The notes under the pieces: generated by a model
The model's database searches: none
What the model saw: only the letters and a program-made list of their open reading frames with translations
What the model was told of the DNA's origin: nothing
In this document: positions 1 through 64,000 of the stretch, piece after piece
Layout of the letters: each line of letters opens with the position of its first letter
How positions within the stretch are numbered: position 1 is the stretch's first letter
Origin: an uncultured Gammaproteobacteria bacterium
GTDB lineage: Bacteria > Patescibacteriota > Microgenomatia > Levybacterales > GWA1-39-11
Reading direction: 5' to 3'
NCBI GenBank assembly: GCA_964406795.1
Contig: CAYOTA010000005.1
Span: 14,235 to 78,234 of the forward strand
Length of the DNA: 64,000 nt
Program-made: the position numbers and the translations under genes

Positions 1-44
1 ATCTTTCACAAAGTGAAAGGCAGGCACGAGACTTATTTTGTTTT

Positions 45-130
45 GGAGAGGTGACCGAGTGGCCTATGGTAACGGTTTACTAAACCGTCGTCCGCAAGGA
101 CCGAGAGTTCGAATCTCTCCCTCTCCGCCA
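45..130 (+). tRNA. Class II (long variable arm) tRNA, Ser identity (G73 discriminator, 3-bp D stem); hand-folded anticodon loop UUACUAA gives the unusual anticodon ACU (GCU expected)
   Basis: Acceptor GGAGAGG pairs with CCTCTCC, then G, then encoded CCA. D stem ACC/GGT. Anticodon stem ACGGT/ACCGT. Variable stem GTCC/GGAC. T arm GAGAG-TTCGAAT-CTCTC. Confidence 0.75.
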
Positions 131-133
131 ATT

Positions 134-472
134 ATGAGAAAAGATGCAGAACAAAAACCACCTCTTACAGGAAAAGATATTTTACCAATAAATACTATTG
201 AACTTTCAGGCCATGCTCTTTCTAGATTCCAAATGCGCACCGGATTAACACTCATGGAAACCGTGGAACAAATGAGGGGCAGATTAGCCAACGCGACCTC
301 AATAGAGAATCACACTAAAGTAAAAATAAACAAAAAGAAAGGTAAAACATCACTTTATTTCCAAGATTCTACCGACCCTGATTTGGTTTTTGTAGTTGAT
401 AAGAAAACAAAAAAGGCTGGCTATTTGATAAGTACGATATTGTTTCCCTTAAGGAGCACTCTACGTTCGTAA
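134..472 (+). CDS. Small DUF4258-like (putative toxin-like) protein directly downstream of tRNA-Ser
   Basis: In-frame ATG at 134 within the listed 38..472 ORF (the upstream part overlaps the tRNA). The motif IELSGHALSRFQMRTG followed by a beta-rich tail resembles the DUF4258 family as I recall it. Confidence 0.35.
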   Translation: MRKDAEQKPPLTGKDILPINTIELSGHALSRFQMRTGLTLMETVEQMRGRLANATSIENHTKVKINKKKGKTSLYFQDSTDPDLVFVVDKKTKKAGYLISTILFPLRSTLRS

Positions 473-576
473 GCAAATTCATATAGTTAGCTTTCTCTCT
501 TACTCGTTATTTACACCTCAAACTGTTACCATTTTGTAAGGATTTTAAATTGTAAAGGATTCCTATAGGTGGTATC

Positions 577-1230
577 ATGATATACATGACGCAAGCAGTT
601 CCTGAAGCAAAAACTACACCACAACCAACACCCGACGAAACCCAAGAGACAAACGGATTTGGTGTTCCAACTGCCGGACAAAATGAGCCTATCACAAATA
701 CCCAAGCAGTTGTCACCGCTGCTCAAAATTTAGAGGCAGAAACAGGAGTGGTTGATTTCGCAACTAAAGAAATAACTGAAGACCAGAACGTATCGGCTCA
801 GCCTTCAGCAGAACACACACAACCTACAGACATTCACCCTGAAGTAATAGCAGTAGGTGTTGAAGTTGTAAGTCCACACGAAGAAGTACAAGAACTTGAT
901 GCAGCTGCACAAGCACTAGGAGGTGGAGTTGTAGGATCAGTTGCGTCAACTCAGGGTCTTGGACAAGCTCAAGTTGAAATGAATCCCCAACCCTCTCCAG
1001 AACCCGAACTAATTATTTCTGAAACTGATGCGTTTGATGCAAGGAAGTCTCGAAAATTTGAAAAAGGTGAGGGAAGCGTATACAGAAGTGCCGTTATGGG
1101 AAGGTTTAAAGAATTGCTGCATGCCAAAATTCCTAAAATATTTGGCGGACGAAAAGAAATACCTACAGCTCAAGGGCAAAATAATGTAATCCCATTCCCT
1201 CAACCGCAGGAAACAAAAAAAGCGGCATAA
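577..1230 (+). CDS. Hypothetical acidic, low-complexity protein
   Basis: 217-aa ORF rich in T, P, Q and E. It lies immediately upstream of, and probably co-transcribed with, the coupling-ATPase gene (stop at 1230, next ATG at 1233). Confidence 0.45.
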   Translation: MIYMTQAVPEAKTTPQPTPDETQETNGFGVPTAGQNEPITNTQAVVTAAQNLEAETGVVDFATKEITEDQNVSAQPSAEHTQPTDIHPEVIAVGVEVVSPHEEVQELDAAAQALGGGVVGSVASTQGLGQAQVEMNPQPSPEPELIISETDAFDARKSRKFEKGEGSVYRSAVMGRFKELLHAKIPKIFGGRKEIPTAQGQNNVIPFPQPQETKKAA

Positions 1231-1232
1231 CC

Positions 1233-3668
1233 ATGAATACTTTTGAAACAGTAGATTTAATAATAAATGTGTTAATGGCGCTAATCATCTCGTTTTTATT
1301 ACTGAGCGTTTTTATTGCCATGGGAATTGGCACGTTCATAGGATATAAAATTTGGTCAAAAAACAAAGCTCGGCAAAAAAAAGCGCTGGACATGGTATTA
1401 CTGGAAGTCCAACTTCCTCGCGAAAACGAAATAAAAATAGATGCAGCCGAACAAATGTTTTCTGCTTTTACCGGAATCAAAGGAGTTAAAGGAAGACTTG
1501 GCTTTACAAAAGTTCCGGATCACATTGTATTCGAAATTGTGGCAAAAACTGGAGATATTCGATTTTATGTCTCAATGCCAAAAAAACTTCAGGATATGGT
1601 AGAAAAACAAATCCATGGAGCATATCCTGACGCAGCTATACTAGAAGCTGAAGAATATGATTTGTTTACCGATGACAGCAAGGTGTCTTTTGCAGGTCTG
1701 GTCACTAAAAAAACAGCTCCTTACTCACCTATCAAAACATACCAAAATTTAGCTGTTGACCCTATGTCTACCATTGTTTCAACGTTAGGTAAAATGCAGG
1801 AGGGTGAATCAGCCGCTATCCAAATATTGATAACCCCTGGAGGAGATGCATGGAAAAAAGCCGGGAGAGCTCACGTAACCGGAATTAAAAAACGGGAAGC
1901 AAATTCAGAAACAGCAAAATACAATGTAGACCAAAAAGAACTGGAGGCAATTGAACAAAAATTAACAAAGCCCGGATTTAATACATATATTAGGCTTGTT
2001 GTATCCTCTTCATCCAAGGAAGCGGCAGATGCACATTTGGAAAATATGATTACATCGTTTACACAGTTCTCGTCCTACAATTCTTTCAGTAAAGAAAAAT
2101 TCAAATACTTTAAGGGAATGTTTATGGTGGACTTTATTTATAGAACACTCCCGCTTTTGAAACAAGGATCCATCTTGGCAACCGATGAATTGGCTACTCT
2201 TTTTCACTTTCCTAATAAGTCCGTGGAGTCCCCACATATCCACTGGCTGGCGGCGCGCAGTGCTCCTGCTCCAGCAAGCATCCCTACAGAAGGATTATAT
2301 ATTGGAAAAAGTGTATACCGTGGGTATGAAAAACCAATTTTCATAGGAGATGATGACAGACGGCGCCACATGTACATTATTGGAAAAACCGGTGTAGGAA
2401 AATCCGAGTTTTTGAAGGATATGATTCTGCAGGATATTAGGGCCGGTCACGGCGTGTGCTTTATTGATCCTCATGACACTATTGATTTAATTCTTCCTCT
2501 AATTCCGCCGGAACGGGCCGAAGATGTAATCTTGTTTGACCCATCAGACACAGAACGCCCCATGGGGCTTAATATGCTTGAGGCTACCACTGAAGAACAA
2601 AAACATTTGGTTGTAACTTCCATTATTGGTCTTATGTATAAACTCTTTGACCCTAATCAAACCGGTATCATAGGTCCCAGGTTTGAACATGCAGTTAGAA
2701 ACGCTATGCTCACGGTTATGTCAGAGCCGGGAAGTACGTTTGTTGAAGTTATGCGTGTCTTAACTGATCAGAATTTTGTGCAAGAATTACTACCTAAAGT
2801 GAAAGACCCAATTATAAGACGCTACTGGACTGACCAAATTGCACAGACCTCAGATTTCCACAAATCTGAAGTTTTGGATTACATCACCTCTAAATTCGGA
2901 CGGTTTGTTACCAACACCATGATGAGAAATATGATTGGACAGTCTGATTCTTCATTCAATTTTAGAAAATCTATGGATGAAGGAAAAATTTTATTAATTT
3001 CTTTGGCTAAAGGAAAAATTGGTGAAGAAAACTCAAGCTTTTTAGGACTCGTGTTAGTTCCAAAGATTCTGGTAGCAGCCATGAGCAGACAAGATATTCC
3101 CCAAGAGCAAAGACGCGACTTTTTCCTCTATGTTGATGAGTTTCAAAACTTTGCAACAAAAGACTTTGCGCAAATTTTGTCAGAGGCCAGAAAATATAGA
3201 TTAAATCTTATTGTAGCCAATCAGTTTATAGGGCAAATTGAGGAAGAAATTAAAAACGCTATTTTTGGAAACGTGGGAACAATTGTGTCTTTCCGTGTAG
3301 GAGTTGCTGACGCAAACTATCTGCAGCATGAATTCCAGCCCACATTTGGAGAAGCTGATCTTATTAATATAGAAGCACGTCACGCGTATGTTAAAACAGT
3401 TGTTAAAAATGAACCCGCTCCCCCATTTTCTATGGATTTAACCCGTGACTTGGAGGTAGAGCGCAAATTGTCCAATCCACGCGTTACTGAATTAATTAAA
3501 GAATTATCCCGACTTAAATATGGAAAACCCAGAGAACTTGTAGAGGCTGAAATTGCAAAACGCTCTAAATTATTTGAAGTGTTTGGTGACTTAGGACCTG
3601 GCGAAACCGACCCATTTAATGGTGGTGAAGGAAAATTAGGAAGCGGAAACGGTGGCGGAATGGTGTAA
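1233..3668 (+). CDS. Type IV secretion/conjugation coupling-protein-like ATPase (VirD4/TraG/TraD family)
   Basis: N-terminal TM helix. Walker A IIGKTGVGKSEF and Walker B FLYVDEFQNF. The C-terminal region ANQFIGQIEEEIKNAIFGNVGTIVSFRVGVADANYLQHEF resembles the conserved tail of T4 coupling proteins. Confidence 0.55.
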   Translation: MNTFETVDLIINVLMALIISFLLLSVFIAMGIGTFIGYKIWSKNKARQKKALDMVLLEVQLPRENEIKIDAAEQMFSAFTGIKGVKGRLGFTKVPDHIVFEIVAKTGDIRFYVSMPKKLQDMVEKQIHGAYPDAAILEAEEYDLFTDDSKVSFAGLVTKKTAPYSPIKTYQNLAVDPMSTIVSTLGKMQEGESAAIQILITPGGDAWKKAGRAHVTGIKKREANSETAKYNVDQKELEAIEQKLTKPGFNTYIRLVVSSSSKEAADAHLENMITSFTQFSSYNSFSKEKFKYFKGMFMVDFIYRTLPLLKQGSILATDELATLFHFPNKSVESPHIHWLAARSAPAPASIPTEGLYIGKSVYRGYEKPIFIGDDDRRRHMYIIGKTGVGKSEFLKDMILQDIRAGHGVCFIDPHDTIDLILPLIPPERAEDVILFDPSDTERPMGLNMLEATTEEQKHLVVTSIIGLMYKLFDPNQTGIIGPRFEHAVRNAMLTVMSEPGSTFVEVMRVLTDQNFVQELLPKVKDPIIRRYWTDQIAQTSDFHKSEVLDYITSKFGRFVTNTMMRNMIGQSDSSFNFRKSMDEGKILLISLAKGKIGEENSSFLGLVLVPKILVAAMSRQDIPQEQRRDFFLYVDEFQNFATKDFAQILSEARKYRLNLIVANQFIGQIEEEIKNAIFGNVGTIVSFRVGVADANYLQHEFQPTFGEADLINIEARHAYVKTVVKNEPAPPFSMDLTRDLEVERKLSNPRVTELIKELSRLKYGKPRELVEAEIAKRSKLFEVFGDLGPGETDPFNGGEGKLGSGNGGGMV

Positions 3669-3670
3669 AA

Positions 3671-4516
3671 TCAAGATAACTTTTTACCCAAAACACCTTT
3701 TAATAATTTTTCCTGTTCTTTTTTTAACTCTTTAATATATCTTTCGGGCACTAAGTCTTCTGGCATTTTCCCACCAATTTCTCTGATTGTTTGTCTTACT
3801 TTTTTGCCAATTTCAAAATGTGTGCTACTGGATTGGTAGTCTCCCTTTATATTTTCATTTCTTATCTTTTCATCTGTTTGAGTTATCCTGAATAAATTGG
3901 CGGCAAGCTCTGTTGAGCCGGCCCTATCTAAAACGTCATCTTTCCCAATTTTTTTCCTACTTTGAATTTTATCTTTTTTCATCCCATATAGTCCTTCATA
4001 TCCCGCATTATTAAATCTACCGAAATTATTTACACCAGCCTGCTTTGCCGTTTGAAAAAGTTTCTTGTTGTGGTCTTTCACCTCATCTCTTATAAATAGT
4101 CTTTTTTCATTGTCTTCTAATTGTGCTGAGATTTCTTGTCGCCTAGTTTGAATAGCAAAGTAAGTTTGAGCTAGTGAAATTTCTTTTTTTCGAGAGTCTC
4201 CATTTTGTGCTATAAGATAACAAGCATATCTAGATAACTTATAATCCTGAACAGACCTGGAAGCTTCTCTAGGACTTCCTTTCGCGATTATTATCATTTT
4301 ACCGACGTCGGTAAAATGATCAAAAACATCTTGTCCGCTATTCTTACAAGCTAGTTTTGCCTTCTCAATTACAACACTCTGGAAATTACTCCACTTACTA
4401 TATCCTAAAAGAGGCATTAACTCCCGTGCCTCCCAATACTCAATGCCATTTTCATCAACTTTTTTAATCTGTTCAAAATTTTTACTAGGACTTGTTGGAA
4501 ACTGAGAATTATTCAT
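3671..4516 (-). CDS. dinD: DinD-like DNA-damage-inducible protein
   Basis: IEYWEARELMPLLGYSKWSNFQSVVIEKAKLACKNSGQDVFDHF and YKLSRYACYLIAQNGD match the DinD pattern as I recall it. Confidence 0.5.
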   Translation of the reverse strand: MNNSQFPTSPSKNFEQIKKVDENGIEYWEARELMPLLGYSKWSNFQSVVIEKAKLACKNSGQDVFDHFTDVGKMIIIAKGSPREASRSVQDYKLSRYACYLIAQNGDSRKKEISLAQTYFAIQTRRQEISAQLEDNEKRLFIRDEVKDHNKKLFQTAKQAGVNNFGRFNNAGYEGLYGMKKDKIQSRKKIGKDDVLDRAGSTELAANLFRITQTDEKIRNENIKGDYQSSSTHFEIGKKVRQTIREIGGKMPEDLVPERYIKELKKEQEKLLKGVLGKKLS

Positions 4517-4741
4517 TGTGGTTCATAATATAACAATTGAAAATAGTCAATGTCAATTAAAATTATTGAATGACTTCTCCTCCTTCAAGTACATGGTCAT
4601 CGCGAGGCTACATGGTAGCCGTGGTGATCTCTTGAGATTGCTACGCTCGCAATGACAAACCCGCTGGGAAAAAGTGAATTCACTAAAGTTATTTCTGAGC
4701 ACTGTGGGGCAAAAAATGATCTTGTTTGGTACAAATAAATT

Positions 4742-4816
4742 TGGTGGAGCCGACAGGATTCGAACCTGTGGCCAGGTGTGTATAAGACACCTGCTCTACC
4801 GCTGAGCTACGGCTCC
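4742..4816 (-). tRNA. tRNA-Ile with UAU anticodon (reads AUA)
   Basis: Reverse complement GGAGCCG-TA-GCTC-AGCGGTAGAGC-A-GGTGT-CTTATAC-ACACC-TGGCC-ACAGG-TTCGAAT-CCTGT-CGGCTCC-A-CCA gives a full cloverleaf with anticodon loop CUUAUAC. Confidence 0.8.
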
Positions 4817-4913
4817 AAGTGTTAGCATTATACCAAAATAGGAACACGCCTACAAAGAATTTGCTGCTGAGGTTGTAAGATCACCTCTAAATCCTCTATA
4901 ATAGTTTTATCCC

Positions 4914-6605
4914 ATGAAAAGAATTGTTTTAGCATTTATATTCACATTTTTTATAGCCTTTGCCTTCTCTATAACTTCACAAAAAGCATACTCTGATGAA
5001 TTGGATGAAATTAGTAAAAAAATTGCTGATTTACAGTCCGCACTCTCCTCATCTGAGCGCGCAACTGCTCCTTTCCTGGTACAGTTAAACCAACTCAAAA
5101 CACAGCTTGACGGAATTACCAACCAAGTAGCCGTTACTGAAACAAATATTGCCGTTAAGAAAAAAGGTATAGATAAAGGGTATATAGATTTAGAAGCGCA
5201 AACAGATGTGTTTAATAAAACGGTCAGAAATTACTATATTAAAAGCTATTTATTCTCCCCTATTTTAGTGTTTTTGTCCTCTGATGACGCGCAAAACGCA
5301 ACCAGGCTTATTGCATATCAAAAAAAAGGACAAGACCAGGACAAGTCGATTCTGACAAATATCGCATTAAAAATTGTAGACTTAGAGCAGCGTAAAGATG
5401 CTTTAGAAGAAGAGCAGCAAATCTTAACTGCCACAAAAACAAAGCTTGATATCCAAAATGCGGAAATTAAAAAATTGGTTGATGGAGCCAAAGCATATCA
5501 GACCACGTTGTCGTCACAAATTGCTGAAATGTCAGCAAAACAACAAAGTATTATTAACCAAAGATCAGGAGGATTTACGGCTACCATTGGTGACTCGGGA
5601 CTAGCAGATGACTATAATGCCTCAATCAAGGGATTTAAAGAATCTGCCCCAAGCGGATACTTTGCTGTTTTCTCCTTTGGCGCTCACACTCATAGAAAAG
5701 GTATGAGTCAATACGGGGCACGTGGTAGAGCACAGTCCGGTCAAGATTTTAAAACAATTTTAAAAGCATATTATGGGAAAGAACCGGTTTCAAAAGATAC
5801 GGGTGGAAGTATTAAGGTAGCAGGTTTTGGAGAAATAGATTTTGAAGGAAAATATCTGTATGGCATTGCTGAAATGCCTTCATCGTGGCATCCTGAAGCA
5901 CTTAAGGCGCAGGCAGTGGCCGCCCGTACATATGCCTACAGATATAAAAATGAAGGAAAAGAAATATGTACCACTGAAGCATGTCAAGTATATAATGATG
6001 GCAAGGCAAACAGCGTTCCTCAAGCTTGGAAAGACGCTGTTGACTCCACAAAGGGGCAGGTTTTAGAAGGTGTAGTTACCTACTATGCATCCACTCACGG
6101 TGGTTTTGCCTCCCCCATTGGGTGGGATACTACGGACGGAAGCGGCGGATCCAGCTTTATAGACAAGTCTTATGATAAAATTGGTGGATCTCCATGGCTT
6201 TATAAAGCATGGTACACCAAGGGTTATAGTGTGTCTTCAGACAAATGCGGCAGATCAAATCCATGGCTGTCTCCTGAAGAAATGGCAGACATAGTTAACG
6301 CAGCCCTTGCCCTTAAAACTTCCGGTATTGATACAGGAAGAATTACCCCTGTGACCACTTCCTGCTGGGGTGGTGGAACCCCATATAGTATGGATGAGTT
6401 AAAAAATTTAGTATCTGGCAATGGTGGGATTTCTCAAGCAACCAGTGTTACTGTTACTCAAGGAAATGGAAGCACAAATAATGTAACTATAAACGGTGTT
6501 TCACTGTCCGGTGAGGACTTTAAGCGAGCATTTAATCTCCGCGCTCCCGGATATCTTGCGATCCCCCAGTCAGGATTTGCATTCTTTAATATAGAAAGAA
6601 AATAG
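4914..6605 (+). CDS. Secreted SpoIID/LytB-domain protein (peptidoglycan-remodelling) with an N-terminal coiled-coil region
   Basis: Signal peptide MKRIVLAFIFTFFIAFAFS. SpoIID motifs GMSQYGARGRAQSG and YLYGIAEMPSSWHPEALKAQAVAARTYA. Confidence 0.6.
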   Translation: MKRIVLAFIFTFFIAFAFSITSQKAYSDELDEISKKIADLQSALSSSERATAPFLVQLNQLKTQLDGITNQVAVTETNIAVKKKGIDKGYIDLEAQTDVFNKTVRNYYIKSYLFSPILVFLSSDDAQNATRLIAYQKKGQDQDKSILTNIALKIVDLEQRKDALEEEQQILTATKTKLDIQNAEIKKLVDGAKAYQTTLSSQIAEMSAKQQSIINQRSGGFTATIGDSGLADDYNASIKGFKESAPSGYFAVFSFGAHTHRKGMSQYGARGRAQSGQDFKTILKAYYGKEPVSKDTGGSIKVAGFGEIDFEGKYLYGIAEMPSSWHPEALKAQAVAARTYAYRYKNEGKEICTTEACQVYNDGKANSVPQAWKDAVDSTKGQVLEGVVTYYASTHGGFASPIGWDTTDGSGGSSFIDKSYDKIGGSPWLYKAWYTKGYSVSSDKCGRSNPWLSPEEMADIVNAALALKTSGIDTGRITPVTTSCWGGGTPYSMDELKNLVSGNGGISQATSVTVTQGNGSTNNVTINGVSLSGEDFKRAFNLRAPGYLAIPQSGFAFFNIERK

Positions 6606-6628
6606 AAATAGTAGAGTATAATAAGCTT

Positions 6629-7330
6629 ATGCCAGATTTAACCCTCCAAGGAGAATTTGTATTACCTAAAAAATCAGTAGAACCTGCAAAACAGCCAGAT
6701 GCACTTAATCAAACGAATGCCCCAAAAGCACCTAAACAATCGGTGGACAAAACGGGAACCAACACGCATGAGCGGAAAAATATGCATTTTTTCTCGTCAC
6801 TTGGATATTATCCTAGTAACGTAATCTTCCAAAACCAGGAGGCGGATGAGGAGGTTGTGCTAGTTGTAAGACGCGACCTAATAACAAATGTTCCTTGGGT
6901 ATTGTCTATGATCATATTGCTTATACTACCGGTAGTACTCGCTCCACTGTCTCCCGTCTTTTTCCCAAATTTATCAGTATCCCCTATTCTTGTAACGGTA
7001 ACACTGGCTTTTTATTATTTGATTGTATTTAGTTTTTCACTTCTGTACTTTGCTATCTGGTACTTTAACGCAGGAATTATAACCAACAAACGCGTAATTG
7101 ACCTTGATGTTCCAAATATCTTAGTACGCCATTTGGCAGAAGCTCGTCTTGTCAGTATTGTTGACGTTGCGTTTTCCCAGGTTGGAGGGATCAGAAGCTT
7201 TTTTGACTATGGAAATGTAGATTTACAAACAGAAGGACTTCAGCAAAATATTGAGTTTGATAGGGCACCTGACCCTAACTTTATCAGAAAAGTAATCGGA
7301 GAATTATTAGTTGATAAACCATCATCATGA
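6629..7330 (+). CDS. Membrane protein with bacterial PH (YdbS/YdbT-like) domain
   Basis: Two TM helices followed by the motif NAGIITNKRVIDLD, typical of bPH_2 proteins. Confidence 0.45.
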   Translation: MPDLTLQGEFVLPKKSVEPAKQPDALNQTNAPKAPKQSVDKTGTNTHERKNMHFFSSLGYYPSNVIFQNQEADEEVVLVVRRDLITNVPWVLSMIILLILPVVLAPLSPVFFPNLSVSPILVTVTLAFYYLIVFSFSLLYFAIWYFNAGIITNKRVIDLDVPNILVRHLAEARLVSIVDVAFSQVGGIRSFFDYGNVDLQTEGLQQNIEFDRAPDPNFIRKVIGELLVDKPSS

Positions 7331-7569
7331 CTATAGAAGATATATACACACAATTTACGTTATTTTTTCAAAACCAGGATTTAATTCTCAAGGGAATTCT
7401 TTTTGTACTTTTACTATTATTCTTACTTTTTACGCTTGTATTCGGACGTCAAATTGATATTTTAACAAAGGTTATAAATCAGGTAACCTTTTCACCCATC
7501 TTTAAATTAATGGGTTACGGCCTAACCGTTGTAACCCTTATACTTTTAGTACTTGTCATAATCGTGTAA
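7327..7569 (+). CDS. Small membrane protein (2 TM)
   Basis: 80-aa hydrophobic ORF whose start overlaps the upstream stop (ATGA). Confidence 0.4.
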   Translation: MTIEDIYTQFTLFFQNQDLILKGILFVLLLLFLLFTLVFGRQIDILTKVINQVTFSPIFKLMGYGLTVVTLILLVLVIIV

Positions 7570-7588
7570 GATAGATATATCTGCCACC

Positions 7589-9373
7589 ATGGAAACACAC
7601 CACATAACAACCGGTAAAATCGTATCATCTCCTACTGACACGACCTGGGCGCAAGCATATAGCGCGGGTAAACTCTACACAGTATTAAGCCTAAAAGGAA
7701 CATCTGACACAACACTTGCAGCCCTCGGGAAAGATATAAATGAAAAGCTCCAGCGGGAGTTTTTTGCACTGGATGACAAATCACTTGCAACCATTAAAAA
7801 AGCTGTTGAAACATCTGTGTCAGACGTGCCTTCTGAAACAACTTACTCACTAGTGTTGACCACTGTTGTAAACGATGCGCTGTACATAGTTATAGCAAAT
7901 AGCGGATATATAGTTTTAAAAAGAGGAGACAATGCATCAGTAATTGCTGCAGGAGAAAATAATTCTATAGCTACATTCTCTGGAAAATATGAGACACATG
8001 ACATATTTATCTTAACAACAGGAAGTTTTCTAAAAACTATACCGCTTGAAGAGGTAACAAAAACGCTGGAGGACGCAAACCCTCATGAAATTGCTGAAAG
8101 TCTTGCTTTACTAATTCACGAAAAGTCAACGGGTTTAGAGGCAGGATTAATTATTAAAATGGGCGGACATCAATCCCCTATTGCAACGCCACGAGATGAA
8201 ACAGTAAGCACACAAGAACAGGAATTGGAAGAAAAAAATGACCATTTAGAATTAGGTGAGGAAATGCCTCAAGGCTCAAAATTTGCGCTTCCTGTCCTAG
8301 GTCTTACTGGTCTTCGAAATCTTATTCCTAAAAGATTCTCAAGAAAGCAGCTTATAGCTGGTGCAATTATTGTGCTAGTCATTGTTTTGGGTGGAGGAAT
8401 ATTGCTTGAAAATAGTAAGCGTCAGGACGCACAGCTAAATACTCAAGCACAAGCTCTTGTAGATTCACAAAAGGAACGGTTTGACGAAGCAGTGGCAGTA
8501 ATTGGCCTTAATAAATCACTCGCCATCGAACAGCTTTCGGGAATTAAAACAAATCTTGAACCAGAACTGAATAAATTCCCAGAGGGAAGTGAGTCACGCA
8601 AAACTATTGATGACTTTTTAAAACAGATTGAAGAAGCCCTGGGAGGAAACACCTCATCTGGTAGCTCACCCATTAGTGTTTTTCTTGAACCTAAAGATGA
8701 CATCAAAACAATTGCATTTGTAACAAACAAAGGAGGAACACTTACAATTTCTGGAGGAACCACAGCCAGCACCATTTCCAGCACTGGAGGCGTTGAAAAA
8801 ACTTTTGAATCAGAAAACGCAAAGGGAATATCCGCTTCAGAAACGAATATTTTTATACTGACTTCAAAAGGAGTCCAAAAAATTGAAAAGTCATCTGGAG
8901 ATGCTGACGAAATATTTGAGGCCGCCGGAAAAAGCATTGACACATTTGGTGACAACATATATGTTTTGGAAGGAAAAACTATCAATAAATATAGACCAAA
9001 TACCTATGCGAAAGAAGCGTATTTAACAGGTGACATAACGTTAACTGATCCTTCAAGTATTGCTATAGACTCATCCATTTATGTTGTGGACGAGGGTAAA
9101 ATAAAAAAGTTCACCAGAGGCGCTGAGGATTCATTTAGCTATAATGGCCCAAGTCTTTCTAATAAATCCCTCGCATACACTGATGAAGAATATACAAATC
9201 TGTATGTGGCTGACCCTGCCTCTAAAATGGCGTATGTCATAGGTAAATCAGGAAATAAAGTAAGTGAAGTGAGCCTTAAAGGAATGAGAACTATAACAGG
9301 AATTTCAGCATCTGAGACTGAAAAAAGAATATACATTGCAGGAGACAATAAAATCTACTCCATTAATTTTTAA
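7589..9373 (+). CDS. Hypothetical protein with a central TM helix
   Basis: 594-aa ORF with TM LIAGAIIVLVIVLGGGILL. No recognisable catalytic motif. Confidence 0.45.
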   Translation: METHHITTGKIVSSPTDTTWAQAYSAGKLYTVLSLKGTSDTTLAALGKDINEKLQREFFALDDKSLATIKKAVETSVSDVPSETTYSLVLTTVVNDALYIVIANSGYIVLKRGDNASVIAAGENNSIATFSGKYETHDIFILTTGSFLKTIPLEEVTKTLEDANPHEIAESLALLIHEKSTGLEAGLIIKMGGHQSPIATPRDETVSTQEQELEEKNDHLELGEEMPQGSKFALPVLGLTGLRNLIPKRFSRKQLIAGAIIVLVIVLGGGILLENSKRQDAQLNTQAQALVDSQKERFDEAVAVIGLNKSLAIEQLSGIKTNLEPELNKFPEGSESRKTIDDFLKQIEEALGGNTSSGSSPISVFLEPKDDIKTIAFVTNKGGTLTISGGTTASTISSTGGVEKTFESENAKGISASETNIFILTSKGVQKIEKSSGDADEIFEAAGKSIDTFGDNIYVLEGKTINKYRPNTYAKEAYLTGDITLTDPSSIAIDSSIYVVDEGKIKKFTRGAEDSFSYNGPSLSNKSLAYTDEEYTNLYVADPASKMAYVIGKSGNKVSEVSLKGMRTITGISASETEKRIYIAGDNKIYSINF

Positions 9374-9716
9374 TATGGACACATCTTTTAAAAATTTTCA
9401 AGAACGCTTAGAACACATGTTATTATTTCAATTAACTCTGAATTTAAAAAGTGGAAAATTGGAACCTTCTGAGGCGCAAAAGATCGCTTCAGAATACTTG
9501 AAAATTATAGCCAAAACAAAAGAAGAACTACTACAGGGAATAATCAACATGGGCCACACATATGTAGTAATTGAACCAGTTGTCGCAAAGTTTTGCGCTG
9601 AATATGATGAAGATTTTAGGAATGACGTACTATCTCATATGAAATCAAAACTACAAACCGGAGACATGGACGGAGCAATTGAAGAAGGAAAAAAGATAGG
9701 AGGAGTTCATGCTTAG
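9336..9716 (+). CDS. Hypothetical protein
   Basis: 126-aa ORF that overlaps its neighbours in operon style. Confidence 0.35.
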   Translation: MQETIKSTPLIFNMDTSFKNFQERLEHMLLFQLTLNLKSGKLEPSEAQKIASEYLKIIAKTKEELLQGIINMGHTYVVIEPVVAKFCAEYDEDFRNDVLSHMKSKLQTGDMDGAIEEGKKIGGVHA

Positions 9717-10173
9717 TGCAATTGGATCCATAGCAAGAGGTATGGCTCGAGGGATAGGAAAAATGGGAGGAGAAACCATGGAAGCGGGACCCCGAATAGC
9801 GGAAAAGATAGCTACACCTCCAAAATTAGCGATTGAAAAACCGGCTGTATCTCAAAGTCTTGTGCCAAGAGTGTTAGATATTGAATCCAGTGCTAAAAAA
9901 GGCGGACGTGGCGGAGCACGAGGAGGTCTTCAGGAAATTTCAGATGGTAAGCTTACAGATAATACAACTTCCGATAGTGCTGAGGAGGAGGCTCAACAGG
10001 ATTTAAGCAAAAGAGAATTTGCTGATCCATTTGCGGGTCTGCCTACACCACCACCTCAACCGTCATACCCGGGAGAGGGGTTTAATGTTGTTTCAAAAAC
10101 GCTAGAGGAATTACCTGAAGCGATTGGCGCAAGCCCCACGAACGTAGAAGTCAAAGCCCCCCAAGGAAGATAA
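9709..10173 (+). CDS. Hypothetical Gly/Arg-rich protein
   Basis: 154-aa ORF followed by a terminator hairpin. Confidence 0.35.
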   Translation: MLSAIGSIARGMARGIGKMGGETMEAGPRIAEKIATPPKLAIEKPAVSQSLVPRVLDIESSAKKGGRGGARGGLQEISDGKLTDNTTSDSAEEEAQQDLSKREFADPFAGLPTPPPQPSYPGEGFNVVSKTLEELPEAIGASPTNVEVKAPQGR

Positions 10174-10203
10174 ACATCAGTGGTGCTGTATTCCCACAAA
10201 AAA

Positions 10204-10228
10204 AGCACTCGATTAAGAGTGCTTTTTG
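10204..10228. terminator. Bidirectional rho-independent terminator hairpin
   Basis: AGCACTC-gattaa-GAGTGCT flanked by an A-run and a T-run. It sits between the 9709..10173 gene (+) and the tmRNA 3' end (-). Confidence 0.6.
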
Positions 10229-10232
10229 TATG

Positions 10233-10658
10233 TGGAGATGGCGAGATTGATCTCGCGTCCAAATGTTGTTTTCTAAAACATCTACAAGCGTAGTTAATAA
10301 TTAATTGTCGTTTTGTTTTGATCTTATTAACAAGAAAAACAATTCCAAGATTTTAATTTTCTAACCTAAAGCCAATCATTCTTTAAGCCCTATCTCAACT
10401 GGTTTATGTTCATGTCTATCCGTTGAGAAAAGAAACAACATGAACGGTGTGAACCGTTATGCAAAAGCTTATGCAGCTAGAGCATATCCCTGAGGGGCGA
10501 ACCCCTTAGAGATCCCGTCAGCTAGACGAGCAACGAGCCCACGTGCCTTAACGACTCCGTCGTTTTTAGCATTTGTGTTTTGACTCCTGTTTTACGACTG
10601 TAAATCAAAGTCGGCTTGCAGTTTTAAAAGAGCAAAATCTGTCGATGCGTGCATCCCC
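10233..10658 (-). ncRNA. ssrA: tmRNA (ssrA), about 426 nt with an extended 5' region; tag reading frame ends ...PQGYALAA-UAA
   Basis: The minus-strand 5' end GGGGAUGCACGCAUCGACAGAUUUUGC resembles E. coli GGGGCUGAUUCUGGAUUCGACGGGAUUUGCG. The 3' end GGACGCGAGAUCAAUCUCGCCAUCUCCA resembles E. coli GGACGCGGGUUCAACUCCCGCCAGCUCCA. The in-frame tag GCU CUA GCU GCA UAA lies at plus 10469-10483. The gene sits directly downstream of smpB on the same strand. Confidence 0.65.
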
Positions 10659-10815
10659 AGATCCTTTTCAAAGTAGGCTTTTTAGGGCTTTTCTTGACCT
10701 TGAAAAGAGTAGTAGTAGTATACCATTTTTGAGGCTCTTAGTCCACTTCGCCTTGCTCAGTGCCAGGTTTTCGCAAGCTCAAAGCTGGCAGCCCCGAGGC
10801 TATTTGAAGCTAAAT

Positions 10816-11256
10816 TTAGGTGTAGTTCTTGATTTCACGCTCCGTATCGCGTTTCATGTCCTTTTCCTTTAAATCTCGTCTTTTATCAGCTTGCTTTTTC
10901 CCTTTGGCAAGTCCAATCTCTACTTTTACAAGCCCGTTTTTGTCATACAATGACACACCAATTAATGTGTGCTTCCCTTCTGACAACTTACTCTTCAGTT
11001 TTAAAAGTTCCTTTTTATGCAGTAAAAGCTTCCTGGTTCTTTTTTCATCAAATCCTGCAGTCCGCGCAAATGCATACGGAAAAATCCGGGCATTCAAAAG
11101 AATTGCTTCAGAACCCAAAATCTTAACATAAGACCCGGTTAAGTCTGCATGTCCTAGCTTTACAGCTTTTACCTCTTGCCCCTGCAATACAATTCCTGCC
11201 TCAAATTTCTGCTCAATAGCAAAATCTCTAGTTACATATTTATTAAATATTTTCAT
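10816..11256 (-). CDS. smpB: SsrA-binding protein SmpB
   Basis: KYVTRDFAIEQKFEAGIVLQGQEVKAVKLGHADLTGSYV and the basic C-terminal tail. I trimmed the start to M22 (MKIFNKY) of the listed ORF. Confidence 0.85.
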   Translation of the reverse strand: MKIFNKYVTRDFAIEQKFEAGIVLQGQEVKAVKLGHADLTGSYVKILGSEAILLNARIFPYAFARTAGFDEKRTRKLLLHKKELLKLKSKLSEGKHTLIGVSLYDKNGLVKVEIGLAKGKKQADKRRDLKEKDMKRDTEREIKNYT

Positions 11257-11541
11257 ATTTGCGCAGATTTTAGGACCGCACCTCGCATAGCGAGTAAGGT
11301 CCGCAAGACTTGCCTGCAAGTCTTATTCAATATTCTCATATAAGTATTATACTGTATCTTTCTTCTAAATCGTCACTTGTGAGCACGCGTAAAAAAATTC
11401 GAGTGATCGAGTCAGGGGGATCCCCGGCAAGACTTTGACCGGGAGGGGGTGATATCACCCGACGAGAAAACGAGAATTTTAGCGAGCGCAACATTGTGAC
11501 AGGAGGCTTTGGTTCTTTCCCCGGAAGGAAAGAACAATACG

Positions 11542-12279
11542 TTAAATTTCTCTTGCAAAGGTCACACCATATACCTCCCGTGCTCCTGCACGCTTTAACA
11601 CCTTTGCACATTCCCGCAGGGTTGCGCATGAGGTAGCCAAATCGTCTACCAGTAACACTGTTTTTCCTTTTAGAAAATCTCTATCCTTTTGATATATTTC
11701 GAATGCATCTTTCACATTTTGTATTCGTGAAATCTTATCCAATTTAAATTGCGGATTTGTATGTCTAATTCTAAACAAAATTTTGTTATTTAATTCCAAA
11801 TTGAATTCTTGCGCCAGGGCTTGCGCTAAAAGCTCCGCCTGGTTATAGCCGCGTTTTCTCAGCTTCTTAGAAGACAGGGGTATTGACATGACTATAGGAT
11901 GTTGAGAGAGGAGTGGTATAAAAACTTCACTTTGGGATATCATTTCAGTAAATAATTTACCCATGGTGTCTTTCAAATTAGAGGTATATGGTTCATATTT
12001 GAAGCTAAACACTAACCGTTTCACAACACCCTTGTACACTACCCCGCACGAAAGACCGTCCAAACCGTAAGGGGTTTTGCAACCAGGGTGCGTTTTGCCT
12101 ATAACAGATCTTTTCATGCACACCGGGCAAACATATTCCTCAAACGGTTTTATGCTAGATAAACAGTTTGCGCATACATATGTCCCAAATTTTTTGCACC
12201 CCACGCACCGTTTTGGGAATATAATATCAAGAATGAAACTCACAATTTCATTATGTACCCTACTTCCCTTTTTATTCAA
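11542..12279 (-). CDS. comFC: ComF/GntX-family phosphoribosyltransferase (ComFC-like)
   Basis: N-terminal double zinc ribbon CVGCKKF...CANC...CPVC...HPGC. C-terminal PRTase motif VLLVDDLATSCATL. Confidence 0.7.
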   Translation of the reverse strand: MNKKGSRVHNEIVSFILDIIFPKRCVGCKKFGTYVCANCLSSIKPFEEYVCPVCMKRSVIGKTHPGCKTPYGLDGLSCGVVYKGVVKRLVFSFKYEPYTSNLKDTMGKLFTEMISQSEVFIPLLSQHPIVMSIPLSSKKLRKRGYNQAELLAQALAQEFNLELNNKILFRIRHTNPQFKLDKISRIQNVKDAFEIYQKDRDFLKGKTVLLVDDLATSCATLRECAKVLKRAGAREVYGVTFAREI

Positions 12280-12393
12280 GAAGAATAGTATGGCTAAATT
12301 ATAGGCCTAGTCCGTTTTACTTATACATAGTTATCCACAATTCTGTTATTTTACTATAAGACTCTACCCTAATTCTGAGGCTAAAATGTGGTT

Positions 12394-12828
12394 TTACTTA
12401 TACTTTAGGGTGTGGAGAACTTCTAAATGGTTAAACCCTATACCTTTCGGCAAGCTTTTAAAATAAGCTACCTCTGCACTCTCCTCTGTTTTCTGGGGAA
12501 TAATATGTGCCTCCTCTACCCTATAAATCATATCTATAATGTGTCCCCGCGGATCTTTATCTAGGTCTTCAAATACTTGCTCTACCTTATACTTCTTTCC
12601 CCCTTCATACCCTAACTCTGTCTTTAAAATTCGCGTAATACACTCCTCTATAGACTCTCCTTTTAAAATAAAGCTTCCCGGCAGATGCCATGCACCTGCT
12701 TCAGGCGGAATTGAGCGCTTGGCAAGTAAAACTGCTCCATCCTTATTTTCAATCAAAAGACTTATGGCAACACGCGGCACCTTCTCAAAGGTTTTTAAAA
12801 ATTCCTCATAGGGAAGTTTTTGTGGCAT
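12394..12828 (-). CDS. Nudix hydrolase
   Basis: Nudix box GESIEECITRILKTELGYEG. Confidence 0.75.
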   Translation of the reverse strand: MPQKLPYEEFLKTFEKVPRVAISLLIENKDGAVLLAKRSIPPEAGAWHLPGSFILKGESIEECITRILKTELGYEGGKKYKVEQVFEDLDKDPRGHIIDMIYRVEEAHIIPQKTEESAEVAYFKSLPKGIGFNHLEVLHTLKYK

Positions 12829-13014
12829 GAGGGAATTGTAGCAAAATAAAAATATCTAATCGAGGACTCTATGCTCCATCTCCCGGCTTCCAACCGCAGT
12901 CTGGGCATGCAGTGAGCTTTTCAGCTTGGATTAGAGAAGCTTGATTTTCATCAGGCTCCCAGGTGCACCTTCTGCAAACTATTTTAAAACATACTTCACA
13001 ATTGTCTTTCATAA

Positions 13015-14442
13015 TTAGTCACAAACTATATATCCTTCCTCAGCGGCTTGCTCTTGTGTCAGCCGGCACTCTGGGTTTGGACAAGGGCCATTTCCAATTG
13101 GGCCACTTGCCCTATAACCACACTTAGGACAACTAAACCATTCCTGCTCATCGTCATCCTTATTAAATCCTGTTCTGGGAGTTATTGAATTCAAAATATT
13201 TTTTTTCTTTCCGCCACCCGCACACCCTGCAATTTTCCTCATTTCCTCAAGTGTGTCTTGCGCGTCAAAAGGAGATACTATTCTATCTTCAATGTCATAT
13301 CTTGCACCGCGCCACATAACTTTCTTTTTTTGTTTTGGCGGACGGATTTCATGCATAAGTTTTAATGCAGTTAACCCCATTGCTGTCTCCAAATCGCCTC
13401 TTGTCTCCTCATCAGAATCAGTGATGCGTTGTGATATATATGCCTTAAGTGGGTCAATATAACTTTTTACGGTAGCATCCAACGTCCACAAGCTATCAGG
13501 GTTTTGTAAGAGGTCCATCATCTCAGCAAAGGTGCGCGACCTATCTGCACTATCCTTATATGCTACTTCTCCCCCTTTTATATGCTGTATGTTTTGTGCT
13601 ATATCTTCAATGCTTTCATCCTCTTTTGGATCAATTACTACTACACTCTCTACTACCCGTTTTATGTCAGCTCTATTGTCTACCACACTCTGAAACGCGT
13701 CTTCTGGCACTCCCAAATTCTTAAGAAGCTGTTTGTTTTGAGATAGCGTCATGTCAGTTTTCAGTGTAAATCCACGGATACTGCCGTCTTTCTGCACTTG
13801 AAAACAATATGTTTGTGAATCCGGATATTCTATCTCCTCAGCATTTCCCATTTTTATATCATATGGATTAAGGGGCTCTAACTTATTGTCTTTTGTTTGA
13901 TACCCACTCCATCCCGCAGGACTTGTCATAATCACCATAGTCCCAGGCTCTGCAGTAAGTAATGTTTCTTCAATTTTCTCAGTAGATTTTTTAACTACTC
14001 CATCCCGCTCATCAGAACTGATTGCATCAGCAAAAGGCTTTCCCCCATATAATGCTCCTACCAACCGTGTCTTACCTTCATATTCTTGCTTTTCTAAAAC
14101 AATTGGAAAAACCGGCAATTCAAGTAGATATTCAGTTTTAAACCCTTGTAAATCCTGTTCAACTTGCTGTAATGAATCAGATAGTGGTACACCATTTTTA
14201 TGGTTTTCTAAAAGCAAATCAACCTGTGTACGTACCTGAAAACCAGTTCCAGGCAACAAATACATATCCTGCTGATTCTTCTTTTTTATTGCATCTACTT
14301 CCTCTGCCAAGACAGGTTTGACTATCCGTTCAACCTCCAATGGATTTCTTAATCTGGTCTTTTGGGATTCTAAAAAACGTGTCGAAGGAGCTTTGAAATG
14401 CTCATATCCTGCAGCTACTCCCCTAGTTGCTAATTCACTCAT
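13015..14442 (-). CDS. Hypothetical protein with C-terminal zinc ribbon
   Basis: 475-aa ORF. C-terminus CPKCGYRASGPIGNGPCPNPEC. Confidence 0.45.
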   Translation of the reverse strand: MSELATRGVAAGYEHFKAPSTRFLESQKTRLRNPLEVERIVKPVLAEEVDAIKKKNQQDMYLLPGTGFQVRTQVDLLLENHKNGVPLSDSLQQVEQDLQGFKTEYLLELPVFPIVLEKQEYEGKTRLVGALYGGKPFADAISSDERDGVVKKSTEKIEETLLTAEPGTMVIMTSPAGWSGYQTKDNKLEPLNPYDIKMGNAEEIEYPDSQTYCFQVQKDGSIRGFTLKTDMTLSQNKQLLKNLGVPEDAFQSVVDNRADIKRVVESVVVIDPKEDESIEDIAQNIQHIKGGEVAYKDSADRSRTFAEMMDLLQNPDSLWTLDATVKSYIDPLKAYISQRITDSDEETRGDLETAMGLTALKLMHEIRPPKQKKKVMWRGARYDIEDRIVSPFDAQDTLEEMRKIAGCAGGGKKKNILNSITPRTGFNKDDDEQEWFSCPKCGYRASGPIGNGPCPNPECRLTQEQAAEEGYIVCD

Positions 14443-14446
14443 ATGG

Positions 14447-15016
14447 TTATCTCTCCCAGGTAGTCTCCTTCTTTTTTTCTATATAATTTGCGTAACGTGC
14501 TAAAGTGAAAAATAAATCCGAGAGTCTATTTACATACTGGATAACCCGAACGTCAACTTTCTCCTGCCTGCCGGCAGGCAGGCTTTTTTTATGCAGCTTT
14601 ATAATAAGCCGCTCAGCCCGTCTACTAACAGTTCTTGCTAAATGAAGATGAGAACCCATCACTCCTCCACCCGGAAGTATAAAGGAAGTGAGCTGTGGGA
14701 GCTGTGATGTCATATGATCTATTTCTAATTCATACATTTTTAACTTGTTTTCAAAATCTATGTCCCCTAAAATGTCTGGAAGGTCTGCCAAATATGAACA
14801 AATAGGGAAAATTGTTTTTTGAATGTCTAAAAGTAAATGATTAATATATGTGTTCTTTTGAGAAGTTTTAGCATTAAGAGAAAGTATTATTCCTATTACA
14901 GAATTTAGCTCGTCTAGGGCGCCGTATGCTTCAATCCGCACGTCGTCCTTCCAAACCCGCTTTCCGGAAAATAATGACGTTTTACCGCGGTCTCCTGTCT
15001 TTGTATAAATTGGCAT
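14447..15016 (-). CDS. ATP:cob(I)alamin adenosyltransferase (PduO/MMAB type)
   Basis: MPIYTKTGDRGKTSLFSGKRVWKDDVRIEAYGALDELNS matches the PduO-type N-terminus. Start set at the internal Met of the listed ORF. Confidence 0.75.
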   Translation of the reverse strand: MPIYTKTGDRGKTSLFSGKRVWKDDVRIEAYGALDELNSVIGIILSLNAKTSQKNTYINHLLLDIQKTIFPICSYLADLPDILGDIDFENKLKMYELEIDHMTSQLPQLTSFILPGGGVMGSHLHLARTVSRRAERLIIKLHKKSLPAGRQEKVDVRVIQYVNRLSDLFFTLARYANYIEKKKETTWER

Positions 15017-15427
15017 GATAATTGTTGTTGTCATTCTGACCATACTATAACTAGGGAAGAATCCAACTGTGAACGAGATCCTTCGCATTGCTCAGGATGA
15101 CATCTTTAAAATAAAAAAACCTCCCCGATAACTCGAGAAGGCCATAAAAAAAGAGCTTGCTCGAGCGAAAAAAAATTACATAGTTTTCTGAGTTTAATCC
15201 TACTTTGCTCAAAGCTTCGTAGAATTCTCCGTAGCCTTTGGCGTAGGAGAACAGTGGCGGCACCCTCATGGACTCTCACCATGATTACCTATGTAATTCC
15301 CTAAGATATATGAATCAAAAACCAAGTTCTTAATTCCTAATTCATACCTCTTAATTCATTCCTAACACTCTGCGTGTCCGCAACTGTAAGATCGCTTTCG
15401 CTAACCTTGCTCCTGGCTCATGCATCA

Positions 15428-18400
15428 TTAACACTCCGCATGACCACAAGAGTAACATTTGCTACATCCTTCTTCATGAACAAAGCTTGCTACTCCACAC
15501 TGAGGGCATACATCAGCATGTGAGTGTGTCTCAACATTTGGTTCTGCTTCCAGTGGAAGTTGTTCTACCTGCGTAGGCTGTTCTAGTACGGCCTGTTTTT
15601 GTCCATATACATCAGCCAAAGATTGCGGCATAGTTCCGTGAGTTCCGGCGCCATTAGACATACTAATTGCGGCGGCTCCATTAGACGCTCCGTTTGTAGC
15701 AGCACCATTGAGAGCTGGGGCGTCTGTAACAGGTACAGAAACAGTAGTTGAAGTATCAAGCGCAGGAAGCGCATCTGCCTGAATAGGCGCTTTTGGAGCG
15801 TCTACCACGCGTCCGTTTACTTTAAAGCTAAATTCCTCAGCAAACACTTTTGCCATAGCATCCGGCACTGAGCGCACCCTATTTTGTCCAAATCCAATGG
15901 ATCTCATACCCCCTATTCCTGATAGTTGAGCTATTATTTGTCTCACTCTCTCGCGTGGCTCCACAGGGCTTTGTAGTCTCAGCGTTAATGAAATAATTCG
16001 TCCCAAAGCGTCAGCCATAGCGGCCACGTCAGATCCTAACTTTCCAATAGTCACAAATACTTCAAACGGATTACCGTTATCATCACTGTTAATCGTTATA
16101 AACGCGTCCCCAAGTGGAGTCTGAGTTTTATAGGTTAAACCGCGCATAACAACAGGGCGGCGTAAAATAGGTGCTGCTTTTTGTACTACTGGTTCTTCTT
16201 TCTTTTCCTCTTTCTTTTCTTCACGTTGCAAAACTCCCACGCGTGATCCGTCTCTCATGTAGGTAATCCCCTTCATGCCCATGTCGTAAGCTGCCATATA
16301 TAAATCTTTTACATCGTCAACGGTGTGGTTATTAGGCGCATTTACTGTTTTGGAGATTGATGAGTCTATATAGCCCTGTGCAATTGCCTGAACTTTTGCG
16401 TGATCCATTGGAGTTAAGTCGTTTGCTGATACAAAATAGTCTGGGCGCTTCTCGTCAGGATTTTGGCGTCTCCACTCGTCATAAAGTGGGTGATACAATT
16501 TGTCAATTCCTAAACGTGACTTTCTGATAAATTCAAATTCATAAACCGGCTCAATTCCTGAAGTAGTATTTGCAAGCAATGAGGTGGTTCCTGTAGGCGC
16601 AATTGTTAAGAGCACTGCATTTCTAATTCCATCCTTTTCAATTTTTTCGCGGATTGCCTTTGGAAGTGCTTTAATGTGGTGCCCCTGTAGGTATTTTTCA
16701 GCTTCAAATTTAGGGAATGCGCCTTTTTCTTTTGCAATATCAGATGACGCAATATATGCATTGTCACGCAAAGTTTTAAATATTTTTTCAATAGTTGGGA
16801 GAGATTCTTCTGCTCCGTAACGCAGCTTCATCATAATAAGCGCGTCTCCCAGTCCCATGATCCCAAGACCGGTGCGTCGTATATCTTTTGCGCATTGCTC
16901 GTTTTCTTTGAGAAAATAATAAGTAGAATCTATAACATTATCTAAAAATCTGGTTGCAATCTTAACATCTGTACCAAATGAATCATAGTCAAATTTTCCG
17001 TCTTTCACATATGCCGTTAAGTTCATGGCACCCAAGTTACATACGGCCCATGCTGATAATGGCTGTTCTCCGCAATTATGGACATAAAACCCATTTGCAT
17101 CAAACGCATGAAGACCTGGAATCTGTGCATCATATACATCTTCTACTCCATCCTGAGAAATTGAGCTCACCGTTACCATAAATTTTTCTCGATTATATGA
17201 TCTTTTATAAGATTTCAGCAGCATTTCAAGTTTTTCTTTCTTGCTTGAATCCATGAATCCAATAAGATTCTTAAACCAAAGCATATTCTCGCCTGATATC
17301 GATAACTCGTGTTGAGCTTTTATTTTGTAGTCTTTCTTTCCACCCTTTCCATCCGGAAGCACAGATATTCCTTCTACTCTTCTATTAAGATATATCTTCG
17401 AGACAACTCCAAACCGAAGAAGAATTCTTTGTACAGCTTCTAGCAATTTTTTATCTGACTGGGCAAGCCTTACACTAACTCCCTTCTGCTGAGAGCCTTG
17501 GACACTCCCATCAGCATCAAATAACCCCTGAAGTAAACCTTTTGAAAATTCACTTGATGCCTGTTCCATACTAGGAGTTATATACTTTTTATTTCTTTCC
17601 ATACCAAGTTCTAAAGCGAGAGTACGAAGGTACGAGAATGCAAGACGGTGTTCTGCTCGCTGAGGAACTTCCATCCAGCCCGTAAAGTCACTTCGATGGG
17701 GCATTGACTGAGAGAGAGAATAGGCATGATTCATAACGCTCTGTGCTCCTTTATTATTTGTTTCCCAAACAGACAGGACTGCTTTATCCTCTTTCAGCGT
17801 ACCATCTCCAACAAGAAGGCCCATTAAATAACCTTCCCCGTAGGTATGCTTACCGTTCCAGAAGACTTTTTCAGAGTGATTATTAATGGAAATCTTGTCT
17901 CCTATTCTTAGCTGGCCAGCTTTTTCCCAAACATAAGAAGCCTTATAACGAGTATGTTTTTCAACTTTTTGAACAGGGTGGTCTTCTGTTAGACGAAGCG
18001 CATACCCTTCCTTTGTAGTAACTGATAATAACTGCTTTGTTCCGGTTTTGAAAAATCCAAGATCTGAAGAAGGAATATCTTTTCCATTCACCCGAGCAAT
18101 GAACTGAACTCCTACAAGGTCTCTAACTTGACGTGGACCTTGCTTTGTGTGAATCCATGCATCTGCTGGTAGGCAAGGGTTAGTTGCAATCAGTTTTTCA
18201 AAATAATGAGTGTTAGATCTTTTGTTAGAGCGCTCCAAGAAGTGAAGTCCTGGCTCAGCCGATCTCCATGCAGCGGTACAAATCATATCCCAAAGATATG
18301 ACGCTTTTATAACCTTGTGAACTTTTACTCGTCCCCCCGCCTTTTTCCAGCCAATCATATCTCCATCCCAAATCTCATCGTACTTTGGGTCATCCAGATC

Positions 18401-19054
18401 CGGGTAGCACAGCTCCCAATCCCCATTATTCTTAACTGCTTCCATGAATGCGTCAGACAAACACACTGAAAGGTTTGCGCCATTAATGCGGGTTAAATCC
18501 TGCTTTACTGTTATGAATTCTTCTACATCTGGATGCCAATCGTGAAGCATAAGCATCAAAGCACCGCGACGTGATCCACCCTGCTGCACTATGTCTTTTG
18601 TGGCAAGAGAATATAATTCTGCCCAGTTAATAGGGCCTGAAGAAAATCCATTTACTTTTTTGACGCGTGCGCCGCGTGGTCGTAAAGACGACAAATTAAG
18701 CCCTACTCCGCCTCCACGAGCCATTATCTCAATCATTGACTTAAGATTATCTAGAATTCCGTCTCTACTGTCTTTTGGGGATGGGATAACAAAACAATTA
18801 TAATAGGTAACGTCATAATTAGTGCCGGCTCCTGCAAAAATACGTCCTCCTGGCAAGAACTTGAAGTCCTTCATGACTTCATAGAATTTTTTCCTCCATT
18901 CAGCTCTCGTCTCTTTGGTTTCAACTTCTGCAATTCCGCGCGCAACTCTCTTCCACATTTCTTCTGGGGTTTTTTCCACAGGATTTCCCGCCTCATCCTT
19001 TAAAGAATAGCGATCCAAAAATACTTTTTCTGAGAGTCCTGTTAATTGTGTCAT
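15428..19054 (-). CDS. nrdJ: Class II (adenosylcobalamin-dependent) ribonucleotide reductase NrdJ, interrupted by an in-frame intein
   Basis: N-terminal RNR motifs FLPGGRIFAGAG and NCFVIP. The active-site motif NPCGE is split as ATNP-[intein]-CGEQPL. C-terminal Cys cluster CPQCG...CSKCYSCGHAEC. Confidence 0.85.
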   Translation of the reverse strand: MTQLTGLSEKVFLDRYSLKDEAGNPVEKTPEEMWKRVARGIAEVETKETRAEWRKKFYEVMKDFKFLPGGRIFAGAGTNYDVTYYNCFVIPSPKDSRDGILDNLKSMIEIMARGGGVGLNLSSLRPRGARVKKVNGFSSGPINWAELYSLATKDIVQQGGSRRGALMLMLHDWHPDVEEFITVKQDLTRINGANLSVCLSDAFMEAVKNNGDWELCYPDLDDPKYDEIWDGDMIGWKKAGGRVKVHKVIKASYLWDMICTAAWRSAEPGLHFLERSNKRSNTHYFEKLIATNPCLPADAWIHTKQGPRQVRDLVGVQFIARVNGKDIPSSDLGFFKTGTKQLLSVTTKEGYALRLTEDHPVQKVEKHTRYKASYVWEKAGQLRIGDKISINNHSEKVFWNGKHTYGEGYLMGLLVGDGTLKEDKAVLSVWETNNKGAQSVMNHAYSLSQSMPHRSDFTGWMEVPQRAEHRLAFSYLRTLALELGMERNKKYITPSMEQASSEFSKGLLQGLFDADGSVQGSQQKGVSVRLAQSDKKLLEAVQRILLRFGVVSKIYLNRRVEGISVLPDGKGGKKDYKIKAQHELSISGENMLWFKNLIGFMDSSKKEKLEMLLKSYKRSYNREKFMVTVSSISQDGVEDVYDAQIPGLHAFDANGFYVHNCGEQPLSAWAVCNLGAMNLTAYVKDGKFDYDSFGTDVKIATRFLDNVIDSTYYFLKENEQCAKDIRRTGLGIMGLGDALIMMKLRYGAEESLPTIEKIFKTLRDNAYIASSDIAKEKGAFPKFEAEKYLQGHHIKALPKAIREKIEKDGIRNAVLLTIAPTGTTSLLANTTSGIEPVYEFEFIRKSRLGIDKLYHPLYDEWRRQNPDEKRPDYFVSANDLTPMDHAKVQAIAQGYIDSSISKTVNAPNNHTVDDVKDLYMAAYDMGMKGITYMRDGSRVGVLQREEKKEEKKEEPVVQKAAPILRRPVVMRGLTYKTQTPLGDAFITINSDDNGNPFEVFVTIGKLGSDVAAMADALGRIISLTLRLQSPVEPRERVRQIIAQLSGIGGMRSIGFGQNRVRSVPDAMAKVFAEEFSFKVNGRVVDAPKAPIQADALPALDTSTTVSVPVTDAPALNGAATNGASNGAAAISMSNGAGTHGTMPQSLADVYGQKQAVLEQPTQVEQLPLEAEPNVETHSHADVCPQCGVASFVHEEGCSKCYSCGHAEC
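17075..18175 (-). other. Intein (367 aa) with LAGLIDADG homing-endonuclease domain inside nrdJ
   Basis: It begins CLPADAWIHT immediately after ATNP and ends FYVHN immediately before CGEQPL. The LAGLIDADG blocks are LMGLLVGDGTL and LLQGLFDADGSV. The coordinates were verified against the codons. Confidence 0.8.
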
Positions 19055-19126
19055 AACTATGCGATTGATATATTGTTCTGTTGCTAAATTGTTAAGAAAT
19101 CAACAATCCAATCATCTAATAATTGC

Positions 19127-19576
19127 TTACTTTATTAATTTCTGTAATTCTTTTTGAAAATCTTCCAAATCTACAAATTGTCTAAATACGCTTGAGAATC
19201 TGATATACGCTACTTTATCTATCTTTTTTAGCTTTTGTGCAACCAGACCTCCTATTTTTTTACTTTCTATCTCAACGCTCTCTCCACCCCGCAACTCCAT
19301 TTCTATTTCGTCCACAATACGCGTTATATCGAGTACTGTCACTGAAGTCTTTTGCGTTGCTGTTGTCATTCCCCGTTGTAGTTTGTGTCTATCAAATTGT
19401 TCCCGTTTTCCGTCTTTTTTTAGAACTATAAGCGGTACGTTTTCAATCCGTTCATATGTCGTAAATCGTTTCTGACACTTTGAACAAGTACGTCTCCTTC
19501 TTATGTTAGCTCCGTCATCCCCGACTCGTGTTTCTACAACTTCCGTTTCATTCCCTTTGCAGTATGGACAATGCAT
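19127..19576 (-). CDS. nrdR: Transcriptional repressor NrdR
   Basis: N-terminus MHCPYCKGNETEVVETRVGDDGANIRRRRTCSKCQKRFTTYERIE (zinc ribbon plus ATP-cone). Confidence 0.9.
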   Translation of the reverse strand: MHCPYCKGNETEVVETRVGDDGANIRRRRTCSKCQKRFTTYERIENVPLIVLKKDGKREQFDRHKLQRGMTTATQKTSVTVLDITRIVDEIEMELRGGESVEIESKKIGGLVAQKLKKIDKVAYIRFSSVFRQFVDLEDFQKELQKLIK

Positions 19577-19783
19577 GATGTACTTTCCTATGTGGCGTAA
19601 ATTCCCTGCCAGTCATTTAGTGCCACCAACAATGGTATGACACTACATTTATCCTGTCAACAGGTAACTACTATATCAAAAACATACATGCCCTTTTTTT
19701 AGCTTCAGTACTATAGTGTAAGAAATGGAACACATTTTTCACATAAAATATGTTAAAAAGGATGGCCGAAAAGAGGGCTTTTT

Positions 19784-20332
19784 TTACTTTATACGTAACT
19801 GCATTTTGTTCAGTCTATCAGTTTCATATTTCAGTTTTGATTTATTTTCTTGATCAACTTTTGGTGTCAATTCTTTTATTAATTGGGTGTGCTTTTTAAT
19901 GGCTGTTTTCATAGTTTTGAGTAATGCTTCCCCTTTGTCACTTGCCTTTTGCGCTTGCGTTATTCCCATGTCCATATAATTGTTACTCTTTGAAATATAC
20001 AAAACCCCCATGTCATCTTTGTCTTTCATAATCAAATAATAGCCGGAGTTAAACCGTTTGTCAGAAGAAAGTAGATAAAATTCTGCCTTTTTAAATGGGG
20101 AAGAAATCAAAAATTCTATAATACGGTCACGCAGTGCCTTTACATTATATAAAGGATTATCTGGTAGCATCCCTGGATACGGCAGCGTATATTCTACTTC
20201 TTCAACTATCGTTGGTGTGGGGTTAGCGGTTACCTCAAGGGAAGGTGTAGTCTCTTGGGCATATACATGAGTGACAAAAACAAACACAAAAGAAATGGCC
20301 AAGAATATATTACTTACTAGTTTGTGTTTCAT
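19784..20332 (-). CDS. Secreted hypothetical protein
   Basis: Signal peptide MKHKLVSNIFLAISFVFVFVTHVYAQ. Confidence 0.5.
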   Translation of the reverse strand: MKHKLVSNIFLAISFVFVFVTHVYAQETTPSLEVTANPTPTIVEEVEYTLPYPGMLPDNPLYNVKALRDRIIEFLISSPFKKAEFYLLSSDKRFNSGYYLIMKDKDDMGVLYISKSNNYMDMGITQAQKASDKGEALLKTMKTAIKKHTQLIKELTPKVDQENKSKLKYETDRLNKMQLRIK

Positions 20333-20437
20333 GGTAGCTGGTACGTATCTGAATAATACTGCAGAAAAATCTCCTTGTCAAACACTCGTTATATAATAAA
20401 GTAGGAAGATGACTGGACGCTTGCTTGACAAGCCTAT

Positions 20438-22186
20438 TTGTTTCTTGCAATACTTGAATATACCTACCCTATGAAACGAATTAAGCGTGTTTCTTTTATT
20501 GCATTATTTTTATTACTGGTCATAACATTGAGTCCCTCAGCGGCCCAAGCACCACAAGAAAACGCACTTGTAAAACCCGCTACATCTACAACTCCCTCCA
20601 CCCCTTCGAATGCTTCAAACACAGAGCTTTTATACGGCAATGTAAATTCTGATGTGCCCCGAAATCTTGGCACGTTAAGTCAAAATGTTTTTATCCAAGT
20701 TTTGGGCAGCACCACCTGCCTTCTCTCAGGTAAAAATCCGCTGGACCCATCTGGAAAATGTCTTGGATTTGACTCATCTACTGGAAAACTTGGGTATGCC
20801 ACTGACTCTTCCACAAATGCAGCAACTGTTATGGGAGGTCTTATTGGAGGCACATTTTCTATTCCTATTTCTGGTGGAGGATATACCACATACATGGCAC
20901 AGAATTTTGGTGTAGGGCAAAAAGCATATGCTCAGGAAAACCCTCTAACCTATGACGCCGAAGGTCTAGGTTATGACAGACTCCAACCTTTGATTGATAT
21001 TTGGACTCGCTTCAGAGACATAGCGTACCTATTCTTTGTACTCGCCTTTACGGTTATAGGTTTGGCAATTATGTTCAGAGTCAAAATTGATGCCAGAACC
21101 GTTATGTCTATTCAAAATCAAATACCAAAAGTGGTAATAGCACTCATCATGGTCACGTTTTCGTATGCTATAGCAGGATTTTTAATAGATCTTATGTATG
21201 TGTTAATGTTTTTAATAATTTTAGCATTTGATAACATAACGCCTTCCAATATTAATCCTGATTCAAATATTTTCAGTACAGTTAACAAAGCATTTAGTCC
21301 AGGCTATAATGTCCCGGGAATAATTGGCCTCACCAGCACTATTTCTTACGGTATCAGTAAGGCTATGGGAGTTCTTGCAATAGATTTTCTTAACTCCACC
21401 ATCTCATCATTCTTTGAAATATTTTTTGGACCATTAAGTGCTCTAAATCTAGGTTGTCAGGCAGCAAAACTTGGCTTAAGTGGGGGGATTAGTGCAATTG
21501 GATACATTCCATGGGGGGTGGGAGAAAAGTTCCAAAGCATTCCTGGCGTTGGATTCCTTTTTGGGTCTCAAGGCTGTGACTTTGTGGAGTCATTTTTCAA
21601 AGGAGTTGTAATTGGCCTCTTTACCGTAGTAGCCTTTATTGTGGTGCTGGTTGCAATCCTCGTATCTTTATTTAGAGTATGGTTTACACTCATCAAATCA
21701 TTTGCGTATGTACTAGTTGACACTATTATGGGACCTCTTTGGATTGCATGCGGAGTGTTCCCTGGTTCTAAACTTAACTTTTCTTCATGGATTAAGCATC
21801 TTGCCGGACACTTATCAGTATTCCCTATGACATTTGGAGTTATTCTACTCGGAAAAACCATTATTGATAGTCTGTCAGGCGGAGCTCCCTTGTTCTCTCC
21901 TCCACTTGTTGGAGACGCAATTGGCGGCAACACAACCGTAGCCTCATTCATAGGATTTGGGTTTATATTATCCACCCCCAGTATTTTAGACAGAGTCAGA
22001 AAAGCAATTGGAGCTATGGACTTTGGATTAACAGATATTAAGAGAGGATTTAATGCAGGACGAGCTATGGGAGCAGTTGGAACAAATACAGCATTTGGAA
22101 ACTACACTCATGTAGGAAAAGATGGAAAGCTTGAGCCGATGCAGGCTCCGAAAAGATTTCTTCATGCTATTGGTATCGTCAAATAA
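20438..22186 (+). CDS. Polytopic membrane protein with N-terminal Ser/Thr-rich ectodomain; possibly VirB6/TrbL-like
   Basis: Signal/TM, then a roughly 150-aa low-complexity region, then at least 6 TM helices. The topology resembles T4SS VirB6-like channel proteins. No motif-level proof. Confidence 0.3.
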   Translation: MFLAILEYTYPMKRIKRVSFIALFLLLVITLSPSAAQAPQENALVKPATSTTPSTPSNASNTELLYGNVNSDVPRNLGTLSQNVFIQVLGSTTCLLSGKNPLDPSGKCLGFDSSTGKLGYATDSSTNAATVMGGLIGGTFSIPISGGGYTTYMAQNFGVGQKAYAQENPLTYDAEGLGYDRLQPLIDIWTRFRDIAYLFFVLAFTVIGLAIMFRVKIDARTVMSIQNQIPKVVIALIMVTFSYAIAGFLIDLMYVLMFLIILAFDNITPSNINPDSNIFSTVNKAFSPGYNVPGIIGLTSTISYGISKAMGVLAIDFLNSTISSFFEIFFGPLSALNLGCQAAKLGLSGGISAIGYIPWGVGEKFQSIPGVGFLFGSQGCDFVESFFKGVVIGLFTVVAFIVVLVAILVSLFRVWFTLIKSFAYVLVDTIMGPLWIACGVFPGSKLNFSSWIKHLAGHLSVFPMTFGVILLGKTIIDSLSGGAPLFSPPLVGDAIGGNTTVASFIGFGFILSTPSILDRVRKAIGAMDFGLTDIKRGFNAGRAMGAVGTNTAFGNYTHVGKDGKLEPMQAPKRFLHAIGIVK

Positions 22187-22213
22187 TAGTCTTTGTCTTT
22201 TTGTACGTATGTA

Positions 22214-25200
22214 TTAATGTGTTGCTTCAGAAACCGCTTTTCCGGCGGCGGCTGCAGGGAGCAACAGGAGTAAAAGGATCATATAAATACTGATCGTGGC
22301 TGCTTTATCCCTAAACATAGACCCACCATCTGCTCTAAGCAATTGCTCTAATTGATTATAATATTTGTGTGCATTATGTGGATGTTCCTTACTATTTCTT
22401 CCTGTCAAAAACGCACTGATGTGATCCAGCTTTTGGCGCGCGTCTTCTGCAGTAATGGGTTTTTGCCCATATCCAAACTTTCTCTGAATTTCAGATGAGG
22501 CCATTCTAAATGGAAGATTTCCGATTTGCAATAAATCTGCCCAGTGATCCTGCAGTGAATAGCGCATAAATGTTCCTGCACTATAACGGAACACGCGGGC
22601 TCCAGCGTCCGGGCCTTCGTATGCTGCCACTTTTTGATGGAATTGTTCAGAGTCCTTAATAACACTCTCAAATCCTTCCTTGGATAATATGCTTACTTTA
22701 AAACCGCTTGCTGCCGCATAATTCATAAAGTCATTTCCGTTGCGCTTGAGAGCGTCTCCACCGGCTTCTCCAGAGTAAATTTGTGACAACTTTTCAAGTC
22801 CTGAGTTCTCTGGTAGATATTCCAGCTGTGACAAAATAGCATCATCCACCAAAAGCGTTCTTTTGTACACATCTTCATACTGCCAGCTATACAACAGCTT
22901 ATTCATGACATCGTTGCTTGAAACAAATCTATCTAATTTTCCAAACGCTTCTACAAGATTTGTTGTTGCTGCTGGATCATTTAGCGCTTTATTAATAGTG
23001 TCCCTCTGCTTTGCAAATTCAGGCTTATTTAAATCCCGAATATCCAGGGGTTGGCCAGAGCCATTTAACATGGCATCTTCACGAATTGCATGAATAACTG
23101 CACCATATTTTATCTTAAATTTATCGTAATCTCCTCCTGCACCGCTAAATACTCCGTTTAGTTCGCGGAGCGTTCGTGCGTCTTGTGTATTCTGTGGGTC
23201 TAGACGTTCGCGCATAACACGCATCATCTCCTCAGGTTTAAACTTTTGAATTCTCTTCCAAACCTTATCCCTGCCATCTTTTTCTTTTTTCCCTCCTAAA
23301 AAGTCTGCACCTAACACTTCTGTTGATGCATCTGTACTCTTAAGACGCAGGAAAAGTCCTAGATTACTTGATACGTCTTTTGCTTTCTTCTTTATATCTG
23401 CACTATCCAGATTGTGGTCGCTAATATACTTGTTTCTCTCGGTTAGCGTCATTCCAAGCGGGGACTCAAGGTCTTCCCTGTCTAGGTGCATTTTCCCTTG
23501 TGTAAAGTCCCGCGTAATGTCCATCTTGGCTGCCGCTTCTATATCCTGCTGACTGCTTGTGGGCATATCAATTCTTTTGGCACCCAGTGACACTTTCCAT
23601 TTAGTTGAACGCTTATATGCCTCTATGTATCGCTCATACTTAGCACGCATCTGTTCTTCCCCCTGACCACTTATAAGTCCTTTGACAATTTCTTCGTTTT
23701 GAATTTTATATTTTGTAACGTCTTCTATTTGCCTGAGTATTCCTTTAATTCTCCACCCTGATGAAAAAAAGTCAGGAGCCGCGTCCATATCCCGCCACAT
23801 ACGTCTTCCGCGCTCCATTAACTGCTTCTTAGTTAATGTTTTTGTGGACTCTCCACTTTTTGCATTGAATTCTTCGTTTTCGGCCAAATCCATTTGCTGA
23901 TATGCAAATAGATCCTCCTGTTCTTCGTTTAAGATGTTAAATTTATCTACTAAAAATGCCCGGGCATTAAAGAATCCAAAAGCACCTACCACGTCAGATG
24001 AAAATGCGTCAAGCTTAGTTTTCAGGTCTTTTCCACGGGCACTACGTAGCGCAACCTGCTGGGATGATACTGCAATATCATATCCGGTTCTGATAGCGCG
24101 CCGTATCTCAGCCTTTAGGAAGGAGTCAGCAATTCCTGCAATATCCCCGTCGCCTCCCATTTTATCTATCTGGTCTTGGGCACGCACCCTGGCTCTCACA
24201 TATTCATCTTTATATATACCTATACCTCTTTTTGCAAAATCCAACTGCTCTTCTTCAATTGATGCTTGCAGTTTTTTCATCATAATGGGTGTTATGTGCT
24301 GCTCCACACCACCGTGAGCCATGCGGACTGTTTCCATGTAGTCCAAAATACGGTTAAACATGGTGCCCACCTTATTGTCATCAAATGACAAAGACCCCAA
24401 GAGCCCCTCAGTTCTCAACCGTCCATAAGCACCTACCACATTTTCCATGTTCTTCTGGTCTATGTTAGTTCTGGTAATAAGTAGGCTAATACGATTTGAT
24501 TGCATTTTATTAAACATATCTATAAACTTTTCATACTTTTCCCGACTTTCCAAATTTCCTGCCTGAAATTCTTTCTCAAACCGTCTACTTAAAAACTGAG
24601 CTGCTTCTCCTACAAGTGACTGCAGCTGCTGGATCATTGGTGACTCCAGCTCTTGACCTGACATGGCAATACCATATACCTGATCAAATTTCCCGTCTAA
24701 CCATCCCAGTGGATCAACCATTAACTCTACCTTATCATCATCCTGTAAATACATACCAATACGCTCATTTTTGACACTCATTTTTTGAAATTCAGTGTTT
24801 GCCCGTGCCTCAAGCATATGCTTTTGCTTCATATACTCAGGGTCTGCAGGATTATCCGGAAGTTCTTGGATTTCATAAATCTTTCCAATCAGTCCCTGCG
24901 TCAATTCCCGCATGTTTTTTGAGTCATTTAATGCGTTTATCTCCTCTACAAACCTTGCAAGATTTGGGTGGGTAATAACGCCAGGATTTATATATATTTC
25001 CTGTTCTGCTTCATAGTTTCTGCGTCTTCTGGGTGACTCTCCACCTTCTGGACCTTCTACTGGCGGATCCCCCACATTTACTTCATTAAATGCATCATAT
25101 TTATAAGGAGATGCAGACATAGCCTGCCCTCTCTCTCCCATTACGTCACGCAACGCTCGCTGAGCTTCTGCCTCATCCTGAGTTGTTTGATTAGTTAATC

Positions 25201-25603
25201 GCTCAAGGATAAGCCGTGCCACATCCGTTTGTTCCCCGGTGCCTCCTGCGACTATGGACTTAATCATGCTCTCAAGAGATTGTCCCTCCCTATATGATTG
25301 AGCAGCACCTTCATGTGGGGTACCTTCCCGCTTTGGCGCTACAGTACCACCTTCCAAAGAGGGAGCCTGGGTGGCTCTGCTGCGTGCCTGCATTTCTTCC
25401 AAGCTGGTAGGCACAGTAATACCTCTTTTTTGGATAAGATCTTGAGAGTTTCGGACTCTGTCTTCCCGTAGTCTTTGTGCTCTATCTTCTGGTGGTTTTT
25501 GATCCATAGCAAATAACACCCTCTCAAAAGGACGTGTCCTATCCAGTGTAGAATACGCTGCTTTGCGTGTCAATTCAGGGCTTGGCATATAGTGTTCTTT
25601 CAT
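22214..25603 (-). CDS. Large (1129 aa) charged hypothetical protein with C-terminal TM anchor
   Basis: Long uninterrupted ORF. The C-terminus is ISIYMILLLLLLPAAAAGKAV. Confidence 0.5.
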   Translation of the reverse strand: MKEHYMPSPELTRKAAYSTLDRTRPFERVLFAMDQKPPEDRAQRLREDRVRNSQDLIQKRGITVPTSLEEMQARSRATQAPSLEGGTVAPKREGTPHEGAAQSYREGQSLESMIKSIVAGGTGEQTDVARLILERLTNQTTQDEAEAQRALRDVMGERGQAMSASPYKYDAFNEVNVGDPPVEGPEGGESPRRRRNYEAEQEIYINPGVITHPNLARFVEEINALNDSKNMRELTQGLIGKIYEIQELPDNPADPEYMKQKHMLEARANTEFQKMSVKNERIGMYLQDDDKVELMVDPLGWLDGKFDQVYGIAMSGQELESPMIQQLQSLVGEAAQFLSRRFEKEFQAGNLESREKYEKFIDMFNKMQSNRISLLITRTNIDQKNMENVVGAYGRLRTEGLLGSLSFDDNKVGTMFNRILDYMETVRMAHGGVEQHITPIMMKKLQASIEEEQLDFAKRGIGIYKDEYVRARVRAQDQIDKMGGDGDIAGIADSFLKAEIRRAIRTGYDIAVSSQQVALRSARGKDLKTKLDAFSSDVVGAFGFFNARAFLVDKFNILNEEQEDLFAYQQMDLAENEEFNAKSGESTKTLTKKQLMERGRRMWRDMDAAPDFFSSGWRIKGILRQIEDVTKYKIQNEEIVKGLISGQGEEQMRAKYERYIEAYKRSTKWKVSLGAKRIDMPTSSQQDIEAAAKMDITRDFTQGKMHLDREDLESPLGMTLTERNKYISDHNLDSADIKKKAKDVSSNLGLFLRLKSTDASTEVLGADFLGGKKEKDGRDKVWKRIQKFKPEEMMRVMRERLDPQNTQDARTLRELNGVFSGAGGDYDKFKIKYGAVIHAIREDAMLNGSGQPLDIRDLNKPEFAKQRDTINKALNDPAATTNLVEAFGKLDRFVSSNDVMNKLLYSWQYEDVYKRTLLVDDAILSQLEYLPENSGLEKLSQIYSGEAGGDALKRNGNDFMNYAAASGFKVSILSKEGFESVIKDSEQFHQKVAAYEGPDAGARVFRYSAGTFMRYSLQDHWADLLQIGNLPFRMASSEIQRKFGYGQKPITAEDARQKLDHISAFLTGRNSKEHPHNAHKYYNQLEQLLRADGGSMFRDKAATISIYMILLLLLLPAAAAGKAVSEATH

Positions 25604-25699
25604 AAGTAGCAGTATAAGAAAATCTGAGTGCTCCCCGCTTGATATGAGGCTTACAACAAGGTTACAATTGTATTACAAAGGTAAAATTTAAAGGTCAAA

Positions 25700-26077
25700 A
25701 TGCAAAATTACAACTCAAAAGGTAAAGGTGATCTTAAAGCTAGATGCTATAGATTTAGCCTTGATATTATATCTCTTGTAAGCACGTTACCCCAAAACAG
25801 AAGCTCATGGGTACTAGGAGACCAAGTGCTAAGAAGCGGCACCAGCATTGGCGCAAACCTAACAGAAGCCTCAGCTTCAAGCTCGAGATTAGAATTTAAA
25901 AAATTCCATGAAATAGCCTTGAAAAGCGCAAATGAAACTAAATATTGGCTCTTGCTCCTTCAAGACTCGAAAATTGCAGAAACAAACAGAACTACTCCCC
26001 TCTTACAAGAAGTAACTGAACTTGCTAATATGATTGCAGCAGGTGTTTTAAAATTGAAGCAAAAAATTACTTTTTAA
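25700..26077 (+). CDS. Four-helix-bundle protein (23S rRNA IVS-protein family)
   Basis: CYRFSLDIISLV...GDQVLRSGTSIGANLTEASASSSRLEFKKFHEIALKSANETKYWLLLL matches the four-helix-bundle (TIGR02436-like) pattern. Confidence 0.7.
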   Translation: MQNYNSKGKGDLKARCYRFSLDIISLVSTLPQNRSSWVLGDQVLRSGTSIGANLTEASASSSRLEFKKFHEIALKSANETKYWLLLLQDSKIAETNRTTPLLQEVTELANMIAAGVLKLKQKITF

Positions 26078-26120
26078 TTTTAACCTGTATTTTTGACTTT
26101 TGCATTTTAACTTTTGATTT

Positions 26121-27455
26121 ATGACAGATATATTAGATTTACCCACCCATTTTGAGTCTCTCTACCCTGAAGAAACACATGAGGCTGAGATTAAAAAAAT
26201 CCTGGAATTCGTTAAAAAAGGGAATTCAGCGCAGGTTGTGGGACTTCCTGGCGTGGGACGCTCAAACCTATTGCGCTACTTGTCTTATAACAATAAGGCT
26301 CGCGTAACCCACCTGGGAGATAACTACAAATGGTACCATTTTGTATACCTGGATTTGTCTGAAATTAAGGGAAGAAACCTGGCTGAACTCACCAAGTTTA
26401 TTTTAATAACCCTTTCTTATTCCTTGTCAGAACGCAAAATGGATTCCGAACAAGCCCAAATCCAAACATTTTTAAAAGAAGTAATTACTTTTTCAGATGA
26501 ATTGATTTTGTTTCAGGCGCTTAAAAAAGCCATAGATTACCTTTCTTTAGAAAAAGAATTAACCGTCATCTTACTGTTTGATAGATTTGACGCATTTTTA
26601 CCTAACTTAACTTCCGAATTTTTTACCAACTTAAATGTGTTACGTAACAGGGTGAAGTACCGCTTCTCATGTGTACTATCTCTTGAACGTCCCATTGAAG
26701 AGCTACTGGAGCCTGAACTATACAAAGAATTTTATGAGTTCATAGTGGGAAACAATGTCTACATGCCTTTGGGGGATAAAACATCTGACATGTTCAGATT
26801 TTCCTACATAGAAAAGGTGAGCGGAAAAGAAATGAGTAAAAAAGCAAAAGATGAAATATTACAGCTTTCCGGAGGACATGGAAAATTATCCCGCATTTCA
26901 TTTGAAACAATACTTGCAGAGGATACAACACCGAAAAATATACCTGAATTTTTACTCACAAAACAATCGGTTAAAAACTGCCTGTTGGAAATCTGGAATG
27001 CCTTAAATCCTGTGGAGCAAAAACAAATACTTCAGGAAAATTTTAGCGAAGTAACTGCTTCCTCATATTTAGAGCTAACAGGCCTTTTAAAAGATTCTGT
27101 TTTGCAAATTCCGTTACTCAAAGAGTTTATTAAAACACTACCTAAAACTACTCATGAAAAAATTACCTATGATGCCTCTACTAATGAAATTACACAAGGC
27201 ACTGAGTCACTAACAGATAAACTGTCCCCTTCAGAATTTAAATTACTGCGCTATTTAATCCAAAATAAAGATAAAGTCTGCGAAAAAGAGGAAATTATTG
27301 CGGCTGTCTGGTCAGATGCCAAAACCCAGGAAGGCGTAACTGACCAAGCGCTGGATCAAATAATTTACCGGTTAAGACGAAAGATTGAGGAAGATCCAAA
27401 TAACCCATCCCACATCCACACCATTAAAGGGCGAGGATACAGATTGGCGGAATAA
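26121..27455 (+). CDS. Regulator with N-terminal P-loop ATPase domain and C-terminal OmpR/PhoB-type winged-helix DNA-binding domain
   Basis: Walker A GLPGVGRSNLLRYL. C-terminus LSPSEFKLLRYLIQN...ALDQIIYRLRRKIEEDP...IHTIKGRGYRL (trans_reg_C). Confidence 0.6.
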   Translation: MTDILDLPTHFESLYPEETHEAEIKKILEFVKKGNSAQVVGLPGVGRSNLLRYLSYNNKARVTHLGDNYKWYHFVYLDLSEIKGRNLAELTKFILITLSYSLSERKMDSEQAQIQTFLKEVITFSDELILFQALKKAIDYLSLEKELTVILLFDRFDAFLPNLTSEFFTNLNVLRNRVKYRFSCVLSLERPIEELLEPELYKEFYEFIVGNNVYMPLGDKTSDMFRFSYIEKVSGKEMSKKAKDEILQLSGGHGKLSRISFETILAEDTTPKNIPEFLLTKQSVKNCLLEIWNALNPVEQKQILQENFSEVTASSYLELTGLLKDSVLQIPLLKEFIKTLPKTTHEKITYDASTNEITQGTESLTDKLSPSEFKLLRYLIQNKDKVCEKEEIIAAVWSDAKTQEGVTDQALDQIIYRLRRKIEEDPNNPSHIHTIKGRGYRLAE

Positions 27456-27510
27456 ATACAGACAATTACTTGACTTCCTTTGTAGTCCTCTCTACCATGA
27501 ATATATACCC

Positions 27511-29313
27511 ATGGCAAAACGCACACGAAAACCATTTAAACTTATTCCTATACTTTTGACGGCTATTATAGTAACCATAGCAGTTGGAGCAATTGTAAAA
27601 CTTGCACCGCTACTTCTGCAGCAGACTCCTTCCCAACAAACTGTTGCCGCAAGTGGACCATTTAAAGATAATTCAGACAATCCGGCACTAGCACGACAAT
27701 GTCCGGTTGTAAGAAAATATCAAGAAGCTTGGCTAACCGGACCTATAACTACTAATTCTAAAATTTCTTGCTACGACACATGCAGTTTAGATTTCATAAA
27801 CAGAGCTAACAGCGCCTACAGTCATCCGCAGACAGAGGACAGCACGAGAAAAAGAATTGACAACTGGCTTTCAGGGGTAGATGAACGTGAGGGTGAGGGT
27901 GGAAAAGTGTATGAAACTATGGCAGCATGTTTTAATGATACTCCTGACCCCTCAACAGGCCCAATAAGTGAGGGCGCAGGTGGAACACTTGATTATCCCA
28001 CTTTTACACTCTTACTCTCCAATAAGCCGGCCGAAAGTAATGATGGGAAATTAGACGCTCAGGTTAGATATGTAACGCTTATATATCCCAATCCGCCTCC
28101 AACAAGTGCTGGCGACAACAAGTACTACTACTGTCTTAAATCAAACCCTCAGGATTGCGATGATGATGATTTAAAAGATGCAACTTATGACAGCAGTAAA
28201 AATCTGATTAAAATAAATAAACTGTGTGGAAATGGGAATAATAAACTCAAAGCCAACGATGATTGTAAGGATGACGGCACTGACTATTTCCATCCTGAAA
28301 GGATATACCGTGTTACATTCTATGAAAAGAAGAAAGCTGACTCTGCTGAAGTTGCCTCAGCATCATTCTATGTGTCTCGCTTCTACCCCAATATTATTCA
28401 ACCAAAAGAAGAGGCAGAACCTCGACTTAATATAAACCAAATCAAAGGAACAAAAGCGGCAGCTCAACAGTATTATGATCTTAAAGTTACGCTTGACGGA
28501 CGAAATACATGGGCAGATAGATCAGTTGCCAACGGTGACCAATATAATGACTATTGGCTGGTAGTTGAAGGTTTTGACAACGACTATCAAAGTGAAAGCA
28601 AGTGTCTGTATGTGGGCGGTTCCGGTCAGGGAACCGCAACCATTCGGCTGTCAGTGAAACCTGAAGGAAGCGTTGATGAGTTGACTGCAGGGAAATATCT
28701 GCTGAAAATTAAAGATGCAATAAATGGAAAACTTCTTACGAGCGACAATCCCCAGTGCCAGGAAAACGATTTTACGTATTGGTTTATACCATTTACCATA
28801 GCTGCTGGGGATAAGTCAGGGACAGTTTCGGCATACATAAAAGACCCGTATGGCAAAGAGATAGGTTACCAGGGCGCGCAATCTGCACCCGCCCCCATAT
28901 GTCCTACCGGTTTTAAAAACTCGGATGGAAACTGTACTAGGATTAGTACAGCTCTTGGAACTATTAGAACTGAACCTATATTCTTTATACGGGATTTATT
29001 TAGACTAGTTTTGGGAATCGGGGGAATTGCAGCAGTAGTCTTCTTTATTCAGGCGGGATATACAGTTATGACATCTGCCGGAAATAAAGAAAAGGTAGGC
29101 CAAGCACGCGAGCAAATAACAGCAGCCGTTATGGGACTTATCTTTATTATTTTGTCAGTGACCATTTTGGAATTTATTGGGGTAAATATCTTGCAGCTGC
29201 CAGGCTTTGGGCCATCAGCTCCTGAGTCGCCTGCTGCAGCCCCCACTATACCGCCGGGAGGAATTGAAAATGATCCTGATTTAAGATCTCAAGATCCTAT
29301 TCTTAATCCATAA
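27511..29313 (+). CDS. Cys-rich secreted protein fused to a C-terminal T4SS-pilin-like (TrbC/VirB2-like) membrane domain
   Basis: Start trimmed to MAKRTRKPF (TM anchor). About 450-aa ectodomain with many Cys. The C-terminus GIGGIAAVVFFIQAGYTVMTSAGNKEKVGQAREQITAAVMGLIFIILSV shares the two-helix motif with the three downstream paralogs. Confidence 0.55.
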   Translation: MAKRTRKPFKLIPILLTAIIVTIAVGAIVKLAPLLLQQTPSQQTVAASGPFKDNSDNPALARQCPVVRKYQEAWLTGPITTNSKISCYDTCSLDFINRANSAYSHPQTEDSTRKRIDNWLSGVDEREGEGGKVYETMAACFNDTPDPSTGPISEGAGGTLDYPTFTLLLSNKPAESNDGKLDAQVRYVTLIYPNPPPTSAGDNKYYYCLKSNPQDCDDDDLKDATYDSSKNLIKINKLCGNGNNKLKANDDCKDDGTDYFHPERIYRVTFYEKKKADSAEVASASFYVSRFYPNIIQPKEEAEPRLNINQIKGTKAAAQQYYDLKVTLDGRNTWADRSVANGDQYNDYWLVVEGFDNDYQSESKCLYVGGSGQGTATIRLSVKPEGSVDELTAGKYLLKIKDAINGKLLTSDNPQCQENDFTYWFIPFTIAAGDKSGTVSAYIKDPYGKEIGYQGAQSAPAPICPTGFKNSDGNCTRISTALGTIRTEPIFFIRDLFRLVLGIGGIAAVVFFIQAGYTVMTSAGNKEKVGQAREQITAAVMGLIFIILSVTILEFIGVNILQLPGFGPSAPESPAAAPTIPPGGIENDPDLRSQDPILNP

Positions 29314-29315
29314 CT

Positions 29316-29792
29316 ATGAATACTATAAAAGAGCTAGCATTAATACTTCCCGGATATGGGCAGGTTCAGACACCTCCGGGAATTCCCTCAGGCGCCTCTT
29401 CTCCTCAAACTATTATTCTGGCCTCACTTAACTTGCTTATCATGGCGGTTGTCATAGGTGCTTTGATTTTTATAATCTATGGCGGTATTCTTTGGGCCAC
29501 ATCAGGTGGTGATAAAGCAAAACTTGACAAGGCACGGCGTAGTATTACATTCTCCATAGTAGGGCTGGTTGTGATGATATTAGCCTTTGTGATAGTCCAA
29601 ACTGTAGGTATGCTTTTAGGTGTTTCTGTTCTCTCAGGATTTGGAAAATCCACAGGAGGTAGTAGTAGCCGTCCCGTTAATATAACAAACCCAACCCAAT
29701 GCAGAGCAGGCGGTGGATTTTGTGACCCCCAGTTTTGTACTGCAGGAAATCCTATTGGATCCTGTGGAGCAGGTGTTATATGTTGCAAATAA
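29316..29792 (+). CDS. Pilin-like small membrane protein (TrbC/VirB2-like two-helix motif) with C-terminal beta-defensin-like 6-Cys tail
   Basis: VIGALIFIIYGGILWATSGGDKAKLDKARRSITFSIVGLVVMILAFVIV. Tail CRAGGGFCDPQFCTAGNPIGSCGAGVICCK with spacing C-x6-C-x4-C-x8-C-x5-CC. Confidence 0.55.
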   Translation: MNTIKELALILPGYGQVQTPPGIPSGASSPQTIILASLNLLIMAVVIGALIFIIYGGILWATSGGDKAKLDKARRSITFSIVGLVVMILAFVIVQTVGMLLGVSVLSGFGKSTGGSSSRPVNITNPTQCRAGGGFCDPQFCTAGNPIGSCGAGVICCK

Positions 29793-29852
29793 ATGAACTC
29801 AAATTCGCATATTGACAAACACTTTGAATGTGTGCATTAATGGTTATAGAAC

Positions 29853-30287
29853 ATGAAAAAAGCACTGACCCACATAACAGTTTTAAGCGTACTTCTTCTT
29901 ATTTCAGCAGGTAGCGCATTTGCAGGCAGCCATCCTCCTGTTAATCCTGGTGGTAACGGAACAGTTAATATTGTACCTACAGCTATTGGTCCTGTTGCTA
30001 CAGACGCAAATGGCCTTGTAAGATTTATCATAAATTCATTAATTGTTATCGGAGTTATAGCGTCCCTTATTTTCCTGCTTTGGGGAGGACTCAGATGGAT
30101 TATTTCAGGCGGAGATAAGGGTAAAGTTGACGCCGCAAGAAGTACTATAGTTGCCGCTATCGTAGGACTTGTTGTAGTTATACTCGCCTACGTTATCGTA
30201 AATACTGTACTAACTATTGTGACCGGCTCTGGACTCTCAGGATTCACTCTGCCTACGTTAAGTAACCCTAACAATACAAAGTTCTAG
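29853..30287 (+). CDS. Pilin-like small membrane protein paralog
   Basis: Signal peptide plus VIGVIASLIFLLWGGLRWIISGGDKGKVDAARSTIVAAIVGLVVVILAYVIV. Confidence 0.55.
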   Translation: MKKALTHITVLSVLLLISAGSAFAGSHPPVNPGGNGTVNIVPTAIGPVATDANGLVRFIINSLIVIGVIASLIFLLWGGLRWIISGGDKGKVDAARSTIVAAIVGLVVVILAYVIVNTVLTIVTGSGLSGFTLPTLSNPNNTKF

Positions 30288-30335
30288 ACATTCTTCTCTT
30301 GCATTTTTACCTTTTTCCTTGCATACTTTTACTAT

Positions 30336-30668
30336 ATGAATTTGTTTACAACTGACTGGGGTAAGTGCTTTGACCGCGGGGTCGTAGATGTTAATACCCC
30401 CCCTAAACTCGGCTGCGCATTTATAGTAATCCAAAATATCATTAATGCAGCACTTGTTTTGTCAGCCGTTGTAGCCGTGTTTCTCATAACCTATGCCGCG
30501 TTTCAGTACGTAACGTCAGGCGGGGATAAAGAAAAAGTAGATTCAGCACGTAAGCGAATTACGTTTGCGATAATTGGACTGGTTATTATCTTCATGGCAT
30601 TTGCTGCAATTAACTTCATCTCCACATTTACAGGGGTAAATCCTTCCCAGCTTGGTGTTGGAAGATAA
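30336..30668 (+). CDS. Pilin-like small membrane protein paralog
   Basis: LSAVVAVFLITYAAFQYVTSGGDKEKVDSARKRITFAIIGLVIIFMAFAAI. Confidence 0.55.
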   Translation: MNLFTTDWGKCFDRGVVDVNTPPKLGCAFIVIQNIINAALVLSAVVAVFLITYAAFQYVTSGGDKEKVDSARKRITFAIIGLVIIFMAFAAINFISTFTGVNPSQLGVGR

Positions 30669-30686
30669 TATTTTCACTTATAAAGA

Positions 30687-32771
30687 TTATGCAGCGGGAG
30701 CAAGAGTAGCGGCGGGTGCTGTAGCCGTTCCTACTGGTGGAGGCGTAGTTCGTTCTGAAAGCGATGTTGGCTCTGTCTTATGATCTTCTTTGTGGTCATC
30801 AGTAGCATGTTCATTTTTCTTTGCAAATAGTTCTTTGGTCGCAAATGCGCCTCCCAAAAGTAATCCTGCCGGTGGGTAAAAGATAGAAATAGCCAACCAC
30901 CAGCCAAATTTAGGATGCTTTTTAATAAAATCTATGGTTTTGCCTGCAAACCCTGCTTCCTTTTTCTTTTGCTCAAACCACTCTTTGTGCGCTTCCATTG
31001 CCGTTGAGATAGCATCTGCACCTAATACATTTTGCACCATTTCAGAGTCTCTCTCAGATAAAACACCGGCCTTTAGTGCCGTGGCAAGCAACTTATTCCT
31101 AACCGCAGGGATAACTTGATCCTTAAACTTAGGTGTTTGTAACATATTATCAATCTGGTCATCTGTATATACCCTCTCCATTACAGGCTTACCCTGTGCA
31201 TCGTACATAAGACTACCGGTAACGGGATCAATTGCGTGATTTTTTTCATTTTGAAGCATATTTTTAACTATCTCTTCGGGTCCTTTCTCCCCGTGTGTTT
31301 TTACAATATTTATGTCAGACTCTATTCTCTTTTTATCAAACCGCTCTACTTCCCCATGTCCCAGATTCTTTCCGCGTCTTAATTTTGGAATTTTAGAAAG
31401 CTTCGAGTCTTCTATTTTTCTCCATCTTCCATCCCGTGCCTGCTCCAAAACCTTCTTTGCCGCAGGGTTAACTTCATCATCAATCATTTTCTGGTATGCC
31501 TCTTCCTCCAAACCTGCTGCTTTTAGTATGCGCTGTTCATAAAGTTTTTTAACCGCATCTTTCATAATCCCCTGCGCATCTTTTACATATTTATCCGCCT
31601 CTTCAAGCTTTGCGGTATCTAGATCTCCATTTAAAGTTGCGTGCTCAACTGCAGCAGCAACACGTTCAGTTTTTAATCGTAAGTCTTCTTGATATTGTCT
31701 GTTAACTTCTGCCTTGAGTCCTGTCTCCTCCGCAGCTAAGGCATCTCTTTTTGTAGCTACTCTATCATATTCTGGCAAAATAAGCTCCGCCTCTTCCAAG
31801 ACCCCTGACGCAGTATCTATTTGATCCTGAACGCCCTTTAATTCTGCAGCCTTTGCAGCAGCATTGTATGTTGTACCAGGTCCTCCCACGGGCTTTTCCA
31901 TAATTGCCGTATACTTATCCTTCAAATTCTGTAACTTTAATTCATTCGTACTCTTTGAAGCCCGCATTGCAGCGATGTCAGCCCCACCCTTTCCTACCCC
32001 AGCTAAATACGCTGATACCTTACCCTCTTCGGCCATTAATTCGAATGCTTTAGGCCCCGGCACCGGAACTCCCCCTACAATTGGTGCTGCAAATTCATTT
32101 AGTTTTTTATTAGTTTCCGCAGATGCAGCATTGTTTGCTTTAATGCTCTCATCAATGGCGTCTACTTTTGCTTTTGCTTCGTCTACCTTTGCCTGTGCCT
32201 CAATTGTCTTTTGGCTTACTACTCGCTCTCGACCAAAGACTTCGTTATATTGTTTTGCATATGAGGCCTTTAGGTCACCTGAATCATCCAAGTTTCCTAA
32301 AGTGCCCATAATGAAAGCATCCAAAGCCGCTGGATCTCCGGCATATTCATCCAATAATGGTTTTGTTTCAGGTATTTCTTTAAGCGCATCGTGCGCACCC
32401 TTACGCATTACATCTTTTTCTGCTATGGTAAGACTTGTAAAGTCTTTCTGAATAATGTTCCTGGCAACCTCTTCTGCATTGCTTACATCTGTGTACCTTA
32501 TTGTCTCGTCTGCCGTTCTCGTAACTGCCCCTTTTGAATCTACGGTCCCAATATTTTGGTTTATGTTTTCTCTCGCGGCTGCTTCGTCGATTTTTACTCC
32601 ACGAGCTCGAGCCATAATTTCATGCGGACTCATATGCTTCGTATCGGCATGGAACCTGTCAGCAACACGCTTGTGGTGCGCTGCTTCTTGCGCATCAGCG
32701 CCCGTGCGCGCCTCGGCGCCTACTCCGGCTCTTACTATATTATTTATTCTTTTTTCTGTATTAAGTGTCAT
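30687..32771 (-). CDS. Coiled-coil-rich hypothetical protein, C-terminally tail-anchored with Pro/Thr/Ala-rich end
   Basis: 694-aa ORF. TM WWLAISIFYPPAGLLLGGAFA near the C-terminus. Confidence 0.5.
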   Translation of the reverse strand: MTLNTEKRINNIVRAGVGAEARTGADAQEAAHHKRVADRFHADTKHMSPHEIMARARGVKIDEAAARENINQNIGTVDSKGAVTRTADETIRYTDVSNAEEVARNIIQKDFTSLTIAEKDVMRKGAHDALKEIPETKPLLDEYAGDPAALDAFIMGTLGNLDDSGDLKASYAKQYNEVFGRERVVSQKTIEAQAKVDEAKAKVDAIDESIKANNAASAETNKKLNEFAAPIVGGVPVPGPKAFELMAEEGKVSAYLAGVGKGGADIAAMRASKSTNELKLQNLKDKYTAIMEKPVGGPGTTYNAAAKAAELKGVQDQIDTASGVLEEAELILPEYDRVATKRDALAAEETGLKAEVNRQYQEDLRLKTERVAAAVEHATLNGDLDTAKLEEADKYVKDAQGIMKDAVKKLYEQRILKAAGLEEEAYQKMIDDEVNPAAKKVLEQARDGRWRKIEDSKLSKIPKLRRGKNLGHGEVERFDKKRIESDINIVKTHGEKGPEEIVKNMLQNEKNHAIDPVTGSLMYDAQGKPVMERVYTDDQIDNMLQTPKFKDQVIPAVRNKLLATALKAGVLSERDSEMVQNVLGADAISTAMEAHKEWFEQKKKEAGFAGKTIDFIKKHPKFGWWLAISIFYPPAGLLLGGAFATKELFAKKNEHATDDHKEDHKTEPTSLSERTTPPPVGTATAPAATLAPAA

Positions 32772-32775
32772 ATGT

Positions 32776-33105
32776 TTATGCTGCTTTTATTGCAGCTAGT
32801 GCTGACTCTACATTTCCTTCTTTTGCATGTGCTTGAGCTTGTGTTATAGCCTTCATTTCTCCTACATGCTGAATTTCACCTTCTAAAAATCTCTCTATTG
32901 GGAGGAAAAACTGCCATTTGGTCGCTAATTCTTCCAGAAACACCCGCATTTCTTCTTGAGTTTTAACGGTGTCTATTTTTTTGAGTACAAAATCCGCTAT
33001 CACACTTAAATCGTACTCTCTTATAGCTCCCGCCTCAAGTGCATCTATTGACGTGTCTACAATCATTTTCTCAATTTTTTTCTTTTCCTCTGGTGTTACT
33101 TCCAT
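32776..33105 (-). CDS. Small hypothetical protein
   Basis: Start trimmed to MEVTPEEKKK because the longer listed ORF would overlap the convergent four-helix-bundle gene. Confidence 0.35.
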   Translation of the reverse strand: MEVTPEEKKKIEKMIVDTSIDALEAGAIREYDLSVIADFVLKKIDTVKTQEEMRVFLEELATKWQFFLPIERFLEGEIQHVGEMKAITQAQAHAKEGNVESALAAIKAA

Positions 33106-33336
33106 GGTACTATTGTATAGTTTCCTAAATGATCCTTCTTGACAGAAAGACAACGCTTCTTTCACAAGCGCCTCACAACTTAATATTACGGAAAAGCTTA
33201 TAAGAAAGTCAACGCTATTTTCACACCAGGCACAAAAACTCTTTTTTTTGACCCATTTTGATGATCTTGCATGCAAATGTTTCACGAGGTAAGCTGAATA
33301 GTAGAAATTGCTTGATTGCTTTCTTGTTAGATTGTT

Positions 33337-33717
33337 ATGGAAAATACTCAATACCTTACTGTTGAAAAGCTTTCGTGCTACAAAAGGTCGTTTGAGTTGT
33401 CGAATTATGTGTGGGGCTTGGTTATAAAATGGCACACTCTCGCAAGACACACTATTGGCGCACAACTTATACGCTCTACCGACTCTATATCAGCGAATAT
33501 TGCTGAAGGATTTGGAAGATACTCAAAAAAAGACAAGACTAAGTTTTATTATATTGGGTATGCCTCCACACTGGAATCTGTAGACTGGACTAAGAAAGCT
33601 TTCGCAAGACATGTCGTAACCAAAGAAGAGTTTGATCACATTGTAATAGAGTTGTCTGCCTTGCCTAAAGAAATTCACCAGTTGATTAATTTTACAAATA
33701 AAAAGCTAACGATATAA
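33337..33717 (+). CDS. Four-helix-bundle protein (second paralog)
   Basis: GAQLIRSTDSISANIAEGFGRYSKKDKTKFYYIGYASTLES matches the conserved block of this family. Confidence 0.7.
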   Translation: MENTQYLTVEKLSCYKRSFELSNYVWGLVIKWHTLARHTIGAQLIRSTDSISANIAEGFGRYSKKDKTKFYYIGYASTLESVDWTKKAFARHVVTKEEFDHIVIELSALPKEIHQLINFTNKKLTI

Positions 33718-33808
33718 CGCAAGTATTTGCTACCTTACTAAACGGCTTGTCTGCTATTTTAAACAATTTTAGCAATGCAGCAATTAGACAATTAATTTAT
33801 TTATATTT

Positions 33809-34984
33809 ATGGAGAACCACCCAATCCCACAAGACGTTACCGGATTTAAATTTAGACTTATAGGATCTATAACGCTCAAGCAGTTTTTGTATTTACTAGG
33901 TGCCGGCGGAATAGATCTTGCCCTCTACTTTTTGCCTATCCCAATATTTGTCAAGATTCCCTTAATGGTAATTCCAGCAATTATTGCACTTGGTCTCGCA
34001 TTTGTGCCAATTGACGGACGACCCATGGACAAAATGATCATGAATTTTTTGCGTGCGCTACCTGCTGAAAACGAATTCATTTTTAGGAAAAAAGGTGCTG
34101 ATATGCCCTACTTTGATTTCCAGGCGCCTGTCAGGGCAAAAACAAGTGTTCCGGCACCAGATTCCCGTGCGTCTCAAAAAGCAATTTTATTTAGTCAACT
34201 TTCAAAGTCATACTTCAACGCAGATGAAGACGAACAGCAGGGGATTCAAAATGTAACGTCTTTGTTCCAAACAGGTGGCGCCCCAACAGCGGGTTTTGTA
34301 AACAGAGTAATTAAGGCTGATGAGGCACCAGCTGCAACAGCTCCAGTTCCATTACCACAGGCTCCTTTAGATGAAGCGTCAACCCAAATCACAGACCTGG
34401 CAAAACCAGTTATGCCTTCTGAAATTGCAAAATCTACACAGACACCAAATGCCAGCGCCCCAGCTCCATTACCAAAAGAGGTTGCACCTGCTGCAGAACC
34501 TGTACCCACTCCACTGCCATCTCCAGCACCCTTGGAAAACCTTGTGATTGAAGCTCAACCCACCACCCAACCAGTAATGCAAACCGTAGTACAAGTGGCA
34601 GCTGTGCCACAAGATGTCCAAGAAGCACCCAACACAACACAACCTGTCTCTACCGCCCCGCGCGCGTCCTATGAGGCACCAAATGTTATAGAAGGAATTG
34701 TGCGTGACCCCCGCGGCAAACCGCTTCCTCATGTAATTGTGGAGATCCTGGATGAAAACAACATTCCAAAACGCACATTCAGAACAGGACAAAACGGTAT
34801 GTTTATATCGGCAACCGCCATGGCACCCGGCACATACACTATTCACCTAGAGGACACGCTTAAAAAGCAGGATTTTACAGATAAAACAATTGAGGTTAAC
34901 GGATCAGTGCTTCCCGTTATTGAAATAACGTCAGTAGATCAGCGGGAAAAATTACGCCGAGAATTATTTGGACAAACTATATGA
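33809..34984 (+). CDS. PrgI/VirB3-like membrane protein with long Pro/Ala-rich linker and C-terminal beta-sandwich-like domain
   Basis: The N-terminus FKFRLIGSITLKQFLYLLGAGGIDLALYFLPIP...IPAIIALGLAFVPIDGRPMDKMIMNFLRAL resembles the PrgI family as I recall it. The gene lies upstream of the VirB4-like genes. Confidence 0.45.
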   Translation: MENHPIPQDVTGFKFRLIGSITLKQFLYLLGAGGIDLALYFLPIPIFVKIPLMVIPAIIALGLAFVPIDGRPMDKMIMNFLRALPAENEFIFRKKGADMPYFDFQAPVRAKTSVPAPDSRASQKAILFSQLSKSYFNADEDEQQGIQNVTSLFQTGGAPTAGFVNRVIKADEAPAATAPVPLPQAPLDEASTQITDLAKPVMPSEIAKSTQTPNASAPAPLPKEVAPAAEPVPTPLPSPAPLENLVIEAQPTTQPVMQTVVQVAAVPQDVQEAPNTTQPVSTAPRASYEAPNVIEGIVRDPRGKPLPHVIVEILDENNIPKRTFRTGQNGMFISATAMAPGTYTIHLEDTLKKQDFTDKTIEVNGSVLPVIEITSVDQREKLRRELFGQTI

Positions 34985-35017
34985 GCAAGAAGGATGTTTC
35001 ATCCATAATTTAAAATT

Positions 35018-35626
35018 ATGTCTAAAATTAAATCGACTACACAACAATTTATTGAGATCGAAGATATTCACGATGAAGTGGTGCTTTTAAGAGGACGCAA
35101 TGCCTGCTCTATCTTGGAAGTTTCCAGTGTTAACTTCTTTTTACTCTCTCAAGACGAACAAAACGCACGCGTGTATGGCTACATGTCGCTTTTGAATTCT
35201 TTGTCATTTGCAATTCAAATAGTGATTATTTCCAAACGCATAGATTTGACCTCTTATCTGGGCTCTCTAGATCACAAAATATCAGTTACTCAAAACGCCA
35301 GGGTGTCTGAGCATTTACGCTTATACCGCGATTTTATCCAAGAACTTATTAAAGACGCTGGTCTATTGGACAAAAAAACGTATGTGGTAATTCCTTTTAC
35401 ATCCCTTGAGTTAGGACCTACTGTCGGCAAAAAAGACTATGCCCAGCGGGTAAATGATTCCATTGCCACCAAACGCACAAACGTTATGACACAAATTGAA
35501 AGAATTGGTCTTTCCAGCAGAGTGCTTAAGGCCGAAGAATTATCCCGCGTGTTTTTTGAGCTGTTTAACCAACAAAATATCACAACTGACTTTAGCTCAA
35601 GCGACATTAAGAACATAATCATCTAA
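35018..35626 (+). CDS. VirB4/TraC-family N-terminal domain encoded as a separate ORF
   Basis: TTQQFIEIEDIHDEVVLLRGRNACSILEVSSVNFFLLSQDEQNARVYGYMSLLNSL parallels the N-terminus of Gram-positive VirB4 homologs such as Tn916 Orf16 (QQTIPYREMLKDGICRVNDKLYTKTIRFFDINYQLAQNEDKNAIF). Confidence 0.5.
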   Translation: MSKIKSTTQQFIEIEDIHDEVVLLRGRNACSILEVSSVNFFLLSQDEQNARVYGYMSLLNSLSFAIQIVIISKRIDLTSYLGSLDHKISVTQNARVSEHLRLYRDFIQELIKDAGLLDKKTYVVIPFTSLELGPTVGKKDYAQRVNDSIATKRTNVMTQIERIGLSSRVLKAEELSRVFFELFNQQNITTDFSSSDIKNIII

Positions 35627-35712
35627 ATTTATCTAACAACTAACAGGTCTCATCTAAAATTGATGGAAAAAATAAATGATAGATTATAGATAATACATAA
35701 TAAATTAAATAT

Positions 35713-37878
35713 ATGTTTGGAATAGGTAAAAAAAATAAAAAACAACAGGCACAGCAGGTTGCAGCGCCACTTGTAGCTGGACAGCCAGTTAAACCAGGAG
35801 CAGTGCCTGCTGCTGCAGGAACTATGATGCCGCAAAAAGCGGCACAGACAGCACTGAATCAAGGCATTCAAACCTTGAAACAAGGCTCGGTGTCACTTGT
35901 GGACCTTATTGCGCCCTCATCTGTTGAAGTGGATTTTAAAAACATCCGCGTAGGAGATGCATTTTATAGAACGTTTATTGTAGTAGATTATCCGCGTGAA
36001 GTGTCCCCGAGCTGGCTATCTGTTTTAATTGACTACAAAGAAACCATGAATATCTCTATGTTTGTGTATCCTGTCGAAAGTAAGGATATTTTGTCCAACT
36101 TACGACGCAAGGTTGCAGAAATGGAAGCAACACTTGAGTCTGACGCCAAAAACGGAATTGAATCAGATCCTAAAGTACGTGCTGCACTTGAAGACGCAAT
36201 TGCGCTGCGTGAAGAGTTGGCCCGCGGCCTAGAACGATTCTTTCAGTTTGGACTCTATATAACGCTTTCAGCCAAAAGTATTGAGGAGCTGGATCGCAAA
36301 ACAAATGAATTAACATCACTGCTTGCCTCCAACTTGCTTGTCATTAAACCCGCTACTCTTCAGATGGAAGATGGGTTTAAAACAACGCTTCCAATTGGGC
36401 AAGATAAATTATTTGTAACTCGCAACATGGATACCACGTCAGTTGCGTCCACCTTCCCGTTTACGTCATATGAAATTTCGCATCCTAATGGTATTTTTTA
36501 CGGTGTTAACACCCTCAACAACTCACTTGTAATAGTTGACCGATTTTCGTTTGAAAACGCAAATTCTGTGGTTTTTGGAAAATCAGGATCAGGAAAATCA
36601 TTCTTGGTAAAACTTGAGATTTTGCGCCAAATGATGTTTGACGCAGAAATATTAATTATTGATCCGGAAGATGAATACAGAACCTTGTCTCACGCACTGG
36701 ACGGAGAATACATTTCATTTTCCAAAGACTCTGAAGTGCGCATAAACCCTTTTGCACTGTTATCAGATGATAGAACTGAGGCACAATTGGGTATTAAAAT
36801 ACTGTCTCTTCACTCACTTCTCAAAACCATGTTAGGTGCCTTTTCGCCAACACAGGAAGCAATTCTTGACCGCTCGCTTGTTCTAACATACAAGCAAAAA
36901 GGAATAACACCGGATCCTGCAACTTACTCAAACGAAGCACCAATTCTGGAAGATCTGTATAAAACTCTTTTAAACGTGGAAGAACCGGAAGCAAAAGACC
37001 TAGCGTTTAGACTGGAAAAATATGTAAAAGGAGGATTTGCAGGGCTGCTCAATGCCCAGACAAATTATGACGTTAAAAACCAGCTGACAGTGTTTTCCAT
37101 AAAACAGCTTGAAGACGCCCTGCGCCCTGTGGCAATGCAGGTTATTTTGGACTTTATTTGGAACAGAGTCAGAACAAAACTCAAGAAAAGAATCCTGATT
37201 GTAGATGAGGCTTGGTACTTAATGCGAAATCCAGACTCTGCCGCTTTTCTCCAGGGAATTGCAAAACGTGCACGCAAATATTACCTAGGTGTGACGACTT
37301 TAACTCAGGATATTGAAGACTTTTTGTCATCAGACTATGGGAAGGCAATTTTGTCCAATTCCTCTATGCAAATACTGCTAAAACAGAATTCATCAGAGGT
37401 TGAAGTGCTTGCTTCCACCCTAAATCTATCTGAAGGAGAAAAACAGTTTTTGCTAACCGCCCAGGTGGGTGAAGGACTCTTTTTTGCAGGACAAAATCAC
37501 ATAACCGCGCAGTTCTTGGCTTCTAACTTTGAGTACCAGCTTATTACGTCAAAGCCGCAAGATATTTTAGATGAAGAAAGCAGAAACCTGCCTCCACAAG
37601 CGGAACAAATTATACAGGCTGACGCACAAACTCAAGCAACAGTTGAACAGCCAGTGACTCCTCCTCAACCTCTTGCGCCTGCGCCTGCGCCGGGTATTCA
37701 AGCACCTGAGGTAGCCTATGAGGCGCCACAAATTGTACCGGCAAATCCAGAACAGCCTATTGCACAACCTCAACCTGCCGTTCAGCCCGCTACGCCTCAA
37801 CCAGCCGCACCTGTGCAAAACCCTACTCCGCCAATACAACCGGGCCCGCAACCTGTGGAGCCAACTACTCCTAGATAA
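35713..37878 (+). CDS. VirB4/TrbE/CagE-like T4SS ATPase (ATPase part) with Pro/Gln-rich C-terminal tail
   Basis: LIAPSSVEVDFKNIRVGDAFYRTFIVVDYPREVSPSWLSVLIDY. Walker A VVFGKSGSGKSFLVK. Walker B ILIVDEAWYLM (DEAW). Confidence 0.7.
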   Translation: MFGIGKKNKKQQAQQVAAPLVAGQPVKPGAVPAAAGTMMPQKAAQTALNQGIQTLKQGSVSLVDLIAPSSVEVDFKNIRVGDAFYRTFIVVDYPREVSPSWLSVLIDYKETMNISMFVYPVESKDILSNLRRKVAEMEATLESDAKNGIESDPKVRAALEDAIALREELARGLERFFQFGLYITLSAKSIEELDRKTNELTSLLASNLLVIKPATLQMEDGFKTTLPIGQDKLFVTRNMDTTSVASTFPFTSYEISHPNGIFYGVNTLNNSLVIVDRFSFENANSVVFGKSGSGKSFLVKLEILRQMMFDAEILIIDPEDEYRTLSHALDGEYISFSKDSEVRINPFALLSDDRTEAQLGIKILSLHSLLKTMLGAFSPTQEAILDRSLVLTYKQKGITPDPATYSNEAPILEDLYKTLLNVEEPEAKDLAFRLEKYVKGGFAGLLNAQTNYDVKNQLTVFSIKQLEDALRPVAMQVILDFIWNRVRTKLKKRILIVDEAWYLMRNPDSAAFLQGIAKRARKYYLGVTTLTQDIEDFLSSDYGKAILSNSSMQILLKQNSSEVEVLASTLNLSEGEKQFLLTAQVGEGLFFAGQNHITAQFLASNFEYQLITSKPQDILDEESRNLPPQAEQIIQADAQTQATVEQPVTPPQPLAPAPAPGIQAPEVAYEAPQIVPANPEQPIAQPQPAVQPATPQPAAPVQNPTPPIQPGPQPVEPTTPR

Positions 37879-37880
37879 GT

Positions 37881-40769
37881 ATGGCAACAGCAACGACAGA
37901 TACTACAAGGCTTCGTGAGCAAATTAAGAGCTTAGAGCTTGATGACATTGCAATAGAAAGAGAAGTTAGAAAAGGATTATTAACTATTGAGGAAGGCAAA
38001 AAAAGAAAAGCCGAAATTGACACGCAACGAAGCAAAATAAGCAAAGAACTACAACACGCAGAAACAGAAACTCCCCATGATGAAAAAAAACATAAAGATG
38101 ACAAGCATGAAAAGGAACAACTAATACCGAATAAACAAACCGAGGAGGCAGAGGCTGATACCGTTACTAGCCCTACAAGCTCATCGACCACTGAAGTTAC
38201 TGAAAACATATCTACCACCCAACCAACTACTACCATAACTGCTTCGCCAGGTTCTGATTCTCCTTCCACGTCAGCTGTGAACCTAACACCAGCTTTCTCA
38301 TCCTCTACAACGCAAGATGTGCCCATAGATTCTCCGCCTCAAAATCAAACACCCAAAATAACGTATAGTGAGCCAAAACCTACAACACTCCCTCTAAATA
38401 CACAAAGCTCGACATCAGACGAATTAGCACCAACTATTCAAAAGGCAACTTCTGCCACCGAGATTAAAACAGCTCCTTTTGCAGTACAGCCCCCAACCCC
38501 AATTGCAAAGCGAACTATTTTAAAGGCAATTGGAAAAGCAGCCCTACAAAAAACCGGAAGTGTTTATAAATATACTCCGCTTGGATTTTTAGTTGGACAA
38601 CTTGATCTTGGAGAAAAAGAACGAGAATTTGCAAAAAACACCACAAAAACTATTCTTTCAGCACCTAAAACTCTCACAAAAGCATCAAGTAATGCTGCCA
38701 AAACTGGCGCCTTAACAGCCCTTAAATATACACCTGGAGGATTACTGTGGGAGCACTTAGTTCCGGAGAGTATAAAAACAAACATAAAAGCGGCACTGCA
38801 CACGAATTTTATTAAGAACCCTCCCCTGAAAATAGATATAAAAGGAACAACCAAATCCGGGGGCAAAAAAGCCATTAATAATTATTCAAAATTCTATAAA
38901 TATACCCCGCTTGGTCTGATTTGGAAAAGTTTTGTTCCTAAGTCAACCCAGGATATGTTGGGGGGTATTGCTAAAAATCCTAAAACAATCACTCAAAATA
39001 AATTTAAGGAAGTCAAAAATAAACAAACACAAGTAGTCAAAAGTGCTTCTAAATCTGTGTTCGGGAAGTACGCCAGTGCCTATAAGAAATATACCCCTCT
39101 TGGTCTACTTTATAAGGCCATTCCTGAGGACAAAAAACAAAAAGCCAAAAAATCTATTAAATCAGCCAAGGAATACCAAAAGGCATGGAACAAAGGAATT
39201 GTATCCAAAGCGCTTAAAAAGGGGTATGACAGGCTTGGTCTGCTTCAAAAGATTAGAAATTCAAAGGTTTGGCAGTCAAAAGCATGGAAATATGGAAAAT
39301 ATGCTGTTTCCCCACTGGGGGCTGCCATGTATGACCGCAAACAGTATCTAAAAAAACAGAATCAAAAAGTACAAAGCGGACAAACACTTCCACCTTCAAA
39401 ACTAAGATCTGCACTACAGGGGAAAAATCCATATGCTGAATGGACTTCTCCCAAAAGTCTTTCCAACAAATTCTGGAATAAAGCTTGGAATAAATTTGGA
39501 ACACCGGGTGCGGGAAATGTAAATAATGCATTGGGACGAAAGATAGGAAATAAGGCGGGTGGGAAAGCAGCCAAGAAAGTGGGCCAACAACTGGCAAAAA
39601 AGGCTGTTCAAACTGCTGTTCAAACTGGTGCACGCGCGCTTATTTTTAACCCCGTAACGCTTGGTTTTATTGGAATTGCAGTGCTCGTACTAATTGCAGC
39701 AATAACCCTTATCATAATAATTTCATCCATTATGGGGGGCGGAGACTCTGGAGGCGGTAATGGAAATGATGAGGAAAATAACGGCAATACTCCTGTTGCA
39801 AACCCCATTCCCGGTTTTACTCTGACACTTACGGGCCCGCCTTCCATTAACACCTGCGGTGACACAAGCGCCCCGGAGTGTGTTATTGAATACTCAGCAA
39901 CCTATTCACAGCCGCAACAAGGCACAAGGCTTGATACTATTACGGTCTACAATGATCTTCCCACCAATACAGAGTTTGTGAGCGCAGGTCCAACAGCAGA
40001 GTACGACGCTAACGCTAAAAGAGTGTCGTGGAAACTCTCTGATACAACAAACGCATCACCACTTATAGTAAGGCTCAGACCAACACAAAATAATATTCGA
40101 GTGAATAATACGGTGTATGCTCTCGCAACACCTGCGGGAGGCGGTATGATTGCGCCGCCATCAGACAGTTTGGTTGCAACCTTTGAGGCAGCGGCAAGAG
40201 AATACAATGTCCCATCAGCTCTCACGCGCGCTATTGCAAAAACAGAAAGTGGAGCACACGACACATACAGTAACGATGACTTTACAACTTTTAATCAGTC
40301 TGGCTGGTTTACAGGTCTTGCTGATGATGCCCCAACCAAAGACCAGCTCCCGGAACTAATTCAGCGTGGATATGCTTATAATACGTGCGCCTATCCAAAA
40401 AGTAACCCAATTTGCCCTGGTTCTGATGTAAGGGGAATAACGCAATTTCTCAATACTACTTGGGATAGTGTTAAAGATAGGATTCCTACTATAAGTGGTG
40501 CCTCGGGAGACAGAAGATACGCAACTGATGCAGTATATGGCCAAGCAAGACACACACGGGATATAATAGAGAGATATGATGGAGATTTTGGCTTTAGCAA
40601 CAACCCCACAGACTTTACTGAAGCACAGGTTAGGGCGATTGCCATATCCTATTGTGCGGGCAATCCCTTCGCAAATATTAATGTGCCTGCCTGTAGTAAT
40701 ACTAGCGGAACATATGACACTAAAGTCTGGAATTTTTATCAAGAAATAAGAGCAACACAAAACCAATGA
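37881..40769 (+). CDS. 962-aa protein with four distinct regions and a VirB1-like lytic transglycosylase C-terminus
   Basis: Regions in order: a coiled-coil plus Ser/Thr-rich segment; Lys-rich internal repeats containing KYTPLG; a TM helix LGFIGIAVLVLIAAITLIIIISSIMGG; and a C-terminal SLT-like domain with LTRAIAKTESGAHD...GITQFLNTTW. Confidence 0.55.
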   Translation: MATATTDTTRLREQIKSLELDDIAIEREVRKGLLTIEEGKKRKAEIDTQRSKISKELQHAETETPHDEKKHKDDKHEKEQLIPNKQTEEAEADTVTSPTSSSTTEVTENISTTQPTTTITASPGSDSPSTSAVNLTPAFSSSTTQDVPIDSPPQNQTPKITYSEPKPTTLPLNTQSSTSDELAPTIQKATSATEIKTAPFAVQPPTPIAKRTILKAIGKAALQKTGSVYKYTPLGFLVGQLDLGEKEREFAKNTTKTILSAPKTLTKASSNAAKTGALTALKYTPGGLLWEHLVPESIKTNIKAALHTNFIKNPPLKIDIKGTTKSGGKKAINNYSKFYKYTPLGLIWKSFVPKSTQDMLGGIAKNPKTITQNKFKEVKNKQTQVVKSASKSVFGKYASAYKKYTPLGLLYKAIPEDKKQKAKKSIKSAKEYQKAWNKGIVSKALKKGYDRLGLLQKIRNSKVWQSKAWKYGKYAVSPLGAAMYDRKQYLKKQNQKVQSGQTLPPSKLRSALQGKNPYAEWTSPKSLSNKFWNKAWNKFGTPGAGNVNNALGRKIGNKAGGKAAKKVGQQLAKKAVQTAVQTGARALIFNPVTLGFIGIAVLVLIAAITLIIIISSIMGGGDSGGGNGNDEENNGNTPVANPIPGFTLTLTGPPSINTCGDTSAPECVIEYSATYSQPQQGTRLDTITVYNDLPTNTEFVSAGPTAEYDANAKRVSWKLSDTTNASPLIVRLRPTQNNIRVNNTVYALATPAGGGMIAPPSDSLVATFEAAAREYNVPSALTRAIAKTESGAHDTYSNDDFTTFNQSGWFTGLADDAPTKDQLPELIQRGYAYNTCAYPKSNPICPGSDVRGITQFLNTTWDSVKDRIPTISGASGDRRYATDAVYGQARHTRDIIERYDGDFGFSNNPTDFTEAQVRAIAISYCAGNPFANINVPACSNTSGTYDTKVWNFYQEIRATQNQ

Positions 40770-41146
40770 GAAAACTAATATTTATACTTACAGCAGGAGT
40801 TATTGTTCTACTAATTATTGTGGCTTTCTTCTTTATACAGTCCCAGAAAACCATAACCCCTCCACTCACGCCACCTCAACCGACACCGTTCCAACTGTCC
40901 AACCCCTCGCCTTCTATCACTACACAAACTAACCCTCTTGAAGCATATGAGCTGTTAAAGCAGGTGCCTTACTCTTCTACAGGCTTTAACATTGAATACC
41001 TTACTGTTTCAGAAGTTTTGATGATAACAATCAAAGAAAGCCCTGTGGAAGCCCAGAAACAGGCTGCGCTCAGCTGGATACAAGATCAAGGTTTTGACCC
41101 TCAAGATTTCAATATTCAGTACAACATCTATCCATACTTGCAATGA
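40766..41146 (+). CDS. Small membrane-anchored secreted protein
   Basis: Start overlaps the upstream stop (ATGA). N-terminal TM. Confidence 0.4.
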   Translation: MRKLIFILTAGVIVLLIIVAFFFIQSQKTITPPLTPPQPTPFQLSNPSPSITTQTNPLEAYELLKQVPYSSTGFNIEYLTVSEVLMITIKESPVEAQKQAALSWIQDQGFDPQDFNIQYNIYPYLQ

Positions 41147-41847
41147 ATACTATTATTAAACCGTTTACCATATCTGTATGTCTGTTGCTTTTTTTTACTA
41201 CGATAACTCACGCTCAATTAAAAACAACCAGCAATACTGTTACAACTAATATCGGAACCCCTCCCTCTACAACGGCGCCGAATGTGGAGGATACAAACCT
41301 GAGGCAAGCTTTAATTGACACTTTTGGGATAACAATGAATGGATTTGATACAACGCATCTTAGATGGACCTGGGAAAAACTCCACGAAACAAACAATACA
41401 ACATTTCCCAGCCTTCTAAGAGGGTCTATTATCCAGGCACAACCATCAGGAATATCTTCACAAGTTGGATGTTTTGGAGGAGAAGTATCTCTCTATCTGG
41501 GACAATACCAAGGTGAGGCTTTTTTTAAGTTTATATTAATTCATGAATTGGCTCATATTGCCCAGAAGTGTCCACTGCGCGAACAAAACAGGGTCGTAGA
41601 ACACGCGAATGCGCTTGCGAGAGAGGGTTATATTGCATATTACCCAGCCAACACGGTACTGTGTGTGGGAGGAGATAATGGTGTAAATGAAGACTATGCC
41701 GATACATTAGCTTACTATTTTAATCCGAATGCGGGATTTTCTTCAGGACCATTAAGCTGTACAGGGCCTGCAGGACAAAATGCCCCTCCTAATCCATACC
41801 TAGGAGGCAAATTTCCATTGCACAAAGCGGTGGCTGAATCTCTATAA
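41143..41847 (+). CDS. Secreted putative zinc metallopeptidase (HEXXH)
   Basis: Signal peptide. Motif ILIHELAHIAQ. Confidence 0.45.
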   Translation: MNTIIKPFTISVCLLLFFTTITHAQLKTTSNTVTTNIGTPPSTTAPNVEDTNLRQALIDTFGITMNGFDTTHLRWTWEKLHETNNTTFPSLLRGSIIQAQPSGISSQVGCFGGEVSLYLGQYQGEAFFKFILIHELAHIAQKCPLREQNRVVEHANALAREGYIAYYPANTVLCVGGDNGVNEDYADTLAYYFNPNAGFSSGPLSCTGPAGQNAPPNPYLGGKFPLHKAVAESL

Positions 41848-41855
41848 TTATTTTT

Positions 41856-42476
41856 ATGAATACATTTTTATCAAATAATAAAAAGCTTACGCTCCTAATT
41901 TTTGTCTCAACAATTATCATAATCGGTATTTTTTTGCTAACATATTTCGCAACCCCTCCCTCTTTATCCCCTAATCAGATCGCTCCTCAACCAACAAAAT
42001 ATATACTTAAAGATCCCATAAGCATTCCATCTTTTCAAAAAACTATAATAGGGAAAACTACAAATCAGGAAATAGAAGCCATTCCTGGTATTACAAAAGC
42101 GCCTGAATCAAATTATTCTTATTCGTCTTACCTTATTACGCGTCCTAATGAAATAAAAACAGAAAACAACACAGCTTCGTTTGAACGTGTATTACTACCC
42201 GTAAGCTCGTCAGATCCAAACTTTACTACAATCCCACAACTTATTGAAAAATACGGACAACCAGATAAAGTAGTAAGAGGATCAAAATACTATGGCGATT
42301 TCCTAAACACGTATATTTACGCCACTCAAGGCATGGCATTTGTAGGAAACCCTAATACTAATGAGGTTTACGAAATTCAGTTTTTTAATCCAATGACACC
42401 AGATGAATACGAAAAAAAATACGGACAAGAAATTCTTAATAGCACAGAATCAATAAAAGAGATTCACGGGCAATAA
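41856..42476 (+). CDS. Membrane-anchored secreted hypothetical protein
   Basis: N-terminal TM followed by an extracellular domain. Confidence 0.4.
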   Translation: MNTFLSNNKKLTLLIFVSTIIIIGIFLLTYFATPPSLSPNQIAPQPTKYILKDPISIPSFQKTIIGKTTNQEIEAIPGITKAPESNYSYSSYLITRPNEIKTENNTASFERVLLPVSSSDPNFTTIPQLIEKYGQPDKVVRGSKYYGDFLNTYIYATQGMAFVGNPNTNEVYEIQFFNPMTPDEYEKKYGQEILNSTESIKEIHGQ

Positions 42477-43583
42477 CTAGTCTTGAACTCTTACTGGCAT
42501 GATTACGTGGAAATATTCAGGATCTTCATCTGTGGTAAAAAGTGCGGGCTCAACAGAACTGTTCACATGTAGTTTTATCTTATCCCCATTTACTGACTTT
42601 AAATAGTCCTGCACAAATTTAATATTAAACGCAATGGTATTATCATCCCCTGACTGCACACCCTCAACAATAGTTTTGGACTCTCCAAGACTTGCTGTAG
42701 ACACGTAAATCGTGAGTTTAGAAAGTGAGATGGTAAGATTTATGATGTTTGCGTTTTCACGCGCAAAAACAGCTGACGCACGCAGTGCATCTAATAGCTC
42801 AGCCTTACTAAATTCAAAAATTGTTTTAGAGCCTACGGGTATTACTTTCTCATAATCTGGATACGTACCTTCTATAAGGCGTCCTACAAGAACTGTGTTT
42901 TCTGATTCAAGTATTGCCTGGTTACCTGGGTTGTACACATACAAAGAGAGTTTATCCACATTTTTCTGCGCAACACCTTCTGAAAGCAATCTGGGAGAAA
43001 GAATTATGCCTGACTCCAACTCGCCTATCCCCTGGCCGTCTTTCACACGCTTTAATGACATCCTGTACCCATCAGTTGCAACATAGTCTACCCCCGCGTC
43101 CTTTTTTACCATATACACTCCGGTTAAATGCGGGCGGGATTCGTCTTGAGACACAGCATACAAAAGTTTTGAGAAAATTGAACCAAATGCGCTTGGCGTA
43201 TATTCTCCAAGCTTATTGCCTTTTTCTTCAAAAAGCTTTGGGAATTCTTCTTTGGGTATTACTTGGAATTTATATTGACCATTTTCAGAATGTATGGTTA
43301 TTTGATCACCGTCTTGAATGAGTGAGACTTTCCCTCGAGGCACGGTTGATAAAATTTCTATAAACTGTTTCCCCGGTACTAGTAGTCCACCGTCTTCCTC
43401 AATTTGGGACGGAAGCACTACTCTCACGCCAAATTCTAAGTCAGTTGATGAAAGACTAAACACTCCATTTTGTATCTCCAGTAAGACACTTGAGAGAATT
43501 GGAATTTGTGAATGTGTTGGAACTATTTTTCCAAGAAGGGATAGTTTTTCTTGTAAGTTATCTGCTAAAAAATTTACTTTCAT
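42477..43583 (-). CDS. dnaN: DNA polymerase III beta subunit (sliding clamp)
   Basis: 368 aa, three-domain clamp-like. N-terminus MKVNFLADNLQEKLSLLGKIVP. Adjacent to dnaA. Confidence 0.85.
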   Translation of the reverse strand: MKVNFLADNLQEKLSLLGKIVPTHSQIPILSSVLLEIQNGVFSLSSTDLEFGVRVVLPSQIEEDGGLLVPGKQFIEILSTVPRGKVSLIQDGDQITIHSENGQYKFQVIPKEEFPKLFEEKGNKLGEYTPSAFGSIFSKLLYAVSQDESRPHLTGVYMVKKDAGVDYVATDGYRMSLKRVKDGQGIGELESGIILSPRLLSEGVAQKNVDKLSLYVYNPGNQAILESENTVLVGRLIEGTYPDYEKVIPVGSKTIFEFSKAELLDALRASAVFARENANIINLTISLSKLTIYVSTASLGESKTIVEGVQSGDDNTIAFNIKFVQDYLKSVNGDKIKLHVNSSVEPALFTTDEDPEYFHVIMPVRVQD

Positions 43584-43749
43584 ACATTTATTTTAAATAG
43601 TAGTAGCAGTAGTATAGGGGCATAAGTGGAAAAAAGCAACGAGGCGTGCCTGGTAAAATGTGGATAACTTGAGGAAAACTTTGTGTATTGTTTGTTTATA
43701 ACTGGGTTTTTCATATTTGTGTGTTTACAACTACTACATAATTCACAGG
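43584..43749. promoter_or_regulatory. dnaA-dnaN intergenic oriC-type region with DnaA box
   Basis: Perfect DnaA box TGTGGATAA at 43649-43657 inside the 14-mer AATGTGGATAACTT. AT-rich flank. Confidence 0.55.
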
Positions 43750-45072
43750 TTATCCCGTGATGATCTGGCGTATATTTTTTACCTCTTCCATGATTCGGAC
43801 GTCCGCTTGAAGCTTTTCAGATACACGATCCACACCATGCATAACCGTTGTGTGATCGCGTCCCCCCAGGAGATTTCCTATCTCAACTAATGATAATCCC
43901 ACATCTTCTTTTAAGATGTACATGCATATTTGTCTGGGTTTTACAAACACGGCGCTGCGCCGCTCTCCTTTTATTTGTGTACTTTTAATGTTGTAAAAAT
44001 TACAGATGATACTGACAACGTCATCAGGATGCAGAAATTTAGATTTTTCAACCTTCTCGCCCAGGAGATGAAGCGTTTCATCATGGGTAATTTGGCGTTT
44101 CTTGGATGTTTGTGCAGTAGCAATTTTTAGCAAAAACCCTTCAAGCGCACGGGTGTTTTCCACACGCTCGGCTATTGTCTTGGCAGTATCGGTAGTCATT
44201 TCTATTCCATGCTTGCGCGCCTTAATAAGTAGGATTGCGGCTCGCAACTCAAAGTCTGGCGGCTGAATGTCTACCGTAAGTCCCCCTTCAAATCTGGATG
44301 CTAGTCTGGCCTCAATTTTTTTAAGCTCTGAGGGTGGTCTGTCTGATGAAAACACTATCTGCCCTCCCCCATCAATGAGTGCATTAAACGTGTGAAAAAG
44401 TTCTTCCTGGACCTTTTCTTTACCAGTCAAAAACTGTATATCATCAAGCAAAAGTAAATTTGTTTGTCTAAATTTACGCCGTATATTTTGTGTGGACTTA
44501 TTCATAATTGCTTCAACTACCTCATTGGTAAACTCTTCTGTCGTAAGGTACAAAATTTTGGCCATAGGATTTTTTGAAAACACCTCATTTGCTATGGCAT
44601 GCATTAAGTGAGTTTTGCCGACACCCACTGTTCCATACATAAAAAGTGGGTTGTACTTTGATCCGGGGGATAGCGCGACCGTTTGACACGCCGTATAAGC
44701 AAGTTGATTTGAGTCAGAAACGGCCAATGTCTCAAATGTATATTCATGCTTAATCCTGGGATTGATGGACCGCTCTATAGGTCTTGTATCAAATAATGGA
44801 CCCGGATCAGATCTAGCTATTTTGCCGGCACTCTTTCCATATTCAAAATGGAGAGTAAGGTTTTCTTTGCCAGACTTTTTCTCAAGTGCCGTTTTTATCA
44901 TGTCTCCATATTTTTTCTCCACCTGAGACGCAATGATAAAGGTGGGGGTTGAGATGATTGCTGTGTTCTCCTCAATTGACACGAGTCTCGTTTGCTTTAA
45001 ATACATAAGAAACGCACCCTTGGTTACATCAAGTTGCAAATCAGACAGTACAGAGTTCCAAAGCGTGTCCAT
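43750..45072 (-). CDS. dnaA: Chromosomal replication initiator DnaA
   Basis: Walker A GTVGVGKTHLMHAIANE. Walker B LLLDDIQFL. C-terminal DNA-binding HTH ICMYILKEDVGLSLVEIGNLLGGRDHTTVMHG. Start set at MDTLWNSVL. Confidence 0.9.
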   Translation of the reverse strand: MDTLWNSVLSDLQLDVTKGAFLMYLKQTRLVSIEENTAIISTPTFIIASQVEKKYGDMIKTALEKKSGKENLTLHFEYGKSAGKIARSDPGPLFDTRPIERSINPRIKHEYTFETLAVSDSNQLAYTACQTVALSPGSKYNPLFMYGTVGVGKTHLMHAIANEVFSKNPMAKILYLTTEEFTNEVVEAIMNKSTQNIRRKFRQTNLLLLDDIQFLTGKEKVQEELFHTFNALIDGGGQIVFSSDRPPSELKKIEARLASRFEGGLTVDIQPPDFELRAAILLIKARKHGIEMTTDTAKTIAERVENTRALEGFLLKIATAQTSKKRQITHDETLHLLGEKVEKSKFLHPDDVVSIICNFYNIKSTQIKGERRSAVFVKPRQICMYILKEDVGLSLVEIGNLLGGRDHTTVMHGVDRVSEKLQADVRIMEEVKNIRQIITG

Positions 45073-45105
45073 AATAAGGCCTTTGAGGATAATTGCGTGC
45101 CGCAA

Positions 45106-45413
45106 GTAGGAAAGGCAGTAAGAGTATAATAATGTGGATAACTTACTGTCAAGTAAGAGTTGAGCCTTAGCATGAGTGATCTTAACTCATGTGTTGATTA
45201 TTGAAAGGATATTGTACGTATTGGTGCAGGTGTAGTACGTGGTCAAACGGTGGGAGTTTCAGGTCTGTTAACGTTCTCTGTTAACGGTACCGAGCTTGTG
45301 GGCGCTCAGCCATTTGATGCATTTAAAACAGCAATTGACGCAGCTAGTGCAGGTAATGCAATGGGCACGTTAAAATAGGTTAAGCGTGGATCCTTTGCAA
45401 AAGCCTGCAAAAT
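45106..45413. promoter_or_regulatory. dnaA upstream region with DnaA box (candidate oriC/promoter)
   Basis: TGTGGATAA at 45131-45139 within the same 14-mer AATGTGGATAACTT as in the dnaA-dnaN spacer. Confidence 0.5.
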
Positions 45414-46260
45414 TTAAGACTGGCACTTGCTGCAAAAAAATGTTCCTCGACCCGCAAGTTCAATTCTTTGAATTATAGTTTCGCATCTACTACATGGCTT
45501 TCCGGTTTTAGCATACACGAGTGAATGTCTTTGATAATTTCCTTCTTGTCCCAGGACATTTACGAATGAGAGTTCGGATGCCCCACCCTCTTCAAAGCTC
45601 TTTTCCATAACAGCCACAATGGATTCAAATAATAATTTCGCTTCTTGAGAATTTAATGACTTGGCAGGTCTTGCGGGGTCTATTTTGGCCCTCCAGAGTG
45701 CGTCATTTGCATAGATATTACCAACTCCTCCCAGTATCTCCTGGTCCATTAAAAGCGGTTTAATCTTGGTGGATTTTGACTTAATTATATTCTCAAACTT
45801 TTCAAGCGTTAAGTCTTTAAATGGCTCTGGCCCCATGTTTTTGAAAAACGGAAGCGTTAATAAATCCTCTGTTTTAAGAATCTTAATCCATCCAAACCGT
45901 CTCTGGTCGTTATAATACAAACGTGCATTGTGATCCAGGTGAAACACAACGTGTGTAAATTTATTTGGAACACATCCAACCTTTTGAGCTGAAACAGGCG
46001 TGTCTTCTAGCTTTTCATCCCGATAGATTAGTTGTCCGGTAAGTTTTATATGAATTCCCATGGAGTACCCATTTTTAAGATCAAGAATAAGTCCTTTGCC
46101 TATTCTTCTCGCTTTAATTATTTTGTCTCCAGTTATATGCTTGGTGTCTCCCTGAATAATTCCGGGATTAATTTCTTTTACAGACTCTATTGTGTGTCCT
46201 ACCTACTACATATTTTTCAAGTCCACGTCTAATTGTCTCAACCTCTGGCAATTCAGGCAT
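45414..46260 (-). pseudogene. mutM: Formamidopyrimidine-DNA glycosylase (fpg/mutM) with a frameshift near the 5' end
   Basis: MPELPEVETIRRGLEKYVVGRT is encoded from ATG 46258-46260 and runs into a stop at 46168-46170. The rest (IESVKEINP...H2TH...C-terminal zinc finger CSRCETIIQRIELAGRGTFFCSKCQ) continues in the +1 frame. The shift maps to the ACACACA run at 46191-46197. Confidence 0.6.
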
Positions 46261-47356
46261 TTTTTACTATCTCCTTTATCTTGCGGTCAAATGTTTCTGG
46301 AGAGAATTTCTGAGCCTGTGTTTTGCAGTCAGATGGGTTGATTCTTAGTTTTTCAAATTTTTCTATAGCAGCACTGAGCGCAGCAGGAGTATTTGGTTCA
46401 TAAAAAAGGCCAGTTTTGCCATCTATAACCGTTTCTTTAACACCCCCGCTATTATGAGCAATAACTGGCGTTCCCTGTCCCATTGCTTCAACTGGGGTAA
46501 TTCCAAAGTCTTCATCATAGGACGTGAATATAAATGCCCGTGCTTCTCTCATAAGCAGATTTTTTTCTTCATCAGATATTTCTCCCAGAAATTCTATATT
46601 GGTTTGTTTATTTTTTAATTTTGAGAGTAATTCTTCTTCAAATCCGGCAAATCCTTTTCCGAAAACCTTGAGTGGTTTGTTGTTTTTCAAAAACGCATTA
46701 ATCACAACGTCTGTTCCTTTTGCTCGTGCTAGCCTTCCACCCGTGAGGAAATAATTTTGTGTCTTTTTTCCTTCAGATTTTGCGGGTAAGCCAACCGGTG
46801 GATAAATGACCTCCGCCTCGCGTCTGTAAAACTTCTTTATTCTTATAGCTACCTCCTGAGAATTTGCAATAAACACATCTACGTTTTTTGACGCATGATA
46901 ATCGGCCATTCGTAAAAAATGATTCATGATGTTTCCAACAACTCGCTTGAACGGGTTTTTCTTCCAGTCCCGCGCCGTCATATATCCATACAGGTATCTA
47001 GGCGGTGTATGCGTGTAGCAAATAAGCTTTGCATTTCCTTTTTGAACTAAATTAGGAAAATACGCGCCAGTTTGGGAAACTATGATAACGTCATAGTCTG
47101 AAAGATTAAAAGATTTAAACACAAAAGGAGCAATGATCCTGAAAGGTGAGATAAGTTTTGCGTTTAATGGAATGTGCTGAAAAAAAGAAGTGTGTATCTT
47201 CATTTTCTCAAACCTATTTTTATGTGGGCCAAGATAATGAGGTAAATAGACAGACGTGTAAATGTGGGCCTCGGGAAAAACTTTTACAAGCTCTTCAAGT
47301 ACTCGTTCTGCTCCACCATACTCTTTTATATAATCATGAACTATTGCAACACGCAT
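46253..47356 (-). CDS. Glycosyltransferase family 4 (GT-B)
   Basis: MRVAIVHDYIKEYGGAERVLEEL at the N-terminus. C-terminal EDFGITPVEAMGQGTPVIAHNSGG. Confidence 0.75.
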   Translation of the reverse strand: MRVAIVHDYIKEYGGAERVLEELVKVFPEAHIYTSVYLPHYLGPHKNRFEKMKIHTSFFQHIPLNAKLISPFRIIAPFVFKSFNLSDYDVIIVSQTGAYFPNLVQKGNAKLICYTHTPPRYLYGYMTARDWKKNPFKRVVGNIMNHFLRMADYHASKNVDVFIANSQEVAIRIKKFYRREAEVIYPPVGLPAKSEGKKTQNYFLTGGRLARAKGTDVVINAFLKNNKPLKVFGKGFAGFEEELLSKLKNKQTNIEFLGEISDEEKNLLMREARAFIFTSYDEDFGITPVEAMGQGTPVIAHNSGGVKETVIDGKTGLFYEPNTPAALSAAIEKFEKLRINPSDCKTQAQKFSPETFDRKIKEIVKNA

Positions 47357-47357
47357 C

Positions 47358-48356
47358 TTAAATTAACTTCATTTGATTCATAGGATCCTTTTTCTTGCCG
47401 TTTTTTAGTCCTGAGTCTGTCGAAGGATTTCCAAAAGCTTCGTCCAGGCGTTTTGGAAGCGTTTTAAATTCATAATCTTCAAAAGCTGCCTTCCAGCCTT
47501 CATAGGAGATATTTTTGAAATCACACTCTGAAAGCTCATGTTTAAACGGAACATTTTGAAGTATTGTGGCCAGTTGGTAGCAGAGTTTTGCACTCTCTTT
47601 GCCTGATTTTAACTTTTCGGCAAGTTTAGGATTTTCTTTTTCAATCTCATCAATATGCTTGTAAATTCCCTCAACTGTTTTATATTTTTCAACAAGCCCG
47701 GCAGCTGTTTTGGGTCCAACCCCTGGTACGCCAGGGTAATTATCTGAGCTATCTCCCTGGAGCGCTTTTAAGTCTACAATTTCTGAAGGCTTGACTCCAA
47801 ACTGTTCTTTTACGCGTGCTTCGTCAAACAGCTTCATCTCAGAAATTCCCTTAATAGGCATTAAGATTTTGGTTCTGCTGTTAACTAGTTGCATCATGTC
47901 CCGGTCACCCGTTACAACATAGCTTACGTCCCCAACTTTTACTCCTTCATGCGCAAGTGTTCCAATAAGATCATCTGCTTCAAATCCGTCAAGCGAATAT
48001 GTTGCAATTTTTGCCTTATCTAAAATATTCTGGATTATGACAAACTGAGGGGATAAATCAGAATCTGATTGGGGGCGTTGCGCCTGGTACTCTTTAAATA
48101 ATTCTTTTCTGAAATTAGGAGTTGGTCTGTCAAAACACACTGCAATGTGCTTTGGTTGTATCTCTTGAATTAAGCGCAAGAGCATTGAAAAAAATCCATG
48201 CACAGCGCCTGTTGGGGTTCCATCGCTTCTGTTTAAACTAGGCATTGCGTGGTACGCTCGGTGTACAATAGCTGAGCCATCAACGATTACAAAAATATCC
48301 CTGCCCGCATCGACAAACGAAGCGTGGGTGGCGGGTTTCTTGAGGTCTTCTTCCAT
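47358..48356 (-). CDS. 5'-3' exonuclease (FEN/Pol I N-terminal-domain family)
   Basis: IFVIVDGSAIVHRAYHAM and the H3TH region GDSSDNYPGVPGVGPKTA. Confidence 0.8.
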   Translation of the reverse strand: MEEDLKKPATHASFVDAGRDIFVIVDGSAIVHRAYHAMPSLNRSDGTPTGAVHGFFSMLLRLIQEIQPKHIAVCFDRPTPNFRKELFKEYQAQRPQSDSDLSPQFVIIQNILDKAKIATYSLDGFEADDLIGTLAHEGVKVGDVSYVVTGDRDMMQLVNSRTKILMPIKGISEMKLFDEARVKEQFGVKPSEIVDLKALQGDSSDNYPGVPGVGPKTAAGLVEKYKTVEGIYKHIDEIEKENPKLAEKLKSGKESAKLCYQLATILQNVPFKHELSECDFKNISYEGWKAAFEDYEFKTLPKRLDEAFGNPSTDSGLKNGKKKDPMNQMKLI

Positions 48357-48393
48357 GTCTTATTCGTATTATATCGGTGGGGAAATAATAAAG

Positions 48394-50262
48394 CTAGGCA
48401 GACTTTTTATTTGTCTCTTTTGTGCCTCCCGACATAATCTTTGCAAAATCTTCCCCTTCAAGCGTCTCCTGTGTTAGGAGTGCTGAAGCTACAGCGTCCA
48501 GCTTTTTTCTATTTTTGGTTAAAATTGCAGTTGCCTTTTTGTGTGCTTCATCAATAATTTTTGAAACTTCTGCATCTATTTTTGCCTGCAGTACGTCAGA
48601 AACTGGAAAGCCTTCACCGTACATGCGAGCCTGTTCCTTATCAAAGGAAATAGGTCCTATGTCACTCATTCCATAGTCAACCACCATAGCGCGTGCTACC
48701 ATACTTGCCTTTTCTATATCATCTGCCGCGCCAGTGGTTATTTCTCCTATTACAATTTCTTCAGCAGTGCGTCCACCCAGCATAGTTGCAACCTGCTCAA
48801 GCAGTCTTGATTTTGTTTCATGAACACGGTCAAGTGCTGGCGGAATTAAGGTGTGACCAAGTGACATACCGCGTCCTACAATAGAAATCTTGTGGACCGG
48901 ATCCATGTGCGGCATGGAGTATGACACTATTGCGTGACCTGATTCGTGATAGGCTGTAATTCTTTTATCTTCGTCAGACTGGAAGCGCCTTTTTTCAGGT
49001 CCCATTTTTACTTTTGTTGCTGCTTCTTCCAAGTCAACTTCGTTAATAATTTTTCTGTTTTCGCGAGCCGTTAGAATTGCCGCTTCATTTAACATGTTTT
49101 CCAGGTCTGCTCCAGAAAACCCTACGGTTCGTCTTGCAACCTTTTCCCAGTTAACAGATTTTTCAAACGGTTTTCCAATAGAATGAATTTTTAAGATATC
49201 TTTTCTACCTTCTATGTCGGGAAGAGGTAGTACAACGCGTCTGTCAAAGCGTCCTGGTCTTACTAACGCTGGGTCCAACACGTCTGGCCTATTTGTTGCT
49301 GCCATAACAACTAGCTGCTCTGTAGGCGAAAATCCATCCATTTCAACCAGAATCTGATTGAGTGTTTGCTCGCGCTCATCATGTCCACCCATCATGCCCG
49401 TACCTCGTTGTCTTCCTATAGCATCAACTTCATCAATAAATATAATCGCAGGCTGCGCTTTTTTAGCAGTTGAGAATAGGTCACGTGCGCGTGCCGCTCC
49501 AACTCCTACTAACATTTCCATAAATTCTGATCCTGCAATTGAAAAAAACGCTACTTTTGCTTCTCCGGCTACGGCTCTGGCAAGTAGTGTTTTCCCTGTT
49601 CCGGAAGGTCCTACAAGCAGCACTCCTTTAGGAGCGCGTGCGCCAACTGCTTTATACTTCTCGGGATGTTTTAGAAAATCTACAATTTCGAATAATTCCT
49701 GCTTTGCTTCATTTACTCCTGCAACCTGATCAAATGTTGTTTTAGGAAAATCTTTATTAAATGCTTTTGCCTTAGATGATCCAAAAGAAAAAATATTCTC
49801 CTGAGCTCCCCTGGCCTGTCTAAATATAAAGAAGAAAAATCCAACCATTAAAAGAATTGGAAGCACGCCTGTGAGTATGTTTACCCATAGCGCCATAGAG
49901 CCAGTGTCTTTAATGGTTATGTTAACCGCAGCTGGATTAATATTTGAGTTTTTAAGAATCTCATAAATAGATGCATTTTGTTCTTTATCGGCTGACGCCT
50001 TTGAGCCGTTCTTATACGTTAATGAAAGTTTTGAGTCTGATACAGATACATCTTTTACCTTTTTGTCTTTAATATCCTTAAGCGCTGTGGTGAGTGGAAT
50101 CGTTTTGCTGCTTTGAGAAGATGTTATGTCGCCTATTCCAAAACTTAAGAAAACGAAAAATAGAAAAATAAATGAGTAAAGAATGAGGTCTTTCCAGGAG
50201 AGGCGGAGTTTAAATCCCTTTTTTTTGTTATTTTTCCCTCTCGGGAGTCTAAGCTGTTTCAT
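48394..50262 (-). CDS. ftsH: ATP-dependent zinc metalloprotease FtsH
   Basis: TM, AAA Walker [25 protein letters not shown], zinc site HESGHAIV. Confidence 0.9.
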
Positions 50263-50316
50263 GTGTGATTAAGTATCTGTGAATTATACCACACATTGAG
50301 GCTCAAATGTATGAGT

Positions 50317-50553
50317 TTAGGGAAGCGGTTTGTAGCCGTGACCGCCAAAAGGATTGCAGGATAAAAAACGCTTGCCTCCTAAAAACGTACCTTTAAATAT
50401 TCCATATTTATGAATTGCCTGATGTGTATAGTCTGAGCAGGTAGGTAGGTATCTGCAGGTAGAGAAAAATGGAAATAATTGTCCGAGTATAATCCTCCTA
50501 TGAGGAGCAGTTTTTTGATACGCTCTAATAATGATTAAAAATGTTTTTCGCAT
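50317..50553 (-). CDS. yidD: Membrane protein insertion efficiency factor YidD
   Basis: 78 aa. Motifs YQKTAPHRR...CRYLPTCSDY. Confidence 0.75.
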   Translation of the reverse strand: MRKTFLIIIRAYQKTAPHRRIILGQLFPFFSTCRYLPTCSDYTHQAIHKYGIFKGTFLGGKRFLSCNPFGGHGYKPLP

Positions 50554-50590
50554 ACTGTTAAGTGTTATTAGTTAGTTGTGAGAGGTGGTT

Positions 50591-51586
50591 TTATGCAAGT
50601 CCCATCTTTTCCTTTACATCATTTAAGGTAATTCTTGCCGCAGCTTGTGCTTTCTTAGCCCCGTCTGCAATTACAGAATCTACGTACTCAGGATTATTTT
50701 CCAGCTCTACTCTTTTAGTTTGAAAGGAAGATAGTTCTGCAAAGATAACTTCTGCAATGTGGTCTTTAAGTTCTACAAATTTTAATGTTCCTGCTTCAAA
50801 ATCAGAGTTAAAGCGGTCATAGCTTGAATCATCAAACATCTTTAAGAACTCAAAGAGTGTTTTGATGCCTCCTGTTTTTTCTCCTCCGACCTCACTGGAT
50901 GTTGGGACAGAGCGCACTTTTTTGCGGATAGCTTCTAAATCATCTGTGAGGTTTATAAATGATCCCTCAACCGTTTTACTCATTTTGCCCTCTCCTGTAA
51001 GTGAAGGAACATATTCGCCTTTTGTTGCAAAGCGCTGTGGTTCCGGAAAATCTGTGCCAAAATCCTGATTAAAGCGCCTTCCTATTTCTCGAGCAACTTC
51101 TAAATGTGGCTCCTGGTCGATCCCCACAGGCACAAGTTCTGCTTTATAGACTAAAATATCTGCCGCCATAAGTGCTGGATAATTTAAGAGTGCTAATGTT
51201 GCATGCTCCGGATATTGTTTTACCTTGTCTTTAAACGTAGGTAAATGCTGCATTTTGGCAATGGTTGTAACTGATGAAAAGAAAAACGCCAATTCTAGAT
51301 GCTCTGGTACATTTGCTTGCTGGAAAAGTATGCTCTTTTCAGGATCCAGCCCAGCTGCTAGGTAGTCCAAGATAATTTCACGTCTGTTTTTCCGTAATTC
51401 CTCTATGTTATATGGTGTAGTTATTGTGTGAACATCAGCTACCATATAAAACGTTTCATAATCTTGTCCTGAGCTTGCCGAAGGATTTTGTAGTTCCAGC
51501 ATGCCTTTAACCGCGCCCAGGTAGTTTCCTAGGTGTAGTCTTCCAGTTGCTCTAATTCCTGACAATACTCTCTTTTTCATAACCAT
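50591..51586 (-). CDS. trpS: Tryptophanyl-tRNA synthetase
   Basis: Class I motifs: SGIRATGRLHLGNYLGA (HIGH-like) and KMSKT. The size, about 330 aa, is typical of TrpRS. Confidence 0.8.
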   Translation of the reverse strand: MVMKKRVLSGIRATGRLHLGNYLGAVKGMLELQNPSASSGQDYETFYMVADVHTITTPYNIEELRKNRREIILDYLAAGLDPEKSILFQQANVPEHLELAFFFSSVTTIAKMQHLPTFKDKVKQYPEHATLALLNYPALMAADILVYKAELVPVGIDQEPHLEVAREIGRRFNQDFGTDFPEPQRFATKGEYVPSLTGEGKMSKTVEGSFINLTDDLEAIRKKVRSVPTSSEVGGEKTGGIKTLFEFLKMFDDSSYDRFNSDFEAGTLKFVELKDHIAEVIFAELSSFQTKRVELENNPEYVDSVIADGAKKAQAAARITLNDVKEKMGLA

Positions 51587-51600
51587 AGTTTACCACTTTT

Positions 51601-51831
51601 TTAAAGCAAAATGCTTGGAGTCCCATGTTTTACTACGCTTTTCATTCCTGGAGTAAGGCTTTGTTCTCCTGGTTTTGTAGTGCGATCTCCTGCGCCATCC
51701 ATTAATATTCCGCGCATGGTTACCCCAGCATTTTCAGGTTTAAGTGCGCTTCCTTGTGTAATTGGCCCATCCTTAGCCGCTATGCCGTTTTTGCCATAAA
51801 TTAATTGTGTTGGTCCGTATTCTTTTTTCAT
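51601..51831 (-). CDS. Small Gly-rich hypothetical protein
   Basis: Strong SD GGAGAGGAGGTGAGTT immediately upstream of the ATG. Confidence 0.35.
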   Translation of the reverse strand: MKKEYGPTQLIYGKNGIAAKDGPITQGSALKPENAGVTMRGILMDGAGDRTTKPGEQSLTPGMKSVVKHGTPSILL

Positions 51832-51913
51832 AAACTCACCTCCTCTCCTATCGTTAACTCTTGGTTTTCAGCCAGAGGCTCACGGTATTTTATCGTCGCA
51901 AGTTCCTCTAAAA

Positions 51914-51944
51914 TAAAAAACCTCCCTTTCAGGAGGTTGTGATT
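51914..51944 (-). terminator. Rho-independent terminator downstream of the yerC-like gene
   Basis: The minus strand reads AACCTCC-tgaaag-GGAGGTT followed by TTTTTTATTTT. Confidence 0.5.
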
Positions 51945-52005
51945 TGCATACAGCAAAGACAATCTCCCCACTTAGGAGATTTGCCAGTTACTATTTGTGT
52001 TTTTA

Positions 52006-52260
52006 CTAGACATTTTTAAATTTTCCTTTTTGTATTTCTTTAGAGCCTCTGGTAACCGTTGCAATTCCAACACCTAGCTTCTCAGCTATTGTGTGTTGTG
52101 CTATTCCGCTCTTGAGTAATCTTACAATTTCAAGTCTGGTGGGAAGTTCTATCAATTCTTTAGGAGTTAAAATTCCTTCTAAGAATGTTTTCATCTCCGA
52201 TTCGGATTTTATTTCTATAAACGCTTTGATTAAATTATCTAGCAACATCCTATCAGACAT
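52006..52260 (-). CDS. TrpR-like protein (YerC/YecD family)
   Basis: 84 aa. ELPTRLEIVRLLKSGIAQHTIAEKLGVGIATVTRGSKE. Confidence 0.65.
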   Translation of the reverse strand: MSDRMLLDNLIKAFIEIKSESEMKTFLEGILTPKELIELPTRLEIVRLLKSGIAQHTIAEKLGVGIATVTRGSKEIQKGKFKNV

Positions 52261-52360
52261 ATATACTAGTATACTAGTGTGCTAGTACAATGTCAATGGG
52301 TTATGTGAGGCTACTTTTTTGAGTTTTGCGAGAAAAAAAAGGAAGAGATAGGAAGTATTT

Positions 52361-53725
52361 CTAGAGCTTATTCACTTCTTTATTAAATTCATCTCCTCTA
52401 TCTTTGTAGTTCTTGAACATGCCAAAGCTGGCACAGGCAGGTGACAAGAGTACAACATCTCCAAGTGTGGCTATTTTAGATGCGCCCTGAACTATTGCAT
52501 GCATATCTTTAGCACCTTCTAATACTAAAACTTCCCGTGTGATGTGTTTTTTAATTTCCGGCCACTCAACTCCTATTCCTATAATAGCTTTTATATTCTT
52601 TGCATTTGTGATGGTTTCACCAAGTTCTGAAAAGTCAGAGTTTTTGGATGAGCCTCCAAGTATTAAAATTTCAGGCTCGCTAAATGCTTCTATGACGGCA
52701 ATTGCCGTTTCAGGAGTTGTTGAGAATGAGTCATTGTAATACTTGACCCCGTTCACTATTTTGACAAGCTCCAGCCTATACTGGAGACCTTTAAATGTTG
52801 TAAGAACGTTTATAATATTTTTCATATCCACTCCAGCGAGTGTAGCCGCCATGACTGCCGCACAAGCATTCTCCAGGTTATGTTTTCCAGGAAGTAACAC
52901 GTCCTTTGTTTCTATAACTTCCTGTTCAGTGTCTGACATTTTCAGAAATATTTTTCCTTCATGCACATAACAGCCATGATCTATGTTTTGCTCGCGGCTG
53001 ATTTTGTAAACGGTTCCAACAGTCTCTACATCAGATTCGTTACTTGCCGGATAGTCTTTATTTACTATTGCGAAATCTCCTGCCTCTTGATGTCTTAAAA
53101 TATTACGCTTCGCATCTATGTATTCATATACATCAGTGTGATAATCCAAATGCTCCGAGGTTGTCATAAGCATGACAGCTATGTGAGGGCTGGAAGTTAA
53201 GTCCTGAAGCTGAAATGATGACATTTCTAAAACAACTCTAGATTCAGGCGCTAACTTTTCTAAAAATGAGATGGGAGGCGTTCCTATGTTTCCACCTAAA
53301 TGCGCGTCAAACCCCTGAGCCTTTATCATTTCATAAATAAGGCTGGATGTTGTCCCTTTTCCTTTTGTTCCAGTTACGCCAATAATAGGACAAGGGCACA
53401 AATCAAAGAAAAGCTGGGTTTGAGATGAAATAGTTACTCCTTTGGAAGCGGCGTTGTTAAGGGCATCCTGATGTCTTTTAATGCCAGGACTCCTAAAGAT
53501 TACGTCAAATGTGTCCAAATCATCAAAAGCGTTTTTTCCAAATACTGTAGGAAGACTTAGGCTTTGGATTTTTTCAAGTTCAATCTTTTCAATTTCAGAT
53601 TCGGGTTTTTCAATCCGAATTGATATATCAGCATCAGTGCTTTTTAAAAACTCTATAAGCGCTAAGCCCTCAATTCCGGCGCCCAGCACTGCAACTTTTT
53701 TATTTCTTAATTCCTCTTTTGTCAT
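52361..53725 (-). CDS. murD: UDP-N-acetylmuramoyl-L-alanine--D-glutamate ligase MurD
   Basis: Mur ligase P-loop GVTGTKGKGTTSSL, about 450 aa. Adjacent to murI. Confidence 0.85.
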   Translation of the reverse strand: MTKEELRNKKVAVLGAGIEGLALIEFLKSTDADISIRIEKPESEIEKIELEKIQSLSLPTVFGKNAFDDLDTFDVIFRSPGIKRHQDALNNAASKGVTISSQTQLFFDLCPCPIIGVTGTKGKGTTSSLIYEMIKAQGFDAHLGGNIGTPPISFLEKLAPESRVVLEMSSFQLQDLTSSPHIAVMLMTTSEHLDYHTDVYEYIDAKRNILRHQEAGDFAIVNKDYPASNESDVETVGTVYKISREQNIDHGCYVHEGKIFLKMSDTEQEVIETKDVLLPGKHNLENACAAVMAATLAGVDMKNIINVLTTFKGLQYRLELVKIVNGVKYYNDSFSTTPETAIAVIEAFSEPEILILGGSSKNSDFSELGETITNAKNIKAIIGIGVEWPEIKKHITREVLVLEGAKDMHAIVQGASKIATLGDVVLLSPACASFGMFKNYKDRGDEFNKEVNKL

Positions 53726-54519
53726 ATGCGTTCGTGTTCTGAATTAATTATTTTGCCTGTTAGTTTTTTAACAGCATTGTTAAAAGCAAGAGCATCTCCA
53801 GTTGTATAATACCAATCTTTGTCAGTTTTTTCCAAAGCAAGAAGATTTTCAGCTTCTAGAACACGTTTTGTCTGCCTTGCAACAGCTCCTCCAGAATCCA
53901 AAATTTGTATATTGGGGCCTGCAACTTCTTGTATTTGGTCTTTTATAAAAGGATAGTGAGTGCAGCCAAGCGCTATTGCGTCCACCCCTAACTTTTTAAG
54001 TGGGATAACGTGTTTTTTAAGAATTGCTTTAATTTTAGGGTCCTCTAAATTTCCTGTTTCAATAAGTGATTCGAGCCCCGTGTTTCCTTCTTTATATATA
54101 GCTATGTCTTTCCCAAACTCTGAAATCAAAAGATCCATATAAATACTTTTGACGGTTGATGGAGTTGCCAAAACTGCTGTTTTTTTAGATTTAGTGACAG
54201 CTGCTAACTGTTTTATAACGGGAACTACTCCAATAATAGGCTTTTCAAAGTCTTTACGAAGTGTTTTAATAGCTCCCGTTGAGGCTGTATTACAGGCAAC
54301 CACAATTAGTTTTGCATGCTTGGAGATTAAAAACTCCGTGATATTTTTACTTCTTGTTTGCACTTCTTTAAGAGTTCGCCTTCCATATGGCGCAAAGGCC
54401 AAATCAGCAACATATATAAATCGTTCTTGAAGTAACAATTTTTGAAGTTCTGACAGGATAGTAAGTCCTCCTACTCCTGAGTCAAATATTCCAATAGGTC
54501 TGTCTTGCATTAGGATCAA
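53722..54519 (-). CDS. murI: Glutamate racemase MurI
   Basis: IGIFDSGVGGLTIL and VVACNTAS. Confidence 0.85.
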   Translation of the reverse strand: MILMQDRPIGIFDSGVGGLTILSELQKLLLQERFIYVADLAFAPYGRRTLKEVQTRSKNITEFLISKHAKLIVVACNTASTGAIKTLRKDFEKPIIGVVPVIKQLAAVTKSKKTAVLATPSTVKSIYMDLLISEFGKDIAIYKEGNTGLESLIETGNLEDPKIKAILKKHVIPLKKLGVDAIALGCTHYPFIKDQIQEVAGPNIQILDSGGAVARQTKRVLEAENLLALEKTDKDWYYTTGDALAFNNAVKKLTGKIINSEHERI

Positions 54520-54614
54520 TTATACATTAAATAGCCTCGTGTCACTAATTACTATTGATTTATTATCAAACCCACGATATATTAATAATATAGATAATTT
54601 GGTGTGTTCTATAT

Positions 54615-55319
54615 ATGGCAAAGTATGATTTGAGGATTAAAGCTAGGGAATTGCGGGGAAATGGAATAAGTGTAAAAGAAATCTCGACATATTTGGGCGT
54701 GTCCAAGAGTTCAGCAAGTTTGTGGGTTAGGGATATAATCCTAACAGTCGAGCAATTGGAAAACTTAAGAAAGGCAGAAATAAAAGGAAAAGAGCGGGGA
54801 CGTTTAAAAAGTGCTCTACTACAGAAGAAAAGGCGCACAAATCAGATAGAAGAAGCAAGAGATGAGGGAATTGGGGTAATGTCTGGGCTTTCAGAGAGAG
54901 AATTCCTTATTGCAGGTAGCGCTCTTTATTGGGGTGAGGGTAGTAAAAAGAGTCAACAGGTGGAATTTTGTAATTCTGACCCTAAAATGATAAAATTCTT
55001 GATTGGATGGTTAAAATTTAATTTTCAGGTTACAACGGAGGAGTTAAGGTGTCGCATAGGAATTAACGAACTGCATAGAAAAAGGGAAAGCGAAGTTAAG
55101 CAATTTTGGTCAAAAACGACTGGTATACCAATAGTCCAATTTAATCAAACAAGTTTTAAGCAGGCAAAAAGTAAAAAGGTATATGGAAATTTTAACGAAC
55201 ACTATGGCACTCTTTCTATAAAAGTTTTAAGGCCAACAAAGAGCTTTTATAAAATCTTAGGTCTTATAAATGGTCTAAGTGAGGCAGGAATGAAACTGGT
55301 GTTTCAGGACGTTTCATAA
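54615..55319 (+). CDS. HTH plus LAGLIDADG-like homing-endonuclease-family protein (paralog 1)
   Basis: N-terminal HTH GISVKEISTYLGVSKSSASLW. LAGLIDADG-like block EFLIAGSALYWGEGSK. Paralogous to 59674..60390. Confidence 0.55.
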   Translation: MAKYDLRIKARELRGNGISVKEISTYLGVSKSSASLWVRDIILTVEQLENLRKAEIKGKERGRLKSALLQKKRRTNQIEEARDEGIGVMSGLSEREFLIAGSALYWGEGSKKSQQVEFCNSDPKMIKFLIGWLKFNFQVTTEELRCRIGINELHRKRESEVKQFWSKTTGIPIVQFNQTSFKQAKSKKVYGNFNEHYGTLSIKVLRPTKSFYKILGLINGLSEAGMKLVFQDVS

Positions 55320-55328
55320 GCGTTCTCT

Positions 55329-55354
55329 GGTGGGTTCAATCCCCACTCCTGCTA
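55329..55354 (+). other. Orphan tRNA 3'-end fragment (T arm plus acceptor 3' strand)
   Basis: GGTGGGTTCAATCCCCACTCCTGCT lies immediately after the endonuclease-like gene. No convincing D or anticodon arms upstream. Confidence 0.4.
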
Positions 55355-55399
55355 CATTTTTCCCAGACTTACTCCTACTGTTACAGTTTTCAATTAATT

Positions 55400-55420
55400 C
55401 GGAGGAGGCGGGGTTTGAAC
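55400..55420 (-). other. tRNA-Ser 3'-end fragment duplicate (att-like)
   Basis: Minus-strand GTTCAAACCCCGCCTCCTCCG matches the 3' end of tRNA-Ser(GGA), about 600 bp away and in the same orientation. Confidence 0.5.
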
Positions 55421-55455
55421 AAAGACGTTTTGAAGCGAAGAAATGCGCTTCTTGA

Positions 55456-55830
55456 TTAATCGCAGTTCGGGATCTTTAGGATATCGCACTTATAAAAGTC
55501 ATACCCTATTCCGTATCCAGCAGAAAGTGCAAAGGCAACAAATACTACTGCAACAATCGCATTCACTACATACAAGCGTCTGTCTTTCAATATCGGGAAC
55601 AGCGCTACAAGGCCACCCACACCCACCAAAGCAATGAGAGCAAGTACAAGCCGTTGCTCGAAACCAGTGGTTTCACCTAGTGGGCGAATGAAAGAGAGGA
55701 AAAAATATGCCTGCAATCTGACAAGGGCGTTAGCAATGAAAAATGGAAGGGAGAATGCTATGCCGATAAACAGATAGCGTTTATTAATCCACATAGTAAA
55801 AGCATACATCTCGTTCAGTATTTGGCACAA
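55456..55830 (-). CDS. Small polytopic membrane protein (hypothetical)
   Basis: 124-aa hydrophobic ORF between the tRNA-Ser fragment and the intact tRNA-Ser. Confidence 0.35.
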   Translation of the reverse strand: MCQILNEMYAFTMWINKRYLFIGIAFSLPFFIANALVRLQAYFFLSFIRPLGETTGFEQRLVLALIALVGVGGLVALFPILKDRRLYVVNAIVAVVFVAFALSAGYGIGYDFYKCDILKIPNCD

Positions 55831-56011
55831 GTCCTCGCCGTTGTGATAGAAAGCTTAGAACCGGGTACAAATACCTTGAGGGTCATTTAGGCGATTTTCT
55901 ATATTACAGGATATGTTTGGGATACTTGCGATTCCTAGTTGTTTTTTTAGCAAGCCACATAGGGCTAATCGAGCATAGGAGATGGGTCTTGGAGCAACCC
56001 AAGGCTTTCTG

Positions 56012-56095
56012 CGGAGGAGGCGGGATTTGAACCCGCGTAAGTTTTCACTTGCACGCTTTCCAAGCGTGTGCCATAGGCCACTAGGCGACTCCTCC
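56012..56095 (-). tRNA. tRNA-Ser (GGA), class II
   Basis: Minus strand GGAGGAG-TC-GCC-...-CACGC-TTGGAAA-GCGTG-long variable arm-GCGGG-TTCAAAT-CCCGC-CTCCTCC-G. Anticodon GGA. Confidence 0.8.
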
Positions 56096-56162
56096 AGTTT
56101 TGTTTAATGTGGCCTGCCTTTTTACTTTGCAAAAAGATAAGGCCACTAGGCGACTCCTCCAG
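56075..56162. repeat. 23-nt perfect direct repeat AGGCCACTAGGCGACTCCTCCAG (56075-56097 and 56140-56162) duplicating the 5' end of tRNA-Ser(GGA)
   Basis: Read directly in the sequence. The second copy abuts the stop of the Nudix gene. Confidence 0.7.
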
Positions 56163-56163
56163 A

Positions 56164-56604
56164 TTAAGCTTGTGCAAGCTTTTCGATAATGGGTCGAGCT
56201 TCTGTGAACACATCTTTATCTGATCTATAAGTAAGACGACCCATAACTTGATCCGGTGGTAGCCATTCTACGGCTTCCATTTCGTGGTCGTGTTGAGTTA
56301 TATCTCCTCCGGTAAATTTCATGATGTAGTAATATACGGTCTTTTTCCTTTTTTCGTTATCCATAACATACCAGTAAGTAATTGGGGTTAATTCGTGAAT
56401 AATTTCTCCCTCAGCTCCTGTTTCTTCTTTTACTTCACGCACGGCTGTATCCTTTTTGTCTTCCCCTTTTAGATGTTCTTTGTCTCCAATAAGTCCTTTA
56501 GGAAAAACCCATCCGTGGTGATACGAATGTTGTGACACTAAAACAAATATCGAATTGTCTTCGACTTTGAAAACTACTCCACCAGCTGAAAATTCAAGTC
56601 TCAT
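56164..56604 (-). CDS. Nudix hydrolase
   Basis: Start trimmed to MRLEFSAGGVV because the longer ORF overlaps tRNA genes. Nudix box GEDKKDTAVREVKEETGAEG. Confidence 0.7.
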   Translation of the reverse strand: MRLEFSAGGVVFKVEDNSIFVLVSQHSYHHGWVFPKGLIGDKEHLKGEDKKDTAVREVKEETGAEGEIIHELTPITYWYVMDNEKRKKTVYYYIMKFTGGDITQHDHEMEAVEWLPPDQVMGRLTYRSDKDVFTEARPIIEKLAQA

Positions 56605-56664
56605 AAATATTTTTGTAAGCTGTACTTCGTCCCTCAGTACCAGGTTTTCGGAATACCTCAAAAC

Positions 56665-56739
56665 TGGCGCTCTCGGTGGGAATCGAACCCGCATCAGAGG
56701 ATCCGGAATCCCCCGTTCTATCCGTTGAACTACGAGAGC
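56665..56739 (-). tRNA. tRNA-Arg (CCG)
   Basis: Minus strand GCTCTCG...GGGGA-TTCCGGA-TCCTC...GCGGG-TTCGATT-CCCAC-CGAGAGC-G-CCA. Confidence 0.8.
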
Positions 56740-56748
56740 ATAGTTCTG

Positions 56749-56833
56749 CGGAGGGTACAGGATTCGAACCTGTGAAGGACTTGCGCCCTCGAGTTTTCGA
56801 AACTCGTGCAATTGGCCGCTATGCGAACCCTCC
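56749..56833 (-). tRNA. tRNA-Ser (CGA), class II
   Basis: Minus strand GGAGGGT...CGAGT-TTCGAAA-ACTCG-long variable arm-ACAGG-TTCGAAT-CCTGT-ACCCTCC-G. Confidence 0.75.
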
Positions 56834-56902
56834 CAGGTTTCAATCCATGCGCCGCATTTGAGTTTATCGAAAACGCGGTGCCAGGTTCAGGCAAGCTGAA
56901 AT

Positions 56903-56978
56903 TGGCGCACCCGAGTGGGGTCGAACCACCAACCGCAAGATCCGCAATCTTGTACTCTATCCATTGAGCTACGGGTGC
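56903..56978 (-). tRNA. tRNA-Arg (GCG)
   Basis: Minus strand GCACCCG-TA-GCTC-AATGGAT-AGAGT-A-CAAGA-TTGCGGA-TCTTG-CGGTT-GGTGG-TTCGACC-CCACT-CGGGTGC-G-CCA. Confidence 0.8.
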
Positions 56979-57118
56979 TCGTCTAAATAACTCCTGCTCT
57001 TCAGATCTTGCAGATCTTTAACGCAGTCGTATTTCTCCTCTTAAAATTGTTTCACAATTTTGGAATACGAATTTAATAGACACCTTGTATTTTAGTTGAT
57101 TTACGGGCAATTTACAAA

Positions 57119-57676
57119 CTATGAGGCGCGTTCCAGAGGAAAATTTTTAGAAAGCCATTCTCCTGACTTTTCCATGAATGTTTGCTGGACTACTTCTCGG
57201 TATGGTAAGAAGTTTATGAGTACTTGCCGCGCGTGTTCTTTAGAAATATTTCCCAGTGTAATTCGTAACTCTCCGGGAATAAGTGCCTCAGTCCTTACAA
57301 TTAGTGTGTCTACCCCATCTATCTTTTTAAAATAAAAGTCATACAGTTCTCCCCAAATGTAAAAATGGTCCTCTACCTTTATACCTTCAGTGGACACTCG
57401 GTAGTGAAAATCTTTAGGAGGCACTGTTGAGAGTACAATTGATAAAAATGTGACTGCTGCGACGGCTAGCATGAGTTGGTATTGTGCAAACAAGAAAACT
57501 ATAAGTTCTATTAAGAAAAATATAAGCATTACTGACAAATAAAACTCACGCTTTTTCTTTCTAAATGGGCGTCCAGGTGCTGTCCAAGACAAGAGAGTCC
57601 GTACATCATTGTATTCTTCTTGAGGCTCGTTTTCGGAAGGGGGAACAGGTTGCTCCATATGTTTACTATGCACCAA
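57119..57676 (-). CDS. Membrane protein with bacterial PH-like domain (hypothetical)
   Basis: Two TM helices followed by a soluble domain. Similar architecture to 6629..7330. Confidence 0.4.
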   Translation of the reverse strand: MVHSKHMEQPVPPSENEPQEEYNDVRTLLSWTAPGRPFRKKKREFYLSVMLIFFLIELIVFLFAQYQLMLAVAAVTFLSIVLSTVPPKDFHYRVSTEGIKVEDHFYIWGELYDFYFKKIDGVDTLIVRTEALIPGELRITLGNISKEHARQVLINFLPYREVVQQTFMEKSGEWLSKNFPLERAS

Positions 57677-57706
57677 ATAGAGCTTTAAATCAAGTGGATA
57701 TGTGTT

Positions 57707-58573
57707 TTACAATTCAATAAGTGTTGTGCTATCAGAGTTTTTTGCGTCTTTAATATATTGAAGGTAGCGTTCAGTGGATGAAAGACGCTTGTGTCCTAAC
57801 ACTTTTGACAAGAATACGAGTGACACACCATTTCTTAAATGGTGAGCTACAAACGTGTGGCGTAAATCATTAATTTTTGCATTTTCAATTCCTGCTTTTC
57901 TAAAGTATCGCTCTACTGCGTCTCTGATGTTTCTAACTAAAAATGGCTTTCCGGTTTTTGTTACAAATACGTGTGTTCCTTCAGTTTTAGTTCTTCCGGC
58001 AAGATATCTTTTAAGACCTTCTTTAGCGCGTCTATTTAGCTGAACTTCACGAGCTGCATGCCCTTCGTAAGGCGCAATGTGAAGCGCATTGTCAGAGACA
58101 TCATCCATTTTAAGATTTGCGAGTTCACCAATTCTTATACCTGTTTGGAGTAATACTTCAATAATTGCGTAAATTCTTGGGTCAACTGATGCCGCATCAC
58201 GTAATGCTCTATATTCAAGAGGAGTTAGCACGCGAGGTGCAGACAATTCATATTTAGGGTGAGAAACAAGTAAAGAAGGATCGTCAGTTATATATTCATT
58301 AATCTTCAAGAATCTATAAAAAGTTCTTGTTGAGTTAAGTTTTCGTGAAAGAGATTTTGGTGTATATCCTTTGTCAGACAAACTTCCTAAAAACGCTTGG
58401 ATATCATTATTATCTATTTCATGGATGTGATGTTTCTCAAGAGTTTCCAGAAAGGATAAGAGTTGGTCAATATCTTTGCCGTATGCTAATATGGTAGCAG
58501 ATGCCCTCTTCTTTGATTTCAAGAAGTCTTGGAATTTGTCATATGCATCTCGCATTTTAGTAGGAGTATTCAT
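57707..58573 (-). CDS. Tyrosine site-specific recombinase (XerC/XerD/integrase family)
   Basis: N-terminal SAM-like domain. C-terminal catalytic residues in LRHTFVAHHL and GHKRLSSTERYLQY. Confidence 0.8.
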   Translation of the reverse strand: MNTPTKMRDAYDKFQDFLKSKKRASATILAYGKDIDQLLSFLETLEKHHIHEIDNNDIQAFLGSLSDKGYTPKSLSRKLNSTRTFYRFLKINEYITDDPSLLVSHPKYELSAPRVLTPLEYRALRDAASVDPRIYAIIEVLLQTGIRIGELANLKMDDVSDNALHIAPYEGHAAREVQLNRRAKEGLKRYLAGRTKTEGTHVFVTKTGKPFLVRNIRDAVERYFRKAGIENAKINDLRHTFVAHHLRNGVSLVFLSKVLGHKRLSSTERYLQYIKDAKNSDSTTLIEL

Positions 58574-58656
58574 GTATGTCTAAATTCAAAGAAAGCTGAG
58601 CTGTTTTAAGCTCAGTTTTCTAAAGATAAAGCCTATAATATCAAGAAGCGCGTGTA

Positions 58657-59016
58657 ATGTCAAGAAGAGCTATGTGGTCACAAAGTAAAAAGATTATTTT
58701 AATAGTAGTATGCATTGCACTTCTTGTGTTGGTAAAAAACATACTTTCCTCCATTCTCTCAACCCACGAACGCGCACAAATTCTTAAAGAATTACGCACG
58801 GAATTAGCATATAAAAAGGAACAAGAAGTATTGCTTACCCAAAAATTGTCGGTTGCCAAAACTGATGAATTTGTAGAAAATGAGGCTCGGTCAAAGCTGG
58901 GATTGGTGAAAGAAGGCGAGAAAATCGTAGTAGATGAGAAAATTAAGCTTGTTGTTCCTCAAATTGTGGCTCCGGAGCCTCCAAACTGGCAAAAGTGGGC
59001 TAAACTCTTCTATTAG
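58657..59016 (+). CDS. Septum formation initiator family protein (FtsB/DivIC-like)
   Basis: N-terminal TM, coiled coil, and conserved ENEARSKLGLVKEGEKIV. Confidence 0.6.
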   Translation: MSRRAMWSQSKKIILIVVCIALLVLVKNILSSILSTHERAQILKELRTELAYKKEQEVLLTQKLSVAKTDEFVENEARSKLGLVKEGEKIVVDEKIKLVVPQIVAPEPPNWQKWAKLFY

Positions 59017-59280
59017 GCCCATTCTCATACTTGATTTCTATATATGGAAGATTTATATTCCAAATATACTCTCATAATTTATGAATATTATTGAAGGAAT
59101 AACCGGTCGTAATATCATCTCAGAAATCAAAGCTCCACCAATTACAGTTACTCGCCCTTCTCCTGACGCCAGGACATCTCGTATGCAGCGGTATGCACAG
59201 CCTCAAAATAATCCTCAAGATGGAGGACTACAATTAAAGGTGAATAGTTCGAATCCGAGAACAAGAAGAGGAAAATAGTA

Positions 59281-59673
59281 GATAGTGTGCTTGCAGTGAG
59301 CGAAGCGAATCTGTTGCGGGGCAAGGAATCGCACCTTGTCTAGAAGATTATGCTTGTTGTTAATCTCCCATTACTGAAAGTATCGGACTATATCATATTC
59401 CAATTAGCTTGGAACTCCAGCGTATAGTCTCTACGGGGTTCAGTTAGATTAAACATCTAAGAGAACTTCCCTCGGTATTGCCCTTTCTGCTTAGTTTTGA
59501 ATTCGGGTTTCACCGATACAGCTAGATTCATTCATCAATGTTACCATTGCGACGGCCCAATTGAGCCTTCTGTGCAGCTTTACACTACCCCGCGCGTCCT
59601 GATCATAATAGCATGTACCTATGTGTAAGTCAATTCGCACAAAATATACAGTTAATATTTTCCTATTGACGAG
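59281..59673 (-). ncRNA. Candidate group-I-intron-like structured RNA core (R and S elements) or remnant
   Basis: Minus strand has GTAGAGACTATACG (R-like, consensus CAGAGACTACACG) at plus 59421-59434. About 25 nt downstream it has TGATATAGTCCG (S-like, consensus AAGATATAGTCC) at plus 59384-59395. Confidence 0.35.
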
Positions 59674-60390
59674 GTGCGGTTATTATTCAATAATAAAAAT
59701 GTGTCATATTCAAGCGTTAAAAAAGATGAGGTAAGGAAGCTTAGGAGAGCGGGTATGAGCTTGAATCACATAGAAAAAACCTCCAATGTGCCTAAATCCA
59801 CTATAAGAGAATGGATAAAGGATATTTCCTTAAACCCAGAACAAACTCAGGTGTTGCTTGAAGGCGCACTCATTGCTCTTCAGAATGGTAGAAAAGTTGC
59901 GCAAGAAAATAAACGCAAAAAAAGAAGTAAAAAAGAAGAAGAATTACACATTCAAGGAGTAGCCGAGATAGGTGCGCTAAATAAACGTGAATTGTTTATC
60001 GCAGGGATCGCTTTATATTGGGCAGAAGGATTTAAGAATAGACATGAAAAAAGGTTGGGTTTCTGCAACTCTGATCCTAAAATGATAAAATTTTATCTTT
60101 ATTGGTTACGTAGTGTATTAGGCGTTGACGCTCTATATATCACTGCTCGTTTAACCATAAATTCTGCACATAAAGATCGTGAAGAAAAAATTCTTGAATA
60201 TTGGCGAAATGTAACTGAATTGCCCGATTCAAGTTTCACAAAGACTTTTTATCAAACCGTTATTTCAGTCAAGCAATTTGAAAATAGAGATTTGTATAAT
60301 GGCGTGCTCCGCCTTCATGTAAAAGAAAGTTTGGACACCTTACTTAAAATGAGAGGATGGATCGAGGGATTAGGAAGTATTCAAAGATGA
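59674..60390 (+). CDS. HTH plus LAGLIDADG-like homing-endonuclease-family protein (paralog 2)
   Basis: HTH MSLNHIEKTSNVPKSTIREW. LAGLIDADG-like ELFIAGIALYWAEGFK. FCNSDPKMIKF is shared with paralog 1. The true start may be a GTG a few codons in. Confidence 0.55.
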   Translation: MRLLFNNKNVSYSSVKKDEVRKLRRAGMSLNHIEKTSNVPKSTIREWIKDISLNPEQTQVLLEGALIALQNGRKVAQENKRKKRSKKEEELHIQGVAEIGALNKRELFIAGIALYWAEGFKNRHEKRLGFCNSDPKMIKFYLYWLRSVLGVDALYITARLTINSAHKDREEKILEYWRNVTELPDSSFTKTFYQTVISVKQFENRDLYNGVLRLHVKESLDTLLKMRGWIEGLGSIQR

Positions 60391-60442
60391 GTTTTTGCAT
60401 GTTTTCTTGCGTTTGTAGAGTATCTTTGGTAGAATCAATTTC

Positions 60443-61183
60443 ATGACACAAAAGCGCGAAAAATTAAGTGTTTCAAAACGTGAAGTATTAGGAAAAGAGG
60501 TTAGAAAACTACGTCGCGAAGGAATTTTACCTGCGAATATCTATGGTGCAGATTTTGAATCTACGGCTGTTTCACTCTTACTCAAAGACTTTAAATCAGT
60601 ATACGCTGTTGCTCGTGAAACTGGACTTGTTGACGTAGAATTAGACGGAAAAGTAGTTCCTGTTCTTATCAAGAATGTTCAAATAAACCCTTCCACTGAT
60701 GAAGTAGTTCATGCAGACTTCCACAAAGTTAACCTTCGTGAGAAAATTTCAGCAAAGATCCCAGTTGAGGCTGTAGGCGAGCCAAAAGCTGTTACTGACA
60801 AGATTGGTCTTTTGGAGCAGCCGGTAATGGAAATTGAAGTTGAAGCACTTCCAACTGATTTACCTGAAAAGATTGAAGTAAATGTAGAAAACTTGGCAGC
60901 TGTTGACGAGCAGGTATTAGTATCTGATCTTTCAGTTCCAGCAGGCGTTGAAGTGTTAACTGATGCCGCTCAAGTAGTCTTTAAGATTGGTGAGTTAGTT
61001 ACAAAAGAAATGGAAGAGCAAATGGCAGCTGACGAGGCTGCAACTGAAGAAGCAGCGGCTGAAGCAACTCCAGCCGAAGGTGAAGAAGGTAAATCAGAAG
61101 ATGGCGCTAATGGTGAGACTCCTTCCGAAGGTGAAAAAACAGAAGAAAAATCAGAAAACACAAAAGAAGCTACACAAGAATAA
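60443..61183 (+). CDS. rplY: 50S ribosomal protein L25 / general stress protein Ctc with acidic C-terminal extension
   Basis: LSVSKREVLGKEVRKLRREGILPANIYGADFESTAVSL. Confidence 0.8.
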   Translation: MTQKREKLSVSKREVLGKEVRKLRREGILPANIYGADFESTAVSLLLKDFKSVYAVARETGLVDVELDGKVVPVLIKNVQINPSTDEVVHADFHKVNLREKISAKIPVEAVGEPKAVTDKIGLLEQPVMEIEVEALPTDLPEKIEVNVENLAAVDEQVLVSDLSVPAGVEVLTDAAQVVFKIGELVTKEMEEQMAADEAATEEAAAEATPAEGEEGKSEDGANGETPSEGEKTEEKSENTKEATQE

Positions 61184-61184
61184 C

Positions 61185-61580
61185 CTACTCCCCTACTATT
61201 TTTTTCAATTCCTTGGCCGGTTCATAATTTTCATTTAAGATAAGCGCTTTTTGAATATAATCAGATGCTTTTTGAGTGTCTCCAAGTCTGGCTGCATGAA
61301 CAGCCGCGTTATAATATGCCTGGGGGTATGAAGGGTGTTTTGTGAATGCTTTTTCCCACCGCTTCAGTTGTGTAAGTTCCTGTGCCCTCTGTGCTTTGGC
61401 CGTGTTGTAAGCGTTAAACGCAAAATAAAGACCAAAGGATGAAAGCACTAAAAGTATGCCTATACATACCACCATTCCCATTAAAAGATTCTCCCGAATA
61501 CGTGCGGGAATCATGCGGTAAAAATGCGGTAATACTCTCTTTTCTTTTTCTTGTACTCCCATTTTTCTATTATACCTCAA
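61185..61580 (-). CDS. Small membrane protein with TPR-like repeat
   Basis: TM plus YYNAAVHAARLGDTQKASDYIQKALILN. Confidence 0.4.
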   Translation of the reverse strand: MRYNRKMGVQEKEKRVLPHFYRMIPARIRENLLMGMVVCIGILLVLSSFGLYFAFNAYNTAKAQRAQELTQLKRWEKAFTKHPSYPQAYYNAAVHAARLGDTQKASDYIQKALILNENYEPAKELKKIVGE

Positions 61581-61874
61581 AAATTGACATGTAAGAAAAA
61601 CAGGAGTATAGTACGTATTGAGGAGAGGCTTACGAAAGAATTTACGAGCGTGTAGATCCCGCTAAGCGGGAAAACGAGGAAGAAGGGTCCCGATTTAATC
61701 GGGACAATCGGACCTCCGATTAAATCGGAGAGTATTTGCGGAAACCTTCAGGTTGTGAATGTCAACCTTAATAGTTTTTTCAAACCTACTAGTAATAGTA
61801 GACACAAAGAAAAACTTATGCATTTTAAGCCCCATTATTCTCCTGAAGTAATTTTTTATATAACAACATAATCT
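61581..61874 (+). promoter_or_regulatory. Structured glmS 5' leader (candidate glmS ribozyme/riboswitch)
   Basis: Three consecutive hairpins CCCGCtaaGCGGG, CCCGAtttaaTCGGG and CTCCGAttaaaTCGGAG, plus an ACGAGGAAGAAGGG segment, upstream of glmS. Confidence 0.3.
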
Positions 61875-63635
61875 ATGTGTGGAATTTTTGGTTATATTGG
61901 ACACAAACATAACGCACCTGAAGTAATTCTGGAAGGTCTTTCTGTGCTTGAATACCGTGGGTATGATTCATGGGGCATAGCCATTAAAGACAAAGATGTA
62001 CTTGCCGTGGATAAACACGTAGGAAAAATTGGCAATGCCAAAACCTCTTTACCGGCTGCTACTATAGGGATTGGGCACACAAGATGGGCAACTCATGGAG
62101 GGGTAACTTGCGAAAACGCACATCCTCATCTTGACTGTACTAAAAGAATTGCAGTGGTGCACAATGGTATCGTGGAAAACTATAAGTCATTAAAAAACAT
62201 ACTTATTGAATCTGGACACACATTCTTATCAGATACTGACTCAGAAGTTATAGCCCATCTTATAGAAGAAAACCTTAAAAAAGATGAACTTTTTGAGGCA
62301 GTAAGAAGTGCATTTAACGCGTGTCAGGGGTTGTCAGCCATTGTTGTCCTGGACACAAAAAATGATGAGATTGTGGCAGCCAAAACCGGCTCACCGCTTA
62401 TTGTAGGTTTAGGAAATCAAGAATTTTTTATAGCCTCTGATATTTCAGCATTAGCACCTCATATTAAAGAGGCACTATACATAAAAGACCATGAGATGGT
62501 AGTGTTATCCCGCAACCACGTAAAGCTATATTCTCTTTTGACGGGTCAGGAGATTTCAGCCCAGGTGGAAGCAGTTGACTATGTGGTGGGTGACGACTCA
62601 ATGGGCTCATACAGCCATTTTATGATGAAAGAAATAGTGGAGCAGCCGGAAGTCTTACTGCGATCCGTAACCGATTTACCTGAGATTGAAAAATTGGCCA
62701 GTCTTATTAAAAGTAAACAGAAAACATTCTTTATTGCAGCGGGTACAGCACATCACGCGGCCTTAACTGGAGTACAAATGCTATCCCAACTAGCTTCAAT
62801 TTCTGTACGTACGCTGGTAGCCTCAGAATTTGCATATATAGAGTCTGAAATAGACTCACATAGTTTAATTGTTGCTTTTTCCCAAAGTGGGGAAACAATT
62901 GACGTTATAGAGCCGTTAAGCAGGGCTCACGAAAAAGGCGCTGTTATCGCAAGCATTGTAAATGCACCAGGTTCAACTATACAGCGCATGAGCGATGTGT
63001 CAATTTTGCTTCACGCGGGCCCTGAAAAATCAGTTGCATCCACCAAAGCATATACAGCAAAGTTGGGCGTTTTGCTTTGTCTCGTGTATATGCTTGCACA
63101 AAAAAAAGATGCCGCTGAATTACTAACGAAAATAGCGCAAGAAGAAAATAGAATACTTTTGCCTGAAAATACGGTAAAAATTCAACAATTAGCGCACAGG
63201 TTAAAAAACAATGATTTTATGTTTGCAATTGGACGGGGCATGTCATATCCTTCAGCGCTTGAAGCAGCACTCAAGATAAAAGAAGTATCCTACACTCATA
63301 TAGAAGGACTTCCTGGGGGAGAATTAAAACACGGATCAATTGCGTTAATTGAAAAAGGCACACCTTGTATTGTTTTTGCGCCTCACGATGATACATTTGC
63401 GTCTATTATTTCAAATGCGATGGAGATTAAAGCTCGCGGAGGGATGATTGTAGGCATAAGTCCTAAAAATTCAGAAGTATTTGATGAATATATAGAGGTA
63501 GCAGATTTAGGAATCGGAAGTATCTTGGCTCAGGTTTTGCCAGTACAGTTGTTAGCATATTACTTGGCACTAGAAAAAGGAGTTACTGACCCGGATAAGC
63601 CTCGGAATTTAGCCAAAAGCGTTACAGTTAAGTAA
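61875..63635 (+). CDS. glmS: Glutamine--fructose-6-phosphate aminotransferase GlmS
   Basis: N-terminal MCGIFGYIG (Cys2 nucleophile), two SIS domains, C-terminal ...AKSVTVK. Confidence 0.9.
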   Translation: MCGIFGYIGHKHNAPEVILEGLSVLEYRGYDSWGIAIKDKDVLAVDKHVGKIGNAKTSLPAATIGIGHTRWATHGGVTCENAHPHLDCTKRIAVVHNGIVENYKSLKNILIESGHTFLSDTDSEVIAHLIEENLKKDELFEAVRSAFNACQGLSAIVVLDTKNDEIVAAKTGSPLIVGLGNQEFFIASDISALAPHIKEALYIKDHEMVVLSRNHVKLYSLLTGQEISAQVEAVDYVVGDDSMGSYSHFMMKEIVEQPEVLLRSVTDLPEIEKLASLIKSKQKTFFIAAGTAHHAALTGVQMLSQLASISVRTLVASEFAYIESEIDSHSLIVAFSQSGETIDVIEPLSRAHEKGAVIASIVNAPGSTIQRMSDVSILLHAGPEKSVASTKAYTAKLGVLLCLVYMLAQKKDAAELLTKIAQEENRILLPENTVKIQQLAHRLKNNDFMFAIGRGMSYPSALEAALKIKEVSYTHIEGLPGGELKHGSIALIEKGTPCIVFAPHDDTFASIISNAMEIKARGGMIVGISPKNSEVFDEYIEVADLGIGSILAQVLPVQLLAYYLALEKGVTDPDKPRNLAKSVTVK

Positions 63636-63780
63636 TTCTTCGGCTTGCGTCGTTTCACTCCTAAAGCCAAGAAATCTAGCAAAATCTGTTACTGTAAAAT
63701 GATTTCTTGTCTTGCGGTGCTCGGCTCCGCCTGTGCTCCTTAAGCCACGCAACTTGGCAAAGAGTGTGACCGTAAAATAA
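63600..63780 (+). repeat. Three tandem copies of the glmS 3' terminus (PRNLAKSVTVK plus stop) with synonymous codon divergence
   Basis: Native copy at 63600-63635 (TAA). Copy at 63667-63702 (TGA). Copy at 63745-63780 (TAA). All encode PRNLAKSVTVK*. A weaker fourth GTTACTGT motif lies near 63848. Confidence 0.7.
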
Positions 63781-64000
63781 GAACCACTCGGCTTCTCCTC
63801 GGAACCTTGCTTTTTCTCATAGATTCGAAAAAGTAATTTTTTCTTGTCAGGTTACTGTCAAGCGGGTTTTTTAAGCGAGGTAAACAATATATAGTGTGAT
63901 AGGTCACGAGACATCGTTTTTAACGCCAGAAGTGTTTTCCGGACAGGTAAACGCTGAGTTTACCGCTGAATCAAAGTATGCCGGGTGGATTTCAGGCCCT

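Follow-up and report, generated by a model that had tools for sequence, protein, structure and literature searches.

VirB2-Like Pilin Paralogues with a Predicted Ig-Like Ectodomain and a Beta-Defensin-Like Six-Cysteine Module in a Levybacteria-Like T4SS Locus

The Pilin Array and Its Genomic Neighborhood

The window analyzed here, a stretch of 64,000 nucleotides, is part of a contig that is Levybacteria-like (Patescibacteria) and contains the four consecutive co-directional genes that an initial annotation of this DNA had reported, all of them present as ORFs on the forward strand and called g1 to g4 in the following (table 1). A longer form of g1, starting from a TTG at 27385, was rejected: It overlaps the upstream gene, and the orthologues start at the position equivalent to the ATG. 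The genes for dnaN, dnaA, PrgI, and VirB4 all lie no more than 15 kb from the array. Arrays of 2-11 genes for VirB2-like pilins have been described near virB4 and dnaA, especially in Microgenomatia (PMC12102498), and hence the g1-g4 array belongs to a type already known; what looks new is the fusion of an ectodomain in g1, together with the six-cysteine module of g2. Scans for promoters and terminators over the array returned counts that were not above those of shuffled sequences.

Table 1. Coordinates of the pilin array, its modules, and the neighboring T4SS-related genes
Feature	Position	Strand	Remarks
VirD4-like coupling protein	1233..3668	+	~24 kb from array
AAA+-like ATPase with OmpR/PhoB-type winged-helix	26121..27455	+	Trans_reg_C E 1.8e-22
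g1	27511..29313	+	600 aa from ATG at 27511; pilin fusion
g1 N-terminal signal anchor or leader	residues 7-38	+	Hydrophobic segment
g1 ectodomain	residues ~39-488	+	~450 putatively extracytoplasmic residues, 12 Cys, ahead of core
g1 beta-rich conserved ectodomain core	27988..28845	+	Residues ~160-445; predicted tandem Ig/Fn3-like sandwiches
g1 pilin core	residues ~489-564	+	PF18895 two-helix; Pfam match at 492-556
g1 C-extension	last 35 aa	+	Pro-rich, Cys-free
g2	29316..29792	+	158 aa; two-helix core ~28-110, Gly/Ser linker, six-Cys tail
g2 six-Cys C-terminal module	29691..29789	+	Residues 126-158, 33 aa, PTQCRAGGGFCDPQFCTAGNPIGSCGAGVICCK; beta-defensin-like framework
g3	29853..30287	+	144-aa pilin; predicted Sec-type signal peptide (MKKALTHITVLSVLLLISAGSAFA); no Cys
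g4	30336..30668	+	110-aa pilin; two Cys (C11, C27) in short, putatively outer N-terminal segment
Two conserved genes, 694 aa and 229 aa	30687..33465	-	Between array and T4SS core
PrgI (VirB3-like) with CarboxypepD_reg-like domain	33809..34984	+	PF12666 E 1.7e-9; syntenic in L001
202-aa protein	35018..35626	+	Same-length, same-position L001 orthologue recorded as TraC-like (PF26593)
VirB4-like ATPase	35713..37878	+	TraG P-loop E 4.8e-35; CagE_TrbE_VirB E 5e-5

The gene order at the array locus is identical in a relative, locus L001. Immediately upstream of the array and in the same orientation lies the AAA+/winged-helix gene, the position of which is conserved in L001 and the product of which may regulate the array. 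The two genes on the opposite strand encode proteins with one hydrophobic segment each, having counterparts in L001 that are 666 aa and 110 aa long, respectively. The 202-aa protein in the window has no Pfam match at E<=0.01, the PF26593 record of its L001 orthologue being a precomputed Pfam match. The VirD4-like protein matches TrwB_AAD_bind with 26.3 bits (cutoff 20.5) and TraG-D_C with 24.5 bits (cutoff 22). A T4SS context of the array is supported by the PrgI/VirB3-, VirB4-, and VirD4-like genes in the window and by the synteny of the locus in the relative. Among the window ORFs scanned, neither a relaxase nor a disulfide-forming enzyme was seen.

The Pilin Core

The products of all four genes match T4SS_pilin (PF18895) above the Pfam gathering cutoff of 26.6 bits, with scores of 34.9 (g1), 30.2 (g2), 35.0 (g3), and 33.9 bits (g4), and hydropathy shows in each of them a pair of long hydrophobic segments joined by a short basic turn with five K/R residues, in agreement with the shared domain of two hydrophobic helices originally proposed. 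The PF18895 scores contradict one of the two grounds on which the initial annotation would have been refuted, namely that no pilin-family HMM matches. The AF2 model of g1 places these helices at 489-521 and 525-556, and the core of g2 was positioned by hydropathy. Mutual identity among the pilin domains is only ~30%, the published mean for paralogues of VirB2-like arrays being 25% (Quinonero-Coronel et al. 2025, PMC12102498). The turn is less constant than the initial annotation had it: g2, g3, and g4 match the motif GGDKxK(V/L)DxAR exactly, but g1 has AGNKEKVGQAR in its place, and the residues shared by all four proteins are limited to S, G, K, K, A, and R. The assignment to the TrbC/VirB2 type also needs qualification, since the proteins are pilins of the Patescibacterial VirB2-like family PF18895, but PF04956 (TrbC/VirB2) had no match at E<=1 in any of g1-g4 in our Pfam scan, and a profile of g2 orthologues found no pilin in the PDB, solved conjugative pilins included, at E<=10. 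A classical leader is absent in both g2 and g4, and g3 has one that looks cleavable, its cleavage site being judged by eye.

In comparison with VirB2, TrbC, and TraA (PF04956), the array thus shares small two-helix proteins with a short basic loop, encoded alongside homologues of VirB3, VirB4, and VirD4, and in the case of g3 also the cleavable-looking leader; the differences lie in the absence of matches to PF04956 and solved pilins, in the leaderless g2 and g4, in the monoderm background, and in the large, putatively extracellular fusions. With the VirB2-like arrays of Patescibacteria it has in common family PF18895 and the arrangement of tandem divergent paralogues beside PrgI/VirB3 and VirB4, near dnaA, as well as the absence of a relaxase from the window ORFs scanned (PMC12102498, PMC10633639); the passages of these papers compared here deal with small pilins, mentioning neither Ig-like ectodomain fusions nor disulfide-rich C-terminal modules.

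The Ectodomain Fusion of g1

The Cys-rich region of about 450 aa that had been noticed in the first gene is indeed fused to the pilin core: Its 12 Cys all fall within residues 64-475, behind the N-terminal hydrophobic segment and ahead of the core. In the alignment of orthologues 7 Cys are invariant, with C239 kept in 5 of 6 sequences, and fusions of this type are conserved in Levybacteria-like loci, where they head the array. The AF2 model of the ectodomain has blocks at pLDDT 70-84 consisting almost entirely of strands, which Foldseek matched in the PDB (E 3e-5 to 1e-3) to tandem Fn3 domains, RAGE VC1C2, SdrE, CfaB, and Fab; bacterial adhesins and pilins (CfaB/CfaE, BcpA, SdrE) are among these matches. 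The TM-scores of 0.1-0.2 on the query are low, and the Ig-like fold is generic. The proposal of a candidate tip adhesin fits the predicted tandem Ig/Fn3-like ectodomain as far as adhesion is concerned, but the fold itself is generic, and location at a tip is unsupported. Like adhesin-bearing minor subunits of other filaments, such as VirB5 of T4SS pili, CfaE of CFA/I pili, and the tip adhesins of sortase pili, g1 would join a filament-subunit module to Ig-like sandwiches; it differs from them in that the fold match is generic rather than evidence of homology, and in that the candidate adhesin is fused ahead of a VirB2-like core, VirB5 being a separate protein. An N-terminal domain of 450 residues may be too big for a helical pilus lattice. 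The Pro-rich C-extension of g1 was also considered as a decayed copy of the g2 tail and discarded, its local DNA and protein scores lying at the mean of shuffles.

The Six-Cysteine Tail of g2

The end of g2 and its spacing are exactly as first described, CRAGGGFCDPQFCTAGNPIGSCGAGVICCK and C-x6-C-x4-C-x8-C-x5-CC, and a flexible Gly/Ser linker precedes the module. The tail occurs in five copies, restricted to four closely related lineages, and the six Cys are kept in all of them. The four other copies retain the motifs GGFCD and NPIGSCG at a DNA identity of only 58-84%, the dN/dS of 0.07-0.19 indicates strong purifying selection, and the copies differ in using TGT or TGC for their Cys; on these grounds, the tail is not a chance extension of the ORF. 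With 0-1 K+R and 1-2 D+E in the four copies counted, all of them in frame, it carries a net charge of roughly 0 to -1. The tail shows turnover even within this narrow range: Tail-less orthologues of g2 were found at 60-79% identity, the tail is out of frame in loci L005-7, and L001 is the sole case with a tail on g1, its g1 and g2 copies being 84% identical in DNA.

When a profile of the tail was compared with 1.84 billion cluster representatives, it retrieved only its own cluster and three repeat-derived junk ORFs, and no animal protein at E<=0.001; this search missed the P0018 tail, so that tails on non-representative cluster members may escape it. A degenerate DNA pattern for GNPIGSCG, applied to metagenome contigs, gave chance matches and no real tail among the matches listed.

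Resemblance of the Tail to Beta-Defensins

Scanned alone against Pfam, the tail matches Defensin_beta (PF00711) along positions 1-36 of the 36-position profile with E 0.0022 and at best 18.4 bits, the whole g2 reaching 14.6 bits, both of which are below the curated cutoff of 21 bits. No other Pfam family was matched by the three tails scanned. Full-length profile matches in the PDB are beta-defensins only (2lxo, 1ut3, 1fd3), with the six Cys aligned at the cost of two one-residue gaps. When the tail was shuffled with its Cys fixed, 0/70 sequences matched Defensin_beta; in a local beta-defensin HMM, built from nine sequences, the tail scored 18.1 bits versus -0.3 +/- 4.1 for such shuffles, of which 4/3000 reached 18.1. 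Judged from sequence, the likeness of the tail to beta-defensins exceeds what Cys spacing and composition would give, all scores remaining below the family cutoff.

The framework of beta-defensins is C-x(4-8)-C-x(3-5)-C-x(9-13)-C-x(4-7)-CC, and the loops of the tail have 6, 4, 8, 5, and 0 residues, the third being one residue below this range. GGFC before C2 and IGSC before C4 lie at what we take to be the conserved glycine positions of beta-defensins. An AF2 model of the tail from a three-sequence alignment has a pLDDT of 53.5, too low to count for or against a defensin fold, and Foldseek returned no matches to it in the PDB. The beta-defensin likeness first proposed stands as a specific sequence match with six aligned Cys, tempered by scores below cutoff, by the lack of charge, and by the tail being part of a membrane protein and not a secreted peptide. 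A match of the tail profile to Q-beta coat protein was dismissed as chance, because it spans just the linker and the first two Cys.

The tail shares with beta-defensins (PF00711) six Cys ending in CC, near-equal loops, the GGFC/IGSC glycines, and a full-profile match, while differing from them in its subcutoff score, in loops 3 and 4 that are one residue shorter, in being uncharged and fused to a membrane protein, and in its bacterial origin. With big defensins it has in common a hydrophobic N-terminal part ahead of the Cys-rich part; no match to Defensin_big was listed at E<=1 in the Pfam scan of g1-g4. The bacterial cis-defensins xanthusin-1, actifensin, and AdDLP (PMC11561630, PMC12284004) are likewise small, disulfide-rich, and similar to eukaryotic host-defense peptides, but they are free secreted CS-alpha-beta peptides with the CxxxC...CxC pattern, unlike the g2 tail, which has no such motif and is tethered to a pilin.

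Cysteine-Rich Tails in Related Loci

Our survey of 79 related loci, which typically contain 3-8 divergent small pilin paralogues, yielded 38 C-tails of 25-100 aa, in which the Cys counts are exclusively even (0, 2, 4, 6, 8). Cys makes up 5.1% of the tails, compared with 0.74% of background ORFs and only 0.15% of pilin cores, and pilin tails with at least 4 Cys are present in 18/79 loci. Among the additions to other pilins are conotoxin-like and gamma-thionin-like tails, and Big_2 with Peptidase_C39_2 domains; one pilin, in L071, has a CS-alpha-beta-like tail, and some loci have duplicated pilin cores. Several of these even-Cys tails have frameworks similar to those of other toxins or defensins, and the pilin core accordingly appears to act as a scaffold to which disulfide-rich modules of varying kind are attached at the surface, probably for contact with the host.

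Interpretation and Alternatives

The T4SS is thought to be a machine that ultra-small Patescibacteria use on host cells. In the one species tested, epibiotic growth requires the Patescibacterial T4SS together with its pilin array (PMC10633639), the array being essential in Southlakia (Wang et al. 2023, PMC10633639; PMC12857230), and yet reviews call their role "completely unknown" and treat an extracellular pilus in these organisms merely as a possibility (PMC12857230). What, then, would a beta-defensin-like framework do behind a pilin core? We consider it reasonably probable that the four VirB2-like paralogues belong to a Levybacteria-like chromosomal T4SS in which the core serves as scaffold for outward add-on modules, as suggested by family assignment, linkage, hydrophobic architecture, the tail's conservation and the selection acting on it, and the even-Cys tails of relatives. 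Each subunit would be a hairpin of two membrane helices having its K/R-rich turn toward the cytoplasm, or toward the lumen of an assembled filament; this topology is deduced from the positive-inside rule, and with such an orientation of the turn both termini would face outward. Ahead of its core, g1 would expose a disulfide-containing tandem Ig-like ectodomain, making it probably a low-copy adhesin-type subunit, and behind its core g2 would present a 33-residue knob with three disulfides on the flexible linker; g3 and g4, nearly bare, would be candidates for most of the structure. The knob would be a recently acquired accessory module that has been gained, lost, and copied among paralogues, most likely providing a protease-resistant surface for contact with the host cell. 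Its Cys framework is more likely to reflect convergence than descent from animal defensins.

A different and rather unlikely possibility is that the PF18895 hairpin is a mere membrane anchor, or a component of the T4SS channel, and forms no extracellular filament; g1 and g2 would then be surface proteins held in the cytoplasmic membrane, their modules reaching into or through the wall. The conjugation systems of monoderms, kin of the Patescibacterial T4SS, are normally pilus-less (PMC12102498, PMC10633639), in line with this possibility. The searches with g1-g4 and the g2 profile also gave no sequence link to proven pilins, and bulky core fusions such as the g1 ectodomain, Big_2 with Peptidase_C39_2, and duplicated cores would be hard to pack in a pilus. 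However, F-pilin tolerates C-terminal peptide fusions and displays them, and the several divergent small paralogues per locus resemble the sets of major and minor pilins found elsewhere. Structure-based annotation as VirB2-like and essentiality within the T4SS cluster (PMC12857230, PMC10633639) equally argue for pilins.

The nature of the tail itself admits other readings. That it is a true beta-defensin (trans-defensin) fold with disulfides C1-C5, C2-C4, and C3-C6 and a three-stranded beta-sheet, acting as a warhead on the host envelope, would account for Defensin_beta being the sole Pfam family matched over its whole profile, for the exclusive full-length PDB matches, for the near absence of such scores among shuffles, for the presumed glycine positions, and for the flexible linker; such a warhead might bind lipid or lipid II, or permeabilize, either displayed on the pilin or clipped at the Gly/Ser linker. 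We nonetheless judge it quite unlikely: The scores (18.4 and 14.6 bits) fall short of the 21-bit cutoff, hBD-1 and hBD-2 have one residue more in both the third and the fourth loop, and the net charge is near zero, antimicrobial beta-defensins being strongly cationic; the AF2 model lends the fold no support, and neither a processing site nor a peptidase or exporter is evident near g2. Moreover, reports of trans-defensins have so far come from animals only, those from bacteria being of cis-defensins (PMC11561630). That a beta-defensin exon of an animal was captured by a pilin gene of Levybacteria through horizontal transfer appears highly improbable: Vertebrate beta-defensins are the sole detectable similarity of the tail, and its distribution in bacteria is extremely narrow, but a recent transfer would have left a much stronger resemblance, the exhaustive search having found no animal protein at E<=0.001, and the recurrence of unrelated paired-Cys tails behind the same linker in related pilins favors local invention.

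The scaffold reading can be extended, in a form that we regard as speculative and rather unlikely, to Patescibacterial VirB2-like pilins as a general display platform for rapidly evolving mini-domains knotted by disulfides and for larger effector-like domains, with the g2 tail as the first prokaryotic trans-defensin fold. The mini-domains would be beta-defensin-like, knottin/conotoxin-like, or CS-alpha-beta-like and target the host cell surface, the tail being switched by gain, loss, copying among paralogues, and possibly poly-C frameshift. If pilins do bear variable disulfide-stabilized modules and Ig-like ectodomains, their outward ends would be candidates for what determines contact with the host and the range of hosts. 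A bacterial module that resembles only animal beta-defensins would also be relevant to whether the trans-defensin framework was invented by animals or is a solution that evolution readily finds again, and at 33 residues the tail is of a size for which chemical synthesis and disulfide mapping are straightforward.

Four Pilin-Like Genes and Their Surroundings

The array consists of four genes, g1 to g4 in order, separated by 2, 60, and 48 bases. In each product two long hydrophobic segments flank a short turn rich in Lys and Arg. The initial annotation had recognized four co-directional two-helix genes here, and the ORFs lie where it placed them; their scores with the Pfam model PF18895 (T4SS_pilin) are 34.9, 30.2, 35.0, and 33.9 bits for g1 to g4, respectively, all above the curated cutoff of 26.6 bits, and the pairwise identity of the four pilin domains is about 30%. 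Their reading as TrbC/VirB2-type pilins stands insofar as all four pass T4SS_pilin, but the array genes matched neither TrbC/VirB2 (PF04956) nor any solved pilin, so that by sequence they belong to PF18895 rather than to the classical family. The turn, previously described as invariant, follows GGDKxK(V/L)DxAR exactly in g2 to g4 but reads AGNKEKVGQAR in g1; the residues shared by the whole array are therefore limited to S, G, K, K, A, and R. Judged by eye, g3 has a Sec-type leader, while the N-terminal segments of g2 and g4 are short and lack one.

The closest named relatives are MAGs of Candidatus Levybacteria or Levyibacteriota, and in one relative, L001, the genes follow an identical order over the stretch that starts at nrdR and ends at virB4, the four pilins included. 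The AAA+-like protein with an OmpR/PhoB-type winged helix encoded before the array keeps its place in L001 and may regulate the pilin genes. Downstream of the array lie two conserved genes on the opposite strand, followed by a PrgI/VirB3-like gene, a 202-aa gene (its orthologue is labeled TraC-like), a VirB4-like ATPase (TraG P-loop in Pfam, E 4.8e-35), several more genes, and then dnaN and dnaA. VirB4-like and VirD4-like genes both lie in the window, which supports the T4SS context.

Such arrays have been described before. With PF18895, Quinonero-Coronel et al. 2025 (PMC12102498) detected VirB2-like pilins close to virB4 in 1135 Patescibacterial assemblies; they report 441 arrays, which contain 2-11 pilin genes, occur above all in Microgenomatia and Saccharimonadia, and often lie near dnaA. 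Wang et al. 2023 (PMC10633639) report a pilin series as essential in Southlakia. The present array is therefore a member of the described kind, and its interpretation as pilins is supported, yet amounts to already known biology.

Features of the window and of related loci (g1 to g4, pilin-like genes of the array)
Feature	Location	Strand	Remarks
VirD4-like coupling protein	window 1233-3668		811 aa; ~24 kb from the pilin array, apart from the main T4SS cluster
VirD4-like gene, then convergent Bro-N domain gene	window 1233-4516
Ribonucleotide reductase large subunit	window 15428-19054	-	Split by an intein that contains a LAGLIDADG endonuclease domain
nrdR	window 19127-19576		Adjoins the intein-bearing reductase gene
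"23S rRNA-intervening sequence protein" family gene	window 25700-26077		PF05635, E 3e-23; between a 1129-aa gene and the AAA+-like gene
AAA+-like protein with winged helix	window 26121-27455		Directly upstream of array; Trans_reg_C, E 1.8e-22
g1	window 27511-29313	+	ORF, 600 aa
g2	window 29316-29792	+	ORF, 158 aa
g3	window 29853-30287	+	ORF, 144 aa
g4	window 30336-30668	+	ORF, 110 aa
Tyrosine recombinase	window 57707-58573	-	Phage_integrase and SAM-like N-terminal domains; may be XerC/D-like or mark a mobile element
g1 orthologue (P0018)	L001:8100-9980		Six-Cys tail
g2 with early stop	L005:640-850		Likewise in L006, L007
C6 run	L005:677-682
Pilin, knottin/conotoxin-like tail	L028:1735-2682
Pilin, CS-alpha-beta-like tail	L071:4456-5505
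Pilin, ~400-aa C-extension	L032:8773-10338	-	Saccharibacterial
Pilins, ~400-aa C-extensions	L076:192-1790; L077:991-2529		Saccharibacterial
Two pilin-like cores in tandem in one ORF	L071:5515-6681; L064:5521-6675; L063:4514-5269; L048:4739-5434; L022:4280-4966; L030:5563-6198
Repeat ORF	L093, near 4259-4281	-	Metagenome

The Ectodomain of g1

All 12 Cys of g1 lie in the stretch bounded by the pilin core (~489-564) and, toward the N-terminus, a hydrophobic segment (residues 7-38). In the orthologue alignment seven of them are invariant and C239 is present in five of the six orthologues, the first ~150 residues being variable. AF2 run on six sequences gave a mean pLDDT of only 56, with a strand-rich region at residues ~160-445 containing blocks at 70-84, then two long helices. 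Foldseek against the PDB retrieved tandem sandwiches of the Ig/Fn3 type (Fn3 9-10, RAGE, SdrE, CfaB, BcpA, and Fabs); the best E is 3e-5, at TM-scores so low that this assignment is generic. In several Levybacteria-like loci the array opens with a comparable fusion of an ectodomain with 12-16 Cys to a pilin. For this Cys-rich ectodomain, suspected of being a tip adhesin, an adhesin role is plausible; a location at the tip finds no support in the data. The C-terminal 35 residues of g1 in the window are Pro-rich and unrelated to the tail of g2.

The Six-Cys Tail of g2

The tail of g2 is the 33-mer PTQCRAGGGFCDPQFCTAGNPIGSCGAGVICCK. Relatives of g2 numbered only 13; three of them keep the tail (an identical NCBI copy included), the rest stopping at ...FGK. 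The g1 orthologue of L001 carries such a tail too, 84% identical in DNA to that of the L001 g2, which shows that the module was copied or converted from one paralogue to another; g1 of L004 has none. Four in-frame copies, 58-84% identical in DNA, retain all six Cys, GGFCD, and NPIGSCG, with dN/dS of 0.07-0.19. These copies, losses, and ratios indicate that the tail noticed originally is real and constrained, limited to one small clade in which it has been gained, lost, and copied.

In L005, L006, and L007 the g2 gene meets a stop just past the linker, at a C6 run AGTCAGTCCCCCCGCTAA, with a complete six-Cys tail beyond it in the +1 frame (…ANITNAAQCTSDGGFCDPQFCTTRNPIGSCGQGVICCGR). Contigs assembled from three sequencing runs (SRR14271341, SRR14271353, and SRR14271359) are identical here. 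This arrangement could stem from phase variation, from +1 ribosomal frameshifting on CCC_C, from a very recent loss, or from a systematic assembly error.

How far does the likeness to beta-defensins go? Scanned alone, each of three tails matches a single Pfam family, Defensin_beta, over the full profile, the best reaching 18.4 bits (E 0.0022) against a cutoff of 21 bits; the whole g2 protein scores 14.6 bits. Against the PDB, the full-length matches of the tail profile are beta-defensins only, with six Cys aligned (2lxo, E 0.012; spheniscin-2, E 0.038; hBD-2, E 0.17); a partial match to the Q-beta coat looks like chance. None of 70 shuffles with fixed Cys matched Defensin_beta. An uncurated local HMM of nine beta-defensins, which provides a lead rather than a test, gives the tail 18.1 bits, a value reached by 4 of 3000 such shuffles (-0.3 +/- 4.1 bits). 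Hence the resemblance exceeds Cys spacing, the extra matches being GGFC and IGSC. Several features speak against membership in the family, however: the tail has two loops one residue shorter, a net charge near 0, and a tether to a membrane protein, and an exhaustive search brought up no significant animal protein. The likeness is specific and intriguing, but every score is subthreshold. Fold prediction of the tail gave no usable model, and we consider a beta-defensin-like fold a serious possibility that still falls short of probable.

Tails on Other Patescibacterial Pilins

Our survey covered 73 GTDB loci and loci of close relatives, in which a local HMM called 343 unique pilin ORFs; in 55 of them the C-extension measures 25 aa or more. 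Among the 38 extensions with 25-100 aa, some closely related, the Cys count is without exception even (0 in 15, 2 in 3, 4 in 9, 6 in 9, and 8 in 2). Cys makes up 5.1% of these tails, compared with 0.74% of other long ORFs and 0.15% of the pilin cores. Tails with 4, 6, 8, or 12 Cys end pilins of L028, L071, L067, L016, L021, L015, L018, and L039, and the surveyed tails are otherwise mutually unrelated in sequence. That of L028 has a knottin/conotoxin-like end, C-x6-C-x6-CC-x4-C-x4-C, with a subthreshold Conotoxin match (E 0.0032); that of L071 has a CS-alpha-beta-like CxxxC…GxC…CxCxC and a partial Gamma-thionin match (E 0.0088). Within the survey, the beta-defensin framework is restricted to the clade of the g2 tail. 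The extension in L032 carries Big_2 Ig-like and Peptidase_C39_2 domains above the Pfam threshold, and those of L076 and L077 resemble it in C-terminal sequence; six further ORFs hold two cores in tandem. The even-Cys, unrelated tails and the domain fusions suggest that the pilin core acts as a scaffold on which variable, disulfide-bonded modules are placed outside the cytoplasm.

Exposure, Role, and Origin

By the positive-inside rule, the basic turn would be cytoplasmic and both termini outside. In assembled conjugative pili (F, T) the equivalent loop faces the lumen, with the termini on the surface. Under such a topology both the ectodomain of g1 and the knob of g2 would be exposed, g3 and g4 serving as bulk subunits, and the role would most likely be contact with the envelope of a host cell. 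Alternatively, though less probably, the core could be a mere membrane anchor forming no filament. Reviews (including PMC12857230) regard the function of Patescibacterial T4SS as unknown and a pilus as a mere possibility.

Less probably, the tail would be an active defensin-like warhead, as its exclusive hits among beta-defensins might suggest; its lack of charge speaks against this, and the bacterial defensins in the literature found are cis-defensins only (PMC11561630). The same hits would accord with horizontal capture of an animal exon, but an exhaustive search with the tail profile returned no significant animal protein and the survey pattern favors local invention; we deem descent from animal defensins very improbable. 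What is known is a PF18895 array near virB4 and dnaA; what looks novel is the ectodomain fusion and the disulfide-rich tails, which appear to be an undescribed variant.

A chance pick-up, the L093 ORF, has repeated CxxxC…GxC…CxCxC units (…CNKFCAQNGNSGGSCDFWDKECQCKC…), one of them containing GNPIGSCG; it encodes a CS-alpha-beta-like repeat protein with no pilin link.

What the first reader, a model, noticed from the sequence alone, without database searches (positions are those of the whole stretch)
33809..40769. T4SS-like core cluster with VirB4 split into two ORFs and a giant VirB1-like transglycosylase
The gene order is PrgI/VirB3-like (33809), a 202-aa ORF that matches only the conserved VirB4 N-terminal domain (35018..35626), then a separate 721-aa ORF carrying the rest of VirB4 with Walker A GKSGSGKS and Walker B DEAW (35713..37878), and finally a 962-aa protein ending in an SLT lytic-transglycosylase domain. 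The two VirB4 pieces are in different frames and are separated by 86 nt of AT-rich spacer containing stops. This is not a simple single-base frameshift. It is either a genuine two-gene split or an older disruption. The rest of the apparatus is dispersed across the window: the coupling ATPase at 1.2 kb, a VirB6-like protein at 20.4 kb and the pilins at 27.5 kb. That is unlike compact conjugative operons and fits a chromosomal, possibly host-interaction or DNA-uptake apparatus.
Basis: partly seen in the sequence, partly recalled or inferred. Interest (0 to 1): 0.6.

Follow-up and report, generated by a model that had tools for sequence, protein, structure and literature searches.

The report
Known two-gene VirB4 in Patescibacteria T4SS

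Summary
The window is a Levybacteria (Patescibacteria/CPR) chromosome, and the cluster lies next to dnaN and dnaA.

- **The split is real and complementary.** The 202-aa ORF covers positions 1-181 of a VirB4 family profile, and the 721-aa ORF covers 175-732. A fused 787-aa Patescibacteria VirB4 aligns colinearly with both. The predicted fold of the small protein matches R388 TrwK/VirB4.
- **The split is conserved.** All 74 related loci that hold both parts have a stop codon between them, in every relative frame and with varied spacing. Pseudogene and assembly artefact are excluded.
- **It is already known.** The small protein is a TrsD homologue, as in trsC-trsD-trsE-trsF-trsG of staphylococcal pSK41. 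Quinonero-Coronel et al. 2025 (PMC12102498) report TrsD next to virB4 as the most abundant T4SS component of Patescibacteria. They also report the position near dnaA, distant coupling proteins, VirB2-like pilin arrays and usually no relaxase.
- **The transglycosylase claim is only suggestive.** The 962-aa protein has no family hit above threshold. It has GH23-like motifs, and positional orthologues carry SLT_3 or M23 domains.
- **The "VirB6-like" protein is unverified.**

Interest is low.

The parts
33809..34984 (+). PrgI/VirB3-like membrane protein (391 aa). PrgI domain at aa 5-83, hydrophobic stretch at about aa 26-71, a long Pro/Ala-rich linker, and a C-terminal CarboxypepD_reg-like beta domain at aa 294-348.
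   Evidence: Pfam PF12666, 38.6 bits (cut-off 27). PF13620 at E 5.9e-7, below its cut-off. Hydropathy. Found immediately upstream of the TrsD-like gene wherever the locus holds the upstream sequence.
35018..35626 (+). TrsD-like protein (202 aa): the N-terminal roughly 180-residue domain of VirB4 encoded as a separate soluble protein.
   Evidence: NCBIfam hits to the N-terminus of VirB4 families and to the full length of TrsD/TraD. hhalign against pSK41 TrsD gives probability 88%, E 2.8e-6. 40% identity to residues 6-209 of the fused VirB4 P0146. The AF2 model has pLDDT 73 and its top 14 Foldseek PDB hits are all TrwK/VirB4. 389 homologues were found; the best 120 are all 193-227 aa.
35627..35712 (.). 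Intergenic spacer, 86 nt, 18.6% GC, with stop codons in all three frames.
   Evidence: Promoter- and terminator-like sites in the region are no more frequent than in shuffles.
35713..37878 (+). VirB4-family ATPase (721 aa) lacking the first roughly 175 profile positions. It has a low-complexity leader of about 60 aa, Walker A GKSGSGKS at aa 289-296 (nt 36577-36600), Walker B DEAW at aa 498-501 (nt 37204-37215), and a Pro/Gln-rich C-terminal tail.
   Evidence: NCBIfam NF045971, 426 bits (cut-off 325), profile positions 175-732. Pfam P-loop_TraG at 4.8e-35 and CagE_TrbE_VirB at 5e-5. 28% identity to pSK41 TrsE, E 3e-49, with the match starting at TrsE residue 35. 58% identity to P0146 residues 213-772.
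37881..40769 (+). 962-aa single-pass membrane protein in the VirB1/PrgK/TrsG position. Lys-rich N-terminal part (presumably cytoplasmic) of about 580 aa with four KYTPLGLL-type repeats, TM at aa 584-623 (nt 39630-39749), DUF11-like beta-sandwich at about aa 643-745, and a C-terminal GH23-like (lytic transglycosylase/lysozyme-like) domain at about aa 760-962 (nt 40158-40766). The candidate catalytic Glu is E789 (nt 40245-40247).
   Evidence: No family above threshold. Homologues P0271 and P0272 carry DUF11. Pfam SLT at E 0.069 over the catalytic helix. phrog_342 'internal virion protein with endolysin domain' at E 0.0013 over the GxxQ..TW region. hhalign places E789 on the catalytic-helix Glu-Ser (ES) motif of Slt70, MltE, TrsG and SLT_3, but with probability of 10% or less. 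E, G-x-x-Q, TW and YC are invariant in 11 sequences. Positional orthologues carry SLT_3 or Peptidase_M23. TM and repeats.
40766..42476 (+). Three co-oriented small ORFs, the first two overlapping their upstream neighbour by 4 nt (126, 234 and 206 aa). Each has an N-terminal hydrophobic segment. The 234-aa protein has an HELAH (HExxH) motif. Probable tail of the operon, function unknown.
   Evidence: coordinates and sequences; hydropathy. No Pfam or NCBIfam hit.
27385..30668 (+). Array of four VirB2-like T4SS pilin paralogues (642, 158, 144 and 110 aa).
   Evidence: Pfam PF18895 in all four, 30-35 bits against a cut-off of 26.6. The first also hits NCBIfam Mbov_0395 pilin-like family.
1233..3668 (+). 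VirD4/TraD-like coupling ATPase (811 aa) with an N-terminal hydrophobic segment, 30 kb from virB4.
   Evidence: Pfam TrwB_AAD_bind (26.3 bits) and TraG-D_C (24.5 bits). NCBIfam SXT_TraD at 3.3e-13 and conju_CD1115 at 6.4e-6, all below the curated cut-offs. Hydropathy.
42477..45105 (-). dnaN (42477-43583) and dnaA (43750-45105): chromosomal origin-proximal context directly downstream of the cluster.
   Evidence: Pfam DNA_pol3_beta N, central and C domains; Bac_DnaA at 1.1e-63.

Best explanation
This is the core operon of the chromosomal, origin-proximal type IV secretion system typical of Patescibacteria, here in a Levybacteria (Microgenomatia) genome. It derives from the monoderm MPF-FATA conjugation machinery.

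VirB4 is encoded as two polypeptides. A 202-aa TrsD-like protein supplies the N-terminal roughly 180-residue domain. A 721-aa protein supplies the rest of the N-terminal region and the ATPase domain. This is an old, selectively maintained gene arrangement, the same one seen as TrsD plus TrsE in staphylococcal pSK41/pGO1-type plasmids.

Inferred mechanism: the two products associate non-covalently, together with the PrgI/VirB3-like membrane protein encoded just upstream, to form the membrane-associated ATPase platform. That platform powers assembly of the VirB2-like pilins and substrate passage. The 962-aa single-pass membrane protein downstream occupies the VirB1/PrgK/TrsG slot and presents a cell-wall-binding module and a hydrolase-type module outside the membrane.

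By analogy with Saccharibacteria, where the system, including the TrsD homologue, is essential for epibiotic growth, the machine serves interaction with a host cell rather than conjugation.

Shown here: the identity and complementarity of the two ORFs, conservation of the split, synteny, and context. Inferred: physical assembly, enzymatic activity of the 962-aa protein, and biological role.
For: **Complementary profile coverage.** The 202-aa ORF covers positions 1-181 and the 721-aa ORF covers 175-732 of NF045971.

**Colinearity with a fused relative.** The fused 787-aa Patescibacteria VirB4 P0146 matches the 202-aa ORF over its residues 6-209 (40% identity) and the 721-aa ORF over its residues 213-772 (58% identity).

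**Fold.** The AF2 model (pLDDT 73) has TrwK/VirB4 of R388 as all of its top 14 PDB matches.

**TrsD homology and synteny.** hhalign against pSK41 TrsD gives probability 88%. pSK41 has the gene order trsC-trsD-trsE-trsF-trsG. TrsE aligns from its residue 35 with residue 63 of the 721-aa ORF, so TrsE also lacks the N-terminal domain.

**Conservation.**
- The best 120 homologues of the 202-aa protein are all 193-227 aa, at 53-92% identity.
- 74 of 74 related loci (Levy-, Gottesman-, Chisholm-, Curtissbacteria and Paceibacterota) have a stop between the two genes. All three relative frames occur (22, 23 and 29 loci). Gaps run from overlaps of 1-29 nt to +359 nt.
- There are 1500 family representatives at 50% clustering. 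Of the six best-150 hits scanned, only P0146 (787 aa) is a full-length fused VirB4; the next longest (P0214, 679 aa) is not.

**Context.** dnaN and dnaA are adjacent. There is a pilin array and a distant T4CP. Housekeeping genes are interspersed, and no relaxase family hit was found.

**Literature.** PMC12102498 reports 2,272 TrsD homologues in Patescibacteria, 1,664 of them next to virB4, with dnaA/dnaN proximity, T4CP far from virB4, pilin arrays abundant in Microgenomatia, and relaxases rare. According to PMC12102498, which cites Wang et al. 2023 (a paper I did not read), the TrsD homologue is essential in S. epibionticum. PMC12857230 reviews the essentiality of this T4SS.
Against: - The score against the curated TrsD/TraD model is far below its cut-off (28 bits against 200), so homology to TrsD rests on profile-profile and structural evidence.
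- No direct evidence that the two products bind each other. No multimer prediction was possible.
- In this window the genes are 86 nt apart rather than overlapping as in many relatives, so translational coupling is not evident here. No SD-like sequence was seen by eye before 35713 (not formally scanned).
- The hydrolase activity of the 962-aa protein is unproven: Pfam SLT is below threshold, the AF2 model is poor, and hhalign probabilities are 10% or less.
- The functional role is extrapolated from a different class (Saccharimonadia).
Confidence: 0.87

Rival explanations
1. The split is a disruption: a pseudogenised VirB4, or a sequencing or assembly artefact, in this genome only.
For: The two pieces lie in different frames and are separated by an AT-rich spacer with stops. 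A fused 787-aa form exists in some Patescibacteria.
Against: - 74 of 74 related loci from many independent assemblies have the same two-gene state, with different junctions.
- Homologues keep a constant length of about 202-227 aa at 53-92% identity.
- The break falls exactly at a domain boundary.
- The same arrangement occurs in functional staphylococcal conjugative plasmids.
Confidence: 0.02
2. The cluster belongs to an integrated conjugative element and moves DNA by conjugation.
For: - VirB4, TrsD and PrgI are homologous to MPF-FATA conjugation proteins.
- A VirD4-like coupling ATPase is in the window.
- A tyrosine recombinase lies at 57707-58573 and tRNA genes lie nearby.
- A ComF-like gene lies at 11542-12279.
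Against: - No relaxase family hit in any scanned ORF of 110 aa or more in the 64-kb window.
- T4SS genes are interspersed with housekeeping genes such as RNR, NrdR, SmpB/tmRNA and FtsH.
- The position next to dnaN/dnaA is conserved for the class according to PMC12102498.
- GC content is uniform at 0.38-0.43 across the window.
- Relaxases are rare in Patescibacteria (109 in the dataset of PMC12102498).
Confidence: 0.06
3. The 202-aa protein is an independent paralogue derived from the VirB4 N-domain. On this view it is a regulator or adaptor (for example for the coupling ATPase or the pilins), not a stoichiometric structural part of the VirB4 assembly.
For: [quoted passage not shown]
- In Gracilibacteria, TrsD homologues are not next to virB4 (PMC12102498).
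- Many family members carry C-terminal extensions of 100-400 aa with no recognisable domain.
- The 86-nt gap here gives no sign of translational coupling.
Against: - The 721-aa protein lacks exactly the segment that the 202-aa protein supplies. The two are complementary, not duplicated.
- Adjacency is strictly conserved, and about 22 of 74 loci have overlapping stop and start codons under a first-ATG assumption.
- A fused form exists with the two parts only about 3 residues apart.
Confidence: 0.08

Closest known systems
Patescibacteria-clade T4SS (Quinonero-Coronel et al. 2025, PMC12102498; S. epibionticum system as described there and in PMC12857230, citing Wang et al. 2023, not read)
   Same: VirB4 with an adjacent TrsD homologue, PrgI/VirB3, a VirB2-like PF18895 pilin array, a T4CP encoded far away, no relaxase, and a location next to dnaA/dnaN. 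The best homologues are all Levybacteria or other Patescibacteria.
   Different: Nothing essential differs. The paper reports few VirB3 homologues near virB4 in Microgenomatia and few VirB1 homologues. Here PrgI is directly upstream in 71 of the 74 loci that hold both parts. A hydrolase-type protein follows virB4 in many loci. This is probably a matter of search sensitivity rather than biology.
TrsD + TrsE of Staphylococcus aureus pSK41/pGO1 (MPF-FATA subclass; also TraD + TraE of pIP501 by family name NF041427)
   Same: A free-standing protein of about 200-230 aa, homologous to the VirB4 N-terminus, is encoded directly upstream of a VirB4-like ATPase that starts after that domain. The gene order is VirB3-like, TrsD, VirB4, membrane protein, cell-wall hydrolase.
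   Different: - Those are plasmid-borne conjugation systems with a relaxase and no pilin array.
- Sequence similarity is remote: 18% identity in the hhalign alignment, and an NCBIfam score of 28 against a cut-off of 200.
- TrsG has SLT plus CHAP domains and a short intracellular part, whereas the 962-aa protein here has a large N-terminal part (presumably cytoplasmic), a DUF11-like module and an unclassified GH23-like domain.
Single-chain VirB4 (TrwK of R388, PDB 7o42/8rtb/8rtd; CD1110-family VirB4; fused Patescibacteria VirB4 MEK7091100.1)
   Same: Same domain content and order when the two ORFs are read together. The predicted fold of the small protein matches TrwK chains.
   Different: Here the chain is divided after about residue 200 into two genes. 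The ATPase part has acquired a low-complexity leader of about 60 aa.
VirB1-type cell-wall hydrolases of monoderm T4SS (PrgK of pCF10, TraG of pIP501, TrsG of pSK41)
   Same: Encoded downstream of virB4, membrane-anchored, with a C-terminal part (presumably extracellular) carrying a lysozyme-like motif set (E-S, G-x-x-Q, Y).
   Different: No Pfam or NCBIfam match above threshold. There are about 60 residues between the E-S motif and the GxxQ motif (E789 to G852), which is longer than I recall for canonical SLT domains (my recollection; the canonical spacing was not measured here). There is no CHAP or LytM domain. Activity is untested. Relatives at the same position carry SLT_3 or M23 instead.

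Membership tests
VirB4-like conjugal transfer ATPase, CD1110 family (NCBIfam NF045971) | Score above the curated cut-off (325 bits) | tested here: met
   The 721-aa ORF scores 426.2 bits, E 2.4e-127, but covers only profile positions 175-732.
VirB4-like conjugal transfer ATPase, CD1110 family (NCBIfam NF045971) | Walker A and Walker B NTPase motifs | tested here: met
   GKSGSGKS at aa 289 and DEAW at aa 498. P-loop_TraG at 4.8e-35.
VirB4-like conjugal transfer ATPase, CD1110 family (NCBIfam NF045971) | Single polypeptide that includes the N-terminal domain (profile positions 1-175) | tested here: not met
   Positions 1-181 are matched only by the separate 202-aa ORF. A stop and an 86-nt spacer lie between the two.
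TrsD/TraD family conjugative transfer protein (NCBIfam NF041427) | Score above the curated cut-off (200 bits) | tested here: not met
   28.4 bits, E 1.3e-6, although the alignment is full-length (11-200 of 201).
TrsD/TraD family conjugative transfer protein (NCBIfam NF041427) | Free-standing protein of about 200 aa, remotely homologous to the VirB4 N-terminus | tested here: met
   hhalign probability 88% against pSK41 TrsD; fold matches TrwK/VirB4.
TrsD/TraD family conjugative transfer protein (NCBIfam NF041427) | Encoded immediately upstream of a VirB4-like ATPase and downstream of a VirB3-like gene | tested here: met
   Window order; pSK41 order; same order in the related loci that hold all three genes.
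Patescibacteria-clade T4SS (PMC12102498) | VirB4 belongs to the Patescibacteria clade related to MPF-FATA | tested here: inconclusive
   No tree was built. The best family is the MPF-FATA-type CD1110. 506 related stretches were found; of the best 80 kept, those with an informative title are Patescibacteria MAGs, and the many entries titled 'uncultured Gammaproteobacteria' look like mislabels.
Patescibacteria-clade T4SS (PMC12102498) | TrsD, PrgI/VirB3 and VirB2-like pilins near virB4 | tested here: met
Patescibacteria-clade T4SS (PMC12102498) | No relaxase associated; chromosomal location near dnaA/dnaN | tested here: met
   No relaxase family hit among the scanned ORFs of the window. dnaN and dnaA lie at 42477-45105. 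The rest of the genome was not available.
PrgI family (Pfam PF12666) | Score above the gathering threshold (27 bits) | tested here: met
   38.6 bits, aa 5-83.
SLT / GH23 lytic transglycosylase (Pfam PF01464) | Score above the gathering threshold (21.3 bits) | tested here: not met
   13.2 bits, E 0.069, covering only profile positions 3-28. Nothing at E of 0.1 or better for the whole protein.
SLT / GH23 lytic transglycosylase (Pfam PF01464) | Catalytic Glu in an E-S motif at the end of a helix, followed by G-L-M-Q-type and A-Y-N-type motifs | tested here: inconclusive
   E789-S790, G852-I-T-Q855...T860-W861 and Y924-C925 are invariant, or nearly so, in 11 homologues. hhalign aligns E789 with the ES-motif Glu of Slt70, MltE, TrsG and SLT_3, but probabilities are 0.3-10%. 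phrog_342 (endolysin domain) at E 0.0013.
SLT / GH23 lytic transglycosylase (Pfam PF01464) | Lysozyme-like all-alpha fold | tested here: inconclusive
   The AF2 model has mean pLDDT 54. The C-terminal part is helical but mostly below pLDDT 60. Foldseek matched only the beta-sandwich part.
VirB6/TrbL/PrgH family (for ORF 20438-22186) | Sequence match to a VirB6-type profile | tested here: not met
   No Pfam or NCBIfam hit. BLASTP against the pSK41 TrbL-family protein gives E 1.6. No PDB sequence hit. Only a polytopic membrane topology is seen.
Conjugative element (MPF + T4CP + relaxase) | Relaxase gene | tested here: not met
   None in the 64-kb window. The whole genome was not testable.

The most novel reading that the evidence does not exclude
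The gene slot directly downstream of virB4 in Microgenomatia may hold a family of large single-pass membrane proteins whose C-terminal (presumably extracellular) cell-wall-hydrolase module is exchangeable: SLT_3, Peptidase_M23, or the unclassified GH23-like domain seen here, which has an unusually long spacing between its catalytic motifs. On this reading these proteins are the 'missing' VirB1 equivalents of the Patescibacteria T4SS, and they may act on the host cell's wall rather than the bacterium's own. A second, less likely, reading is that keeping the VirB4 N-domain as a separate subunit allows regulated assembly of the machine.
Probability: 0.2. Interest if true: 0.45.

Novelty: already known. 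Interest (0 to 1): 0.2.

Why it matters
For the genome scan, the result removes a false lead. The split VirB4 is not a pseudogene, a frameshift or a new architecture. It is the standard, published TrsD plus VirB4 organisation of the Patescibacteria T4SS, a system shown to be essential for epibiotic growth in Saccharibacteria.

Two small points go beyond the literature I read:
- The fission point is defined exactly by colinearity with a fused Patescibacteria VirB4.
- The gene after virB4 in many Microgenomatia loci encodes a membrane protein with a variable peptidoglycan-hydrolase-type module. This bears on the published suggestion that these systems do without VirB1.

Neither point changes the overall picture.

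Tried and rejected
- **PDB sequence searches.** Searches with the 202-aa protein, the 962-aa protein, a profile of its C-terminal domain, and the 582-aa membrane protein gave only chance-level hits.
- **AF2 of the C-terminal 323 aa of the 962-aa protein.** With a 4-sequence alignment the model was poor (pLDDT 54). Foldseek on it matched only beta-sandwich, CBM and adhesin domains and said nothing about the helical domain.
- **More homologues of the C-terminal domain.** Two database searches returned only 3 and 5 proteins. None had a Pfam hit that settles the family.
- **hhalign of the domain profile.** Comparisons with Slt70, MltE, TrsG and a local SLT_3 profile aligned only the catalytic helix, at low probability.
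- **Promoter and terminator scan of 33400-42600.** Counts were no higher than in shuffles, so operon boundaries could not be set.
- **VirB6 test.** BLASTP of the 582-aa protein against the pSK41 TrbL-family protein found nothing.
- **PF26593.** The precomputed Pfam label PF26593 on almost all homologues of the 202-aa protein could not be resolved. The local Pfam copy gave no hit, and no paper mentions the accession.
- **Rejected readings.** Programmed frameshift or read-through is rejected because there are stops in all frames and junctions vary among relatives. Duplication of the N-domain is rejected because the two ORFs are complementary.

Full report
**1. What is in the sequence**

- ORF 33809-34984 (391 aa) passes the Pfam PrgI threshold (38.6 bits). 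It also has a sub-threshold CarboxypepD_reg-like domain near its C-terminus.
- ORF 35018-35626 (202 aa) has no hit in the local Pfam copy. In NCBIfam it matches the N-terminal part of two VirB4 families: conju_CD1110 positions 1-181 of 752, and VirB4_plasma positions 100-281 of 894. It also matches the full length of the TrsD/TraD family (11-200 of 201). All three scores are far below the curated cut-offs.
- ORF 35713-37878 (721 aa) passes the CD1110 VirB4 cut-off (426 bits against 325), but only over profile positions 175-732. It carries GKSGSGKS at aa 289 and DEAW at aa 498.
- The spacer between these two ORFs is 86 nt, 18.6% GC, with stops in all frames, and the ORFs are in different frames.

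**2. Organism and context**

The best homologues are from Levybacteria and other Patescibacteria MAGs. The window has typical CPR features:

- PF18895 pilins, DUF5667, and four-helix-bundle '23S rRNA IVP' proteins;
- an intein-containing ribonucleotide reductase;
- a group I intron.

dnaN and dnaA lie directly after the cluster at 42477-45105. Housekeeping genes are interspersed with the T4SS parts: SmpB and tmRNA, NrdR and RNR, FtsH, a class I (Trp/Tyr-type) tRNA synthetase, MurD, and glmS with its ribozyme. GC content is uniform. No relaxase family was hit among the ORFs of 110 aa or more that I scanned. This is chromosomal DNA near the origin, not a compact mobile element.

**3. Is the split genuine?**

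Three lines of evidence say it is.

(a) *Complementarity.* The two ORFs cover adjacent, essentially non-overlapping parts of the same VirB4 profile. A fused 787-aa VirB4 from Patescibacteria exists as P0146 (MEK7091100.1), seen at 772-787 aa in five members of its cluster, and it matches CD1110 positions 3-735. Its residues 6-209 align with the 202-aa ORF at 40% identity. Its residues 213-772 align with residues 66-623 of the 721-aa ORF at 58% identity. The fission point is therefore at a domain boundary, with only about 3 residues between the two matches.

(b) *Fold.* An AF2 model of the 202-aa protein, built from a 34-sequence alignment, has mean pLDDT 73. Its top 14 Foldseek matches in the PDB are all TrwK/VirB4 chains of the R388 T4SS (E 8e-4 to 8e-3, TM 0.39-0.53 on the query).

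(c) *Conservation.*
- The best 120 of 389 homologues are all 193-227 aa, at 53-92% identity.
- Of 80 related genomic loci, the 74 that contain both parts all have a stop codon between them.
- The relative frame is 0, 1 or 2 in 22, 23 and 29 loci.
- The junction ranges from overlaps of 1-29 nt (about 22 loci under a first-ATG assumption) to gaps of up to 359 nt in L059.
- At 50% clustering the family has 1500 representatives. The domain is at the N-terminus in nearly all of the best 150, and the six I scanned include one full-length fused VirB4.

A pseudogene, an assembly error, or a programmed frameshift cannot produce this pattern.

**4. What it is called**

The small protein is a TrsD homologue. 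In staphylococcal plasmid pSK41 the annotated order is trsC, trsD (227 aa, 'TrsD/TraD family'), trsE (672 aa, VirB4-like), trsF (membrane protein), trsG (CHAP-domain hydrolase).

- A profile of the Levybacteria proteins aligns with TrsD over 169 columns at hhalign probability 88%, E 2.8e-6.
- TrsE aligns with the 721-aa ORF at 28% identity, E 3e-49, starting at TrsE residue 35 against query residue 63. TrsE therefore lacks the same N-domain.

The window's order (PrgI, TrsD-like, VirB4, large membrane protein) is the same synteny.

**5. It is already published**

Quinonero-Coronel et al. 2025 (PMC12102498) surveyed Patescibacteria T4SS. They state the following:

[quoted passage not shown] They found 2,272 homologues, 1,664 of them associated with virB4.
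- The TrsD homologue of S. epibionticum is essential.
- T4CP genes are mostly far from virB4.
- VirB2-like pilin arrays are abundant in Microgenomatia.
- Relaxases are rare.
- dnaA and dnaN are common neighbours of virB4 in Microgenomatia and Paceibacteria.

The 2025 FEMS review (PMC12857230) summarises the essentiality of this T4SS and its pilin array. It speculates on a conduit for exchange with the host. A 2024 PNAS perspective (PMC11665869) calls the role of this T4SS in Saccharibacteria 'completely unknown' and mentions effector delivery or uptake as possibilities. A 2026 preprint reports tubular structures that may be T4SS pili at the parasite-host interface (10.64898/2026.06.21.733656).

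**6. The 962-aa protein**

The claim of an SLT domain is not met at family thresholds. There is no Pfam or NCBIfam hit for the whole protein. For the isolated C-terminal domain there is only Pfam SLT at E 0.069 over profile positions 3-28.

Architecture:
- about 580 Lys-rich residues, presumably cytoplasmic, with four KYTPLGLL-type repeats;
- one TM segment at aa 584-623;
- a DUF11-like beta-sandwich;
- a helical C-terminal domain of about 200 aa.

Evidence suggesting a GH23 (lysozyme-like) nature for that C-terminal domain:
- E789-S790, G852-x-x-Q855, T860-W861 and Y924-C925 are invariant or nearly so in 11 homologues.
- hhalign places E789 on the catalytic-helix Glu-Ser motif of E. coli Slt70, E. 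coli MltE, pSK41 TrsG and a local SLT_3 profile. Probabilities are only 0.3-10%.
- PHROG 342 ('internal virion protein with endolysin domain') hits the GxxQ..TW region at E 0.0013.
- Homologue P0273 has the same DUF11-like module followed by a sub-threshold SLT_3 match (23.9 bits against a cut-off of 27) in the same place.

Positional evidence: in related loci the ORF or ORFs downstream of virB4 carry SLT_3 (7 loci), Peptidase_M23 (17 loci downstream, plus 2 upstream), or this GH23-like domain (6 loci plus the window). I read the protein as the functional counterpart of VirB1/PrgK/TrsG with an exchangeable hydrolase module. Enzymatic activity and fold remain untested, because the AF2 model was poor.

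**7. Other parts**

- Four PF18895 pilin ORFs at 27385-30668 are confirmed.
- The 811-aa ORF at 1233-3668 is VirD4/TraD-like at modest scores.
- The 582-aa ORF at 20438-22186 is a polytopic membrane protein with no detectable similarity to VirB6, TrbL or PrgH. The VirB6 label is unverified. This matches the paper's remark that VirB6 homologues are scarce in Microgenomatia.

**8. Mechanism**

*Shown:* the two gene products together contain all the parts of a VirB4, and the arrangement is under long-term selection.

*Inferred from established knowledge:* the R388 inner-membrane-complex structures carry VirB3 and VirB4 together (entries), and PMC12857230 describes 1:1 VirB3-VirB4 binding. On that basis the TrsD-like protein would associate with the ATPase chain and with PrgI at the membrane, reconstituting the VirB4 N-domain. 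The assembly would power pilin and substrate handling. The downstream membrane protein would open or bind peptidoglycan.

*Extrapolated from Saccharibacteria:* the system serves the epibiotic interaction with a host, not conjugation.

**9. Verdict**

Interest is 0.2. The only modest residue of novelty is the unclassified GH23-like domain and the variable hydrolase slot after virB4.

Noticed in passing
window 37881-39630 (aa 225-420 of the 962-aa protein): Four spaced repeats of a KYTPLG(L/F)L-type motif (aa 231, 283, 341, 404) in the Lys-rich N-terminal part (presumably cytoplasmic). They are not obvious in the L003 orthologue. Function unknown.
   Followed up: partly
window 33809-34984: The PrgI/VirB3-like protein is unusually long (391 aa). 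After the PrgI domain comes a Pro/Ala-rich linker of about 200 aa and a CarboxypepD_reg-like beta domain. This long form aligns over aa 1-388 in most Levybacteria loci.
   Followed up: partly
window 41143-41847: A 234-aa ORF with an N-terminal hydrophobic segment and an HELAH (HExxH) motif overlaps the preceding ORF by 4 nt in the same operon. It may be a secreted metallopeptidase. No family hit.
   Followed up: no
window 26121-27455: An AAA_16-like ATPase fused to an OmpR/PhoB-type winged-helix domain (Trans_reg_C, 1.8e-22) lies directly upstream of the pilin array. It is a candidate regulator of the pilins.
   Followed up: no
window 25700-26077 and 33337-33717: Two four-helix-bundle '23S rRNA intervening sequence protein' paralogues (PF05635/TIGR02436). 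One lies upstream of the regulator and pilin array, and the other lies just before prgI.
   Followed up: no
window 15428-19054 (-): The ribonucleotide reductase large subunit is interrupted by an intein with a LAGLIDADG endonuclease domain. NrdR lies next to it at 19127-19576.
   Followed up: no
window 59364-59573 (-): A group I intron match (Rfam RF00028, 53.2 bits, just above the gathering score of 50) lies in a stretch with no ORF of 110 aa or more. The host gene was not identified.
   Followed up: no
window 61636-61827 (+): A glmS ribozyme lies upstream of glmS (61875-63635). A tmRNA lies at 10230-10658 (-) next to smpB.
   Followed up: no
window 4742-4816 (-): tRNA-Ile with anticodon TAT. 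A BRO-N domain protein lies at 3671-4516 (-), right after the VirD4-like gene.
   Followed up: no
Almost all homologues of the 202-aa protein carry a precomputed Pfam label PF26593. The local Pfam-A scan of the window protein returned no family, and no paper in the library mentions the accession.
   Followed up: partly
loci L001, L003, L006 and others: Many contigs that clearly belong to Levybacteria/Patescibacteria are titled 'uncultured Gammaproteobacteria' or 'Pseudomonadales' in their public records. These look like taxonomic mislabels of MAGs.
   Followed up: no
Protein-representative hits P0141-P0270: Many TrsD-like proteins are 300-680 aa, with the TrsD domain at the N-terminus and a long C-terminal extension that has no recognisable domain (checked for P0214, P0254, P0178 and P0143).
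   Followed up: partly

What the first reader, a model, noticed from the sequence alone, without database searches (positions are those of the whole stretch)
54615..60390. tRNA-dense recombination hotspot bracketed by paralogous HTH-LAGLIDADG genes, with tRNA-Ser end duplications and a tyrosine recombinase
Between two paralogous endonuclease-like genes (54615..55319 and 59674..60390) lie four tRNAs and several tRNA fragments. One fragment is an orphan 3' end at 55329-55354. Another is a 21-nt copy of the tRNA-Ser(GGA) 3' end at 55400-55420, in the same orientation as the intact gene 600 bp away. That is the attL/attR geometry of an element integrated at the tRNA 3' end, with a single small membrane-protein ORF left inside. 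The third is a perfect 23-nt direct repeat of the tRNA-Ser 5' end at 56075-56097 and 56140-56162. A Xer/integrase-type tyrosine recombinase sits at 57707..58573. Together these point to repeated integration and excision at this tRNA cluster, leaving decayed remnants.
Basis: partly seen in the sequence, partly recalled or inferred. Interest (0 to 1): 0.6.

Follow-up and report, generated by a model that had tools for sequence, protein, structure and literature searches.

The report
Selfish gene modules around methionine tRNAs
The two "endonuclease-like" genes each belong to a widespread, undescribed mobile module built around methionine tRNA genes in ultra-small (CPR) bacteria; one sits beside an initiator tRNA split by a self-splicing intron, while the serine-tRNA fragments are a separate integration scar and the recombinase is an ordinary housekeeping Xer.

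Summary
The "orphan tRNA 3' end" is the last third of a complete, atypical tRNA-Met(CAU)-like gene (55283-55355) that overlaps the last 12 codons of gene 1. An initiator tRNA-fMet gene split by a 211-nt group I intron (59594-59314, minus strand) lies 80 nt from gene 2 and was missed.

Both proteins have an HTH domain plus an unrecognised alpha/beta domain. No LAGLIDADG signal appeared in Pfam, PDB sequence, Foldseek or hhalign searches.

In 74 of 80 related genomes the gene sits about 100 nt from an intron-split tRNA-fMet. In 41 of 80 it runs into an elongator tRNA-Met. In a gene-blind metagenome sample, 9 of 23 intron-bearing tRNA-fMet loci carry the gene, against 1 of 44 intronless loci. A relative (L102) has the same synteny with neither intron nor gene. 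The protein's divergence is decoupled from the host's.

The best reading is a free-standing homing-endonuclease-like gene working with an ORF-less intron (collaborative homing). The nuclease activity is inferred, not shown.

The tRNA-Ser 3' repeat flanks an inserted membrane-protein gene and looks like a decayed attR. The tyrosine recombinase is a syntenic Xer.

The parts
54615..55319 (+). Gene 1 ('HEG1'), 234 aa: N-terminal HTH, long helix, unrecognised alpha/beta domain. Its last 12 codons and stop codon lie inside the tRNA-Met' gene.
   Evidence: ORF. Weak HTH_23 match. 33% identical to gene 2. Own subfamily of more than 335 clusters; 37 of the 120 listed are exactly 234 aa, with tails such as AGSGLVSRGVS or AGMKLVFQDVS.
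55283..55355 (+). tRNA-Met'(CAU): cloverleaf with an atypical D-arm (4-5 bp stem, UGGU loop). The UAA in the anticodon loop CAUAA is the stop codon of gene 1.
   Evidence: Rfam tRNA-clan hit at 31 bits. ARAGORN at -ps90. Five variants from five loci are 97.4% paired, with compensatory changes in all four helices.
54614..55355 (+). 742-bp cassette of gene 1 plus tRNA-Met'. It occupies the place of the elongator tRNA-Met of the relative L081, in inverted orientation.
   Evidence: In L087 (protein 79% identical) homology covers exactly 54614-55355 and the flanking genes differ. L081 has tRNA-Met on the minus strand at this site.
55400..55420 (-). Displaced 3' end of tRNA-Ser(GGA), 20 of 21 bases; probable attR of a decayed integrated element.
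   Evidence: L213 homology ends after GTTCAAAYCCCG inside it. The 44-nt spacer to the next tRNA matches the 45 nt in L081.
55456..55794 (-). Small membrane protein (112 aa from the conserved ATG; the ORF as listed runs to 55830). This is the cargo of the inserted segment 55421-56010.
   Evidence: 60 homologues at 65-98% identity; four loci examined show four different contexts. Absent from this site in L081.
56011..56095 (-). Intact tRNA-Ser(GGA).
   Evidence: ARAGORN. Rfam 55.7 bits.
56140..56162 (-). Perfect 23-nt copy of the tRNA-Ser(GGA) 5' end plus 2 upstream bases, 1 nt after the NUDIX stop. Origin unresolved. It forms a terminator-like hairpin.
   Evidence: Terminator-like site at 56154-56142.
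56164..56604 (-). NUDIX hydrolase, a syntenic backbone gene.
   Evidence: Pfam 6.9e-19. Syntenic in L081 and L123.
56665..56978 (-). tRNA-Arg(CCG), tRNA-Ser(CGA) and tRNA-Arg(GCG) cluster, part of the syntenic backbone.
   Evidence: The same three tRNAs occur in L081.
57707..58573 (-). Xer-type tyrosine recombinase, housekeeping.
   Evidence: Pfam. XerD and XerC are the top NCBIfam matches, at 158-160 bits and below the equivalog cutoffs. Syntenic with DivIC and tRNA-fMet in 56 of 80 genome loci and in many metagenome loci regardless of intron state.
59564..59594 (-). 5' exon of initiator tRNA-fMet (positions 1-33, ending ...GGCU).
   Evidence: ARAGORN with introns. 96.9% identical to the contiguous intronless gene of L102.
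59353..59563 (-). ORF-less group I intron, 211 nt, inserted between U33 and C34 of the anticodon loop. P1 has a U.G pair at the splice site and the intron ends in G.
   Evidence: Rfam RF00028: 53.2 bits against a gathering score of 50, E 1e-10. Orthologous introns score 60-90 bits.
59314..59352 (-). 3' exon of tRNA-fMet (CAUAA... to the discriminator A; no CCA encoded).
   Evidence: The spliced sequence is accepted by ARAGORN at default settings as tRNA-Met(CAU) with a C1xA72 mismatch. 92.7% identical to L102.
59674..60390 (+). Gene 2 ('HEG2'), 238 aa (229 aa from the GTG at 59701). It is divergent from tRNA-fMet and starts 80 nt from the tRNA 5' end.
   Evidence: ORF. 352 homologues, all unnamed Patescibacteria proteins. 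AF2 model with pLDDT 89.6. An intron-split tRNA-fMet lies next to the gene in 74 of 80 genomes.

Best explanation
The window holds two copies of a selfish module that is widespread in Microgenomates (CPR bacteria) and is built around the methionine tRNA genes.

Ancestral state. The ancestral arrangement, still seen in relatives, is an intronless initiator tRNA-fMet next to a divergent elongator tRNA-Met.

The module. It adds a roughly 200-nt ORF-less group I intron in the anticodon loop of tRNA-fMet. It also adds a free-standing gene for an HTH protein with an unrecognised alpha/beta domain, inserted in the spacer. Its ORF often ends inside the 5' end of tRNA-Met.

Copies in this window. Gene 2 (59674-60390) with the intron-split tRNA-fMet (59594-59314) is the resident copy. 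Gene 1 with the atypical tRNA-Met' (54614-55355) is a second, distantly related cassette. It has replaced the elongator tRNA-Met next to murI.

Mechanism. I infer, but have not shown, that the protein is a dimeric site-specific DNA endonuclease. It would cut naive tRNA(CAU) alleles, most likely intronless tRNA-fMet at or near the palindromic anticodon-stem DNA. Repair from the occupied allele would then copy the intron and gene together. The intron, and for cassette 1 perhaps the altered D-arm, would destroy the target and protect the carrier. This is collaborative (trans) homing.

Other features. The tRNA-Ser(GGA) 3' repeat is a separate event. It is the attR-like scar of an element that integrated in the T-loop of tRNA-Ser and has decayed to one membrane-protein gene. 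The tyrosine recombinase is the chromosomal Xer.
For: Shown:
- The group I intron is called by Rfam, and ARAGORN accepts the spliced initiator-like tRNA.
- An interrupted tRNA-fMet lies 58-159 nt from the gene in 72 of 80 genome loci by pattern search, plus 2 more by Rfam.
- tRNA-Met lies 0-250 nt downstream in 41 of 80 loci, and the ORF often overlaps it by 10 nt.
- In a sample of 120 metagenome tRNA-fMet loci chosen by a 5'-exon pattern, the gene is adjacent in 9 of 23 intron-bearing loci and 1 of 44 intronless loci (Fisher p = 1.5e-4).
- All three allele states occur in relatives sharing the Xer/DivIC/L25 synteny (about 74-92% identical over the aligned Xer stretch). The window and L081 have intron plus gene. 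L123 has the intron only. L102 has neither, with 92 nt between tRNA-fMet and L25 and exons 93-97% identical to the window's.
- L166 has tRNA-Met and intronless tRNA-fMet 65 nt apart with no gene.
- Protein and host divergence are decoupled: Spearman 0.19 over 1891 pairs. L024 and L084 have Xer 89% identical but the gene only 37%. L056 and L031 have Xer 50% but the gene 80%.
- Truncated or frameshifted copies exist (L057, L073, L129).
- The cassette boundaries are exact in L087.
- Fused forms with two HTH-plus-domain units in one chain exist, which suggests a dimeric working unit.
- The family has invariant acidic and polar residues: E118, D134, R159, N163.

Inferred: nuclease activity, the target site, and immunity conferred by the intron.
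Against: - No catalytic domain was identified. No Pfam, NCBIfam, PHROGs or PDB sequence match exists beyond the HTH.
- Foldseek gave only weak hits, to YfiB, IspF and L30e-like folds, with TM at most 0.42. A non-nuclease role therefore cannot be excluded.
- Fourteen of 23 intron-bearing loci lack an adjacent copy (12 hold no family gene at all, 2 hold one about 3.6 kb away). One intronless locus (L205) has the gene.
- About half of the genome loci lack the downstream tRNA-Met.
- No family member was found in IMG/VR viral contigs, so a vehicle for transfer is not evident.
- The intronless and intron-bearing samples may differ in taxonomy, which would inflate the association.
- Cassette 1 is inverted relative to murI compared with L084 and L120, which simple homing does not explain.
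Confidence: 0.55

Rival explanations
1. The protein is a splicing cofactor (maturase-like) or another RNA-binding partner of the tRNA-fMet intron or of tRNA(CAU) precursors, not a DNA endonuclease. It is kept next to the intron because the essential initiator tRNA needs it.
For: The gene is tightly linked to the intron. Weak Foldseek hits include L30e, Snu13 and Pop3-type RNA-binding folds. The ORF is probably co-transcribed with tRNA-Met.
Against: Twelve of 23 intron-bearing loci with enough flank hold no family gene in the DNA held (2 more have one about 3.6 kb away), including L123, a relative with the same synteny. The N-terminal domain is a transposase/resolvase-type DNA-binding HTH. Protein divergence is decoupled from the host's. 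The structural hits are far below significance.
Confidence: 0.15
2. The protein is a transcription factor that controls the divergent tRNA-fMet and tRNA-Met promoters. It is a domesticated, vertically inherited regulator.
For: It has an HTH domain. It sits in the spacer that holds promoter-like sites for both tRNAs. One source names a homologue an XRE-family regulator. The module is widespread across Microgenomates classes.
Against: The gene is almost never present at intronless tRNA-fMet loci (1 of 44) although those have the same promoters. Relatives sharing the synteny lack it (L102, L123, L166). It is decoupled from the host marker. Degenerate copies exist.
Confidence: 0.1
3. One reading: a recombination hotspot bracketed by LAGLIDADG homing-endonuclease genes, where a local Xer/integrase-type tyrosine recombinase drove repeated integration and excision at the tRNA cluster.
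For: The tRNA-Ser end repeats are real. The segment between tRNA-Ser(GGA) and the next tRNA varies among L081, L123 and the window. A recombinase gene is present.
Against: LAGLIDADG membership failed every test. The recombinase is syntenic with DivIC and tRNA-fMet in dozens of genomes irrespective of insertions. The junction in L213 points instead to a serine-recombinase-type element. One 'fragment' is a whole tRNA-like gene.
Confidence: 0.1

Closest known systems
[quoted passage not shown] Reviewed in PMC3984707; see also PMC6083498 and PMC2790892.
   Same: [quoted passage not shown] Occupancy is polymorphic among relatives, with three states: neither, intron only, or both.
   Different: The host is a cellular CPR bacterium, not a phage. 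The target gene is an initiator tRNA, not a protein-coding gene. The protein family matches none of the known endonuclease families. Cleavage at the intron insertion site is untested.
[quoted passage not shown]
   Same: A group I intron sits in the anticodon loop of a bacterial initiator tRNA gene, is sporadically distributed, and is associated with a mobility gene.
   Different: Here the gene lies outside the intron, on the opposite strand in most loci. There was no sequence or Foldseek similarity to any PDB chain. An N-terminal HTH is present.
Bacterial tRNA group I introns (cyanobacterial tRNA-Leu(UAA) and tRNA-fMet; Azoarcus tRNA-Ile(CAU)).
   Same: A small (about 200 nt) ORF-less intron in the anticodon loop, with a P1 U.G pair and a terminal G. 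Rfam RF00028 matches it.
   Different: The lineage is Microgenomates. Insertion is between positions 33 and 34. CPR tRNA introns have been mentioned only in passing, as a nuisance for tRNA detection (PMC8172020).
LAGLIDADG homing endonucleases of CPR rRNA insertions (PMC11270868).
   Same: Same host group; a mobility gene associated with self-splicing insertions in structural RNA genes. The motif LYWAEG superficially resembles the end of a LAGLIDADG helix.
   Different: No Pfam LAGLIDADG hit in 34 members at E up to 10. hhalign probability against I-CreI is 0.3%. No LAGLIDADG structure appears among the top Foldseek hits. The predicted topology is a-b-a-b-a-b-b-a, not abbabba.
Integrative elements at tRNA genes (attL/attR with a duplicated tRNA end).
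   Same: A 21-nt direct repeat of the tRNA-Ser(GGA) 3' end flanks a 590-bp segment that is absent from a syntenic relative.
   Different: No integrase remains inside. Only about 12 nt (GTTCAAAYCCCG) is shared with the putative attP-like junction in L213. An extra 5'-end repeat has no standard explanation.
XerC/XerD chromosome-dimer resolvases.
   Same: Domain architecture and best family matches; conserved chromosomal synteny.
   Different: Scores are below the NCBIfam equivalog cutoffs (160 against 330 bits). No dif site was sought.

Membership tests
LAGLIDADG homing endonuclease | Match to LAGLIDADG sequence profiles (Pfam LAGLIDADG_1/2/3) or to solved LAGLIDADG proteins | tested here: not met
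   No LAGLIDADG family at E up to 10 in any of 34 members. The PDB profile search hits only HTH domains.
LAGLIDADG homing endonuclease | alpha-beta-beta-alpha-beta-beta-alpha fold | tested here: not met
LAGLIDADG homing endonuclease | Works as a dimer, or as a fused two-domain monomer | tested here: inconclusive
   Fused proteins with two HTH-plus-domain units exist (7 among the 150 best representatives). This resembles LAGLIDADG evolution but is not specific to it.
Group I intron (Rfam RF00028) | Covariance-model score above the gathering threshold | tested here: met
   53.2 bits against 50 in the window. Orthologous introns in nine related loci score 60.6-89.7 bits.
Group I intron (Rfam RF00028) | 5' exon ends in a U paired to G in P1; intron ends in G; ligated exons restore the host RNA | tested here: met
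   ...GGCU|CAAUUGGGCC and ...AACAAG|CAUAA. The spliced product is a default-score ARAGORN tRNA and matches the contiguous gene of L102.
Group I intron (Rfam RF00028) | Self-splicing activity | not testable with these tools
   Needs in vitro transcription and splicing, or RNA-seq across the exon junction.
Bacterial initiator tRNA-fMet | Mismatch at position 1:72 and a CAU anticodon | tested here: met
   C1xA72 in the window; C or U at position 1 with A72 in 11 orthologues. The acceptor CGCGGGG...CCCCGCAA matches E. coli tRNA-fMet (own knowledge).
Bacterial initiator tRNA-fMet | Three consecutive G:C pairs at the bottom of the anticodon stem | tested here: not met
   The stem is GAAGG/UCUUC, and this holds across the lineage. 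The initiator assignment therefore rests on the 1:72 mismatch and on the presence of a separate canonical elongator tRNA-Met in the same loci.
Collaborative (trans) homing system | ORF-less self-splicing intron with a free-standing mobility gene next to the interrupted gene, co-distributed | tested here: met
Collaborative (trans) homing system | [quoted passage not shown] | not testable with these tools
   Requires purified protein and cleavage mapping.
Xer tyrosine recombinase | SAM-like N domain plus catalytic domain; best match to XerC/XerD models | tested here: met
   Scores are below the equivalog cutoffs.
Xer tyrosine recombinase | Conserved chromosomal location independent of mobile DNA | tested here: met
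   Next to DivIC and tRNA-fMet in 56 of 80 genome loci and in 44 of the 80 metagenome loci searched, of every intron state.
Integrative element at a tRNA 3' end | Direct repeat of the tRNA end flanking DNA that is absent from relatives | tested here: met
Integrative element at a tRNA 3' end | Integrase gene within the element | tested here: not met
   Only one 112-aa membrane-protein gene lies between the repeats. A candidate serine-recombinase fragment is seen only in L213 (E 0.03).

The most novel reading that the evidence does not exclude
The conserved alpha/beta domain (about 1,800 representative clusters at 50% identity) is the catalytic core of a previously unrecognised family of homing endonucleases. 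It would act as a dimer on the palindromic DNA of tRNA(CAU) genes. Its two lineages would have split the job. One would travel with a protective group I intron in the initiator tRNA. The other would travel fused to a re-engineered, cleavage-immune elongator tRNA-Met' whose 5' half also encodes the protein's C-terminus.
Probability: 0.3. Interest if true: 0.85.

Novelty: new variant of a known kind. Interest (0 to 1): 0.66.

Why it matters
- It would extend collaborative homing, so far documented in phages, to cellular genomes, and to the most essential tRNA of all.
- It would add a candidate new endonuclease family, with long and probably palindromic tRNA-gene targets.
- It helps explain why initiator and some elongator Met tRNAs go undetected in CPR genome annotations. 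That failure affects completeness estimates and claims about reduced translation machinery.
- It offers a natural series of allele states (empty, intron only, intron plus gene, gene only) in which the homing cycle can be tested.
- The ORF-tRNA overlap, where a stop codon lies in the anticodon loop, is an unusual case of dual coding.

Tried and rejected
- **LAGLIDADG identity.** Rejected after Pfam on both proteins and on 34 members at E up to 10, NCBIfam, PHROGs, PDB phmmer and profile searches, Foldseek of the full-length and C-terminal-domain AF2 models against PDB and BFVD, and hhalign against I-CreI.
- **Phage origin.** No family member in IMG/VR.
- **Xer as the integrase of the scar.** Rejected on synteny.
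- **Remnants of the old elongator tRNA-Met beside cassette 1.** Alignment to L081 found nothing convincing, because non-coding DNA is too diverged.
- **tRNA-Met' downstream of the 39 genome loci without a called tRNA-Met.** ARAGORN at a very low threshold gave only noise apart from L056.
- **Tandem duplication as the origin of the 23-nt 5' repeat.** Rejected, because the sequences that follow the two copies differ.
- **L123's 338-aa ORF beside the intron-split tRNA-fMet.** It has no Pfam match, so it gives no sign of a different endonuclease there.
- **Literature.** Four of the ten allowed full-text searches found no description of this module. One paper notes in passing that some CPR tRNAs carry group I introns (PMC8172020).

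Full report
**1. What is in the sequence**

ARAGORN finds four tRNA genes on the minus strand between the two ORFs: Ser-GGA, Arg-CCG, Ser-CGA and Arg-GCG. The two ORFs, 54615-55319 and 59674-60390, are paralogues at 33% identity and E 4e-37.

The copy of the tRNA-Ser(GGA) 3' end at 55400-55420 matches 20 of 21 bases. The 23-nt repeat at 56075-56097 and 56140-56162 is perfect. Dinucleotide-preserving shuffles expect 0.00 matches for either. The ORF at 57707-58573 is a tyrosine recombinase.

Two things were misread or missed.

First, Rfam calls a group I intron at 59364-59573 on the minus strand, at 53.2 bits against a gathering score of 50.
- Reading the flanks and running ARAGORN with introns allowed shows a tRNA(CAU) gene. 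Its 5' exon is 59594-59564, a 211-nt intron follows U33, and its 3' exon is 59352-59314.
- The 5' exon ends in a U that pairs with G in P1, and the intron ends in G.
- The ligated exons are accepted by ARAGORN at default stringency. They have the C1xA72 mismatch and the CGCGGGG...CCCCGCAA acceptor typical of bacterial initiator tRNA. They lack the three G:C pairs of the anticodon stem.

Second, the "orphan 3' end" at 55329-55354 is the end of a whole 73-nt cloverleaf at 55283-55355 on the plus strand, with CAU in the anticodon loop (Rfam tRNA-clan hit at 31 bits; ARAGORN at -ps90). It overlaps the last 12 codons of gene 1. The stop codon of gene 1 is the UAA of the anticodon loop CAUAA.

**2. 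The proteins are not recognisably LAGLIDADG**

- Pfam, NCBIfam, PHROGs and PDB sequence searches see only a weak N-terminal HTH of the HTH_23, resolvase or Sleeping Beauty transposase type.
- Scanning 34 family members at E up to 10 gives no LAGLIDADG hit.
- AlphaFold models are confident: pLDDT 89.6 for the full length and 87.7 for the C-terminal domain. They show an HTH, a 45-residue helix and an a-b-a-b-a-b-b-a domain.
- Foldseek against PDB and BFVD gives nothing at E <= 0.001 and no LAGLIDADG entry among the 50 best hits. The best are YfiB, IspF and L30e-like folds with TM at most 0.42.
- hhalign against I-CreI gives a probability of 0.3%.

The domain is nevertheless a large family: 1,796 representatives at 50% identity with E <= 0.001. 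It has invariant residues E118, F130-C-N-S-D-P135, R159 and N163. Fused forms with two HTH-plus-domain units in one chain exist, which suggests that the working unit is a dimer.

**3. Comparative anatomy**

Eighty genome loci encoding relatives were fetched, all Microgenomates: Levy-, Gottesman-, Woese-, Davies-, Roizman-, Beckwith- and Shapirobacteria.
- In 72 loci a pattern search finds an initiator-type tRNA-fMet interrupted by 178-656 nt, ending 58-159 nt from the gene (median about 100 nt). It is divergent in 66 and on the same strand in 6. Rfam adds 2 more loci.
- The nine Rfam group I intron hits in related loci score 60-90 bits.
- In 41 of 80 loci a canonical elongator tRNA-Met follows the gene within 250 nt (median 28 nt). 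Often the stop codon lies 10 nt inside the tRNA.

The module is therefore: tRNA-fMet with intron (leftward), the gene (rightward), tRNA-Met (rightward).

**4. Is the gene tied to the tRNA or to the intron?**

I sampled 120 metagenome loci with a pattern confined to the tRNA-fMet 5' exon, which is blind to both the gene and the intron. A family profile then searched the six-frame ORFs. Among loci with at least 900 nt of upstream room:
- 9 of 23 intron-bearing loci have the gene adjacent, and 2 more have it about 3.6 kb away.
- 1 of 44 intronless loci has it adjacent.
- Fisher p = 1.5e-4.

Empty sites exist in relatives that share the synteny.
- L102 (Xer 74% identical) reads mem185-Xer-DivIC-tRNA-fMet-92 nt-L25. 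Its tRNA is contiguous and 93-97% identical to the window's two exons.
- L123 (Xer 76%) has the intron but no family gene.
- L166 has tRNA-Met and intronless tRNA-fMet 65 nt apart, divergent, with nothing between them.
- L081 (Xer 92%) has intron plus gene, like the window.

The Xer identities for L102 and L123 are tblastn local values; that for L081 is a global alignment of the best aligned stretch.

Neither-, intron-only- and both-states thus coexist among these relatives, and degenerate gene copies occur (L057, L073, L129). This is the distribution expected for a homing cycle.

Pairwise protein identity is almost uncorrelated with identity of the syntenic Xer: Spearman 0.19 over 1,891 pairs.
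- L024 and L084 have Xer 89% identical but the gene only 37%.
- L056 and L031 have Xer 50% but the gene 80%.
- The same-strand loci L031, L049, L056, L059 and L077 supply most of the top outlier pairs, spread over hosts with Xer only 50-60% identical.

**5. The two copies in this window**

Gene 2 is the orthologue of the Levybacteria-type gene. It is 73% identical to the L081 protein and 50-55% identical to many others. It keeps the intron-split tRNA-fMet but, as in L081 to L083, it is followed directly by L25 with no tRNA-Met.

Gene 1 belongs to another subfamily with more than 335 clusters.
- Thirty-seven of its 120 listed members are exactly 234 aa, with conserved tails encoded by the tRNA 5' half.
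- L039 and L053 also carry both paralogues. In each, the gene-2 type lies by the intron-split tRNA-fMet and the gene-1 type abuts a tRNA-Met.
- In L084 a gene-1-type copy sits between an intron-split tRNA-fMet (Rfam 89.7 bits) and tRNA-Met'-murI-murD.
- In L087 (protein 79% identical) homology to the window covers exactly 54614-55355, from the start codon to the tRNA 3' end. The neighbouring genes are unrelated. Gene 1 plus tRNA-Met' therefore behaves as a 742-bp cassette.
- In L081 the corresponding site, 8 nt from the murI start, holds a canonical tRNA-Met on the other strand. The window's cassette has replaced it in inverted orientation. How that happened is not resolved.

tRNA-Met' is not a decaying pseudogene. 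Five variants from five loci are 97.4% paired in a cloverleaf, with compensatory changes in all four helices. None of 500 shuffles reaches the observed covariation score, and the slid controls are far lower. Its D-arm is a 4-5 bp stem with a UGGU loop.

**6. The tRNA-Ser fragments and the recombinase**

Relative to L081 (tRNA-Ser(GGA), 45 nt, tRNA-Met), the window has 590 bp inserted after tRNA-Ser(GGA). The insert carries a 112-aa membrane protein. It is followed by the 21-nt 3'-end copy and then a 44-nt spacer.

The membrane-protein gene has 60 homologues at 65-98% identity. The four loci examined place it in four different neighbourhoods, and DNA homology is confined to the ORF.

In L213 (95.5% nucleotide identity over 55409-55897) homology ends inside the repeat, after GTTCAAAYCCCG. 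Beyond that point lies an ORF whose C-terminus weakly matches the zinc ribbon of large serine recombinases (E 0.03, below the cutoff). The intact tRNA carries the T variant seen in L213, and the displaced fragment carries C.

This fits an attR scar of an element that integrated in the T-loop and then lost nearly everything. The identity of the recombinase is weakly supported.

The 23-nt 5' copy, 1 nt after the NUDIX stop, is real but unexplained. It is not a tandem duplication. It forms a terminator-like hairpin.

The tyrosine recombinase is Xer-like. XerD and XerC are its top matches, below the equivalog cutoffs. It keeps its place next to DivIC and tRNA-fMet in 56 of 80 genome loci and in many metagenome loci of every allele state. 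It is part of the backbone, not of a mobile element.

**7. Mechanism and confidence**

Shown: the anatomy, the linkage to the intron, the empty sites, the decoupling from the host, and the cassette boundaries.

Inferred: that the protein is a site-specific DNA endonuclease; that its target is the naive tRNA(CAU) gene, whose anticodon-stem DNA is palindromic and would suit a dimer; and that the intron or the altered D-arm gives immunity.

The closest documented mechanisms are collaborative homing in phages and the intron-encoded, tRNA-fMet-specific I-Ssp6803I (PMC3984707).

Exceptions remain open: L205 has the gene with an intronless tRNA-fMet that carries a C-to-A change in the anticodon stem, and half of the loci lack tRNA-Met downstream.

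**8. Novelty**

Group I introns in bacterial tRNA-fMet genes and collaborative homing are both known. The presence of group I introns in CPR tRNAs has been mentioned in passing (PMC8172020). CPR rRNA insertions with LAGLIDADG enzymes are described (PMC11270868), but that paper does not mention tRNA.

I found no description of this gene family, of its fixed position between the two methionine tRNA genes, or of the ORF/tRNA-Met' overlap. The library searched is incomplete, so prior description elsewhere cannot be excluded.

Noticed in passing
window 55283-55319: A protein ORF and a tRNA-like gene overlap by 37 nt. The last 12 codons of gene 1 are the 5' half of tRNA-Met', and the stop codon is the UAA in the anticodon loop. 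Thirty-seven of 120 subfamily members have the same 234-aa length, with tails dictated by the tRNA.
   Followed up: yes
window 56142-56154 (minus strand): The orphan 5' copy of tRNA-Ser (its D-arm hairpin plus a T-rich tail) scores as a terminator-like site 1 nt after the NUDIX stop codon. It may have been kept because it terminates that gene.
   Followed up: partly
window 55456-55794; L208, L209, L211, L213: A 112-aa four-helix membrane protein is 74-78% identical at the DNA level to copies in unrelated neighbourhoods. Housekeeping murD and murI are only 70% identical to the closest syntenic relative. This looks like a small gene that moves between genomes.
   Followed up: partly
L205 855-1762: The one intronless tRNA-fMet with an adjacent family gene carries a C-to-A change that breaks a pair in the anticodon stem. 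It could be a resistance mutation, a dying tRNA or a sequencing error.
   Followed up: partly
proteins P0319, P0332, P0337, P0348, P0367, P0430, P0442: Proteins of 400-576 aa contain two copies of the HTH-plus-domain unit in one chain. This is the same single-to-double evolution known from LAGLIDADG enzymes, although the fold is not recognisably LAGLIDADG.
   Followed up: partly
window 4742-4816; many of L001-L080: A tRNA-Ile with anticodon UAU, rare in bacteria, lies within a few kb of the module in 39 of the 80 genome loci and is also in this window. It suggests that AUA is read without lysidine, so all CAU tRNAs here would be Met or fMet.
   Followed up: no
window 45-130: ARAGORN calls a tRNA-Ser with anticodon ACT (A at position 34), which is unusual for bacteria.
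   Followed up: no
window 61636-61827 and 10230-10658: A glmS ribozyme lies upstream of glmS, and there is a tmRNA gene (Rfam gathering-level hits).
   Followed up: no
L081 3966-4050: The spacer between tRNA-Ser(GGA) and NUDIX in the relative is filled by about 12 tandem copies of CTAACGA. The same spacer in the window holds the 23-nt tRNA 5' copy. This spacer is hypervariable.
   Followed up: no
L123 4768-5781: In a relative with the intron but no family gene, a 338-aa ORF with an HExxH motif and no Pfam match fills the space between tRNA-fMet and L25. The tRNA is inverted relative to the window.
   Followed up: partly
window 59605-59633 (minus) and 59666-59694 (plus): Two good sigma-70-like promoter matches (10 of 12) face outward in the 80-nt spacer. 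One is placed to start at the tRNA-fMet 5' end. The other is placed to start at about the GTG at 59701 of gene 2, which could mean a leaderless mRNA.
   Followed up: no
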